From Mytilus trossulus (Eukaryota): a stretch of DNA of 64,000 nt. Both the position numbers and the translations under genes were made by a program. Below the pieces are notes generated by a model. That model made no database searches. It worked only from the letters and a program-made list of their open reading frames with translations, and was not told the origin of the DNA. The stretch is from positions 69,936,001-70,000,000 of the forward strand of contig NC_086381.1 of the NCBI RefSeq assembly GCF_036588685.1, given 5' to 3'. Below, one piece after another: positions 1 to 64,000 of this stretch. Each line of letters starts with the position of its first letter. The first letter of the stretch is position 1.

Positions 1-360
1 CAACAAGAAGCATTGAGATAAAAGTGTGTTTTTTTAAACTTTTTTCACACTTTATTTGTTCCAAGAATTACATCCATAGGGGACATAGGACCACATTTTC
101 TAAACCCCAACAACTGCTGACTTTTGTCATAATCCTTACATAATTCTAAGGAAAATTCCTCCTCTGCACCACAATCAATTTATTTTATGTTCATTTTCCA
201 ACTGCTAATTATTTTCCAGAAATATATCACTTTTTAGCTTGTCAAAAAAATGTACTAAAGTTATCTCCCTTTGTATGTGGTCCCAGTTAATCTTACATAC
301 AAAAATAATGTAATTAAAACAAACAAGTATAAAAAAGAAAATTATATTATCTTATTGATA

Positions 361-570
361 TACTGTAAATTCAGAAATTATTGCGTGCATTTATTATTGC
401 GATTTTGTCATTTTACACTTGAATGCGATTTTAATTTTTACGATTTTAAGAAAAATCATGCTTAATTCAGTTAAAATATTACAAAATGCGAGTTTTAATT
501 ATTGCGTTTACCACTCAGTCGCATTATTCGCAATAATAAAAACCTCGCAATAATTTCTGAATATACAGTA
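361..570. mobile_element. TA-flanked MITE (Tc1/mariner-like), copy 1
   Basis: TIRs TACTGTAAATTCAGAAATTATTGCG ... CGCAATAATTTCTGAATATACAGTA; second copy at 16130-16337. Confidence 0.85.
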
Positions 571-833
571 GTTATCTATAATTCTCTGAAGTTCAGGCAA
601 GGCTGTTGATACTGTGAGGTAAAGGTGAACTGCTTACTTAAACTCTTGTTTTGGCTTCTTTCATTTATAAAACTGAATACATTGAAAGTGATTTTAACCA
701 TAAAAAAGACTATGCAAAACTTGTATTAATTATTTGATGCAGGAAAGTATTGATTAGTTATCTTAGAGAACAAACTAAATAAAATATGATAATGCAGGAA
801 CATAAAACTATATTTGAATCTTTTTCTTTGAAG

Positions 834-1054
834 ATAAGAATGATTGATCATCAGCGCCAGTCATTAGAGGAAACACTGAACTCTGAGAGAGCTAGGTCAG
901 CTGACCAGTTATATAGTATGGAGAGGAGATTCCGTGAGGTACAGGAGGTGTTATTTGTTAAGATGCAGGAGGCTAATATATCCAGGGATACCAATATCCC
1001 TCTAAAGGCTGAGATAGAGGCTCTGAAAGCTTTGTTACAGGAGGAGGAAAGAAG
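834..1054 (+). CDS. LMNTD1: LMNTD1-like/IF protein internal exon: end of coil 2 (IRMIDHQ...KAEIEALKALLQEEER); upstream exons lie outside the window
   Basis: ttttctttgAAG acceptor, AG|gtattt donor; heptad-like helix ending in the IF signature EIEALKALLQEEERRL (cf. EIATYRKLLEGEE.RL) once spliced to 1681. Confidence 0.85.
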
Positions 1055-1680
1055 GTATTTATACCTCAACTTCAGTGTAAAATCTTACCAATGCTCACTT
1101 GTTAAAAATGGTTGACCTGAAATATTTCAAAATTTTCATATGAATTGATCGTCTCTCACTTTCAAAGCCTTTTTTAGGATGACAAGTTGTCAATTACCGC
1201 ACTTGGAATTTGGCAGCAGGTATATTATTGTGAAGCTGATTTATTTCTTTGTAAATAAGGAGATATGGTAAACTGTTGACTTAGATACTTGCATCTTTAA
1301 ACATAATACAAAAAAATATCACAGAAAATATTTTGAAGCTACAGTGTAGGCCATTAGTTTTCATGTTTAAATTGTTTAACATTTGTCATTTCCTGTCCTA
1401 AATAGCTTTACCCATGTATTCCACTATAGTTGTATTCCAAGATTATTAAAGAATTTACAGTATTAAATGATTTTGCCACTCACTTCACAGACACATACAT
1501 TACAAGTATGTAGTGGTTAGATTGAAGCTGTTGCTTGTGCAAAAAAAAAGTAAAATCAAAAAGTAAAATCATAAAAATTCTGAACTCTGAAGAAAATTCA
1601 AAACAGAAAGTCTGTAATCAAATGGCAAAATCAAAGGATAAAACATATCAAACACAATAATCTTTCTTCATGACCTGTAG

Positions 1681-2105
1681 GTTGACTGCTCCTGTAGATG
1701 TCAGCAGTAATACATTAAAGCAGACCTCCAGTAGTGTAACTCACAACTATGCAAGCTCTCCACCACCTCAGCAAACTTCTCAAGTGTTTACCACCTACCA
1801 ACCACCTATGTCCTCATCTTATCAGTCGTATCCACCACCACCAGCAGCTCAATCTACTGCATATCCACAGCAGACGGATACGTATCCACCTCAGACCTCT
1901 GGTTACCAGGTGGAGACAGTACATGCTACAGAGCCTATCTACAATAGTGTACAGAATGAGTATGATGCCAGTGCAGATTTTCCTATCAGTGGCACAAGAT
2001 ATAATTATGAGACAATACCTAGTGTAAACAAGTTACAGATTGAACCGTCGCCACCTGTGACCCCTCGTCCAGTTGGACCTGTGGTCAGGGTCAAATCAGC
2101 TCCAA
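1681..2105 (+). CDS. LMNTD1: LMNTD1-like exon, P/S/T/Q/Y-rich linker
   Basis: ctgtag acceptor, A|gtaagt donor, phase 2 to phase 1 consistent, open frame. Confidence 0.85.
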
Positions 2106-2580
2106 GTAAGTTTTTTTTAGAAACAATCAGTTAGTTAATTTCCAATTGTTTCAAATCTTTTCCTGTTCAAGAGTTTTATTTATTTTCAGATGTTGATCAT
2201 TCAGATCAGCCTAGTTAATTCCAGGTTGCCAAACCTTTATTTTTTTTGTTTAAAGAGAGCTTTTTATTGTATTTGGTTCTGGGTTTTTTTCAAATCACAT
2301 TGGCACAATGTTTCTGTTAGTAATAGTATAATTTTTAAAGTTATTTGATACATTTCAAGAGAATATTTTCTGAATTTTCTCTGTTATTTGACAAAATTTT
2401 ATCTCCATAATCCATATGACATTTTGTAGGAAGGTTACTCCAGAGGTTTGTAGTATTGTATTCATAGCTTAGTTTGTTTTTTTGTTCAGTGAAGTTGATA
2501 TCCTTTAAAATATAGTGTAAATTGAAATTATAAGAAGACTAACAGAACCCTCTTTATATGTTTAATGTTACATATTGCAG

Positions 2581-2746
2581 GTTCAGGCAGAAGTGGACAA
2601 AGTCTTGGACAAGGGAAGGACTATTTCGATGAGATGTTTCGAGACCTAACAAGCCAAACCATCAACACATATTCCCGACCAAAAAGTAGCCCCACAGACC
2701 GTTACCCTGCAGCAGCTTCTCATGACTACACTACTGCTACTTCTAG
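2581..2746 (+). CDS. LMNTD1: LMNTD1-like exon (SSGRSGQSLGQGKDYFDEMFRDL...TTATS)
   Basis: ttgcag acceptor, AG|gtaaga donor, phases fit. Confidence 0.85.
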
Positions 2747-5700
2747 GTAAGACATTTGTTTATAAAAGACTGAGTGTAGGTAACACTGTTTTATCTTAGT
2801 ACAATGGTATCTTAGTTATATGTCAAAGTTGTTGTTTTATCCTTGACTAAAGTAGTAAGTATAGGGAAGTTTCTCTATGTTATTCAGTTTTAAGACTATA
2901 GATGAGAGAATCTCATGGCACAATACAAGTCCAATTTGTTTCAATGAATATTTTTTGTATGGATTGATACAAGATTTCAGTGAAGATAAGTTTTGTGCAA
3001 ACTTCATTTTCTATAAGATTTGGAGTTCCATCTCTAATCTACATTGGTGTGAGAAAAAATTAATAAAATATCTGCTTATTGAAAAGCTTTTAAATGACTA
3101 AAATTAATTCTTTAGTCTGATTTACTATCTTAATATTTCTTGCTCAAAAGAACAAAAAAAAAACAATAAGATAAGGCACTTAAGCTCTCCTGATCTTTTG
3201 GTACAAGAGTATTAAAATATAGTCAATTATATATGACCCTGTTTTAACTATAAGTATAAACCTTTCTAGTAAAGCAACAATCATACCAGTGGATGGTTAA
3301 GCTAGCTCTAAAACCAGGTTTAATCCACCATTTCCTTTGTGAAATGTTATACTATGTACATATAAAAAATGGTTTAAGTGCTGGAATTGCCTGTTAAGGA
3401 AACATTGCTTATTACCAATATGTTTATCAGATAAACGGAGGTTCAACATATATTAACTTATGGAAGTTTGGGAGTAGATTGAAATGGGGAAAAATGTTTC
3501 AAAATTGGATTATTCCGTTAGAAAACATTTCGTTTTTTTTTTTATTTCAAAAAAATTAACTTTTAGTAGTGATTCAGTTTTTAAATTTATTTTTGGTTTT
3601 TAAGAATACATTTATCAAAAATCAAGAAAGTTTTCTGTTTATTATTTTAGGCACTGGTGGGTAATTTCTCATTAGAATCACTGATGCTATACTTTTCTTC
3701 ACTAATGCTTTGTCTCACATATTCAGAAAGTTTCAATATTTTCTCTGTCTAACAGTTTCAAAAATTAAAACACATTTCTTATGCATATAATATTGATAGG
3801 TGATGACATTTTTTTCTTTTTGTTGGTTCTGAAATGATCCCCATTTGATAATTAAAATATTTCTCCTGAACAATCTTGTACAAGCTAGTTTGAAAATAAT
3901 TTTCTATACAAAGTTTATGGTGGAAAACATCACTGATGAATAACTATATAACAAAATATGATGTGTATATATTTTATGATTTGGTTTGAAATTCTGTAAA
4001 AACAAATCAGGTATCCATGTCGCAGTAAATCTATTTGGATTAAAAAAGATTGGAAGTTCTGGTAAGAGTTATCTCCCATTACACAGTTTACAACACAGTT
4101 CAAGTTGTATGTTGACATTTGCATTCTTTCATTTATGTTAAAATAAAAATATGTTATTTTGTAGTAAAATTTACATATTCTGTTGACGGCATTGTATTGT
4201 ATTCAATATCACTCTTTGTATTCCATCTTTATTGAAGCAATCACATCAGTCTTTGAATCTTATATATCACTGCTACAATTCTTTCTTAAAACATTTCACC
4301 ATTAGGGTACCTTAAAATCTTTGAGAAACAAATATTTTGAAACATGATTGATTATAAAATTAAGCCTACCCTGATGCTATTTACTTCAGCAAAGGCTGTA
4401 TATCACATCTCAATTTATAAACAAAACTATCATTCAGATTGTATTTTGAACATTTGATTATTTCACACAAATACAATTATGTGTTATGTATCAAAATTTG
4501 AATAGTAATTATGAATATGATATTTCTTTGCAAATAAATCATTCTAATGTGTTTCTGTGTTTTTTAAGCTACAAGATGTATTATCAGTAAGAATTTTATA
4601 TCCTTTTCTTCAAATGTTGTCAACTTTATAGAAATATTTCTGAATATACATATCTCTTTTGAATAATTTGCAAATGTCTCCAGCAACTTTAAATTATCCC
4701 CCTTGTATTTGCTTAAACCCTTTCCTATTTTTAGTAATAGAGTCCTTGCACAATTCCAAAGCATTTGATTGAAGTCTTATCATCTATTATCTCCCTTTGA
4801 ATATTGGGGATGTATTTAACCTCATGGCATTTTTTATCTGTGCGGCCTCCACTGGAATAACTGGACATTTTTTTTTACAGTAGCTTTAAATTTGAAGGCA
4901 CTATTAATGGTTATGTTGGGTAGTCAAGGTCATTAAACACCCCCAATGTTAGAAAGTGAATGAATGAATCATAGAAGTAAAACACTTCAGTAGACCCTCC
5001 TGTTTATTTATGTATTGTATGCCTGACATGCCTGCATGTTTTTAGTACAATTGTTTACTGTTGTTTAGTTATTATCAGTATTTTGTTATCTGCATGTATA
5101 ATTTAGGACAGAAAAAGTATGAAAAGATTGCACCACCCTTTTAAACCTGCTTGTAATCAAATATATCATGAATATTACCCCATTGCTAGATGAATACATT
5201 CTTTACATCAAAGACAAAAATCTAACAAAAGAAATACATGTACATTGTTTATCAATAATATGATAATAATTTAATCAGTCTTCATTTAACAATGCTGATG
5301 AACAATTTCTAAACTGCACAAGGTTTTTTTTATTTTTATTTATTAGAAATTATTTCAAATTTTCCAAATACTGTTTTTGAAATTGAACTTGTTCAGAAAT
5401 CTTAAGATTTTGGCTATGAAAATATGAACATGATGCCCTTACCCACTTAGTAGTCCAACTACTGCATTGACTTCAATCTTAATTAATAAGTATTGTCAGT
5501 TTGCCTTCTAAAGGCTGATCACTCCTGATTCCTACAAAGATAAAAAATAATCACACAGAAAAAGCCAATAGTGTTTTAAGTGGCATTAAACACTTATCAA
5601 TCAATCAATGAACATGATAAAAAAAAATGAAGCAATGGTTAAGAATTGATGGAGATAAAGAATTTATTAAAAATTGCAGTGTTTATGTCAATGATTATGG

Positions 5701-6555
5701 TTATTCTAATTGCCCCTCCCCCCCCTTTTTTTCCCTTAGTTTTTAAGCTTTTAAACCTTATTTTTAAATTTGTAAATTAGATAGAGAATGGTAATGGGGA
5801 ATGTGTCAAAGAGTAAAAAAACAGTCTAAGGCAACTAATGGGTCTTCAACACAGTGAGAAAATCATGCAATCTGAGGCAGACTTCATCTGGCCCATAGAC
5901 AAAAATGTGTACTAGTTTCAAACATGGAGGTTAAAGTGAACTCCTAAAAGTTGTCTTTTCTTTAAATTATTTAATGGTTTTACATACCTATATTTTTGTC
6001 AGAAGTTTTTGAGATTTAAAGGTAATCAATACAGTAAAACTTTGTTCTACCTACCTAATTAACTTGTTATTACCTGATTGATTAGAAATATTTATGTTTG
6101 ATTATTGATCCATACATATTTAACTTATAAGTGATTAAACAATTCTATCATTGGAGTTACTTTTTGTTTAATTAAGGATTTACACATACCTTAAATTATT
6201 CATGGGATTTTTTTTTATCTCTACTACAAAGACAATTATTTAATTTAAGATTTCCTACTTCAGAATCTAATATGAGTAAAAAAAAAAAAAAAGCTTACAG
6301 TAAACAATTGAGAGGGGGGGTGGGGGCAATACTTTATTACAGTGTTTACCTTGTAAATATATATTGCATATAGAAGAAGCTTTAGACTGGTTTCTTATTT
6401 TATTGTCTTTTTTTATGATTTTCATATGTATGAAGAAAAGAAATGATATTTTAGAAAGTAATAAAACAAATGCATTTTATTTAAAGTTGAGGCAAATGAG
6501 ATTTTCTTGTTTTTTTTGGTGTAAAATATACATGAAGTACAACAATAACATTTTT

Positions 6556-7618
6556 TGTCGAGCCTTCGACTTTAGTCGAAAAAGCGAGAATAAGCGATCC
6601 TACTTTCCGTCTTCGTCGGTGTCGTCGGCGGCGGCGTCCACAAATATTCACTCTGTGGTTAAAGTTTTTGAAATTTTAATAACTTTCCTAAACTATACTG
6701 GATTTCTACCAAACTTGGACAGAAGCTTGTTTATGATCATAAGATAGTATCCAGAAGTAAATTTTGTATAAATAAAATTCCATTTTTCCCGTATTTTACT
6801 TATAAATGGACTTAGTTTTTTCTGTGGGGAAACATTTCATTCACTTTGTGGTTAAAGTTTTTAGAATTTTTATAACTTTCTTAAACTATCCTTGGTTTGT
6901 ACCAAACTTGGACAGAAGCTTGTTTATGATCATAAGATAGTATCCAAAGTAAATTTTGTAAAAATAAAATTCTATTTTTTCCGTATTTTACTTATAAATG
7001 GACTTAGTTTTTTTCTGCGGGGAAACATTACATTCACTCTGTGGTTAAAGTTTTTAGAATTTTAATAACTTTCTTAAACTATCCTTGGTTTGTACAAAAC
7101 TTGGACAGAAGCTTGTTTATGATCACAAGATAGCATCCAGAAGTAAATTTTGTAAAAAAAAAAATCCATTTTTTCTTTATTTACTTTTAAATGGACTTAG
7201 TTTTTCTGTGGGGAAACATTACATTCACTCTGTGGTTAAAGTTTTTAGAATTTTAATAACTTTCTTAAACTATCCTTGGTTTGTACCAAACTTGGACAGA
7301 AGCTTATTTATGATCATAAGATAGTATCCAGAAGTAAATTTTGTAAAAAGATAATTCCATTTTTTCTGTATTTTACTTTTAAATGGACTTAGATTTTCTT
7401 CCAGTTAATACTTCATACAGTCTGCAGTTAAAGTTTTCAAAACATTTATTAGATTCATTAACTATCCTAGATTTTTACCATACTTGGACAGAAGCTTCTT
7501 ACAATCAAAAGATAGTATCAAGAGGAATATTTTTATTGATTTTTTTTCTAATTTTTGTTGAGCCTGTGATTTACAGCAAAAGTAGGCGAGACACTGGGTT
7601 CCGCGGAACCCTTACAAA
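6556..7618 (+). mobile_element. Helentron-type non-autonomous element (HINE) family A with ~5 internal ~192-bp repeats
   Basis: 5' GTCGAGCCT plus hairpin TTCGACT..AGTCGAA, (CGTCGG)n-like microsatellite, tandem core, 3' AGGCGAGAC plus hairpin GGGTTCCGCGGAACCC, T-rich flanks; sibling at 10654-14538. Confidence 0.75.
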
Positions 7619-8353
7619 TTTTTCTGAAAGTAGAAGTTGTGACAATGAAATAGTCAATCATTTATTAACTAAAACTCAGTCTTGTCAGATCCTTAACTAA
7701 TCCTGTTTTTGAAGAAATTGATTTTCTTCCTGAACTTGCTGAGATATTAAATATTTGCCATTGTACACTAGAAACAAACAACATGGAAAATAATTAGAAA
7801 AGCCATTTCATGTATACAGAATGTAATAACACATTGAAATAAATTTGATAATCCTTTGTACTAAGTGATTAAATATGTAAGATCCATAAGTACATTGTTC
7901 AATCAGTATGGCCAAATTCAATTTGATAATATATTACAACTTTTAAAATCCTATTTGATATTTGATTGATTTGAATTAAATAAAATTTAAATCTTTAAGC
8001 AAGGTGAATTTTATTGCCACAGTATTAGTTGTAGAATGGGTTTTAACTAGTTAAGACAAATAAAAGGAAAAACTGATAAAAACCTGTAGAATTTTACTGG
8101 ATTATTATAAAGGGTTTAATGAATTAAATTTCAGATCAGTTTGAATATATGCCTTTGACATTGTAATCAATAGGGTGAAGTTTACATAGTAACCGTGGTG
8201 TGGGCCATGGGTCGGAAAAATACAATACATTAAAATACTGATTCAATCTCTGTATTGTCAAACTATTGTTTTGATATTTGAGGAATTATATTTAATAGAA
8301 ACTGATTTTGTGTTTATCTTCATAAGATTAATAATGAATAATTCTCTTGCTAG

Positions 8354-8429
8354 TGCTGTTGGGGATGTAAAAATTCTTGATGTCAACCAAGAAGGAAAAT
8401 ATGTTCGACTTGTCAACGAAGGCGGCAAG
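8354..8429 (+). CDS. LMNTD1: LMNTD1-like exon, start of lamin tail domain (SAVGDVKILDVNQEGKYVRLVNEGGK)
   Basis: ctcttgctag acceptor, AAG|gtaaga donor; matches the lamin/LMNTD1 LTD beta-strand motif. Confidence 0.9.
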
Positions 8430-10135
8430 GTAAGATATTGTTTGTCAATTTAAATTTGTACAAAGACTTGGTGGGTGTTGATGACACGATATACATTCTA
8501 TAGTATATGCACACTTATGTTTTGACAATCTGGAGAATCGGTTTTGTTAAATGGATAATTTTCACACGGGTTCAATTTAGTCTGTTGATCATTTATTTTT
8601 GAGGTATTTGCTGACTTTTAAGAAAATATAGCAACGTCATGATCTGTTTTTCTAGTATCAAAATCCATTTTGATTAAAGGAAAATGCAAACATTAACTAA
8701 ATATAAAATTCTAAACCCATTTTAGACATGTTAAATATTGTATACCAGTATAATGTAATTTGAGTACTTTTTGTTAATTTGATAATTTGAAAGTTCAATG
8801 CAATTCATAAAAAAAAAAGTGACAATTGATATTGCATATGCTATGCATTTCTACATATTTCCAAAACAATTTTTTCTTTTCAAAATTATTTCAGTCTTGT
8901 GCTTATGAATATTTCGTATTACAAATTAGTTAATTTGCCTTTATCTAATCTGGATTCAAGACCCTATAACTCGATAATAAGTGTCTATTAAAGAGCTTTA
9001 TATGAATAATTTATATTAAAAAATATTGAAAGCTTTTTATGAAAAGCCAAACATTAACTTTTTTTGTTACTACAAGTTGAACATGAATGATATATTAGTA
9101 GGGTCTTAGTATTAAATCTATATTAACAAGAAAGGTATTACAAAAGGTTTGTTTGTGTCTTCCAATTTATATCACTTACAAATGTACTACCATATGTCAT
9201 GTATGTAAATCATCCATACAATACAAACAGAGAAATGGTAATTCACATCTACCCTCTAGATTACCAAGAGAAAAACATACGTATATTTTTTTATTACTTT
9301 TGTAAATGGGCTCTATAAAACATTGATAATTTACTCTAATTTATAATATACATATATTGTAAGTATAATTCTGATTTAAAATATTTTATCCAAAGTACAA
9401 ATTGTTCCAAGTTGATCACAGAGATGTCATACAAGTTAGGAATGATTGGTTGGTTATTTGTAGGTGAAAACATTCAATATTTACTTTGTTCTCTAAATTC
9501 TTGTATTTGATATGAATGTATACATGTTTCATTATATTTAAAATCAGACTATTTACTCGGCCAGTAATCACTTAGGTTTGAAAAATGGCATAGTAAACAC
9601 TTTGGTTTTTAAAAATGGCTGACTGTAATGTACATTTTTTAAAAACGACTGGTTTATTTCAAAAGAAGCCCAATTATAGCTCAGATCTTAGCTTATTAAC
9701 TGGCCCTGGCACCTGATTGACTGAGTAATAATTTTCAATTTTGTAGAAAGAAATTTATAGAAAATTGATTGTATAATTCTTTTGACTGGCAGAGATAAAG
9801 TTCATGTTCTAGCAGAACATGAAAAAATATTTTATCACAATAAAATGTATTTGTGATAGTTTACAAAAATACATTTATTCCATTATTTCAATTTTTCATA
9901 AGATAATGCTCTGAAGTGCCCATTACCATTAAACTGGTGCCCTCTGCCCTTTAAAAATCCTAGCTAGAACACTGACTTATCGGTATCGATATTTTTCTAG
10001 CTAGAATGTTTAAAAATTTATGAATAAATGCCTGTATTGTTTAATCTTGTGTATAATATTGTTAAAACAATACCGATTTGAATATTCTAGAATAACAATT
10101 AATTCTTATTAACATGGGTTTTTTTAATCTTAAAG

Positions 10136-10366
10136 GAAGTAGAGTTTGGAGGGTACATGATACAACAGAATGTTGGAGGTCATCCCGTTGCAGTTTACCG
10201 ATTCCCTCCTAGGACGAAATTCACTGGAAACAACACAATCACAGTGTGGTCTGGAAATAATGACCCTATGCTGCATCAGCCCCCAACAGATTATGTTTGG
10301 AAAGAGCAAGAGAAATGGGGTACAGGACCAGAATGTACAACAATCTTATGTAAACCTAATGGACAG
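10136..10366 (+). CDS. LMNTD1: LMNTD1-like exon, LTD core (QQNVGGHPVAVYRF...HQPPTDYVWKEQEKWGTGPECTTILCKPNGQ)
   Basis: Strong recalled similarity to vertebrate LMNTD1 (QQNV..YRF..TVW..HQPP.D..WKEQ.K..TILCKPNGQAIAW); aag acceptor, CAG|gtcagt donor. Confidence 0.92.
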
Positions 10367-10591
10367 GTCAGTAGTTAGTTCAATGTAAACCTAATGGACA
10401 GGTCAGTAGTTAGTTCAATGTAAACCTAATGGACAGGTCAGTAGTTAGTTCAATGTAAACCTAATGGACAGGTCAGTAGTTAGTTCAATGTAAACCTAAT
10501 GGACAGGTCAGTAGTTAGTTCAATGTAAACCTTATGGACAGGTCAGTAGTTAGTTCAATGTTAACCTAATGGACAGGTCAGTAGTTAGTTC
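10348..10591 (+). repeat. 35-bp tandem repeat x7 that includes the exon end and donor site
   Basis: Unit CAATGTAAACCTAATGGACAG|GTCAGTAGTTAGTT. Confidence 0.95.
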
Positions 10592-11660
10592 ACATTTTAA
10601 GCATTGTTATGTATGTAACTTTTAAGCCATTTTATGTATTTTTTTATGGTTTTTGTCGAGCCTTCGACTTTAGTCGAAAAAGCGAGACTAAGCGATCCTA
10701 CATTCCGTCGTCAGCGGCGTCCACAAATATTCACTCTGTGGTTAAAGTTTTTGAAATTTTAATAACTTTCTTAAACTATAATGTATTTCTACCAAACTTG
10801 GCCAGAAGCTTGTTTATGATCATAAGATAGTATCCAGAAGTAAATTTTGTAAAAATAAAATTCCATTTTTCCCATATTTTACTTGTAAATGGACTTAGTT
10901 TTTCGGGGGGGAAACATTACATTCACTCTGTGGTTAAAGTTTTTAAAATTTTGATAACTTTCTTTAACTATACTGGATTTCTACCAAACTTTGACAGAAG
11001 CTTGTTTATGATCATAAGATAGTACCCAGAAGTAAATTTTGTAAAAATAAAATTCCATTTTTTCCATATTTTACTTGTAAATGGACTTAGTTTTTCTGAG
11101 GGGAAACATTACATTCACTCTGTGGTTTAAAGTTTTTAAAATTTTATTCTAATATGACGTGCTTCTTTAGCTTTGTAAAGAAACCATACTTTATTATCCA
11201 ATAAAATTAGTTTGCACATGCGTATATTGACTACGGCAGAAAAATGAATTTTATCAAAATTGGTATGCATTTAATGTATTCCATTAACTTAAAACACTTT
11301 CAAACTCTAAAATGATACACATTGTGTTACTAATACTTTCACAATGACAACAATGTGTTACAATTCATAATTGAACTATTTGACCTAGATACCGCAACGT
11401 CCATGTTGGCTGTTCCAACTTCAAAACCCCTCCCTCTGAAAAACACGTTTCATCGTCTGCTTGTTTACAAAACAAAATGGAGTATGCGAGGACAATCCCG
11501 TTAAAAATTGGACTCAAGGTAGAACACAAAGGACAAGACTACATAATAATTAACCATTTCAATCAGAAACAATCTGTTGTACAATACATAATAAAATATT
11601 TCATCAGGTCAAACAAAACGTGTATTCAGACATGAGATATGTGATGCATCAGTTTCGTCA

Positions 11661-11976
11661 ATGTTTGCCAGACTAACTGATGCCACAATATACCAGTTCG
11701 AGCAAGAGAGCTCGCAATCAGATGATGAGCTTTCCAATTTTGCTGAATTAGTTTCTGAACCTGTAGAAGAACCACAACCAAGGTTAGAACCAGAACAAGC
11801 TTCAGAACAACCAGAACAAGCTTTAGAACCAGAACTAGCTTTAGACCCGGAACCACCCCTAAAGAAACCAAGGTTCAAAGAAATGCCAAGCAGAGAGCAC
11901 ATAGATATGTTGGCTCAGGCCAGAGTAGAAGAGACAACTAAGCAACAAACTGATTGGGGAGTGCGCCTTTTCAGAG
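11661..11976 (+). CDS. Crypton YR exon 1 (acidic EP-rich region, PPLKKPRFK basic motif, TTKQQTDWGVRLF); original start probably 11477 with a frameshift
   Basis: ORF 11661; G|gtaaat donor at 11977 joins in frame to 12592, giving TTKQQTDWGVRLFRGWL, typical of Crypton/KCTD1-like N-termini. Confidence 0.75.
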
Positions 11977-12591
11977 GTAAATAAACTGACTCACATCACA
12001 ACAATTAACTATCATTGCATATACATGTAATTATTATTATGATTTTTCCTGCTATTATGACTACATTGTGTCCTCACTTTTCCTGTTGCAAAGGCATATA
12101 AATATATAATAATTTCATTGAAACATATGATCTAACGATAAAATATAAAATAAATTATAGCCTAAATAGGTTATGATTATTACTGTCGTACTGAAATGAC
12201 AAAATTGTTTCATATTTATGATAAAATGGATTGACCCTAGCAGGGAATCGAACCCCATTCTCCTATAAAAAAAATAGGCGTAATTACCAATATACCACCA
12301 AGGTTTCCAATCCATTTACAAATGCAACAAGATTGTCACTCAGTTTGAATTTAATCATCATTAGAAAAACAAAATTTATCAGCAAAAAATGTATGCATTT
12401 CGTGTGATGTACATGTACATGTATGATGAACTGTGAGTCGCAACAAGACTATTTACAAAATTTAAATCATTCAACCAATAAAATAAAAAAAAGCCTTAAA
12501 ACATCTTATTTGGACATATATACTTCTAAATTTGCATTTATTATAAAGGTGAATATTATTTAAACTTGATAAAATATAATTTGAATTTCAG

Positions 12592-13742
12592 GATGGTTGA
12601 CAGAAAACCAATACAGTGACAAGTTTGAGGAACTTGAAAGCTCCATATTAAATGAGAGATTATGCTTTTTCTATCCAAGCCTGCAAACAAAAAAAGGAAC
12701 AGATTACTCTAAATCAGCATTAGTTGGAATACGTGCAGCAATATCCCGTCATCTCACATCTCCACCATACAACCGTAATGTTAATTTAATGAAAGATAAT
12801 GCCTTCATGACATCAAATCATGTAATAACGGGAATGATAAAAACCCTAAAGAGAGCCGGCAAAGATGTTACGGTACACAAAAAACCTGTAGCTGAAGGAG
12901 ACATACAGCGTTTATATTCAAGTGGGGTTTTCAACACAGATTCCCCAGCAACACTACAAAACAAAGTATTCTGGGACTTAATGTTGAATTTTGGAAGACG
13001 AGGCCAGGAAGGGTTAAATAGTTTGACAAAGTCATCTTTTGGTAAGTTCAAGGATGACAGGGACCATACATATTATAAAATGACATACAATGAGGCAAAT
13101 AAAACTCACCATGGCGTTGATTCCCATGAAAACCGTCAAGAGGTGCGTATGTATGAAAAATCAGGAGATGAAAACTGTCCAGTGGCAAGTTTTGATTTTT
13201 ATGTATCTAAATTGAGTCCTAAATGTAATGCGCTGTTTCAACAGCCATTGCTTTATCCAAAACCAAATTGCTGGTATGCTAATCAAGCCATGGGAAAAAA
13301 CAAATTGAGTCAAATGATGCCAAGGATTTCAAATGAAGCAGGCCTTTCCTACAGATACACCAACCATTGTATAAAAGCTACCGTTGGTACTGGGCTGAAA
13401 CGCGCCGGGGTCGATGATTTAACTATCATGTCAGTTACGGGTCATAGAAACATTAAATCGTTAGAAAGTTATGTTGCTGGACCGTCAGATGCACAAAGGC
13501 GTGCCCTCTCATCAACTCTACAGGGTGTAGCTACCGCAAGTAACAGTAATGAATCTGTGTCAAAGGGCCCCTCCTGCCAAGTCTCAAATCATGTCAGTAC
13601 AATATCCAGGAATCCTCTGTCCGACATGAGTATTTTCACAAACGCTACAATAACCAGGGGAACATTTACTATAAATTTAGTTAGTAAAGACTTACCCGAT
13701 TCTCCAGTACGTCCACCGCCATTGACAAGTTCAACTGACTGA
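12592..13742 (+). CDS. Crypton tyrosine recombinase (DUF3504-like) exon 2
   Basis: tttcag acceptor; motifs YSKSAL..IRAAISRHL, LQNKVF..NFGRRGQE, CPVASF, MGKNKL, YTNHCIKAT, VTGHRN..SLESY; uninterrupted ORF. Confidence 0.9.
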
Positions 13743-14030
13743 AAAACGCGGCCTGAAATGTGCGTGTCAGCTGAACTGTTGACCTCAAAGGAAAAGACGT
13801 TGATTTATAACGTTTCTGTTATTTTGTGACTCAAACATTGTTTTAGTTAATAAATTTGTTAATTTCTGTTTTAATTTAGAATTTTAAAATTATTACAACT
13901 TTGCAAAATTAAACTGGTTTGAACTAGTTGAATAAAAATCAACAGGGAGGTTGATAGAAGAGCCTACACACATACTGTAACCTTATACACAGCAAACATA
14001 GAAATTACCGTAAATGTCCTAATCAGAATC

Positions 14031-14191
14031 GAAATAATTGATGGCAGCTATACTTTATTGTATTTTTAACATGGGTAGGCATTATATTCGTGTTATTTTA
14101 GCCCTCGCTATCGCTCTGGCAAAAATAATCACAAATATAATGCCTACCCATGTTAAAAATACAATAAAGTATAGCTGCCATCAATTATTTC
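14031..14191. repeat. Long near-perfect inverted repeat (~73-bp arms) at the Crypton right end
   Basis: GAAATAATTGATGGCAGCTATACTTTATTG...GCC, loop CTCGCTATCGCTCT, GGC...CAATAAAGTATAGCTGCCATCAATTATTTC. Confidence 0.95.
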
Positions 14192-15097
14192 TTAAATAAC
14201 TTTCTTATGAATCTTATGTATGATCATAAGATAGTATCCATAAGTTTATTTTGAAAGAAAAAAAAATCCACTTTTTCCATATTTGACTTTTAAATGGACT
14301 TAGATTTTTCTTCCAGTTAACATTACATACATGTAAAGTCTGCAGTTAAAGTTTTTAAAGCATTTGTTAGATTCATAAACTATGCTGGATTTTTACCAAA
14401 CTTGGAAAGTAGCTTCTTACAAACAAAAGATTGTATCAAGAGGAATATTTTTATTTATTTTTTTCCTCATTTTTGTTGAGCCTGCGCTTTGGACAGCAAA
14501 AGTAGGCGAGACACTGGGTTCCGCGGAACCCTTACAAATTTTATATTCTATAAAGCTAAATTTAAGGTCTTTCACCTTTGCTTGCTTGAATATACTTAAA
14601 TATTAGCAATGACAGAGATGTTTTTTAAGCAACAGAAAAGAATTTTTAAATGAGGTTGGTGCCAGTTCTATATCAGTTTGTTTTGTGAATACAATTAAAC
14701 ACAATTACAGTCTGTTTTGGCTGATTTAAATCAACAGTATACTGTGACAGTTCTTTGTTTTATATGGAATCCTAATAACTGTATATTTTGTACTTGTTTG
14801 GTGTATTGTAAAAGGTATTATGCAAGAGGAGAATTAAGATAATATGATATACATAGAGAATGACATCTTGTCAGACAATTTATCGCAAAGAGCTGATACA
14901 AATAACCCCTAAAAAAAGTCTGATATTATTAAACCTTGCTTCCCTAACCAATGGTAAATGATGATGGAAGTTATTAACGACCTTGACTGGCTACACAGTC
15001 CTGACACGGTCGGTTAGTCAATGGTATTAATGTTGATTGCTGTCTTATTTTAATAAATGAATGTAATCTGAGATAATAAGATTTGCTTTTTACACAG

Positions 15098-15185
15098 GCT
15101 ATAGCATGGACTACTGCAGCACACAGATTTACTAAGAATGCATTTGAAGATTCTAAAGCTCCATCAGAAGCAGATCAAATTCTTG
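15098..15185 (+). CDS. LMNTD1: LMNTD1-like exon (AIAWTTAAHRF...DQIL)
   Basis: tttttacacag acceptor, G|gtaagt donor; completes the KPNGQ-AIAW motif. Confidence 0.9.
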
Positions 15186-15455
15186 GTAAGTACAGTCAAA
15201 GGGAGATAATTGCAACCAAACTACACTATAAAATTGAATTAAAAAAAAGACATCATCTTATTTGTATGCATTAAAATTAACATTAAGAGAAGTAAGAGTA
15301 GATTGAGGTTTGTGTTTAATCAGATTTGATAACTTCTGTGAATATGTACATTTATAATAATCAAAACAGATTTTAAGTTTAACTTATAATGCTAGGTGGA
15401 AGATAGGTTTCTAATGTTTATAAATTTAAGACTAATGTACACCAATATTTTGTAG

Positions 15456-15561
15456 ATATTAATGATGAATTTGATCAAGTTAACCAAATTGATGATGAAG
15501 GTTTGACAGAAATGACAGTTAACATCAATGAACAAAAACCAGAGGCAGTTTATCTAAGGAG
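15456..15561 (+). CDS. LMNTD1: LMNTD1-like exon (DINDEFDQ...VYLRR)
   Basis: ttttgtag acceptor, AG|gtataa donor, open frame, phases fit. Confidence 0.8.
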
Positions 15562-15602
15562 GTATAAAATTACAAAATATTTCTTTGAGTTTTCAATTTA
15601 GT

Positions 15603-16680
15603 TATTTTTTGTGTACAGTCAAACTTGATACAAAGGTCATTTGATTTTGTGTACAGTCAAAATTGGTACAAAGGTCATCTGATTTTGTGTACAATCAAAC
15701 TTTGTACAAAGGTCATCTGATTTTGTGTACAGTCAAACTTTATACAAAGGTCATCTGATTTTGTGTACAGTCAAGCTTGGTACAAAGGTCACATGATTAT
15801 GTGTACAGTCAAACTTTGTATAAAGGTCACTTGATTTTTTGTACATTCAAACTTGGTAAAAAGGTCATCTGATTTTGTATACAGTCAAACTTGTTACAAA
15901 GGTCATCTGATCTTGTATACATTCAAACTTGGTACAAAGGTCACCTGAGTTTATGTACAGTCAAACTTGGTACAAAGGTCATCTGATATTGTTTACAGTC
16001 AAACTTTACACAAGGTCATCTGATATTGTGTACAGTCAAACTTTACACAAGGTCATCTGATTTTGTGTACAGTCAAAATTGGTACAAAGGTCACCTGGGT
16101 TTGTGTACAGTCAAACTCTGTACAAAGGTTACTGTAAATTCAGAAATTAATGCAAGGTTTTTATTGTTCATAAAAATGTGACAGAGTTGTAAACGCAATA
16201 ATTTAAACTAGCATTAAAATATTTTGTATGAATTAAATAGGATTTTTCTCAAAATTGTAAAAATCAAAATCGCATTTAAGTCAAAAATAACAAAATCGCG
16301 ATAATAAATGCACGCAATAATTTCTGAATTTACAGTATCTGATATTGTGTAGTCAAACTTGGTACAAAGGTCACCTGATTTTGTATACAGTCAAACTTTA
16401 TACAAAGGTCATCTGATTTAGTGTACAGTCAAACTGGATACAAAGGTCATCTAATGTATGTACATTTAAACTTGATACAAAGGTCATCTTATTTTATGTA
16501 CATTCAAACTTGATACAAAGGTCATCTGATTTTGTGTACATTCAAACTTGATACAAAGATCATCTGATTTTGTGTCATTCAAACTTAGTATAAAGGTCAA
16601 CTGATTTTGTATACAGTCAAACTTGGTACAAAGGTCATCTGATTTTGTGTCATTCAAACTCAGTATAAAGGTCACCTGAG
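15603..16680. repeat. 38-bp minisatellite, interrupted by a MITE
   Basis: Unit GATTTTGTGTACAGTCAAACTTGGTACAAAGGTCATCT. Confidence 0.95.
16130..16337. mobile_element. TA-flanked MITE copy 2 inserted in the minisatellite
   Basis: Same TIRs as 361-570; host unit aaaggt-TA...TA-tctga shows the TA duplication. Confidence 0.88.
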
Positions 16681-16796
16681 TGTGAATCCTTTTATCTCAG
16701 TTCTTCATATGTCAAAGTTTTATTTTGATATCAAATTTTCTTTTCTTCCTCTGAATTTCCTATAGTGAAGCCTTGACTTACAAATGTATTTTATAG

Positions 16797-16969
16797 GCAG
16801 AAACAGCAACCACCAACCCTGTCACCACAGAAACATCCACATGGAGGTAATCCTATAAAGGAGGTCCATCCTCACACAAGTCAACCACGTCCCCTTACAT
16901 ATGGAAATGACAATAGCAGTGTAAACAGACAGTCTAGGTCACAAACAACTAGACCTGACCCTATTCCAG
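16797..16969 (+). CDS. LMNTD1: LMNTD1-like exon (QKQQPPTLSPQKHPHG...SSVNRQSRSQTTRPDPIP)
   Basis: ttttatag acceptor, open frame, CCAG|gtaatg donor; phase 1 fits the exon at 22605. Confidence 0.82.
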
Positions 16970-19900
16970 GTAATGTACAGCTGTGTTAACAGGCAGTCTA
17001 GGTCACAAACAACTAGACCTGACCCTATTCCAGGTAATGTACAGCTGTGTTAACAGGCAGTATAGGTTACAAACAACTAGACCTGACCCTATTCCAGGTA
17101 ATGTACAGCAGTGTTAACAGACAGTCTAGGTCACAAACAACTAGACCTGACCCTATTCCAGGTAATGTACAGCTGTGTTAACAGGCAGTATAGGTTACAA
17201 ACAACTAGACCTGACCCTATTCCAGGTAATGTACAGCAGTGTAAACAGACAGTCTAAGTCACAAACAACTAGACTTGACCCTATTCCAGGTAATGTACAG
17301 CTGTGTTAACAGGCAGTCTAGGTCACAAACAACTAGACCTGACCCTATTCCAGGTAATGTACAGCAGTGTTAACAGACAGTCTAGGTCACAAACAACTAC
17401 ACATGGCCCTATTCCAGGTAATGCACAGCTGTGTTAACAGACAGTCTAGGTCACAAACAACTACACATGGCCCTATTCAAGGTAATGTACAGCTGTGTTA
17501 ACAGGCAGTCTAGGTCACAAACAACTAGACTTGACCCTATACCAGGTAATGTACAGCTGTGTTAACAGGCAGTCTAGGTCACAAACAACTAGACCTGACC
17601 CTATTCCAGGTAATGTACAGCAGTGTTAACAGGCAGTCTAGGTCACAAACAACTAGACCTGACCCTATTCCAGGTAATGTACAGCTGTGTTAACAGGCAG
17701 TCTAGGTCACAAACAACTAGACCTGACCCTATTCCAGGTAATGTACAGCAGTGTTAACAGACAGTCTAGGTCACAAACAACTAGACCTGACCCTATTCCA
17801 GGTAATGTACAGCTGTGTTAACAGACAGTCTAGGTCACAAACAACTAGACCTGACCCTATACCAGGTAATGTACAGCTGTGTTAACAGACAGTCTAGGTC
17901 ACAAACAACTAGACCTGACCCTATTCCAGGTAATGTACAGCAGTGTTAACAGACAGTCTAGGTCACAAACAACTAGACCTGACCCTATACCAGGTAATGT
18001 ACAGCTGTGTTAACAGGCAGTCTAGGTCACAAACAACTAGACCTGACCCTATTCCAGGTAATGTACAGCAGTGTTAACAGACAGTCTAGGTCACAAACAA
18101 CTACACATGGCCCTATTCCAGGTAATGCACAGCTGTGTTAACAGGCAGTCTAGGTCACAAACAACTAGACCTGACCCTATTCTAGGTAATGCACAGCTGT
18201 GTTAACAGGCAGTCTAGGTCACAAACAACTAGACCTGACCCTATTCCAGGTAATGTACAGCTGTGTTAACAGGCAGTCTAGGTCACAAACAACTAGACCT
18301 GACCCTATTCCAGGTAATGTACAGCTGTGTTAACAGACAGTCTAGGTCACAAACAACTAGACTTGACCCTATTCCAGGTAATGTACAGCTGTGTTAACAG
18401 GCAGTCTAGGTCACAAACAACTAGACCTGACCCTATTCCAGGTAATGTACAGCTGTGTTAACAGACAGTCTAGGTCACAAACAACTAGACCTGACCCTAT
18501 TCCAGGTAATGTACAGCAGTGTTAACAGACAGTCTAGGTCACAAACAACTAGACCTGACCCTATTCCAGGTAATGAACAGTTGTGTTAACAGACAGTCTA
18601 GGTCACAAACAACTACACATGGCCCTATTCCAGGTAATGTACAGTTGTGTTAACAGGCAGTCTAGGTCACAAACAACTACACATGGCCCTATTCCAGGTA
18701 ATGTACAGCAGTGTTAACAGACAGTCTAGGTCACAAACAACTAGACCTGACCCTATTCCAGGTAATGTACAGCTGTGTTAACAGACAGTCTAGGTCACAA
18801 ACAACTAGACCTGACCCTATTCCAGGTAATGTACAGCAGTGTTAACAGACAGTCTAAGTCACAAACAACTAGACCTGACCCTATTCCAGGTAATGTACAG
18901 TTGTGTTAACAGACAGTCTAGGTCACAAACAACTACACATGGCCCTATTCCAGGTAATGCACAGCTGTGTTAACAGGCAGTCTAGGTCACAAACAACTAG
19001 ACCTGACCCTATACCAGGTAATGAACAGCTGTGTTAACAGGCAGTCTAGGTCACAAACAACTACACATGGCCCTATTTCAGGTAATGTACAGCTGTGTTA
19101 ACAGGCAGTCTAGGTCACAAACAACTACACATGGCCCTATTCCAGGTAATGTACAGTTGTGTTAACAGGCAGTCTAGGTCACAAACAACTACACATGGCC
19201 CTATTCCATGTAATGTACAGCAGTGTTAACAGACAGTCTAGGTCACAAACAACTAGACCTGACCCTATTCCAGGTAATGTACAGCAGTGTTAACAGACAG
19301 TCTAGGTCACAAACAACTAGACCTGACCCTATTCCAGGTAATGTACAGCTGTGTTAACAGGCAGTATAGGTTACAAACAACTAGACCTGACCCTATTCCA
19401 GGTAATGTACAGCTGTGTTAACAGACAGTCTAGGTCACAAACAACTAGACCTGACCCTATTCCAGGTAATGTACAGCTGTGTTAACAGGCAGTCTAGGTC
19501 ACAAACAACTAGACCTGACCCTATTCCAGGTAATGTACAGCTGTGTTAACAGACAGTCTAAGTCACAAACAACTAGACCTGACCCTATTCCAGGTAATGT
19601 ACAGCTGTGTTAACAGGCAGTCTAGGTCACAAACAACTACACATGGCCCTATTCAAGGTAATGTACAGCTGTGTTAACAGGCAGTCTAGGTCACAAACAA
19701 CTAGACTTGACCCTATTCCAGGTAATGTACAGCTGTGTTAACAGGCAGTCTAGGTCACAAACAACTAGACCTGACCCTATTCCAGGTAATGTACAGCTGT
19801 GTTAACAGGCAGTCTAGGTCACAAACAACTAGACCTGACCCTATTCCAGGTAATGTACAGCTGTGTTAACAGACAGTCTAAGTCACAAACAACTAGACCT

Positions 19901-21235
19901 GACCCTATTCCAGGTAATGTACAGCTGTGTTAACAGGCAGTCTAGGTCACAAACAACTAGACCTGAACCTATTCCAGGTAATGTACAGCTGTGTTAACAG
20001 GCAGTCTAGGTCACAAACAACTAGACCTGACCCTATTCAAGGTAATGTACAGCTGTGTTAACAGGCAGTCTAGGTCACAAACAACTAGACCTGACCCTAT
20101 TCCAGGTAATGTACAGCAGTGTTAACAGACAGTCTAGGTTACAAACAACTAGACCTGACCCTATTCCAGGTAATGCACAGCTGTGTTAACAGACAGTCTA
20201 GGTCACAAACAACTAGACCTGACCCTATTCAAGGTAATGTACAGCTGTGTTAACAGGCAGTCTAGGTCACAAACAACTAGACCTGACCTGACCCTATTCC
20301 AGGTAATGAACAGCTGTGTTAACAGGCAGTCTAGGTTACAAACAACTAGACCTGACCCTATTCCATGTAATGTACAGCAGTGTTAACAGACAGTCTAAGT
20401 CACAAACAACTAGACCTGACCCTATTCCAGGTAATGTACAGCTGTGTTAACAGACAGTCTAGGTCACAAACAACTAGACCTGACCCTATTCCAGGTAATG
20501 TACAGCTGTGTTAACAGGCAGTCTAGGTCACAAACAACTAGACCTGACCCTATTTAAGGTAATGTACAGCTGTGTTAACAGACAGTCTAGGTCACAAACA
20601 ACTAGACCTGACCCTATTCCAGGTAATGTACAGCTGTGTTAACAGGCAGTCTAGGTCACAAACAACTACACATGGCCCTATTCCAGGTAATGAACAGCTG
20701 TGTTAACAGGCAGTCTAGGTCACAAACAACTAGACCTGACCCTATTCCAGGTAATGTACAGCTGTGTTAACAGGCAGTCTAGGTCACAAACAACTAGACC
20801 TGACCCTATTCAAGGTAATGTACAGCTGTGTTAACAGGCAGTCTAGGTCACAAACAACTAGACCTGACCCTATTCCAGGTAATGAACAGCTGTGTTAACA
20901 GGCAGTCTAGGTTACAAACAACTAGACCTGACCCTATTCCAGGTAATGTACAGCTGTGTTAACAGGCAGTCTAGGTCACAAACAACTAGACCTGACCCTA
21001 TTCAAGGTAATGTACAGCTGTGTTAACAGGCAGTATAGGTCACAAACAACTAGCCCTGACCCTATTCCAGGTAATGAACAGCTGTGTTAACAGGCAGTCT
21101 AGGTCACAAACAACTAGACCTGACCCTATTCCAGGTAATGTACAGCTGTGTTAACAGACAGTCTAGGTCACAAACAACTAGACCTGACCCTATTCAAGGT
21201 AATAAACAGCCATGTTAAGCAGTTTAGGTCACAAA
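16915..21235 (+). repeat. 64-bp tandem array, ~67 copies, derived from the exon 3' end plus donor site
   Basis: Unit CAGCTGTGTTAACAGGCAGTCTAGGTCACAAACAACTAGACCTGACCCTATTCCAG|GTAATGTA. Confidence 0.97.
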
Positions 21236-21271
21236 CTTCAAAACTAAAAAAAAAAAATTAAGCAAGCAGAT

Positions 21272-21598
21272 ATAAAAAAAAGAGGTGGTATGATTGCCAA
21301 TAGACAACCTTTTCACAATAGACCATTAATGACAGAGAAATTAACAACTATAGGTCACTGTATGGCCTTCAACAATGAGCATAGCCCATACCACATAGCC
21401 AGTTATAAAAAGACTAAGAAATGACTAATGTAAAGCAATTCAAACAGGTAAACTAACAGCCTCAATTATGTTAATAGAAATGAATGAAAAACAAATATGT
21501 TACACACCAACAAACGACAACCACTGAATAACAGGCTTCTGAATTGGGACTGTCACATACATACAGATTGGGACGGGGTTAGACATGTTAGCAGGATC
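21272..21598. mobile_element. Common dispersed repeat (AGATGTGGTATGATTGCCAATGAGACAACT family)
   Basis: Related fragments near 28415-28615, 35358-35398, 37558-37620, 43345-43380 (-) and 45370-45518 (-). Confidence 0.6.
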
Positions 21599-21603
21599 TG
21601 ATT

Positions 21604-22020
21604 GTCATTTAAGTTACCTTGCAAACCAGCATAGTATGTCATTAAGATTACCTTGTGCACCAGCATAGTATGTCATTTTAGTAACCTTGCAAGCCAGCAT
21701 AGTATGTCATTTAAGTTACCTTGCAAGCCAGCATAGTATGTCATTTAAGTTACCTTGCAAGCCAGCATAGCATGTCATTTAAGTTATCCTGCAAGCCAGC
21801 ATAGTATGTCATTTAAGTTACCTTGCAAGCCAGCATAGTATGTCATTTATGTTACCTTACAAGCCAGCATAGTATGTCATTTAAGTTACCTTGAAAGCCA
21901 GCATAGTATATGTCATTTAAGTTACCTTGTGAGCCAGCATAGTATGTCATTTAAATTACCTTGTGAGTCAGCATAGTATGTCATATATATTACCTTGTGA
22001 GAAAGCATAGTATGCCATTT
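21604..22020. repeat. 34-bp minisatellite (~12 copies), resumes after the HINE at ~22478
   Basis: Unit GTCATTTAAGTTACCTTGCAAGCCAGCATAGTAT. Confidence 0.93.
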
Positions 22021-22021
22021 T

Positions 22022-22473
22022 TATGCCCAACCTACGATAGTAGAGAGGCATTATGTTTTCTGGTCTGTGGCTCCGTTTGTCCGTCCGTTCGTCCGTGCGT
22101 CCATTCGTCCTGCTTCAGGTTAAAGTTTTTGGTCAAGGTAGTTTTTGATGAAGCTTAAGTCCAATTAACTAGAAACTTAGTACACTTGTTGCTTATGATA
22201 TGATCTTTCTAATTTTAAAGCCAAATTAGACTTTTTACCCCAATTTCATAGTCCACTGAACATAGAAAATGAAAGTGGGAGTTTCAGGTTAAAGTCTTTG
22301 GTCAAGGTAGTTTTTGATGAAATTGAAGTCCAATCAACTTGAAACTTAGTACACGTGTTCCGTATAATCTTTCTAATTTTAATGCCAAATTAGATTTTTA
22401 CCCAATTTCATGGTCCATGGAACATGGAAAATGATTGAGTGGGGCATCTGTGTATACTTTGAACACATTATTG
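22022..22473 (+). mobile_element. HINE family B (2 internal ~170-bp repeats)
   Basis: 5' ATGCCC(C/A)AC..AGGCAT, (CCGT)n microsatellite, 3' GTGGGGCAT plus hairpin; siblings at 41197-41621 and 58757-58908 (-). Confidence 0.75.
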
Positions 22474-22604
22474 TTAAAAGTTACCTTGTGAGAAAGCATT
22501 ATACAAGTATTGTTTTAAATTGTAATTTTTAAAATATTAACAAATGGCTTTGGTGAATAAAATTAGAAAAAAACACTGTTACCATATTTGTTATTTTATT
22601 TCAG

Positions 22605-22711
22605 GTGCACCCTATGCAGGTGCTTCAGCACAAAGAATGGGAAGTGCTTCACTTAGAAAATATAGTCCTACACATAATATACGAGGGAATGGTACTATTA
22701 CAAATAAAAGT
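22605..22711 (+). CDS. LMNTD1: LMNTD1-like exon (GAPYAGASAQRMGSASLRKY...TNKS)
   Basis: ttttatttcag acceptor, |gtaagt donor at 22712; read-through would end VSLACC* at 22732. Confidence 0.8.
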
Positions 22712-23891
22712 GTAAGTCTTGCATGCTGCTGAAACATTTACAAGATGATTATAGTTACCTGAAAATTAAAACAATATATGTTAAACTAACATGAAACACA
22801 TCATTTGGATTTTGTTTTTATCTTAAAATGCATTTACAATGGCTTATTTATTAGATTTTGTTTTTAAAGGGAGGTAATTTTAGCATGAAAGTTAATTTAG
22901 TGCTTCAGTAGGCTCTTTATAGTGCTCTTTAGATATTCTGAAAGTCAAATACTAAGCATAATAAGTCCAGTGTTTGAATGCAAATACTTTTTTCATGATC
23001 GTCATAAACGCTAGATTCAATTTCATTAATATTTTGAAACAAGAAGATTGAAAACATTTATCAATTTTGATTTTTACCAAAAATCAGTCTCAAACTATCT
23101 GTTGTAAAATATAATTCTCAAAACTATTGGATTTATTTTTCTTAAAAAATCTGACAACAGAGGAGATCAAAAACTTTTTTAGTAAATTGAGCATAATTTT
23201 AATCCTTTTTACTATCTTTCTATTTATAATTGACTATATTATTTGATGATCAGTTAAACTGTTGCATGGACATTTCATTCTTTTGCACTTATTCTTTAAC
23301 ATGGAAAGATTACAACAAATCAATTTAATACATCAAGCAGTTAAAAAAAATCAACATATAAATAATTCCTCCTGCATTCTAAAACACTTCATTTAACCTG
23401 AGAAGAATTGTTTTGCATGACATTATTTTTACGTTTTTAAGCTTTAAAAAGAAATTTCAATGCTGATTCTTGACAAATTCAGTTGGAACAAATTTTTGAT
23501 TCAGAATAAGATAACATGTACACTTCTTGCTGTTTTTTTAAAGCATAAAACAGTCCTTATGGATACTAGTAAAACCCTTTTATTTAAATCATTTTTAAAA
23601 AATCAAAATAAAAAAATACAAAATTTTGCATAGAAATTAATTGCTTTTAACAATATCTATCAATAAAACATTAATAAAGATAACAACACCCATTGATTTC
23701 TGCACAGTAAGAGTTCATTCTGGTCAAAATGTTTCGCCAACAAGCTAAAATGAGAAGTCCTGAATTTTATTATTGTTTCATTTTACTTATCTAATGAAAG
23801 ACAACTGTGAATACCTTTTGGTATCCACCCACTATTACCCAACTGCACGATTACCATTGGTTTCCCTTGTTTGAATTCAACATCTATTAAT

Positions 23892-24245
23892 CAGGGGTCC
23901 AATTTAAGCTGTTTTGTGTACTGGCCAGCAGGACCAGTGGACTGAAAAGTCTACTGGTCTTGCTCCAAATCTACTGGTCCTTAAAGTTTGAATGATTTTC
24001 CCTGCCTTTGATTCCTCGGGTGCTTTCCTCTCCTTTATTCCCGTAGATAGTTGTGTACTGTTCTGATTGTTCATGAGCAAGTTCCAAGAAACAAATTGAG
24101 AATTCTGGAATTCTCCACCAAAATATATTGTTATTTTCTAATATTATCAATCATCGGACCACTACCGAAGCTGACAAATCTCATTGGTCCGACGCAAATT
24201 CTACTGGTCTCAGACCACTTGATCAGTGCTAATTTTTGTCCCCTG
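23892..24245. mobile_element. hAT-type MITE
   Basis: CAGGGG...CCCCTG termini; 8-bp TSD CTATTAAT/CTATCAAT; ACTGGTC subterminal repeats. Confidence 0.8.
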
Positions 24246-26202
24246 CTATCAATTAACAATATATATGGATAATGTAACTGGACTTTCTCTGGATATGGAT
24301 GTATCAGGTTCCCTCAACAAACTTCAACTTATAATCTGTATCAACTTCAAAATCATAAAAGGTTGATTTGTTGTAACCTTTCTTAATCACTTATCTTCAA
24401 GATGCACATTATTATTTTCTACTGTGTGTGTGTGTCTGTGTGTTTGTGGATTGATAACAAATTTATTTTGTGTAATTTCTATTTGCATAATACATTTATC
24501 ATTTGCAAATTTCATTAATAGGCACCATGAAATATGAAACATAAAAACATCAAATTTACTATAATGTAACTTTTCTAGACAACCATAAACGGCTCCCAGG
24601 AAAGTGCAAAATCATAGCTTACATCCACTTCATTTAGACTCTGGTTGATAGCTTGCTCATTGGCAATAATACCACATTCCTTATTGTTATATGCACATCT
24701 AATGTTGTTGCTCACTTGTCAAGACCAGTGCCAAAATGTTTATTGATTTGAAATGAGTATCGCTCAGCTCAAACTGATCAACTCCTACAACTTTGCCTTT
24801 ATACATTCATCACAATACATTCTCATGTTATGTGGGTTTTTTTTTGTAAGATTTAAAAAAATCCTTCCAAATATCCTTTGTTCTGCACCTATCAGAAATT
24901 CAATAAGATGTCAGATAGTCTCATCTTATATCTATTAATCCCAGCACATAATTTATATAGGTGACTGTAGCACACATGAAAAGTTGCATACTGCACATTT
25001 GTTGGATAATTATATTCACTAGATATAGACATGTTGATGGAAATGAAAATTCTAGCAATTCAGTTATTTTGAAGTGATTTTTAATATTGTTTGAGTGTTC
25101 TATTAATTTTTTGTTTAAAAAACATATAATAGTTATATCGTTCAATGTACATTGAGAGTATGAATTTTTAGGTCTTATGAAGATGTGACAGTAAAAAAAG
25201 ACTCGGATACAATCAGTTATCAGAAAACAATAAAAACCCTGACTTGGCACATGCACATGCACAAGAAAGTAACTTTGTCAACTATTCTTTTTTGAAAGAT
25301 TCTGTGATTTTAAAGTCATTCATTTTATCAACAACAACAAAATAAGAAAGCAAGATGTTGAAAACTTCTAAATGTAACGTGTTATTTTTATTTTGGATAT
25401 TTCAGAAATCTAGCTTCCTGAATTATCTCCTTACCACACCAGAACACTGATTAAATGTAAAGGTTTTCACTGTTTGGTTGTATGTAATCCTTTATTCCAA
25501 TCGGTGTTGGTCAGTTTTAGATACCTATTCAAAGGGGGATAACTCATAAAAACTCATGTGACTAAATGGAGATCTTTCCTTAAAATTATGAAAATATTTT
25601 TGAGAAGTTCAGGTAGAATTACTGAACATGAAATATTGTGTTTTTGGATGATTTAGGACTATTTTGGTCTGTACTCAATTTGATAATTATTTGATCAGCA
25701 AGCATTCAATAAATACACAAATAATACTTGGCTCCTTAGTTTCACAGAATAATCCAAATGTTTATTATCAGTATTTTATTTTGCGTTTGCTAGATAACTC
25801 TGGTGTTGGAATAGAGGTTTATATAGATGTTTATTTTTCAAATAATGTGTGGAGCTTATACATTATAATTCTGTTGTTTTAATTATTTATTGTTTGAGTT
25901 TATTAAATCTTGTATTTAAAATGAAACTGAGATTTCAAGAAATGAACTTTAAAATTTTAATTATTGAAGAATACAACTATTTAAAAAAGTCATGTTCCCA
26001 CATTATTTTGAAAATATTTGTAATTATTACAAATTGGTTTCTTATTGATGCATAGTTAAAATTTAACTACATTTTTTTTTTATTTCTGTAAATCTCATTT
26101 TCATTGTAGTACAAGCGATGTGTTTGTTTTCACTAATGTCCATGCACATGGTATTTTTATATGTTTAAATGTTAATCAGTTTTGACACAACTCTATTTTT
26201 AG

Positions 26203-26295
26203 GCTGGCTCAATACGTATTGGACAACCATCGCCTTTTCATTCTCCTCTGCAACAAGAGTTTGCCCAAGCTTATGACAACCGATTGACTTCTCTC
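26203..26295 (+). CDS. LMNTD1: LMNTD1-like exon (AGSIRIGQPSPFHSPLQQEFAQAYDNRLTSL); weak donor, or terminal exon to TAA at 26313
   Basis: ctatttttag acceptor in phase 0; coding-like composition; possible gtgcgc donor. Confidence 0.6.
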
Positions 26296-27380
26296 GTGCG
26301 CTTCAGTTCATAATTTAGGTGTGTTTTACACAGCAACACTTCAACACTTTTTATTGATTTTTTCTTTTCCTAATAACAGATTAGGGATCATCTCAAAAGT
26401 GGAATTATTTGTAAAGTAATTAAATCGCATGAATAGGTATTTCCTACTACAATCTTCATATTGTAAAATTGTATCAGAATTTAAAGATGAATATGGAATG
26501 TCATTCTTAATAACAGACAAAACACAGAATTAAAATGTCTTTTAACTTTGTTTTATTGGATGGGTGCAATTTTTTTCAAAGTTAAACCAACATGTACTTA
26601 CATGTTCCTTTATACTAATATTTAACAGATTCTAATGAAAATGTAGTAGTAACTAGATTTTTATGTAAGTTATTTTTATAGAGAAATACCTTTATTTATA
26701 AGTCGACTTTTGAGATGATGTCTTACCAACATTTGACCAATGCTATTTGCTAATTCTGAAGATGGGCCTAAGTAAGGTTTATTTTGTGTACCTGTATAAA
26801 TAACGGTCCTTTGGATCATTGTTCATTTATTTATATACACAACATCAGGGATTTCCTGATGAGAATTTTTTTTTATGGTTTATTTTCTATTTCAGATTTT
26901 GATGATTCATTAAAATAAAATGAAATATATTTGTAACTGTGTAAAAATAGATAAAACATATTTTTGAGATTCTTTCTGAGTCTTCCAAAATTTCTGTATT
27001 TGATTAAGAATAATGAAGAAAAGTTGTTTCTTTATGGCAACATAATGAATAAGTTTATAGAGATATATTTTTCAGAAGAACATCCTTGAAAAAAAGTCCT
27101 AAATTTTATTCATACAAACAATTACTTAAAACTATTTTGGTTGGTTAACTTTTTTGTTTGTGTTAAGTTTTTGTTGTGTTAAAATTTCTTATTATGTGAC
27201 CTTTGTACTAATGTTTCATCGTTTGGTGATATTCATGTGTTTTTTATGAAAGGTTTTTACAGTTTGAAGTGACATTTTCACAATGATAAAACTGAGTTTA
27301 AAGATTTTTAGGATAAATCAAGTCTTCATTAACTGAGCAAATATAAAGACAGACATGAATTTCTCACAAAGCTTTGTACA

Positions 27381-27538
27381 TCTGTAATATCAAGTATAGC
27401 AGACATCACTCAACACTAAAACTAGGGCAGAATGAACAATACCAAAGTTCTCCAGTAATTCTGTAATATCAAGTATAGCAGACATCACTCAACACTAAAA
27501 CTAGGGCAGAATGAACAATACCAAAGTTCTCCAGTAAT
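27381..27538. repeat. 79-bp perfect tandem duplication
   Basis: TCTGTAATATCAAG...CTCCAGTAAT x2. Confidence 0.95.
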
Positions 27539-28973
27539 TCTAATAATTGTGGTTAGACTCTAAGAATTTCAAGAAATATTTTGTAAAAAATTGTGACACT
27601 TGTTATCAAAATTATCTGATCAATAAGATTTACAAAATAATGGCCACTCGTTGATAGAGATAAGTTATAAGATCTACTTAACACAAATACCAAAATTAAC
27701 CAAAATTCATATAATGCATTTGTAATAAAAAAAAAACCAGCTGACTATTCTTTTGTTGAGATACACATAATTACATTTCTGATTTTCAGAATACTTTTTA
27801 TGTTCAGTAACCACTGGTATTCACTAAAAAATAAGCAAAGTCCCTCAAATTGCAGTTCAGAGAGTTGCATGTATCTTGTTGTGATGTACATATTTCTATC
27901 TTTGTTTATCTGCTACATTGTATTGTAATTTCACTTTTTTGCTTAAGCCTGCATATAAGACTTAAAAATCGTTCAGGTTCCAATAATAAATAGGGATGAT
28001 ACCATTGACATTACACTGTGTGCAGATTTTCCAGCCAAATTATAGCATATAAATCAATGCTAATGTGTGCAGGTCTAACATATTAAAATACATTAACCAA
28101 CCAATATAACTGTTAAAATGCATCTGTAATTTAATATCATTGTGTTTCATACTATTTAAATAGATGATGGTTAAAGCAGTTTCTATACCCCAATTTGTTT
28201 TTATAGTTACATGTGTTCTTACTAACAGTTTTATAAGCTGTATGAACGGGTAAATTGAAACTTCTAGTTTATAAGCTGTATGAAAGGGTAAACTTCTAGT
28301 TGTTTATTTATTGGTTCTACCAAAGTTCCATGTCATCAGTTAAAAAGTTATATGTTTGAGATTGTCATTTCACTGAAGGATGTTACAATGTTAAAACATA
28401 AGTGATATATTTACCAATGAGACTACCATCTCCAGGAGACAAAATATTGGCCTTTAACAATGAGAAACATCCAATACCTGGATTCTTTATAGACATAAAC
28501 TGAAACAGATTCAAAAATTAAAACAAATGGCCTTTTTGATTATTAAACAAATATGGCACACTGCAAAAGTGGACAACCAATGAATTACAGGCTCCTGACT
28601 TGGGATATGTTTCATAGTTTGACAATTTATCTTTTCTTCTATAAAAAAAAAAAAAATCTCTCAAAGTAAAATCTAATATTGATGTTTCTGAATTGTAGAA
28701 TACACTAATCACTATAGAATACACCTATATTGATACAACAATTGCTTGGGTCTTGTTTTTTCTACAAATTTTTTTTGAACATTATCATGTAAATACAGTA
28801 TATTGAGAGCTTCAACAAAACAAAACAAGGTTTGTTAAAAGAACTGTTCCCTAAAAAGAAAGAAAATATTTCTTTACTTATAATTCTTTTAAATTATATA
28901 AGGTATTTTATTATTTGAGTTATGTCTAGAATTTGATGTATGTTTCTAATGTTAAGTTTTTATTCAATTTCAG

Positions 28974-29129
28974 CAGGAAGATGAACAGAATGAAAGAACT
29001 TCAACACCACCGAATCCTTTCATGACTCCACATAACAAGTTCAACAATGGACTTCAACAACTCGCGTCTCAACACAATGTAGACTTCTTGCCACCTATGC
29101 CAAGACCACCATTATTTTCAACATGGTAG
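28974..29129 (+). CDS. LMNTD1: LMNTD1-like terminal exon (QEDEQ...DFLPPMPRPPLFSTW*)
   Basis: tttcagCAG NAGNAG acceptor, 52 open codons to TAG, followed by AT-rich UTR-like sequence with AATAAA motifs. Confidence 0.72.
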   Translation, partial: QEDEQNERTSTPPNPFMTPHNKFNNGLQQLASQHNVDFLPPMPRPPLFSTW

Positions 29130-29365
29130 GACTGGACTGAGGAGAAGATGCTTTAGTGCGCTAGGATATAAGTTTATTGCAGTATAGTGTTGACTATTAA
29201 TCTCATTCCATGGTTATTACCTCATTAATTTCACCTGATTGAGTATGGCTCAAACAGCAAATCATTTAGAGAGGATTTATTATAGAAATGTAAAACTGAT
29301 TTCTTCACATGTCTAACTGATATTACTAAATGAATGTATTACTGAACATGCACTTATAATTAGTA

Positions 29366-29491
29366 ATTTACATACATGAGTATTATGTAGACCATATTAT
29401 AATTTACATTTACATACACGAGTATTATGTAGACCATATTATAATTTACATTTACATACATGAGTATTATGTAGACCATATTATAATTTAC
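29366..29491. repeat. ~42-bp tandem repeat x3 in the putative 3' UTR
   Basis: ATTTACATACATGAGTATTATGTAGACCATATTATAATTTAC. Confidence 0.9.
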
Positions 29492-32400
29492 CCCTTAACA
29501 ATTTTGGAAAGTCTGTGGTTTAATTATGAAGCCCTTTAAGATATATCTTATCAGGTGGAACTTATCAAATAATTATTAAACGAAGAATGCCGCTAAAGAG
29601 TTCAGGGATTACTTTAATGTATATGATACACTGGGTGGCTAAATCAATGAAATTAAAATAATGCATTTATATGTTTATGAGAAATTTTCCTATGCCAAAG
29701 ATTGTTTTTAAGGCAGTAATGCTAACTTTTAATAGCTTTCAGGAATAAATCCTTTTTGTGTCTTTAAATGTGATGATTCCGGAAAAAATGAGTCAATAAT
29801 TTTGAATAGGCATTTGTTTTAAACATTTAACTGTAGACATGTGTGTAGTGCAGACAGTGATTTTACTTTAACATTGAACAAAACTTTTTACAATATATAA
29901 TCATTCCAGGATATAACTGGTCTATATATTAATGCTTAAACTTATATTTTAAGATAAACTATTTTAATGTTATTTTAAACACAGAGGTAAAACATATCCC
30001 TTCTAATATAATTTAAAAGTTTTTTCTTTTTTAAAGAAATATTTGTTTATTGACAGGGTTCATACAGGGTATATTTTGTAAACACGTTTCTGTTTGTTTT
30101 CTGATTCAATCAGAATATTTCTTTGGTGGTATGGGAAGGGGAAGTCTTTTTTTTTCACCTTGGCTGATTATCTCCCTTTAATATATTTATTTTAATGAAT
30201 GAAATGAAAGATTGTTGTGTTGTTGTAATAAAAACCTTTACAACAGTTAACATTAAATACATGTTTGACTTGCTAAGCCTCTTCTAAATGTGCCAAAGGT
30301 ACAACTATTATTTTTATAAGGTCTTGTACTTAATAGACAAAAACCTGCTGATTTCTGCATTTAATTGTTTATTTTTATGTAGTTAATTGTTTATATAACA
30401 TAGTATATTAATTTGTCATCACTATAGAATGTTTCATTGCTTTTCTATGGAGACATTTTCAGATACAAAATCCCCTAGGAAATGTATAATATTGTGAATT
30501 ACTGATAAACCTCTACATGTAGTTTTGTTTTGATTGTGTATGAAGTTGTTGTCTCTCTCCTGTTTCTCTAACATCCATGATAAACAAAAACATGAATTGG
30601 TGAGGAAAGTGTCTACAGTCTAGGTACAGAAAGTTTATCTTATATGAGAAATAAATGCTAAAAAGTCAATGTAAAGAAATAGTATGTAGGTATTGTAAAA
30701 TGTGTCATTGTATAATAATATGATAGCCATTATATGATTGATTTGTTAACATAATAGAATCAAATTTCTGTGATTAATGCGACTGTGATATAATTTGTAA
30801 GAACTGATTGTAGTTTAGTGCTCATGAAGCAGAATATATTTAAACCAATGTATTATTCATATTGTATTTAATCTGTAAAGAATTTATGCATAAATATCAT
30901 TTATAAAGTGCAACTTTAGTATTTATGATATATTATTTAATTGAATACACACAATATATTTGTTCCAAGAATAAATATTTTTTTGTGTTTGCCTTGTTTA
31001 TATTTTGTAAGTGATTTTATCAATTACATTTCATACGTAGACATAAAAGCTGTCAATGTTATTGTTGTAGATTAGAACAATCTCTTATGTTTATAATGTC
31101 CTAAGAATAATTAAACACAGGGTCATGTATAATCTTTGTTATCAAATTTTTTTTTAAGTTTTAAATTATACATTAATTTGTTTTTTATATTATGGGAACT
31201 GTGAAGAATATTTCCTGTAAATTGGGTATCATTGCATTATGCTAGGTGATATTCTTGATTTTAAGTAAGGAGAAAATGGGACATACAAGGAATCTTATGC
31301 ATTTTAAATTATAAAAAGAACTGACCAAAATGTTCCATCACGTTCCAGACTTTGAAATATAACTAATCACTTTATTGGTAATGGTTGCCTCATTTTTGTA
31401 AACAATTGACTTCTTTGATTTTTAAACCAGACAACTTTGAAAGTGTTCTCATAAACAATGAACACATTGAGGTCTGTACTCTGTGTTATAAGAATGAGGA
31501 TTTTCACTTCATGTTACCTCTTCCTCTGCCTATGTATGATACCTTCTGGGAATTTAGGGAGAACACATTCCAGTGCAGTTTATGAATGTAAGTTAGCATT
31601 GCATGCTCTTTGGAGCTTACAGTTTTAAATTTTAATTTGCAGATATTTATATTTGCAGACTTTTGTTTAAGAAACATTATATCTATGTCGACATTTGTGT
31701 TTTTTCTTTTTCTTTTTTGGAATAAAGCTAAATAATTTCATGCTTTAGTAGGTAGCGTTAATAAGTATTTTGCTTTTATATTTTTTTTAATTTGAAAAGT
31801 ATTTTCTTATGATGAACACTTACAGTGTTGATGTATTATATGTTAGATCAAAATATTTCAAATAGAACATGCTGAAAATGATTTAATTACTATTTTTCAT
31901 ATATAATAAATACAATGATTTGGTCAGTTTGTTTTCGTTTTATATTTGAACAAGGTTGCATGTGTGAGTATAAGTAAATAAATATCATGAAATTTTGGCA
32001 ATGGTTTCATACATTGTGACTTTATATGTTTTGCAGAATGAAAAGCACATTTAAAATTTTGATACTCAATTTGCATTGGTCAAAACATCAGAAGGAGGAT
32101 TTTTACCATCCCGTACAATTGTCTGGTATTCTGGTACCCAGACCAGAGTTTAAACCCAAGTTGGTCTAAGTTGTTCCTTATTTTTTTCCCTGGAGATCAA
32201 TCTACTGATATCTCTTCCATTTGTCTGTTCCCACTAAGTGTCCCTGTGTTTCTCTCTTATAGAACTTTGGCTTCCTCCACTCCCTGTGTGTTGGGGTGGG
32301 GATTGTCCTTGTAAATATTGATGTAAATACAATGTTAGTGATACATCTTTATTTACCTTGAAAGGGAGGGTACATGGATTCCACTGTACCCTCACTGCTC

Positions 32401-33468
32401 TCAAGAGATGCTCCAATAACCGATGAAATTAAGAGTATTAAAAAAAAAAAAAAATATCAATTAGGAAAAATGCATTTTTAAGATTTTTTTTCTGCCATTA
32501 TATAGAAGGCAAATGCATACAATGGTCCTCATCTGAACAAAATGTACAAACTTAGGATTCCTTTGTTTCAATGGATACAGATAGATGGTATAATATTAGT
32601 AATGCCTATTTATTGACAAAACTGCAGAGTCATCATACTGACCAAGACTTTAATTTCTGAATTTGCTGAATTTTTTTCAGACTTACCTAGTAATAACTAT
32701 GTTTTAATGTAAAAAGTAAAAACACAAAAATACTGAACTCCAAGGAAAATCCAAAATCAAAAGGCAAAATCAAAAGTCCAAACACATCAAACGAATGGAT
32801 AACAACTGTCATATTCCTGACTTGGTACAGGGCAATTCATATATAGGATGAAATGTGAAAACTAAAAATCTTAGGTCATTGCCAAATACCCAATTTCACA
32901 CAATGTAGACATCTCTACTTTATACAAAGTTAAGCTATGAAGTTGCAAATTAATATAAGGTAAAAGTCCAAGTCAGCTTTTTCCCACCAAATTTTAAAAG
33001 TCAAATATCTTGAAAAGGATCTCTATGGCCGCTCAATAGTTTTAGCCTATTTTTTACTTAAGATTACTTATGAACTTAAAGTTTCAATTTTGATTTTTGA
33101 TTTTTTAAATTTCACATTAGTACATTTTTAAGGAGCTATAAACAAGGGCTACGTAAACACAATGGAATTAAACCTTACCTTTTTCTTGTTGATAGATGTT
33201 AAAAATTCTTTAAAACTATCCTTTGCATTGCAAGTAGATAATATGTAAAATGCAACAAAAAAAACCCTAGCCTTTGTGTATACTAATTAAACTGCAAAAA
33301 CACATGTGTGGTTGATTCTAAGTGAAATGCTATAAAACTAAATTTGTTGATACAAATACATACGTTGTAAAACTAGCCCTTTCTTAGTAAATGCTTAGTA
33401 AAATGCTATAAAACTAAACCTGGCTTAGTTGATGCTAAGTAACATGCTAAAAAACATACCCCCTTTAT

Positions 33469-34819
33469 TAGCTCACCTGGCCTAAAAGGTCATGTGAGCT
33501 TTTCTCATCACTTGGGGTCCGTCGTCGTTGTTGTCGTTAACAATTTTTCAAACATCTTCTCCTCTAAAACTACTAAATGGATTTGAATGCAACTTAGCAT
33601 GATTGTTCCTTAGATTATCCTGCACAAAATGTGGGCTTCGTTTTTTGATCCGTCAAAAAACATGGCCGTTGTTACTTAAAATAGAACATAGGGGTCAAAT
33701 GCAGTTTTTGGCTTATATCTCAAAAACGAAAGCATTTAGAGCAAATCTGACACGGGGGTAAAAATGTTCATTAGGTCAAGATTTATCAGCCCTGAAATTT
33801 TCAGATGAATCAAACAAACCATTGTTGGGTTGCTGCCACTTAGTTGGTAAATTTAAGGAAATTTTGCAGTTTTTGGTCATTATCTTGAATACTATTATAG
33901 ATAAAGATAAACTGTAAACAGCAAAAATGATCAGCAAAGTAAGATCTACAAATAAATTAATATGACCAAAATTGTCAATTGACCCCTTAAGGGGTTATTG
34001 TCCTTTAATGACATTTTCACAATTTGTTCATCATATTTGCTAACTTTAAAAAATCTTCTCCTCTAAAACTACTCAACCAAATTCAACCAAACTTCAACTG
34101 AATGATCAGTAGGGTGTATAAAATAAAGTTTGTGCTTTATTATTTATTTCGTCAAAAAACATGGCCGTCATGGCTAAAAATAGAACACAGGGTAAAATGC
34201 AGTTTTTGGCTTATATCTCAAAAACGCCATCATTTAGAGCAAATAAGACAAGAAGTCAAAGTATTTATTAGGTCAAGGTCTACCTGTCCTGAAATTTTCA
34301 GCCGAATTGGGTTACTGGTTTTTCAGGTATAATGCCCCTGAATTGATGATTTTAAAGAAATTTTGCAGTTTTTGGTTATTATCTTGAATATTATTATAGA
34401 TACAGATAAACTGTTAATAGCAACAATGTTAAGCAAAGTAAGATCTACAAATAAGTCAATTTGACCAAAATTGTCAATTGACCCCTTAAGGAGTTATTGC
34501 CCTTTAAAGACTTTTTTCACAATTTGTTCATCATGTTGACTTACTTTAAAAAATCTTCTCCTTTGAAACTACTGTATCAATTTCAGCCAAACTTAGGCTA
34601 AATGAATTTCAGAGTATCTAGTATAAATTTTATATATGTCAAGAAACAGCTCCTATGGCTAAAATAGAACATAGGAGAAAATGATTTTTTTTTTTGCTTT
34701 TGAAGAAAATAGGATGATTCAAAGAACATTTAAATAAATTGAAAAGCCAAAATAATCATTGATGAGAGATTTAACCAAAAAAATTAAGGTGAGCGATTCA
34801 GGCTCTTGAGAGCCTCTTG
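33469..34819 (+). mobile_element. HINE family C with ~500-bp internal repeats (diverged copy)
   Basis: 5' AGCTCACCTGG..GTGAGCT hairpin, (CGT)n, 3' AGGTGAGC plus hairpin AGGCTCTTGAGAGCCT; same family as 59077-61616. Confidence 0.8.
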
Positions 34820-35420
34820 TTGTTCATGCTAAGAACAATGCTACGTAACTAGCCCCTGGCCGATTTGATGTTAAGTAAAATGCTATTAAACTATCCATGC
34901 CTAGTTGATGCTAAATGAAATGCCATTAAACTAGCCATGTCTAGTTGATGCTAAATGAAATGCCATTAATCAAGCCATGTCCAGTTGATTCTAAATAAAA
35001 TGCCATTAAACATGCCATGTCTATAGTAGATGCTAAATGAAATGCCATTAAACAACCTATGCCTAGTTGATGCTAAATGAAATGCCATTAAACTAGCCAT
35101 GCATAGTTGATGCTTAGTGAAATGCCTTTAAACTTTCCATGCATAGTTGATGCTAGATGAAATGCAATTAAACTAGCCATACCTAGTTGATGCTAAGTGA
35201 AATGCCATTAAACTAGCCGTGTTTAGTTGATGCAAAATGAAATGCCATTAAACTAGACTGTCTTTGTCATTTTGATGTAAAGTTAAATGCCATTAAACAA
35301 GCCATGTCTAGTTGATGCTCAATAAAATGCCATTAAACTAGCCATATATAATATAAAAAAAGATGTGGTTTGATTGCCAATGAGACAACTATCCACAAAA
35401 TGCCTAGTTGATGCTAAGCG
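34820..35420. repeat. 40-bp minisatellite (degenerate units also at ~33300-33460, left of the HINE)
   Basis: Unit CTAGTTGATGCTAAATGAAATGCCATTAAACTAGCCATGC. Confidence 0.9.
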
Positions 35421-35496
35421 AACAATTGGTTAAGGTTAGATAACTTCTTCGACTAGACATGTTAATGAATTTACAATTCAAAAGCTTTAAAGGTTT

Positions 35497-35815
35497 TTAA
35501 TGTTGCCATTACTATTTCTTTGTTTTCTGGCAATGTGCAGTTTACTATCCATATCCATAAACTGAAAAACCTAAAGGGATCTAAGTCGCCATCTTGAATC
35601 ATGTGAATTGCATTCCCTTCTTTAGATAGTAAAAGAAAATGAGGGCTGTTGTAAGGTATAAAGTAATTTAATAATATTTTTAATTATTTTTTATCTTAAG
35701 TAGGGAAGGCAGTTCAAGATGGCGACTTATATCCCTTTAGGTTTTTTCAGTATATGGATATGGATAGTAAATTGCAAATTGCCAGAAAACGAAGAAATAA
35801 TAATGGCACCGTTAA
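35497..35815. mobile_element. Foldback/MITE with ~100-140-bp inverted arms, TTAA at both ends
   Basis: TGCCATTA..TATCCATATCCATA..AAGTCGCCATCTTGAA mirrored by TTCAAGATGGCGACTT..TATGGATATGGATA..TAATGGCA. Confidence 0.75.
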
Positions 35816-38800
35816 ATACGTAATAAAGTAATGCAAATAAACAGGAAATAATAAAAAAAAAAAAATTAAAAACATTGATTTACGAAATTTTAATTTGCTA
35901 ACCGAGTCCCTGTGTGGATACCAACTATCAGTAATTAATTATTAAACATATTTAAAGGAAACAAGATATTTGTATAAGTGGGACCAGTTGGTAGATCTTT
36001 ATTCAGTGGGGTTTAAACCCTTTTCGTTAATAAGTAAGTTAACAGATTGATTGTTTAATTTGATTTGACACTTTTTCAAAAGTGGGGCGAGTCGGTAAAC
36101 AAGAGTGGGTCTATTCTTTTATGAGGCAATGCCAGAGAAAACCAGGCAGAACTTGGAAATTTTGTTCAACAGCCTTTTTGAGATAAATGTGTTTTTGTAA
36201 TGTATCCACCTTGTTTTGTTGGGAAATGACATTTTAAAAAGTCATATTGGGTTATTATGTATAAAAAAATGAATTTGATTTTTCAGTAAATTTGACTGCT
36301 TATATAGGGAAATAGGGGTATTAATTTCTCAAAAAAAAACAGTCTACAATATAACAATTGATATATATTCTAACAGATATCCATGAATACAGCAGGAAAT
36401 GATAATAACATCTTTGGTATCTGTTGATATGTAAATGTTCTAATGCAGTAAACTGTCAGGAAACAGCAGTTTATTTTCGTCTTTTTGGTGTTTAGACATA
36501 CAAAAGTGATGCTCTTCAATTTAAAAACCGATAAAGGTTGTAACCAGCTGGTAATGTTTTGACAGAAAAATGAACTTCTGTTGTATATTTGCATACATAA
36601 TTGAACATTTTGATAAGATTTAAGAAAAGTACATAACTTTGTGGTGTTGGGAAACTTATTTCCCTCACCAGGAGATTGTTGCATACATGTACGGGTGATT
36701 TCCAGACAGAGGTAGTTACAATATCTGTACGGGAAATTTTATGAGGATTATTTATAAGACTGAAATTATTGTATTATTTGCTGGAAATGTGGAATATGAG
36801 GAATTTAAAGCCATTCGTGAGTAGTTTTTGATGATTCAGCTGGACAAATGCTGGAAGTTATACAGTTTTCTCCCACCTTCAAACAGTACATGGTATATCA
36901 TGGACACCAAAAGCAAACTATAAAGATCTAAATGCCATAATTTTGTGCATCTTGAAAACTGGAAAGGCGGATCACTTTGAAGCAGATGATAGTGATAGTG
37001 TTTAAAGGATACTTTGCGACAGTTATACCAGTTGGAACAGGTAATAGTTTAAATTATTAAAGTTTAAAATTACTTCTCAGATAAATAATTTATGTGGCCC
37101 GTTCAATAATTTTAATACATCCCCCTTTTCCCTCATATTTTTAGTTACAATGTGAAATTATTCTCTGCAAATGTATGATCTGTGCTGAAAGCAATTTTAT
37201 ACAATTTTATTCATCATGTTCAAACATTATTTGAATAGGATAAAAATTTAAAATAAAAAAAAACAAAAAAAAATGCATGTATCAGGCTCAAAAGTTACAA
37301 AAAAAAAGAAGATTTGGTTATGATCATGATGATTGCCAGTGAGAAAATCACATGTACAACTATCCTCCATATACACAACAGACCATACATGTCTATCACC
37401 TTATTTATTATGCTTATCATTAATATTTACATGTCAGTAAGGTATGTTCATGTGCCAAAATGAATGTACAAAAATGTACAAGTAGGCAAAATGAGACTAC
37501 AACTGAATACATTTGCATGTACATGTACAATGTACATGTAGAATAGATAAATGTATAAAAAGATGTGGCATGAGTGTCAATGATAGATCATGATACAACT
37601 CTCCATCCAAGTCACAATTTATAAAAGTAAAGACAATCCTACAGTTATCAGGATAGTCATACATTTGTATGTATGTTTATGTCAGATATACAATGTACAT
37701 GTAAACAGTAAGCTTAATTTGTTAAAAATCAGGAACGTCAAATTTAAATTTCCTGTAATTTTGATTGCTACATATACAGTGTACCTATATTTTATGACAT
37801 ATGAAAGACACACATATATTGAAAAGTGGTAAATTAATCATGATTACATATATATTTATTTATAAAAATAAAACTTGTATATCAAATCTTAAGATAATTA
37901 GATTCTTAATCCGCTTTTTAGATGGGATCTTTTGGGACAGCAATACCTTTGTTTCATAAAATTGTTGTTTATTTTCCTTCGTGTCCTTAGAAACTAAATT
38001 AGACATGTGATATATATACATGATACAATTTCAAGGATTTCAAACTTTTAACATTAAGTTCAAAACTGAAAAAAATGTTTAAAAATTAGCACATTTTGAG
38101 ATCTTGTCATTAGAATTTAGATACAAATGTACATTTGTACATGTACATGTGTGATCCTGAAGTGCATAACATATACGGTTAATTTGACTCAAATATAACA
38201 AGTAAAGTTGTTTAGTAATAAGTTAATCACAATTTACCTTTCTGCTTTAAAGTGTTCATTTAGATCATTTTATACATTAACCTGTCCATTTAAAAATAGA
38301 ATTAATCATACAAAAAAGTCTTTTAACTTTGAATATTTGAATGTAGTAAGATGCTAACAGCTCATTATATATTTAAGAAAATAACTAATTTGATTTTAAA
38401 TACAATTTTCCAAATTCAATTTAAAGAATAATTGATCACCTTATAATCTGTTATTTCTTTAAACAGATAAAAGATACATCAGATGACAGACTTACATATA
38501 GAGGAGCCTATAATTAGAAAAATGGATCAACTTGATTTTGAAGTTAACCTACTGCATTAATATGAAAATTCATAAGTGAGTACCAGTATCTCTTAAAGTA
38601 CATTTTTTACATGTTTATCTATATTTTGATAAAGTACCATATGAGATAAAGTATGTGAAATCTTAAATCCTGTAAATAAACTAGACATTACATCAGTACA
38701 TAATGTAAATCAGAATAAGAATGCATAACAAATGAATTGTTAAACATTTTAATATGACCAGTGTCAGCTTAATTTAAGAACAATTTAAAACACAGATGAC

Positions 38801-40005
38801 ACACACATAAAAATTAATGAGACCAAGTGTGTATTTTCCAGATATACAAGAAGGGTTTTAATCTCTCACTACACATGTATTTGAAGTCCTGAATGTGAAA
38901 TCTTCTAAAAAAATATACTAAACTTCAAATATGTGTACTTGAATATATGTATATAATATTAAAATTCATCTTATTTAATATAATTAATTTAAAACATTTT
39001 CAAGCAAAAAAATGATGTATAAATGTATAGCTTGACTATTCCTTCATTTGTTTTCAGGTGACTGAGCTTAAAGAAAATCACACATGAAACTGTAACCAAT
39101 TTTGGAGACTCATACAACAGAACATTTCAATACCTATTAAGTTTTTTATGTATATGTTTGACTTTTGGACATATTTTGGGAGTTACTTTAGTAATTGAGA
39201 GACCTCAATGTTGAAAAATGACAATTTTGATAGAGGACAATTTTAAGAATATCAACTTAGTTGTTTATGAATCTTTATCTTTTAAAATATTACTGGGTGT
39301 CTGAAAGAATATTTCAAAAATTTCTGAAACTATTTAGATATTTATCATGTTTCATGTGTTTATATAGGCAAATATTTATACATGTCATTTATGTTATGCA
39401 AGGGTTTATATGAATTTCTAAAAAGATGTATATATATGTGTTGATAAAATAAGTTCCAAATTATTACAGAGTAACAGAAAATGGGATCAATTTATATTAA
39501 AACCAATCTGTTAAAAGGGAATGAAAAGTCAAAAATTGTATTTTTTAAAATACATGTAATTGTGTTAACATTTTTGTGCTATTTAGAAATATGTACACAA
39601 AAAAAAAAAAAAATTAATATAAGTATCAATGTAGTATGCCCTTGTTATTTTTTGTTTTTTGCAGTACATGCATTTGAATCTTGATCAAAATTTATGGATT
39701 GAATTACTAAACAGAATAAACTAATTGTTATGTTAACACTGTTGCTAAGTATATGTCACATTTAATCAGTCCAAGTTATCCGTCTTATTACAAAGGAGGT
39801 TTGATATGATTGCCAATTTCAAGGCTACATGTACCTATCACAGTTCTCTTTAAGACATAATCATTGTGATGTATGGGAATAGTTCTCTGTTGTCATATTC
39901 TGACTTTTATACAAACCAAGTGATGAAGATAAAGGATGCTTCTATTTCCAAAGGTTTTGAAGAAACTGCTATGGAACACAATAAAAATCAGAAGATGTAG
40001 TATAA

Positions 40006-40131
40006 CAGTGGCGGATCCAGAAATTTTCATAAGAAGGAGCCCACTGACTGACCTAAGGGGCCCCCTCCAGTCACGCTTCAGTGATTACCTATACGACCCC
40101 CCCCCCCCCTGCCCCCTCTAAATCCGCCTCT
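40006..40131. mobile_element. Short MITE with CAGTGGCGGAT/ATCCGCCTCTG termini
   Basis: Imperfect TIRs; no clear TSD. Confidence 0.6.
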
Positions 40132-41196
40132 GCATAATTGTAATCAGACAACTCTCCATTAAGAGACCATACACTGTAAAAGTTTATAGTAATAGGTACA
40201 GCCTTCAATAAAGAATTAAACCACTCTGCATAATCATATTTAATTTTGCAAAAACAAAGAGCATTTTTGTCACTATCAATTATATACATGCATGTTCTAA
40301 TGTATTCATGTGGTGTCTGTCCTTGATTTGAAATTCCTCCCCCCCCCCCAAAAAAAAAACAAATATAAATGGAAAAGATCCATGGTCATGATGGTCATGC
40401 CAGTTGGGAGTTCAGAGTATATAAGGTTGAGAAATGAGGATCTAATCATTTATTATTCGACTGCAAACAATTTTTGGGAATGTATAATGGTATGTCGTCA
40501 TTGTTGTTGTCTGAAGACACATTGGTTTCTGGACAATACCTTCATTTTAAATTAATGGATATCTATGAAATTTTGTTATAAGGTTCAATTCCCCTAAAGG
40601 AAGGTTTGGATAAATTTGGGGATGATGGTCCTTGGAACACAACAGATTGTCTTGAGGTGCTGCACACATGTGCCGAATATCAAAAGATTTTGTCAAAGGG
40701 CAAACAGATAATGCTCCCGACACAAAATTGTAAACAAAAGTCATCTTTTAACTTTGGGGTCAAAGGTCAAAGTACAGCAAAAAAAATGTATTATAGGTAT
40801 CTGTGGCATTGACTTATGATCTAGATGCCAATTCAATGAGAATTTTCTTGCATCTTCCAACTAAGTACTTTCATGGTGAAAATTTGTACGTAAAAGGCCT
40901 ACAGGAAATGAATAGTGTACATTTTATGCTTGCTATGGCAACCAAAGGAACAAAGTGGCGACAAGACTACAACTTTTTTTCTTTATTTTTTTTCATCAAA
41001 AACTCACTAAAACATGATAAATACAATAAAGATGCAAAAGTGTATGGTATTTTGCAACTTAATCCATGTAATACCATTTTGGTTTGCCAAAGCATAATTT
41101 TCTCAATATTACAATTTTCCTTATTTTTTGCATTTTTTTAATGAATTGTTTTAAAAAGAGTAAAAAAGATACCAAAAATTGTACTTTCATTATTTT

Positions 41197-41621
41197 TATG
41201 CCCCACCTACGATAGTGCCTTCGTTCGTCTGTCCGTCCGTCCGTCTGTTCCACTTCAGGTAAAAGTTTTTGGACAAGGTAGTTTTTGATGAAGATGAAGT
41301 CCAATCAACTTGAAACTTAGTAACATGTGCCCTATGATATGTTTTTTTTAATTTAAATGCCAAATTAGAGTTTTGACCCCAATTTTACGGTTCACTGAAC
41401 ATAGAAAATGATAGTGCAAATTTCAGGTTAAAGTTTTTGGTCAAGGTAGTTATTGATAAAGTAGAAGTTTAATCAACTTGAAACTTAGTGTACATGTTCC
41501 CTTTGATAGCATCATTATAATTTTAATGCCGAATTAGAGAATTTATTCCAATTTCACGGTCCACTAAACATAGAAAATGATAGTGCGAGTGGGGCATCCA
41601 TGTACTGTGGACACATTCTTG
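41197..41621 (+). mobile_element. HINE family B copy inserted in a ~190-bp satellite
   Basis: ATGCCCCAC...GTGGGGCAT termini, (CCGT)n, two core repeats. Confidence 0.75.
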
Positions 41622-41627
41622 TTTTAA

Positions 41628-42490
41628 ACCAACATAGTACTAGACTTCCATATCAGTAGTAAGTCATAAATGTTGTTTTCCTCTGGTGATGGATAATTGA
41701 AAACGGTTAGAAACTGGCTTTTCTTAAATTTTCTCAATTTTTCTTATTTTAGCATTTTTTTACCTTATTTTTTTTTTAAATCAAAAAGATACCAAAAATT
41801 TCATTTTCATCATTTTTCACACCAAAGTAGTACTAGACTTGCATATAGGTAGTTTATTCATTAGTGTTGTTTTCCTCTGGTGATGGATAATTGCAAACGG
41901 TCAGAAAACGGCTTTTCTCAAATTTTCTCAATTTTCCCTATTTTAGCATTTTTTTTTACCTTATTTCTTGAAAAAATCAAAACGATACCAAAATTTTATT
42001 CTCATTTTTTTTTACACCAACATAGTACAAGACTTCCATACAGGTAGTTAAGTCATTAAGGCTGTTTTTCTCCAATGATTGATCATTGAAAACTGTCGAA
42101 ACTGGCATTTCTCAATTTTCCTTATTTTAGCATTTTTTTACCTTATTTTTTGAAAAAAATCAAAAAGATACCAAAAATTTTATTTCCATTATTTTTTACA
42201 CCGACATAGTTCTAAACTTCCATATAGGTAGTTTAGTCATAAGGGCTGTTTTTCTCCAATGATGGTTCATTGAAAACGGTTAGAAACTGGCATTTCTCAA
42301 TTTTCTCAATTTTCCTTATTTAAGCATTTTATTACCTTATTTTTTGAAAAAAATCAAAAAGATACCAAAAATTTTATTTTCATTATTTTTTACACCAACA
42401 TAGTACTAGACTTCCATATAGGTAGTTTTGTCATAAGTATTGTTTTTCTCTGATGACGGATAATTGAAAACAGTAAGAAACTGGCTTTTT
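41628..42490. repeat. ~190-bp tandem repeat (~5 copies, plus a partial unit at 41090-41196)
   Basis: Recurring CAACATAGTACTAGACTTCCATATAGGTAG...AAAAAGATACCAAAAATT. Confidence 0.85.
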
Positions 42491-43721
42491 CCCCATACAT
42501 TTCAATGGAAAATAGCGGTTTGAGCCCTTATATTGAATTTCATTAAAAAAAATGTCAAATTCACAAAAAATTGAAAATTTTTTTATATATTCCCAGTCAC
42601 TATGTTATACTGAAAGGGAAAAATATAAGTTTGACCAAATTAATTTTTTTTAGTTGAACAGTCCTGCCTGGTTTTCTCTGGCAAATAAGGTGGGGATCTA
42701 GTGTGGGCCGATTGGCCAGTGGGCCGAGTTGACATTGTTTTTTAGCCAGGAGGATTTTGAATATAAATAACTCAGCCTTGATAATCACAAAAATAAATGG
42801 TTTGTTCTGTGGTAGTTTGAAAATAAATTACCTGACTTGCAATGTATTGAAAATAAATAACTCAGCAGGTCTATAGCTTATTGGGCCTTCAGCGGTTCCA
42901 AAACCCTTCAAAAATTTTTTTGCCTCGCTCCGCTCGGCGAGATATGTTTGACAATACTTTTGAAAGAGGCTAGGTAAAACCAAACTAAATTAACTTTAAT
43001 ACTATGTATGTATGCAATATATGTATATTGCTTGGGAATATAAATGATTCAGTTCATTAAGAAAATTATAAAATACTTAATCTAATTATACCAATTGTCT
43101 TTTGTAATATACTTATTACTATGTATTTGTGTTTCGTTTGTCCTTTCTCGCTTATATGTACTATCTTAAAATGTTTGTATATATTGTCCTCTTGTACACA
43201 AGTATGTGACTGAGGTTATGAATGAAATCTTGAATCTTAAAATTTCTGAAGGGGATAATGATCTTCTAGTATTCTGAGTAAATGGTACACAATGACTTGA
43301 CTATACATGTATTAATGGTTTACCTTTTTAAATGTTTTTTTGGATGGAGAGTTGTCTCATTGGCACTCATACCACATCTTCCTATATGTAATTTTTCTTA
43401 ATTAACAAATATTTAAAAAAAAATGTATGTTTTCGAATAAATATAGTGGTAAAAAATAAATAATCAGTCCCCTTGCTTTAATAAAAATGAAAAATCTTGC
43501 TTCAATAGTGCAGAAAATGAATAATCTGTCCTCTCAGTTTACAAAAATAAATAACCGATCAAAAACAAATCCTCCTGGCCCCCCCCCCCCCCCCAGAATA
43601 TCAAATGGTCGTCCCCTTATCATTGTGTATGTTGTGTTAAGTTATAAAACAGATAAGATAACAATTATGTAAATTTGATATTCAGAAGTTAAACAAAGTA
43701 AAGGCAGTGGAATAAAACATT

Positions 43722-43856
43722 CATTTCCCTAAGCTTCTTGAGATATGAAGATTTGTTCACCCTCGAAAAGTCATATTTCCCTCGGGCGATGCCCTCGTGA
43801 AATATGATTTTCTTGGATGAACAAATCTTCATATTTCCCTCAGGCACGGGAAATAC
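43722..43856. repeat. Imperfect long hairpin (Crypton-like non-autonomous end)
   Basis: ATATGAAGATTTGTTCA..ATATTTCCCTCGGGC GAT GCCCTCGTGAAATAT..TGAACAAATCTTCATAT. Confidence 0.8.
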
Positions 43857-45668
43857 ATCGTGTTCTGGGGTCATAAAAGGGTATACATTTTACAGTAATA
43901 TATATATATCATATATTATAATGGTTGTGTGGCGTTCTGAACTAGATTTTATGAATTGTAAATGGGGTTTCGTCTAATGTAAAACAGCTGGAATGTAAAA
44001 TAATTATCCCACTCGGACTCGGTATGTCAGGGTGTTGCTTAACGGCGGAAACGGAAAACGGAACGGAAATGGAAACGGAAAGAAACTTTAACCTAGACGG
44101 AATTTAAGTGGGGAAATAAAGAACTATGAAAATCAATAGATCTTGTCTTGCTGTTAATTTCTTATATTAAAAGTTATATCTATTTACCATATATCTCAAT
44201 ACAACAGGCGAACATGCAAGTGAGAAAATTCGTCATGTAAGGTCGATAACCTCTGTAAGAAGTCATTTGACTGATTTACGTGAATGGACATTAGGTATAG
44301 CTGAACATTCTAATAAAATTGAGAATGAAAACAGGGAATATGTCAAATAGGCAACAACCCTACCAAATTGCAGACAACATCCGAAGGCACTAAAGGGTCT
44401 TCAACGCAGCGAGAAAATCCCGCACCCGGAGGTGGTATCAGCTGGCCCCTAAATAAAATTGTGTGCTAGTTCAGCACAGGCGGGAAAATGCGGCGGGGTT
44501 TCCATGTTTTGTAAGATCCCAACTGTCCCACTGTACCTCTAGCCAATGTAGAATAAAGAAACACATATGAAGCATACACACAGTAAAACTCATTTTAAAA
44601 GAAGTCCGAGTCCGATGTCAGTTTAGATATGTTTTTCACATCCGACAGGTTTCCGTTATTCATAGTGCTTCTTAATAGACAGAACTTGCATTTTATCCCT
44701 ATGTTTAAATTTAAGCCATGTCTGCTAACTTCGCTGACAGGCAGGGTTATCCAACACAGATTTTAAATACATTTTTTTTAGATATTTTTAGATACACTAA
44801 TGGTAATTGTTGCAAAGTTTAACCTAAACTATCAGGCGACTCCCTTAAAGATATATGTTCAATAAATTAACATGTGGGGTCAGAAGAAATATGCCATAGA
44901 ATGTAAGCCTAAAAATAGACATTAAAATATTAAATGAACTAGTAGCTATCATATTATTATTCACCAACTTTTCAAAAATCATCAATACCACTTTGATACC
45001 TGATGAATGGATAACAGGAGACATTTATGCATTTCCGCAAATTAAGTACAAGTATCTCAAACATGCATTTTCTGCCAGATGCTGCAGCATATAATATAGA
45101 CCAACAGAGTGTGTAACCGTCCAGATTATTATAATATCATAAATGTTTTACGTCTTAGATGCACGTCAGTTAGCTCTCATAACTGCGAGTACTCTCAGAT
45201 CTGTACCTAGTGTCTTTTTGTTATTGGGATGTACAAGTACCCGGTAACGTCCACTTGTATGTGTGACCATCCTCACGCCTTGCCAACGCATTTTTATAGT
45301 AAGTTCGTTTTTATGTTGTAATGTTATACCACTGTCCCAGTATATGGAGAGGGTTTGGATCCCAAGTAAGTAGCCTGTAATTCAGTGGTTGTCGTTTGTT
45401 TATATGTTACATATTTGTTTTTCGTTCATTTTTTTTTGTGTACCTAAATAAAGCCGTTAGTTTTCTTGTTTGAATTGTTTTACATTGTCATTTCGGGACC
45501 TTTTACAGCAGACTATGCAAAGTTGAGAGAAAATGAATTCCAGAGGAGACTTAAGCGGCATAATTTTTGAAGCAGCTTAGACAATTTGATTTTGAAAACC
45601 TTTGGGCATGACTACGACTAACCTGGTAAGGACACTGTGCAAATCGTATATATCCATGTAGGACCATG

Positions 45669-48600
45669 GGGGAAATTCGCCTAATTGCGGACAGCGGCGA
45701 TATGCGGACGGAAAACGAATTTCAAACTTTTCAATCAAATTTTGAAAAAAATAAAGAAAATAAATATATGAAAAAATGTGTTTTGCTTTTTATTGACACT
45801 CCATTTTGTAGTAATGATGATTTCATGTTCATTACTTACGATTTGCTTTCATGCCATGTGATTGAAAGTACATGCTATAAATAGCTTATGTCAACATGTT
45901 TGAAACCCGGGAAATTTGGGAAAAAATCCAAAGTCATCGTGTCACAGTTAATACACATTTATTCATGTAATTATGGTAATCTATGTGTTGAAAAGAAAAA
46001 GGCATTGCGTATTATATTCAAGAACACATTTCTGTTTACTCTTTTTACTGATTTGTCTAAATATGATTACAAAATATGAAAAGCAAGTGTCCGCATTTAC
46101 ACTACCGAAAATAATATGATAGCCGAAATGCGGACACAAGATTTTTGGACACCACGTGTAGTGGTTCGATGTCAATACCATGATGTGGAACATACGCAAA
46201 ATTCTCTTAGTATCTATATGCATTTGTATATTTACAGTAATAATGCGAATCAAATACATAAATATGATCTCAATAAAGATTTTTGTTGATTTGCTTTTAT
46301 TCATTCTTCATATTACAAAAAATATGCATGTGGCAGTCTGATTTTTACTACAATTGCATACCTGTCAACTGACCCGTATTGTGCGGGTGTGACCCGAGAA
46401 ATTCACAATCATCTGCGGGATCACCCGGGAGACCCGCCGGGTCATTGAAGAACCATGAAATTCCGAAAATGACCCGTTTTCACATGCTTAGCCTTTAGAT
46501 TTATTTCATAAGTGAAATACCGGCAAATTCGTAATTCTTCCATGAACAGGAAGTTCAGCTAGTAGCTGTGTAAACTGTCAAATTAAGTGACATATTTAGT
46601 GAGTGCATGGCTTCACTTTATAGCTTTGGTGTCAAACACACTGTTAATTAACAAATACTTAGATTTAGGTCGTAAATAATTACACTGTGTGTTATAAACA
46701 ACTGGGGTTACTTCCCCTTTTTTGTCAGCATTCAAAATTGTTCCTTATATTTACGTTTTTGAGGTAAAACAGATTAAATCGAGAGCAAATAGAATGCAAA
46801 TACATATTGAAATATTACTTTTTATTATTTTTTTATACCTTAATACAATTATAAAATAAATATTTGCAAATTATTTCTTTGGTCTATACTTCCTTTAACT
46901 CTTTAACTTTTTTGTTTACTATACTCTAATTTCCTTTTGCGCGAAGGGCTGTATAGCCAGTCAAGGTCGTTAAAAACTTCCATTTGTTGTTGCGCGAAGG
47001 TACAATTCAATCCTTTCAATCGACGAATTCAATCCAGTCACGTCTCAGTCCTTACAGCTGAACAGACGTGCTGGGTCAGCTCTCCTTTACCCGCTATCTT
47101 CGATGAGGGTTTATTGCTAGATGGTCAACGACATACTACTAAGATGACAGAAACCAATCCATGCCGTACAGAGAGACGTAGTAGTTGGCGTACCCGCGTT
47201 AACATGCCTCCAAAACCATTGTCTATTATGGGGAGTGTCATGCCGATTAACGTCCGAGGGCTGTATCCTAGGCTGTTGGGTGATACGACCTTCATTTTAC
47301 TGCCTCACGGCTTTGGTCCTGATAACGCTTCCTGTCATCTTTAGAACTACGTCCACGATTCATCTGCCAGTACTCTTTCATCGAGGCTAGCGGGCTGCCA
47401 AGCTGACCAAACTGGCCCTGAAAGCAGCCGTTAGTGAAGAAAAACATCAAAATAGTAAACAAAGAAAAATCAACTCACCAAAACCAAGATGGCGGCCTAC
47501 ATATTGCGACCTCCACTACTTGTTCCTGACCCATGGCATCAAATCATTTAAAGCTCACCAAACGCCTTCGGGCACCGAGCCGACCGTGCGAGGGCCGTAA
47601 GGCCAGTCAAGGTCGTTAAACACTTCCATATATATGCGCGAAGGTATGATTTAAAAGAGACAAATCATACCAGTGGGACAGGACAGTGTTTTAAATTCAT
47701 GCATGTTAAGAATAGACACCCAATTGCATCCATCTTCACTAGGTCTAAAACTGAAAAAAATCCTGCTCAAAGCTGGGGTTTTAAGTCTATCTACATCTTC
47801 GCTAGCGAAGATGGTCTATCTATTGCTCTTTCTCTCTCTTTACATAATGTCTACATGTTTCTGACTTTTTGCAAGAGCAAATGGAATGAAATCAAATGTA
47901 CCTAAAATCGTTGCCAAAATTTAATTGCAACAATTTCTCGAAGAAGAGTTGCTGTTTGCTGTTTATTCATGAAATTATTATCAAAACGTGTATATGTATC
48001 AACACTAATATGCGAAATTATTGAAAGTGATAAAGAAAATGAACTCAGCAGGTGTTTGTTGCTAGACAGTTAGGTAGAAGAGGTAAAAGAGTCGGACAAT
48101 CTAAATACAGAAGAGGCATACACATTTATTCATATCACAACATTATTTTGGAGAAATGATTCAGTATATAAAACTTTTTTAAATATGATCAAATTAAACA
48201 CCATAACATCGGATTTAATGATCTCTTTTGACTTCCTGCAAGCGTCCAATAGTAATGCCATTGTTTATGCATTCGTCTGGGTGTCTGTCCGAGATCTCTG
48301 TCATGATTTTTTTTTTGGATGAATCGGAAAACAAACACTTGGAAACTGACAGAGTCAGGAAAAGACGACGTGGGCCATCGGTCATTTAAAAAAAAATCAG
48401 AAATGCTCCACAAGAAAATCGAAATTAATGGAGATTCTTCCATTGGTATTTTAAAAAGTTGTGTATCCATCAAAGAACATTTAAGATAATTTGGTGAATG
48501 AATCTTGTCTGAATAGACAGGCCGATGGATAAGTAATTTTGTATCTTGCAGCGGCGGGGCCCCAGGGCTTCCAAAACGGTCATATATTCCGGACATTTGT

Positions 48601-50507
48601 GTAATGTCCGATAAAAGTCCGGCTAGGCAAAGCATGAAACGGTCATATACTTTGTAGTTTTCAAGGTTTTTTCGGTCATTTTAACATAATTCACGATATT
48701 TTTGACCCAACCTTTTGCCTTATAACATCAACACATTTCCGGTCATAAAAGTGACATGATTCTTGCCTTGTAATTAAATCTAACCCATCTGTATTACTTA
48801 CTGCCATTCTAAACCATGTACATTTGCCATCTTTATCCGTATTTACTTTTCTTCTATTAAAATGAAATTTGATATATTGTTGTATGAAAAAAACAAAGAC
48901 AAAAATGCATCGAGCTCTATACATATATTAGCAAACTGTGTGCATAACAATCTTAAAGCATCTATAATTCATCTGAAGTCTGTGTCTTATTCTACGTAAA
49001 ATATGAATGAAACAACATCATAGTAAAAGAATCAGCACGAGGTACGAAAAACGTTCTTCATGCGCTATTCAAATTTTTTTTTTTTTATCTAAAAACAGCT
49101 AGTGGAAAAAATTCAAAGAAACTGAAAAAAAACAACATAAAAAAAATAAAAATAAAAAAATAAAAATAAAACCAAACAAATTGAAATAAAGATACAACTA
49201 CAATCAGCAGGGCTCTTCATTGGTCAGTGTCACCAAATAAATATCAAGCCCAAAGACGTCTTATCCTCTAGAACTACTTGATTCTAAAGTGATTATGAAA
49301 CTAAAGAAATTATGAGAAACGAATACCAAGCGATTTGAAATTGAAAATCATCACCAAAGCATCATGTATATTTGCATGTATGCATCTTGATAGACAATAG
49401 TCACAAAAGAATTTGTCACCACAAAAAAGCTCCTGCTTCTAATATCATTTAATTTAATAATTAACATTTCGGAGATATTTATACTTTTTATCCTCATTTA
49501 TTTCACCTTTCCACGTGTTTTACAAGTTAAAGTGCGAAAACTATTCTCAGAGATGCTTTTAGATGCAATGAAAGGGTATTCGTGAAAGGTAATCGTATAT
49601 ATAGACATAGTAATTTCGTTTTGAATTGCATTTGCAGTTAAAAAAAATAAGTGTCCGCAATTTGACGACAAGGTGTCCGTATTTTAACTCCCTATGTCCG
49701 CATTTACCCGACTGAGTATACAATATGAGAGCAAGTGTGAAATAAAATTCATTTTTGGATAGCTGAGTACTAAAATAGCCTTCGTATTGGGTTTATATGA
49801 ACATCAAGAGATTATGTAATGCATGTAATATAGGCTGTTTTCTGTATGACAGTCCGTATTTGCAATCCCATACCCTACATTGGTACGGCAATTATTGTAA
49901 TGTTTTTTTCCAACTTTTTGTGGCACGAACTTTGTGATTAGATTTTACGAAAAAATGAGGCGAAAGACACCCATTTTTTATTTGATCATTAGGAAGATCT
50001 ATGCAAACAGTTTCTTAAAAGGTATCACTCAAAGGCATTGAAATTCTAGTTTGATCCAAATTTTGGGGGGATATGTGACATGTTTACCCCCCTTTTTGCA
50101 ATATTTTATTGTAAATAAATGCAGAATGTTGCCATGGATACACATAAAAGGAATTATTTTTCACCCTTTTAACTTTGAAAAATCAATTCTGTGGAAGATA
50201 CTGATTACATACATATGCACATGTACAACACAAACAGTAAGGTTATTGTATAAGAAATCCAGGAATAGGATATGATAAAACATTTTGTGGCTCATTTTTA
50301 ATTTTATTTTCTAACTGTGGAGTGCTACCTTAAGTATTTCCAATCTACCAATCAAGAGAGGTGACATAAAACCGCGGGAAATAGTCCGTTTGATACCCCT
50401 CTATCCTTTCCTGTCCAGTGCAACCACCAGTATGTCCGCAATTGGCCTCTACGGCATCCAAACATCCGGATTTTAAAAAGTGTCCGCAATTAGGCGAATT
50501 TCCCCTG
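45669..50507. mobile_element. ~4.8-kb degenerate TIR DNA element with nested insertions
   Basis: 25-bp perfect TIR GGGGAAATTCGCCTAATTGCGGACA / TGTCCGCAATTAGGCGAATTTCCCC; TGTCCGCA subterminal repeats near both ends; right end ...CCCCTG|TA. Confidence 0.75.
46931..47671 (-). mobile_element. GC-rich non-autonomous element with ~45-bp terminal direct repeats (possibly a DIRS/Ngaro-like derivative)
   Basis: GCCAGTCAAGGTCGTTAAA.ACTTCCAT..TGCGCGAAGGT at both ends; terminal hairpin GGTATGATTT..AAATCATACC; solo repeat copy at 14964-15013. Confidence 0.5.
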
Positions 50508-50786
50508 TAGGCTACTAATTGTTCGCCACTTTTTGTACATCATTACGGAGATATAATGCTTTTCATATATATATATATATATAATACGTAAATACCAAAC
50601 AGCATAATTCAGTATTGCAAGGATTTACTATACAAATCATTGAGTATTGTAAAAGTGTGAGAAAGGCTTAGTATTTTTTTATAGAGATTTTGTCATTTTT
50701 TTCTCAATACGAAATTAAAGTATTATATACAAGTTTCTATCCTAGTTCCCTGGTTTCAATATCGGATTTTGTCCATACACCATTGT

Positions 50787-51794
50787 TACGGGGCGCCGAA
50801 TGGGACACTTGTGGTTTTGTACTCGAAATTCAATTTTGTACGGACAAAAGTGACTTTTGTTCAACAAAAATGAGTTATGTTTAACAAAATTTGTAACGTA
50901 CTTACTACAAATATAAAATTTTGTCATACAAAATTATCTTTCATTGGACAAAAGTCACTTTCGTCATGACAAAATTCATTTTTGTTACACAGACTTGACT
51001 TTTGTTACCTTATTTTAAAATTGGGCGACAAAAGTCAATTTTGTATGCAAATTAGTTAAGTTTGGATTCTGTGAACTAATTTGCATACAAAATCGACTTT
51101 TGTTACACAAAATTAAGACAAAATTAATTTTGTCTCACAAAAGTCAATTTTGTCTCACAAAAGTCAATTTTGTCTCACAAAAGTCAATTTTGTCTCACTA
51201 AAGTCAATTTTGTCTCACAAAAATGAATTTTGTCGTTACAAAAATGAATTTTGTCGTCACAAAAATGAATTTTGTCGTTACAAAAATGACTTTTGTTACA
51301 CAAAATTGACAAAACTGAATTTTGTCACACAAAAATGAGACAAAATCATGAAAATTGACTTTTGTCAATTTTGTCTCACTAAAGTGAAATTTGTTGTCAC
51401 AAAAATGAATTTTGTCTTCACAAAATCGACTTTTGTGACACAAAATTGACAAAATTGAATTTTGTATCACAAAATTGAATTTTGTCTCACAAAAGTCAAT
51501 TTTGTCTCACAAAAGTAAATGTTGTCTCACACAATTGACTTTTGTGTCTTAATATCCATATCAGGTAACAAAAGTCAATTTTGTATGCAAATAAGTTTAT
51601 ATTTGCATACCTTTTTGACAAAATTGACTTTTGTCATGACAAAAATGAATTTTGTCTACAAAAATGAATTTTGTCATCACAAAATTGAAGTTCTCATAAA
51701 AGAAGTCTGTATCACATAGTTTTGTATGACAAAAATAATTTTGTTATGACAGAATTGAATTTAAAACCACAAGAGTCCCATTCGGCGCCCCGTA
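50787..51794. mobile_element. TA-flanked TIR element with an internal ~20-bp repeat array
   Basis: TACGGGGCGCCGAATGGGAC.CTTGTGGTTTT ... AAAACCACAAGAGTCCCATTCGGCGCCCCGTA; internal CACAAAAGTCAATTTTGTCT units. Confidence 0.88.
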
Positions 51795-51992
51795 GTACCA
51801 ACAAACACAAGAACTCTGTCAATTGGGCCAACAAAATGTACTTTGATACCATAGCTGCCCTTACTAGATATCATTTTTGTCTCTATGACATATTCCTCAT
51901 TTCCATTATATTACACAATATTTAAATTACTAGCATGTGTGAGTTTCTATAACTGTACAAACATAAATGCTGAAAAAAATATTATGTAACAA

Positions 51993-52665
51993 ATAAACAG
52001 CTACGCCATGAGCGCATGATACGCCCGTCGCCTTTTTGGAATAACTTCTCAATGTCATATCAGATATTATAAAAAAATAAAAGAGAGCTTCAGTCAATAT
52101 ATATCATGTATATAAACAATACATTAAAGTATCATGAGAACTGCTGAAAACATTTTGGAGTTATTGTCCGGAAACTGGAAAATACCATCTTTTTTAATGA
52201 ATAAAACCCTTAACTGAATAACATAAAATCGAAAATTAATAAAAATCGAAAGGGCGCTTACAACAATAGATATAAACAATTCAGCAAAGTTTCATGAGAA
52301 CTGCTGAAAACGCTTTTGTATAAATGTTCGAAAACTAGAAAATCCCCCCTTTTTAATTATTAAAACCCCTTAACTCAGAAACGTAAAATCTTAAATTTAT
52401 AAAAATTGAAAAAGAGCTCATGTCAATAGTTTGAAACAATTCACCAAAAATTCCTTGCAAATTTGCGAAAAGATTTTTGAGATATTATAAGAAAACTGAA
52501 GAAAAAAAAACACAATTTGTATTGAATAAAACCCCATTACTCAGAAACTTAAAAAACTAAAATTGATAAAAAGCGATATCAATTTCCTAAAGTTTTATGT
52601 AAATTGGTTAAAGAGTGTTTGAGTTAATGTCCGACATGTTGATGACGAACGGACAAGAATATACC
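51993..52665 (-). mobile_element. Degenerate HINE-like element (reverse orientation) with ~170-bp internal repeats
   Basis: Hairpin CATGAGCGCATG/ACGCCCGTC end, three or more related units, GACGAACGGAC microsatellite remnant. Confidence 0.5.
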
Positions 52666-54225
52666 AAATATATATCTAGATACATTATTCTAAAAACCAT
52701 GTTTATAGAAAATGGAATTCATCACAAAGGATATACCCGTAATAAGAAATACTGATTTGTCAAGGACCCGACTTATTTTAATATTTCATTCACTGTTATC
52801 TGTTTTTGTCCATTTTAATTCCTTAAGCTTACATTGTTATCTGTTAAAAGCCAAATCAATTTAATGTTTTGCTGTTATTGGGACCCCCCTTGCCCCCCTC
52901 TTAGATCTAGACCAATAAAATCATTTTTATTCTTTTTTTGAATTTCAATGCACAGTTAGAAGGTGTTTTTATATAGATCATAATTATAAAGAGACTCTAG
53001 CATCTAGTCTTTACTGAAATTAATATAACGCTGATTATTTCCCAAATGAATAGAGTTGAAAATAACGTTTTACAGAAACTAATGCCTGTGTTGAGATATA
53101 ACCTAATCCGGTATATTATAAGTTCATCAAATGTATGTCAACATACAATTGATCTAGCGTAAAGTTAGTTGTAAAGTAGTGTCATGTTTTATTTTTAGAA
53201 ACAGGTATTTTGTAGACGTTGTTGAGTATAAACAGTGTTTTGTATAAATTGATTTGATATTTACCAACAACAGTACACTTACTGTATTGAAAGACACTAT
53301 ATATATATTCATTGTTCTAAGGTAAGAAAAAATTATTGCGCTAATAAGTTATTGTTTTGTTACATTTGTCTATATGATTTATAAGTAGCAAATTGATCCA
53401 CGTGTAGATAATAACAGAGATCTGATAAATACTGTCCTCCAATAATTAAAATTATTGCAAAGAGGTCATCCTCCCTTCATCCAAGTCTATTTATGGCCAG
53501 TGCTTTGGGATATTCTTTGTTAACTTATTGTTTTGTTGGCATAAGACAATCATTTCTTTAAAATAATGATCAAGAGGCTGATTTCTCGCTGATTTCGGGA
53601 CCCGGGGAAGGGCCGGGGCATTGATCTACACCCTTCATGGTAAATGGATCGACATTAGCTCCAAGTGTACTCATCTTGTTGTTTTGCTAGCCCTACCCAC
53701 CCACCTTACGAGATTTATCTGAACTTTGGATTAATTTTGTTTCGAATGATCAAGGTCAGTGGCAAGTATTTCTCGCATACTCATGGATACTCAACATGGA
53801 TATAATCAGTCAACCGATTTTTTTTGTTAAGGCTCTGGTCAGAAGATGACCTAGCGGAATTTTATGCAGTATAATTTGGACTGCAAATGGAAAATTAGGG
53901 CATGTCGAATGTCGCCGTCTGTTAACGAAAGACAAATTTACAATCCCTCCAGAAAATATTTGTTCTTGAACATGTCGAATACGTGAGCATGACACATTTA
54001 CCATAGTGTCACTCAGTTATCTTTCTTATATCGGGCTTGTCAACTCGTTATTGATGCAACCCCTCCCCTTTTAAAAAAAATACCTCCAACAAAATAATTG
54101 CCTGAACAGAATCACAGCGAAATATTCTTTATGTTCAAAAAGAGTCTCCTACATTTTTGCATTTAAAAGACAGCAACACAACAAATGAATCAAAAGAAAT
54201 TTAAAGGTACAAACATAAGTAATCT

Positions 54226-55420
54226 TCCACAATAGACAGGTTACTATACAATGTGTTCTATTACATCTACAATAGACAGGTTATACAATGTGTTCTATTA
54301 CATCCACAATAGACAGGTTACTATACAGTGTGTTCTATTACATCCACAATAGACAGGTTACTATACAGTGTGTTCTATTACATCCACAATAGGCAGGTTA
54401 TACAATGTGTTCTATTACATCCACAATAGACAGGTTACTATACAGTGTGTTCTATTACATCCACAATAGACAGGTTACTATACAGTGTGTTCTATTACAT
54501 CCACAATAGACAGGTTATACAATGTGTTCTATTACATCCACAATAGACAGGTTACTATACAGTGTGTTCTATTACATCCACAATAGACAGGTTACTATAC
54601 AGTGTGTTCTATTACATCTGTAAAAGACAGGTTACTATACAATGTGTTCTATTACATCCACAAAAGACATGTTATACAATGTGTTCTATTACATCCACAA
54701 TAGGCAGGTTACTGTACAATTTGTTCTGTTACATCCACAATAGAAATGTTACTGTACAATGTGTTCAATTACATCCACAATAGGCAGGTTACTATACAAT
54801 GTGTTCTATTACATCTACCATAGGCAGGTTACTATACAGTGTGTTCTATTACATCTGCAATATGCAGGTTATACAATGTGTTCAATTACATCCACAATAG
54901 GCAGGTTACTATACAATGTGTTCTATTACATCCACAATAGACATGTTACTATACAATGTGTTCTATTACATCCACAATAGGCAGGTTACTATACAATGTG
55001 TTCTATTACATCTGCAATAGGCAAGTTACTATACAATGTGATCTATTACATACACAATAGAAATGTTACTGTACAATGTGTTCTATTACATCCACAATAG
55101 GCAGGTTACTATACAGTGTGTTCTATTACATCTGCAATAGGCAGGTTACTATACAATGTGTTCTATTACATACACAATAGAAAGGTTACTATACAATGTG
55201 TTCTATTACATACACAATATACAGGTAACTATATATACAGTGTGTTTTATTACATCTACAATAGGCAGGTTACTATACAATGTGTTCTATTACATACACA
55301 ATAGACAGGTTACTATGCAGTGTGTTCTATTACATCTGCAAAAGACAGGTAACTATACAATATGTTCTATTACATCTGCAATATACAGGTCACTATACAA
55401 TGTGTTCTATAACATCCACA
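54226..55420. repeat. 40-bp (37-bp variant) minisatellite, ~30 copies
   Basis: Unit CCACAATAGACAGGTTACTATACAATGTGTTCTATTACAT. Confidence 0.95.
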
Positions 55421-57415
55421 AAAAAAATGAACAAATGCGATGGTTGAATACATAATAAGCCATACGGCATGACCAATGGGGACATACATATAATGTCAAA
55501 ATCCACATATCCAGTCGACTTTGCCTAGGCAGTCGATGGAATCATTTTTTAAGATGACTGTTGCTGTTCAATTGCATTATAACGAGTGTCGGTGTTAGGG
55601 ATCTATCGTGTATGGGAAGTGCACTTTGACACAAAATCTCAAAATGAAAAAAAACAGCAAGAAAAAACCCATTGTTCTTTCAGTATATTGTAATTTCCAT
55701 GTTTTTTCATGAGGTATTTGTCACTAGTATAGTATTTTAGATAGTAATTTGTACCACGTCCCGTTTTAATGACATGTCGTACTTATCTTTTGTTTTATGC
55801 ATTACAAAGAGGTATTATTCTACCAGACACAATCAAACATGATTGCCAATGGCAGTTATAAAAGTTCTATATTTCGATGCACTCAACTGTCAAGTAGTAT
55901 ATCCTATTAGTATACTTATTACTATCTAATATTTAATGGAAGTTCAAATAGTTGCCTTTTAGACGCAGAACAATCAACTACTAAACAATCAATAATACTA
56001 AAGAAACCATGATAGACCGATTAATGGTGTCTTGCTTTATTAATTTATCTTAATTAAAGGTAGACAATTTTTTAATATCTTTTTATATTCGACAGCTAAG
56101 GGTTGCAATTTAGTGCCTTCTACAGAAAGGAACAGGCTATATCGTAACCTTGGCCAGCGAAGATGATCATTTACATGCATGACCGAAATCAGTACGAAGG
56201 TTCTGCCAAAAACGCTCGACCTTGATTTTCTACATTAAATAACTGAATAAATAACATAAAAAGGATGTTTTAACCTTTTTCATGAATGTGTGCTAAATTA
56301 TAAGTATACTAGCCACTTTTACGCTTTTAAATACCTCGTAAAATAGAAACACACCGAAGAGTCTATAAAGGTTAAAGTTATGCTTTAATCAGGACGAGAT
56401 GTATAAATATAAAGTTGACTAGTTAAAGCTCAGTACAAATGTAAGATGTTGTAATTTGATTTTTGAGTGAAAGAATAGAAAAAAGTTGTCAAGGTGACGG
56501 TATTGGCTGGTTGACTTTTTTTTAAATGTCTTTTGAAATAAATGATAAATACACTTATGTTCAGCATAAGTGACTTTATGGTACAATGAAAGACTAAATT
56601 GTAAATGTATTCAGACTTGTGTTATCATGTTTTGTAAATTTTAGAAATATGTAGAAAATAGTTATGGATGGTACATATGTGATTGTCTAACTTGGAACTC
56701 ATTGGAATTTTGTAATTGATAAGGGGGTGCTACTTTAACATGTTTAAGCACATGTTTTAATTTTCAGCTTCCATTCCAAATAGCTGCCAAAGGAAGAACA
56801 CACATAAATTTGGTGACATTCAATTTTCATAAAATATTTCAAACATTTATTTTTGGTTGAGTTTTTTTTGTTTGGGTGTGTGTGGGCTTTTATTGAGATG
56901 TTTTTGCATTTGTCTTTTGATGTATGTATATTTATTATTTAAATCAAACCGTAGTGTAGTGTATGTTGTATCATTTAAGATCGAGTAGGTATATGGTTAA
57001 CGTGATAATTAAATGTATTATGCCTACTGTCCGAAAGTTCTTCACTTTTTAAGATTTTATGATTCATGATAACATGTATAACGACCGTATGGTTTATTCC
57101 GGAAGTTCTTCACTTTAAAAAAAAAAAAATTATGATTCCTTTTAACGACCGTATGGTTTATTCCAGAAGCTTCTGCTAACAACAGCAAATTGATATAGAG
57201 CCGGAAAAAACTTACTATAAATTTGATATTATAGAATTACATTTGACCTTGAATTCAGTCTGTCATATAAGAAAGTATTAAATATCAAATAAAGTTTGAA
57301 CCATATTCATAACAGTATGCCATATACCAATGCGTGTTTATTATAGGTAACTTATCTACAGATGATAGAATAATAATGGTATGTGCAACGTTTCAATATA
57401 CATGATATATAGAGA

Positions 57416-57543
57416 ATAATACATGGAAAAATCCGTAGGATATGTCGTATCATCCGCAGACATCAATATCAGCCCAAGGGCCTTTAGGGATGATGTTGGT
57501 CGAGGGTGATACGACATGTGATACAGATTTTGCCATGTTTTAT
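57416..57543. repeat. Imperfect long hairpin (Crypton-like non-autonomous end)
   Basis: ACATGGAAAAATCCGTA..ATGTCGTATCA..ATCAGCCC / GGGATGAT..TGATACGACAT..TACAGATTTTGCCATGT. Confidence 0.7.
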
Positions 57544-58544
57544 ACGCTATATCATATATTTCAACAGGAGAGTATTATATTATATGAACTGTTTTATGAT
57601 CTATACCAACGGGTTACCTTCAGTTCTACTTTTGTCTTGTTTTAAAATCCTTAAAAGAACTGCTCAATCACTTATCCTAAGCACCTTATTATTGTATTTT
57701 TTTGTGTGTTTTGTATTTTTTATACTTGCATTTAGTGTGCCAAAAATATGAAAACTTGAACGGTACGCACGGTATTGCGTCGCAAGACGTAACAGGCATA
57801 ATTGACAAATGTGACGCCATATACTAACTTTGACATTTTGTTATCAAGAGCGGAGAACCTACTCGGTCGACTTTTATTAAATAATAAAATACGCATCGTA
57901 GTTATTTTGTGATCTGTAATGAGATGAAAACAAATGCCAATTTTTCCAATTTTATTTTGGATAGGATACATATCAACCTTTAAAAAAATCTTGCTTCCGG
58001 AGGAACACATAAAGACAAAAATATAGCTGAACATTTTTTTTACAAATTGAACATAAACACTTATGGTATTTATTTCATAAGAATCGGTCATATAATAATT
58101 CAGCAATATTTCTTATTATAAGGATTTTAGTTGAAATTGTTTTTTTTTTAGATTGAACACACTGTTTTCCAATATTTGAATGTGTCTGTGCGATTTTTTA
58201 GATCATTTCTCTATCTTTTTAGTACTAATGGTTTTATTTCACAAATACGTATTTATTTAATTCTTTAAAAATCATAAGACCATTGTACCTCGGATTCTAA
58301 TCGGTTTCTAATCTATAAAGGTGTTTTAGATTTGCGTGAAAAGTTTTGTCCATAAGAAATTATCCCTCGGCCCATCCAACTTGTTCTCTATGACTATAAA
58401 GGGGTTACAATTCCTTATGTTTGTGTGTTTTTCAAATCTGAGTGTTATATTGATACAGCAGATCATTTTGGAACGAACATTTTCCGGCATCATTTTAACT
58501 GCCTAAACAGTTCGTAAATAGTGTTTATTTGTATAAAAGACGTC

Positions 58545-58742
58545 ACTGTGGAGAAACGTCAAAATGACGCCCCTGGACATAATGGCTAGACATATGGATT
58601 GTCTGGCCTTTGTTAGTCTTGTGTTATTTTGATTTAAGTTTCTTGTGTACAATTTGGAAATTAGTATGGCGTTCATTATTACTGAACTAGTATATATTTG
58701 TTTAGGGGCCAGCTGAAGGACGCCTCCGGGTGCGGGAATTTC
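58545..58742 (-). mobile_element. Dispersed repeat of the GAATGG..GGGGAATGTGTCAAA family (also 5785-5916 and 44313-44472)
   Basis: Shared CAGCTGGCCCCTAAA..ACTAGTTCAG and TCCCGCACCCGGAGG motifs. Confidence 0.55.
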
Positions 58743-59009
58743 TATTCTCTTTTTTATAAGTTTCAAGTTCTTTGGATTTCAACTTCATCAAAAACTACCT
58801 TGACCAAACACTTCAACCTAAGAGGGACAGATAGACGTACGCACGAACGAACAGACAGACAGACGAACGAACGAACTGACGCACAGACCAAAAAACGCTT
58901 AGAGGCATACAAAAATATATTTTCAATAAGGCATCTCAATTGTAACATTTAGTGGTCATCTTGACTTTGTAGTGAGGTGTGCGGTTTGCCCGGGGCATGA
59001 TGATCGATC

Positions 59010-61828
59010 GATTGGTTGATTGATTGTTTAACGCCACTTTCAACACAATTGGGTTTTAGCTCACCTGGCCCAAAGGGCCAAGTGAGCTTTTCTCATCACT
59101 TGGCGTCCGGCGTCCGTCGTCGTCCGTCGTCGTCGTCCGTCGTCGTCCTGCGTTTGGCGTTAACTTTTACAAAAATCTTCTCCTCTGAAACTACTAGGCC
59201 AAATTTAACCAAACTTGGCCACAATCATCATTGGGGTATCTAGTTTAAAAATTGTGTCCGGTGACCCCGCCAACTAACCAAGATGGCCGCCATGGCTATA
59301 AATAGAACATAGGGGTAAAATGCAGTTTTTGGCTTATAACTCAAAAACCAAAGCATTTAGGGCAAATCTGACATGGGGGTAATATTGTTAATCAGGTTAA
59401 GATCTATCTGCTCTGAAATTTTCAGATGAATCTGACATTCCGTTGTTTGGTTGCTGCCCCTGAATTGGTAATTTTAAGGAAATTTTGTTGTTTTTGGTTA
59501 TTATCTTGAATATTATTTTAGATAGAGATAAACTGTAAAAGCAATAATGTTCAGCAAAGTAAGATCTACAAATAAGTCAACATGACCAAAATGATCAGTT
59601 GACCACTTTAGGAGTTATTGCCCTTTATAGTCAATTTTTAACCATTTTTCGTAAATCTTAGTAATCTTTTAGAAAAATCTTCTCCTCTGAAACTGCTTGG
59701 CCAAATTATTTGAAACTTGGCCACAATCATCATTGGGGTATCTAGTTTAAAAATTGTGTCCGGTGACCCCGCCAACTAACCAAGATGGCCGCCATGGCTA
59801 TAAATAGAACATAGGGGTAAAATGCAGTTTTTGGCTTATAACTCAAAAACCAAAGCATTTAGGGCAAATCTGACATGGGGGTAATATTGTTAATCAGGTT
59901 AAGATCTATCTGCTCTGAAATTTTCAGATGAATCTGACATTCCGTTGTTTGGTTGCTGCCCCTGAATTGGTAATTTTAAGGAAATTTTGTTGTTTTTGGT
60001 TATTATCTTGAATATTATTTTAGATAGAGATAAACTGTAAAAGCAATAATGTTCAGCAAAGTAAGATCTACAAATAAGTCAACATGACCAAAATGATCAG
60101 TTGACCACTTTAGGAGTTATTGCCCTTTATAGTCAATTTTTAACCATTTTTCGTAAATCTTAGTAATCTTTTAGAAAAATCTTCTCCTCTGAAACTGCTT
60201 GGCCAAATTATTTGAAACTTGGCCACAATCATCATTGGGGTATCTAGTTTAAAAATTGTGTCCGGTGACCCCGCCAACTAACCAAGATGGCCGCCATGGC
60301 TATAAATAGAACATAGGGGTAAAATGCAGTTTTTGGCTTATAACTCAAAAACCAAAGCATTTAGGGCAAATCTGACATGGGGTAATATTGTTAATCAGGT
60401 TAAGATCTATCTGCTCTGAAATTTTCAGATGAATCTGACATTCCGTTGTTTGGTTGCTGCCCCTGAATTGGTAATTTTAAGGAAATTTTGTTGTTTTTGG
60501 TTATTATCTTGAATATTATTTTAGATAGAGATAAACTGTAAACAGCAATAATGTTCAGCAAAGTAAGATCTACAAATAAGTCAACATGACCAAAATGATC
60601 AGTTGACCACTTTAGGAGTTATTGCCCTTTATAGTCAATTTTTAACCATTTTTCGTAAATCTTAGTAATCTTTTAGAAAAATCTTCTCCTCTGAAACTGC
60701 TTGGCCAAATTATTTGAAACTTGGCCACAATCATCATTGGGGTATCTAGTTTAAAAATTGTGTCCGGTGACCCCGCCAACTAACCAAGATGACCACCATG
60801 GCTATAAATAGAACATAGGGGTAAAATGCAGTTTTTGGCTTATAACTCAAAAACCAAAGCATTTAGAGCAAATCTGACATGGGATAAAATTGTTAATCAG
60901 GTGAAGATCTATCTGCCCTGAAATTTTCAGATGAATTGGACAACCTGTTTTTGGGTTGCAGCCCCTGAATTGGTAATTTTAGGGAAATTTTGCTGTTTTT
61001 GGTTATTATATTGAATATTATTATAGATATAGGTAAACTGTAAACAGCAATAATGTTCAGCAAGGTCAGATTTACAAATAAGTCAACATGACCAAAATGG
61101 TCAGTTGACCTCTTTAGGAGTTATTGCCCTTTAAAGTCAATTTTTAACCATTTTTCGTAAATTTTATATATCTTTTACTAAAATCTTCTTCTCTGAAACT
61201 GCTGTGCCAAATTGATCCAAACTTGGCCACAATCATCTTTGGGGTTTTTTGTTTAAAAAATGTGTCCGGTGACCTGGCCATCAAACCAAGATGGCTGCCA
61301 CGGCTAAAAATAGAACATGGGGGTAAAATGCAGTTTTTGGCTTATAACTCAAAAACCAAATAATTGAGAGAATTGGTAATTTTAAGGACATTTTGCTGTT
61401 TTTGGTTATTATATTGAATATTATTATAGATATAGGTAAACTATAAACAGCAATAATTTTCAGCAAAGTAAGATCTACAAATATGTCAACATGAACGAAA
61501 TGGTCAATTGACCCCTGTAGGAGTTATTGACCTTTGTAGTCAATTTTCAATCTGCTTCCTTTGTTTAATATTCACATAGACCAAGGTGAGCGACACAGGC
61601 TCTTTAGAGCCTCTAGTTATCTTTGCGGTCATTTTTTATTGGTAGAGGAAGAAAACCGGACCGCCCTGAGAGAACCACCATTCGAAAGGAATACTGTGAC
61701 AATTTAAATTGGAATCGAACGCATCTGTCTTGTGCGGGGTTCGAACTCACCACATCACCACATCACGTGACAGGTTAGTGATACAGTAGGTGAACATCTG
61801 AGACAACATGGCCTCCGTAGCCACTCCG
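59010..61828 (-). mobile_element. tRNA-like SINE split by a HINE insertion (59010-59073 and 61617-61828)
   Basis: TTTAACGCCACTTTCAAC tail half; the other half carries TTTTATTGGT.GAGGAA..ACCGGA and a B-box-like GGTTCGAACTC. Confidence 0.65.
59077..61616 (+). mobile_element. HINE family C, young copy with ~4.7 tandem ~503-bp units
   Basis: 5' AGCTCACCTGGCCC AAA GGGCCAAGTGAGCT hairpin, (CGT/CCGT)n, near-identical units, 3' AGGTGAGC plus AGGCTCTTTAGAGCCT hairpin, TT flanks. Confidence 0.85.
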
Positions 61829-62899
61829 TAATGAAGTGAAAGTTTGGGAATAAAAACAGCATGAAACAGCATTACAAGCGGTTATTAATTACCCCCCCCC
61901 CCCTAACTTATTTCTGGAAATCATTTGATGACAGTAAATTGGTAAAAAATACACTGGCTATCAACCAATCAAAATCCCGGATTCTTACATAAGGTGTAAT
62001 TAAGCCTATGACATTATTTCACGGAAATATGTAAACCGACGTGTGCTCTTTATTATAGTAGTATTATGTATGGATGATTTGGTGTTTAAAACCAGCTAAT
62101 GGTGTCTATCTAATATCCAAAAAGAGTTTCTTCGCTGAGAAAGGAAACAGGTTCTTTGTGAGTCTCTTCAAAGACTGTAGTAATAGAAAGCACGGTAATG
62201 ATTTTATATTCTATCTGGCTTCAACAGCAAAACATACAGTGATGATATAAAGATGCAATTGACCTTTTGCGTATATAATCGGGTCAAATTCGTATACAGT
62301 CCGTTTTTCAACCGGATTAAACACTATTTGCTACTTGACCTTTTTTTAAATCTTTTCTATTGTATATTTAAAATTGACTTTCCTTAAGATGTTCAAATAT
62401 TCATTTTTCAAGAAATTGGGATTATGAAAATAATCAAATTAGTTATATTTTTACTTTCAAGTCATGAATTCCTCTTGTAAGATGCTGACCGAATAGAGCT
62501 GCATAAAATTTAATCGTTCTGATTTTATATGTGATTCTATAGTATTGTAAATGTGACATGGAATACTGGTTAATTTGCCAAATTATGATGATTAACATGC
62601 ATGTAAACCCTGTTCACACAAAAAAAAAATCATTTTTTTTAGTTTGAGAAATTCATTACAAAATTTGACTTTTCAAGACCACAAATTAATTAAAGCCTTT
62701 GCTTAATTGTTTCATAAATATTAAGGATTAAGTTTGGAAGTTTGGCTGTACCTGTAGAAAACTAATCACAAGCATGCTCCTAAGAAAATTAAAAGGGTAA
62801 AAATACCCAACAACCAGAGTGGTGGACTGCTGATATGAAAAGTGCTCGATACCAAAGAGATTATTTTCATAGAATTGGAGATATAAATAATTATAAAAT

Positions 62900-64000
62900 T
62901 TTGCGAAATAAGGTGACATTTTTTGTAGAACATGTAAAGAAAAAGTATAGTTTCAAAATGCTATTTCAAATTGTAAAGATAGTAAAACTATTTGGAAATA
63001 TGTCAAAAGTTTAAATATAAAAAAATACATAATAACATCACGCATTTAGAATATAAAAATAGTGTTATTGAAAATGATGTTGATATAGCAAATATATTTA
63101 ATATGCATTTCACAAATATTGCGGACGGTATAGTTGATAACAAATTATGTAATAACGATGAATGTCCAAGTTTCGATGTACTCAACATTTGTGAAAGTTA
63201 CACAGGGGTTAGATGTAAAAATGTATTTAAATAAACTTGATAAGTCTAAAGCAACTGGTTTAGATGATGTCGGACCAATTATTTTGAGCATGTGAAAGTG
63301 ATGTCATTGTACCAGCTTTGACATATATATTTAATCTAAGCATCAAATGTGGTAAATTTCCAAGAATTTTTAAAACTGCAAGAGTATGCCCAATTTTTAA
63401 AAGTGGCGATGTCTGTAATCATGATAATTAGAAACCAATAGCAGTTTTGCCTTAATTGTCTCTCCAAAATCATAGAACGACATAACGCTCATAGTTTGTA
63501 TATATATTAAAATAGTAATGTAAATGACCTACTTTATACTAAGCAGTCAGGTTTCAGACCTAAACATTCGTGCACTACTGCACTTACTAAATGAGTAGAT
63601 GAATGGTTAGCAAATATAGATAATGGAGAGATAAACGGAGTTATATTTTTAGATTTGAAGAAAGCTTTTGATCTGGTTAATCATATAATTTTATTGAAAA
63701 AACTTGAATATTATAATATTTCAAACTGTACACTAGACTGGTTTATCTCATACTTGTTTCATCGAAGTCAACAAGTTAAGGTCAATAACGTCTAAAAACC
63801 GAAAAAAACTGGTGTACCTCAAGGCTCTATCCTGTTATTTATTTTATATATCAATGATTTACCACTGAACATAGAAAATTCATTAATAGATTTATTTGCA
63901 GATGATTCTACTTTGCACAGTTAAATGCTAACCTTCAAAATGATATTTATATGATTGAAAACTGGTGTTCGCAAAATTGTAGAAACTAAATGCCAAAAAA
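62900..64000 (+). pseudogene. Degraded LINE (CR1/L2-like) reverse transcriptase
   Basis: IANIFNMHFTNI, LDKSKATGLD, YIFNLSI..GKFP..FKTARVCPIFKSG, QSGFRPKHSC, FLDLKKAFDLVNH.ILLKKL, GVPQGS, YINDLP, LFADD, with stops and frameshifts. Confidence 0.92.

Follow-up and report, generated by a model that had tools for sequence, protein, structure and literature searches.

A Crypton-type element of Mytilus trossulus, located in a 64,000-nucleotide stretch of DNA (hereafter the window), carries a long hairpin near its 3' end. Predicted folds pair this hairpin and the stretch preceding it with both ends of the element. Based on these folds, we consider it likely, with a probability of about 0.5, that the recombinase of such elements cuts and joins one folded strand. 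The hairpin and the pre-hairpin stretch are the most informative part of the locus (Table 1), and both were overlooked by an earlier, sequence-only reading of the window. Taken as a plain Crypton copy alone, the locus is ordinary.

Table 1. Coordinates of the element, its parts, and its surroundings in the window.
Feature	Position	Strand	Basis
Intact HINE, same family, with 4.6 copies of a 193-bp unit; empty-site reference	6552..7618	+	
Host-gene exon, lamin-tail-like domain	10126..10368	+	Pfam LTD E 5.2e-6; in-frame join to 15098
Left part of host HINE, 2.2 units of 192 bp	10650..11146	+	
Crypton-type element, 3,049 bp	11147..14195	+	Junction scoring against intact HINE; loose ends in three DNA runs; terminal motifs shared with L005 and L008
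5' terminus, starting TTCTAA; predicted pairing partner of 14014-14028 when the ends are brought together	11147..11160	+	
Exon 1; start codon of the family at 11477; frameshifted by loss of 2 bp near 11594-11597	11477..11976	+	
GT-AG intron, 615 bp, 27% G+C	11977..12591	+	Open spliced frame; homologues span the same junction
tRNA-like sequence, called Lys-TTT, inside the intron	12233..12304	-	ARAGORN; Rfam tRNA 43.1 bits, cut-off 29
Exon 2, tyrosine recombinase	12592..13742	+	Pfam; codons; predicted fold matches QRICH1 and Cre
Complement of the joined ends, terminating in AGAAT, with imperfect matching further out	14014..14029	+	Fold of in-silico junction
Subterminal hairpin, 161 bp: two 69-bp arms around a 23-base centre, the base of the stem lying 4 bases in from the right end	14031..14191	.	
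Right part of host HINE, including its subterminal repeat and its 3' palindrome; lacks about 29 bp, 13 bases past the junction	14196..14542	+	

The insert in the HINE is real. When 169 junction pairs were scored against four units of the intact HINE at 6552-7618, the pairs 11146/14196 and 11145/14195 tied with the best score of 114 (next, 102). The ends of the element are therefore fixed up to one shared A, and coordinates 11146-14194 are equally valid. The 192-bp tandem array ends at 11146, and HINE contigs in three DNA runs depart after this position and continue with the letters of 14196 onward. Both HINE copies display the hallmarks described for these elements: subterminal inverted repeats, a 3' palindrome, central tandem repeats, and a T-run insertion site (PMC7492417). 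With the intact copy as reference, the insertion site could be reconstructed, as the sequence-only reading had anticipated; its claim of a clean split of a HINE unit holds for the first 13 bases past the junction, after which about 29 HINE bases are missing. The upstream exon (Pfam LTD match of 27.2 bits, below the cut-off of 34.3) joins 15098 in frame, which places the HINE and the Crypton-type element in an intron of a host gene, on the same strand.

Junction and repeat analysis identified no TIR between the two ends of the element and no TSD, in agreement with the earlier reading; the long inverted repeat that it passed over lies wholly inside the right end. The ends share a single A, and the 4-6-bp terminal direct repeat of the CryptonF/CryptonS type is absent, which is compatible with CryptonA given that animal Cryptons were reported without terminal direct repeats (PMC3212892). 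A T-to-A difference at 11145, present in about one third of the depth, fits either a circle junction or a HINE variant one T shorter and was left unused.

The two-exon recombinase gene and its intron were correctly recognized from the sequence. Exon 1 from the ATG at 11661, together with exon 2, encodes a stop-free product of 488 aa that is identical (488/488) to the annotated RefSeq protein P0102 of M. trossulus. Both profiles proposed earlier for an HMMER check were matched by exon 2 (DUF3504, E 5.5e-15; Phage_integrase, E 3.4e-7), the recombinase has no match to GCR1_C, and the host is an animal. According to the ORF list and Pfam, the element contains this single tyrosine-recombinase gene and neither a reverse transcriptase nor a DDE transposase. 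Relatives (L005, L011, L013, L014, and L053) break after the same RG/FG motif and near-identical genomic copies retain the intron; collectively, these observations argue against a spliced RNA step.

Because it starts at the next in-frame ATG, the 488-aa product is without the 62 N-terminal residues of the family protein. Matches of P0097, P0060, P0004, and P0010 to exon 1 (tblastn) fall in two frames, contigs from two runs (X2 record 17; X11 records 9 and 10) are 2 bases longer at 11594-11597, and an annotated sister protein of 550 aa that is 99% identical is free of the 2-bp frameshift. The element is thus full-length, as had been claimed, with respect to its DNA but not its reading frame, and this copy is a frameshifted, slightly broken member of its family. 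An intron at 11519-11607 that would bypass the frameshift was rejected, since it has the wrong phase and homologues run through the stretch.

The catalytic set is R-H-K-H-Y rather than R-H-R-H-Y (Arg-I 12999, His 13365, Lys replacing Arg-II 13374, His 13443, Tyr 13470). Lys at Arg-II also occurs in 13 of the 63 homologues having the motif and, being common to the subfamily and to two deep clades, was rejected as a private lesion; Cre R292K is active and poor at ligation (PMC2943603). The top match of the predicted fold is QRICH1, and the fold resembles Cre (TMq 0.46), Xer, and Tn1549 integrases, with the integron integrase at rank 35 (TMq 0.30). RNA depth over the exons was 0-2 in one RNA run, with no exon-exon splice joint among the 15 of 421 joints listed; six other RNA runs contain only small shares of the stretch. 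The tRNA-like sequence in the intron had no counterpart in 60 related loci scanned.

The element belongs to a young, multi-copy Mytilus family, probably of the CryptonA type, with non-autonomous derivatives. Its protein cluster comprises 10 members from three Mytilus species, including two in one species at 99.4%. The proposal of a fairly young Crypton-type family in a molluscan host is supported. The accompanying statement that Cryptons are rare is not supported for this host group, as many of the 95 homologues detected at E<=1e-20 come from Mytilus and other bivalves (the recombinase tree is a quick tree of only the homologues found in this analysis). Two relatives with protein identities of about 47-50% (L005 and L008) start and end with the same terminal motifs as the element: the 5' TTCTAA recurs at L005:1305 and L008:2792, and both end in TTATTTCTTAA right after their own, different hairpins. 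Neither of the two refuting conditions set by the sequence-only reading was observed: these two relatives share the terminal motifs, and the protein is multi-copy and retains its catalytic Tyr, unlike domesticated DUF3504 genes. A tally of the 5' motif gave 4 matches and 0 on the other strand, for a motif that was defined after being seen and carries no test. A 7-base repeat around the L005 insertion was rejected as a TSD because it is absent from the 11147-14195 element and from L008.

Depth in X1 was 145,682 at the hairpin and 33,786 near the 5' end, as compared to 147-439 in most coding bins; ends were much deeper than the interior in three DNA runs, and internal-deletion joints were present. 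No second copy of either end was found within the window, and neither the terminal patterns nor a confirmed relative of the recombinase protein profile was found in viral contigs or prokaryotic genomes. No end-to-start (circle) joint was among the 15 of 421 joints listed from assembled contigs, which drop rare forms.

The two arms of the hairpin (14031-14099 and 14123-14191) are complementary at 65 of 69 positions, the first 58 perfectly, and none of 200 shuffles was as stable (folding z = -21.9). Both of the mirrored positions, 14063 and 14159, are variant in about 99% of the depth, indicating that the arms change together. Hairpins were detected downstream of the gene in 25 of the 47 loci that extend at least 600 bases on that side (absent in 22) and upstream in 6 of 37 (Fisher p 6e-4, for loci that are not independent); a strict ungapped test yielded 10 of 47 and 2 of 37, respectively (p 0.058). 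Loci with a hairpin occur throughout the protein tree, and their arm sequences differ. In L040 and L079, the 5' end or gene of the clade is present and the contig holds no 3' hairpin. The window contains further hairpins (18 listed), the right arm includes a poly(A) signal motif at 14163, and an Rfam mir-302 match to the hairpin was rejected, as it is below cut-off (37.4 vs 55) and reflects the stem only.

In six of the seven relatives with both ends, the bases leading into the hairpin complement the 5' end of the same element, and AGAAT occupies the same place in L005 and L008. This suggests that the joined ends would fold like an attC site or the DIRS complementary region, although on double-stranded DNA such complementarity reads the same as an inverted pair of binding sites. 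The complementarity is clade-specific, covers 9-22 bases in six relatives, and is weak in the 11147-14195 element and L005. With ends set by pairwise alignment, disregarding pairing, anchored complement scores were 9 for L008 and 16 for both L028 and L072, each unmatched by 400 controls, as compared to 4 for L005 (81 of 400 controls as high); the 11147-14195 element scored 5.5 (21 of 400). Scores of 10, 19, and 18 were obtained for L058, L062, and L024, respectively, whose 5' ends were located by complementarity but share direct repeats of 3-4 bases with the 3' end. Only two or three lineages are represented by the five elements that were delimited independently. A cross table shows that each clade's 5' end fits its own pre-hairpin stretch far better than those of other clades. 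A blind complementarity search missed the true 5' ends of the 11147-14195 element, L005, and L008, and no complementary 5' end was detected in six hairpin loci with >900 bases upstream (L011, L020, L043, L052, L067, and L075).

Folding of eight elements placed the predicted junction 1-3 pairs inside the outer duplex in all eight, where it adjoins a bulge or internal loop or ends a continuous stem. In the 11147-14195 element, this outer duplex comprises 5 perfect pairs, and 37 of 60 controls fold as stably. Identity between junction and target is 1 base here, 0 in L005, and 3 in L008, which is too little for a two-strand crossover.

The predicted pairing of the hairpin region with both ends at once in relatives suggests that these elements likely move as folded single-stranded DNA circles. 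Specifically, in a single-stranded state such as that at a replication fork, 14014-14099 would pair with both the 3' end and the 5' end, bringing the two junctions side by side in one helix. A recombinase tetramer would exchange one strand there and release a single-stranded circle, whose junction (A|TT here) would be located within the outer duplex of a long hairpin with imperfect pairing. The folded junction could then recombine with a double-stranded target, for which 0-4 bases of identity would suffice, and replication would resolve the product, such that copy number could rise without a TSD. Intact sisters would mobilize non-autonomous derivatives that keep the ends, as well as the frameshifted 11147-14195 copy. 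Integron attC sites are imperfect palindromes, for which recombination likewise uses one folded strand and replication resolves the product (PMC8946536, PMC2727003), and active Chlamydomonas Cryptons gained copies despite excising (PMC9977147). Experimental demonstration of a Crypton mechanism is reported to be lacking (PMC13565253).

The classical route, in which the element is excised as a double-stranded circle and integrates by two-strand site-specific recombination, would recast the hairpin and pre-hairpin stretch as inverted protein-binding sites, a cruciform, a circle replication signal, or an RNA structure, with no folded substrate. This is the published model (PMC3212892, PMC13565253), and clean excisions were observed in Chlamydomonas (PMC9977147). 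The predicted fold is like those of integrases that act on duplex DNA (Cre, Xer, and Tn1549), and the right arm contains the poly(A) signal motif. Tn916-type integrases also tolerate unmatched cores. However, the continuity of the arm with the 5'-complementary stretch and the pairing across the junction are left unexplained by this route, as is the retention of 58 perfect pairs through mirror changes in arms that vary in sequence from clade to clade, and we regard it as unlikely, if still a serious contender. A DIRS-type internal complementary region could alternatively splint a linear single strand, either displaced DNA or cDNA from another element's reverse transcriptase, into a circle, with the recombinase acting later on the double-stranded form. 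The DIRS region is defined by complementarity to the sequence with which the left repeat starts and to that with which the right repeat ends (PMC6681497), which is the layout found here, and the recombinases of DIRS and Cryptons are related (PMC6681497, PMC5753468). Yet the element has no reverse transcriptase frame, RNA depth is 0-2, and a DNA-only version overlaps with the first step of the folded-strand model, making such a splint improbable as a separate explanation.

Could the hairpin instead be a separate, high-copy palindromic MITE-like element that landed at the end of a Crypton, with the 5' pairing arising by chance in A+T-rich DNA? Depth in the hairpin bin exceeds that of the interior several hundred-fold and that of the 5' bin about 4-fold, other hairpins are present in the window, and pairing is weak in the 11147-14195 copy. 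However, the common terminus of L005 and L008 after different hairpins and the clade-specific complementarity of six relatives make this very doubtful. Least credible of all is a domesticated DUF3504 gene (KCTD1, ZMYM, QRICH1, or KIAA1958 type) or a long-dead fossil, even though databases label relatives 'KCTD1_15' or 'ZMYM2-like/QRICH1', QRICH1 is the top fold match, and Arg-II is replaced as in domesticated genes. The catalytic Tyr and His are retained, the cluster has ten members across three Mytilus species, the element is sharp-ended within a HINE within an intron, and Lys at Arg-II is common to two deep clades and leaves Cre active (PMC2943603). Domestication is refuted for this locus, unless the other copies are alleles of one syntenic site.

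Among known systems, CryptonA (PMC3212892; including CryptonA-1_LG of the limpet Lottia) is alike in its one DUF3504 tyrosine-recombinase gene without GCR1_C, its lack of a TIR or TSD, its size of 2-4 kb, and its abundant non-autonomous derivatives. No terminal repeats were found in animal Cryptons, and their termini were given as not determined (Kojima and Jurka 2011; PMC3212892, supplement 1), whereas the Mytilus element has ends defined to one base, a subterminal hairpin with 69-bp arms, an intron, Lys in the Arg-II position, and a stretch that complements the joined ends. Integron cassettes (PMC8946536, PMC2727003) similarly place a long imperfect palindrome 3' of the gene, use a tyrosine recombinase, and require minimal target identity, with the predicted circle junction in an outer duplex beside an unpaired spacer. 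In contrast, the Mytilus element is eukaryotic, encodes its own recombinase, and has no attI platform. Its stem is longer and more perfect than that of attC, and the junction triplets of the family (A|TT in this element, A|TA, T|AG, or T|TG) are not the conserved GTT/AAC. Moreover, its recombinase is no closer to IntI than to Cre.

DIRS elements (PMC6681497) share a related recombinase and a stretch near the 3' end complementary to the first and last bases, which is present though weak in the 11147-14195 copy. Unlike DIRS, the Mytilus element has neither a reverse transcriptase nor RNase H, lacks long terminal inverted repeats, including the long left one, and retains an intron. CryptonF-1_cRei of Chlamydomonas (PMC9977147) and CryptonS are also recombinase-only, with a short target preference, no TSD, and possible copy gain, but the terminal direct repeat that they use is 5-6 bases long (CACCG/CAYCG, TATGG), in contrast to identities of 0-1 base in the clade of the 11147-14195 element and of 3-4 bases among relatives. 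Domesticated DUF3504 genes (KCTD1, ZMYM2/3/4, QRICH1, and KIAA1958) share the domain and fold, yet they are single-copy host genes that lost the catalytic Tyr, whereas the Mytilus element keeps Tyr, is multi-copy, and has a mobile layout.

A further possibility, which we hold somewhat more tentatively than single-strand cutting and joining itself, is that animal CryptonA elements are self-encoding eukaryotic gene cassettes, the recombinase excising and inserting one folded strand at a hairpin resembling attC, with the element's own 5' end completing the outer stem. They would then be the first eukaryotic single-strand tyrosine-recombinase system and the source of the DIRS complementary region. 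No description of this design of a hairpin and 5'-complementary stretch was found in the published papers searched. If recombination is indeed single-stranded, eukaryotic Cryptons would be linked to integron chemistry, copy gain without target duplication would be explained, the DIRS complementary region could have originated from a Crypton plus a reverse transcriptase, and the DNA structure bound by the ancestors of ZMYM, QRICH1, and KCTD1 would be indicated. The rule of a hairpin with a 5'-complementary stretch would locate the ends of animal Cryptons, easing their annotation, and gives a sharply testable mechanism, for which the young Mytilus family, with its annotated intact 550-aa member, offers a practical starting point.

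The locus is a real, young CryptonA-type insertion whose ends and intron are correct, although the copy is, by sequence comparison, damaged (table). Scoring of 169 junction pairs against four intact HINE units placed the pairs 11146/14196 and 11145/14195 in a tie at the top. The element is therefore 3,049 bp long, with one shared A at its junctions and no target site duplication. HINE contigs from three DNA sequencing runs diverge after 11146 into the letters seen from 14196 on. The ends are confirmed independently by two relatives from metagenomes, L005 and L008 (~47-50% protein identity), whose mutual alignment runs from 1305/2792 to slightly beyond their hairpins. These two elements and that of the window all begin TTCTAA, all finish TTATTTCTTAA, and are all followed by a right flank of NTAA (3/3). 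Collectively, these observations uphold the sequence-only reading of an insert in HINE with both ends defined. That HINE was split cleanly holds for the sharp junctions and for 13 matching bases of the right flank, but ~29 HINE bases are then missing (from window 14209).

Features of the insertion and its host repeat (window positions)
Feature	Positions	Remark
HINE, interrupted host	10650-14542	split by the Crypton insert
Intact HINE relative	6552-7618	reference for junctions, with four intact units
Catalytic codons	Arg 12999, His 13365, Lys 13374, His 13443, Tyr 13470	
Pre-hairpin stretch	14014-14029	just before the left arm
Subterminal hairpin arms	14031-14099, 14123-14191	69 bases each; 65 complementary, first 58 perfect

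A gene encoding a lamin-tail-like domain carries the element and its host HINE in one of its introns, all on one strand; HINE features are as described in PMC7492417. A 35-bp unit tandemly repeated seven times (10348-10592) holds the 3' end of a host exon and its splice donor, and the donor is thus present seven times just upstream of HINE. In L005, a 7-base sequence lies both three bases ahead of the left end and immediately after the right end (L005:1293-1304 and 5623-5629); it was not seen at the other insertions.

The predicted two-exon gene was borne out: the intron (11977-12591) has GT-AG borders, the spliced frame from the ATG at 11661 is open over 488 codons, and the product is identical to the annotated M. 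trossulus RefSeq protein P0102. Fungal CryptonA relatives can contain introns (PMC13465315). Exon 2 matches both DUF3504 (5.5e-15) and Phage_integrase (3.4e-7), the domains proposed for checking. Of 1,821 candidate homologues of its protein, 95 reach E<=1e-20, led by ones from Mytilus. Depth over the exons was 0-2 in one RNA run, of which ~6% was read, and the 15 of 421 joints listed did not include the splice joint. Alignment of homologues places the family's protein start at the ATG at 11477 and indicates that the window copy lacks 2 bases near 11594-11597. P0097, a 550-aa homologue with the same species label (485/488 identical to P0102), aligns to the window in two frames with a 2-base overlap, and three contigs from two runs carry 2 extra bases over this stretch. 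The window copy is thus damaged, although a product without 62 residues could still be made; "full-length" is right for both DNA ends and wrong for the reading frame. One homologue, P0038, is assigned to the metagenome-assembled genome of a bacterium (Candidatus Thiodiazotropha), where host DNA in the bin is more likely than a bacterial gene.

Arguments for a young Crypton-type family come from these domain matches and from interior contigs, most of which (among 24 listed of ~31,800) have 0-5 differing letters across 170-660 bases, with a few ~10% different. The AlphaFold model (mean pLDDT 80.5) resembles QRICH1, Cre, XerA, XerH, and Tn1549 integrase, with integron integrase at rank 35 of the fold search; the top-hit cluster has 10 members, drawn from three Mytilus species and a metagenome contig, and we consider domestication very improbable. 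Depth in run X1 reached 145,682 in the hairpin bin, 33,786 in the first interior 5' bin, and 147-439 in most coding bins, with profiles of the same shape in X2 and X11, depths that the tool warns are not to be read as copy number. Together with internal deletion joints (11454-12103 and 12352-13483), the deep ends point to many non-autonomous derivatives. Also in the intron, a stretch on the minus strand (12233-12304) resembles a tRNA (called as Lys-TTT at 43 bits). Bins over this region (12180-12425) are ~10-20x deeper than the exons and both deletion joints would spare it, suggesting that a derivative family may retain it; a tRNA was found in 0/60 related loci scanned.

The second catalytic Arg is replaced by Lys (13374-13376), as in 13/63 homologues with the motif and 8/8 spanning members of the 10-member cluster. 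The Lys is unaltered in collapsed contigs of X1 and X2, and in a quick tree of 67 rows its 13 rows fall in two separate deep clades, requiring 4 changes versus 12 with shuffled labels. These four lines rule out a private change of the window copy. The corresponding Cre R292K works in vivo and in vitro, yet its covalent intermediate accumulates (PMC2943603, PMC4499138).

The hairpin stops 4 bases inside the right end, and 0/200 shuffles folded as well. In three runs, ~99% of depth differs from the window copy at each of the mirror positions 14063 and 14159, indicating that the arms change together. Among 80 metagenome loci retained out of 101 relatives, a gapped search recovered downstream hairpins in 25/47 loci (those extending at least 600 bases past the gene) and upstream ones in 6/37, and a strict ungapped search in 10/47 and 2/37 (Fisher p = 6e-4 and 0.058, respectively, for loci that are not independent). 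That the hairpin is a separate palindromic element is improbable. Long hairpins with similar centres also lie upstream of the recombinase gene (L025:1-184, L050:121-229), either as a separate element or because the layout is inverted. Short G+C motifs, among them GCTTCGC and GCCTTCGGC, are frequent in hairpin centres (L020, L024, L026, L029, L056, L072; window 14100-14122); their other strand resembles very stable DNA mini-hairpins and could mark the active strand.

The pre-hairpin stretch is complementary to the element's 5' end, and when the ends were joined in silico, an outer duplex across the junction extended the stem in 8/8 elements with both ends. In a second clade (L028, L072, L040, L046, L020), each of the two junctions carries a 3-base ATT repeat. 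Anchored complementarity scores, compared with 400 interior controls per element, were 9 for L008 and 16 for both L028 and L072 (0/400 controls as high). Scores were also high for L058 (10), L062 (19), and L024 (18; 0/400 each), elements whose 5' ends were picked by this pairing itself, with 3-4-base direct repeats as the only other backing. They were weak for L005 (4; 81/400) and the window (5.5; 21/400). When 5' ends were cross-scored against pre-hairpin stretches, the top partner was the element's own stretch for L028/L072, L058, L062, L024, and L008, and the L008 stretch for the window and L005, whose terminus L008 shares. A blind search for complementary 5' ends (27 rows, 2 too short) did not recover the true ones in the window, L005, and L008, and six loci with >900 bases upstream yielded no complementary end; L026 matched at its contig's first base (2/40 controls). 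Relatives thus show the paired-end design clearly and the window copy only faintly.

We favour attC-like single-strand recombination rather than a DIRS-type splint. In integrons, the cut in attC lies at G|TT. An attC site is an imperfect palindrome that is recombined as one folded strand and resolved by replication; its outer boxes conserve only the bases GTT and AAC, and its spacer is unpaired (PMC8946536, PMC2727003). In the Crypton, a single-stranded element would pair its internal stretch with its ends, bringing the two junctions together in a single helix; the recombinase would then swap one strand, and the folded circle would insert at a target needing almost no identity. Such folding would explain why identity with the target spans 0-3 bases, how structure persists despite sequence change, and how copies are gained in the way reported for Chlamydomonas Cryptons (PMC9977147). 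The DIRS internal region is also complementary to the element's start and end (PMC6681497), and a splint of that type followed by duplex recombination is conceivable but rather unlikely. The published model, a double-stranded circle, is a more serious, if still doubtful, competitor. Elsewhere, Starship circles are reported (bioRxiv 10.64898/2026.09.21.753150), and one-strand circle formation by tyrosine recombinases exists in bacterial strand-biased elements (PMC9345347).

Kojima and Jurka, in their account of animal Cryptons, including one of the limpet Lottia, describe elements without terminal repeats (PMC3212892), and a 2022 curation guide names a short direct repeat alone (PMC8969392); group names follow PMC4455052 and PMC5753468. 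According to a 2026 review, the Crypton mechanism has not been shown so far (PMC13565253). An end structure common to the family makes this question testable. This structure, a Crypton hairpin paired with both ends, appears to be a variant with no description in the papers searched, most of them open-access. Eulor repeats, of which Eulor5 and 6 are now classed among the Cryptons, have been described as hairpin-forming, so the hairpin by itself may already be familiar to curators.

Other repeats in the window include a 327-bp MITE-like element with long inverted arms ~76% alike (35493-35819) and a 64-bp tandem array (16915-21236; 67.5 copies, 94% identity) adjoined by 38-bp and 34-bp arrays. 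Two further imperfect hairpins (43740-43837 and 57407-57552) have CTCGGGC/GCCC-type centres like those of the Crypton relatives and are possibly non-autonomous members of other Crypton families.
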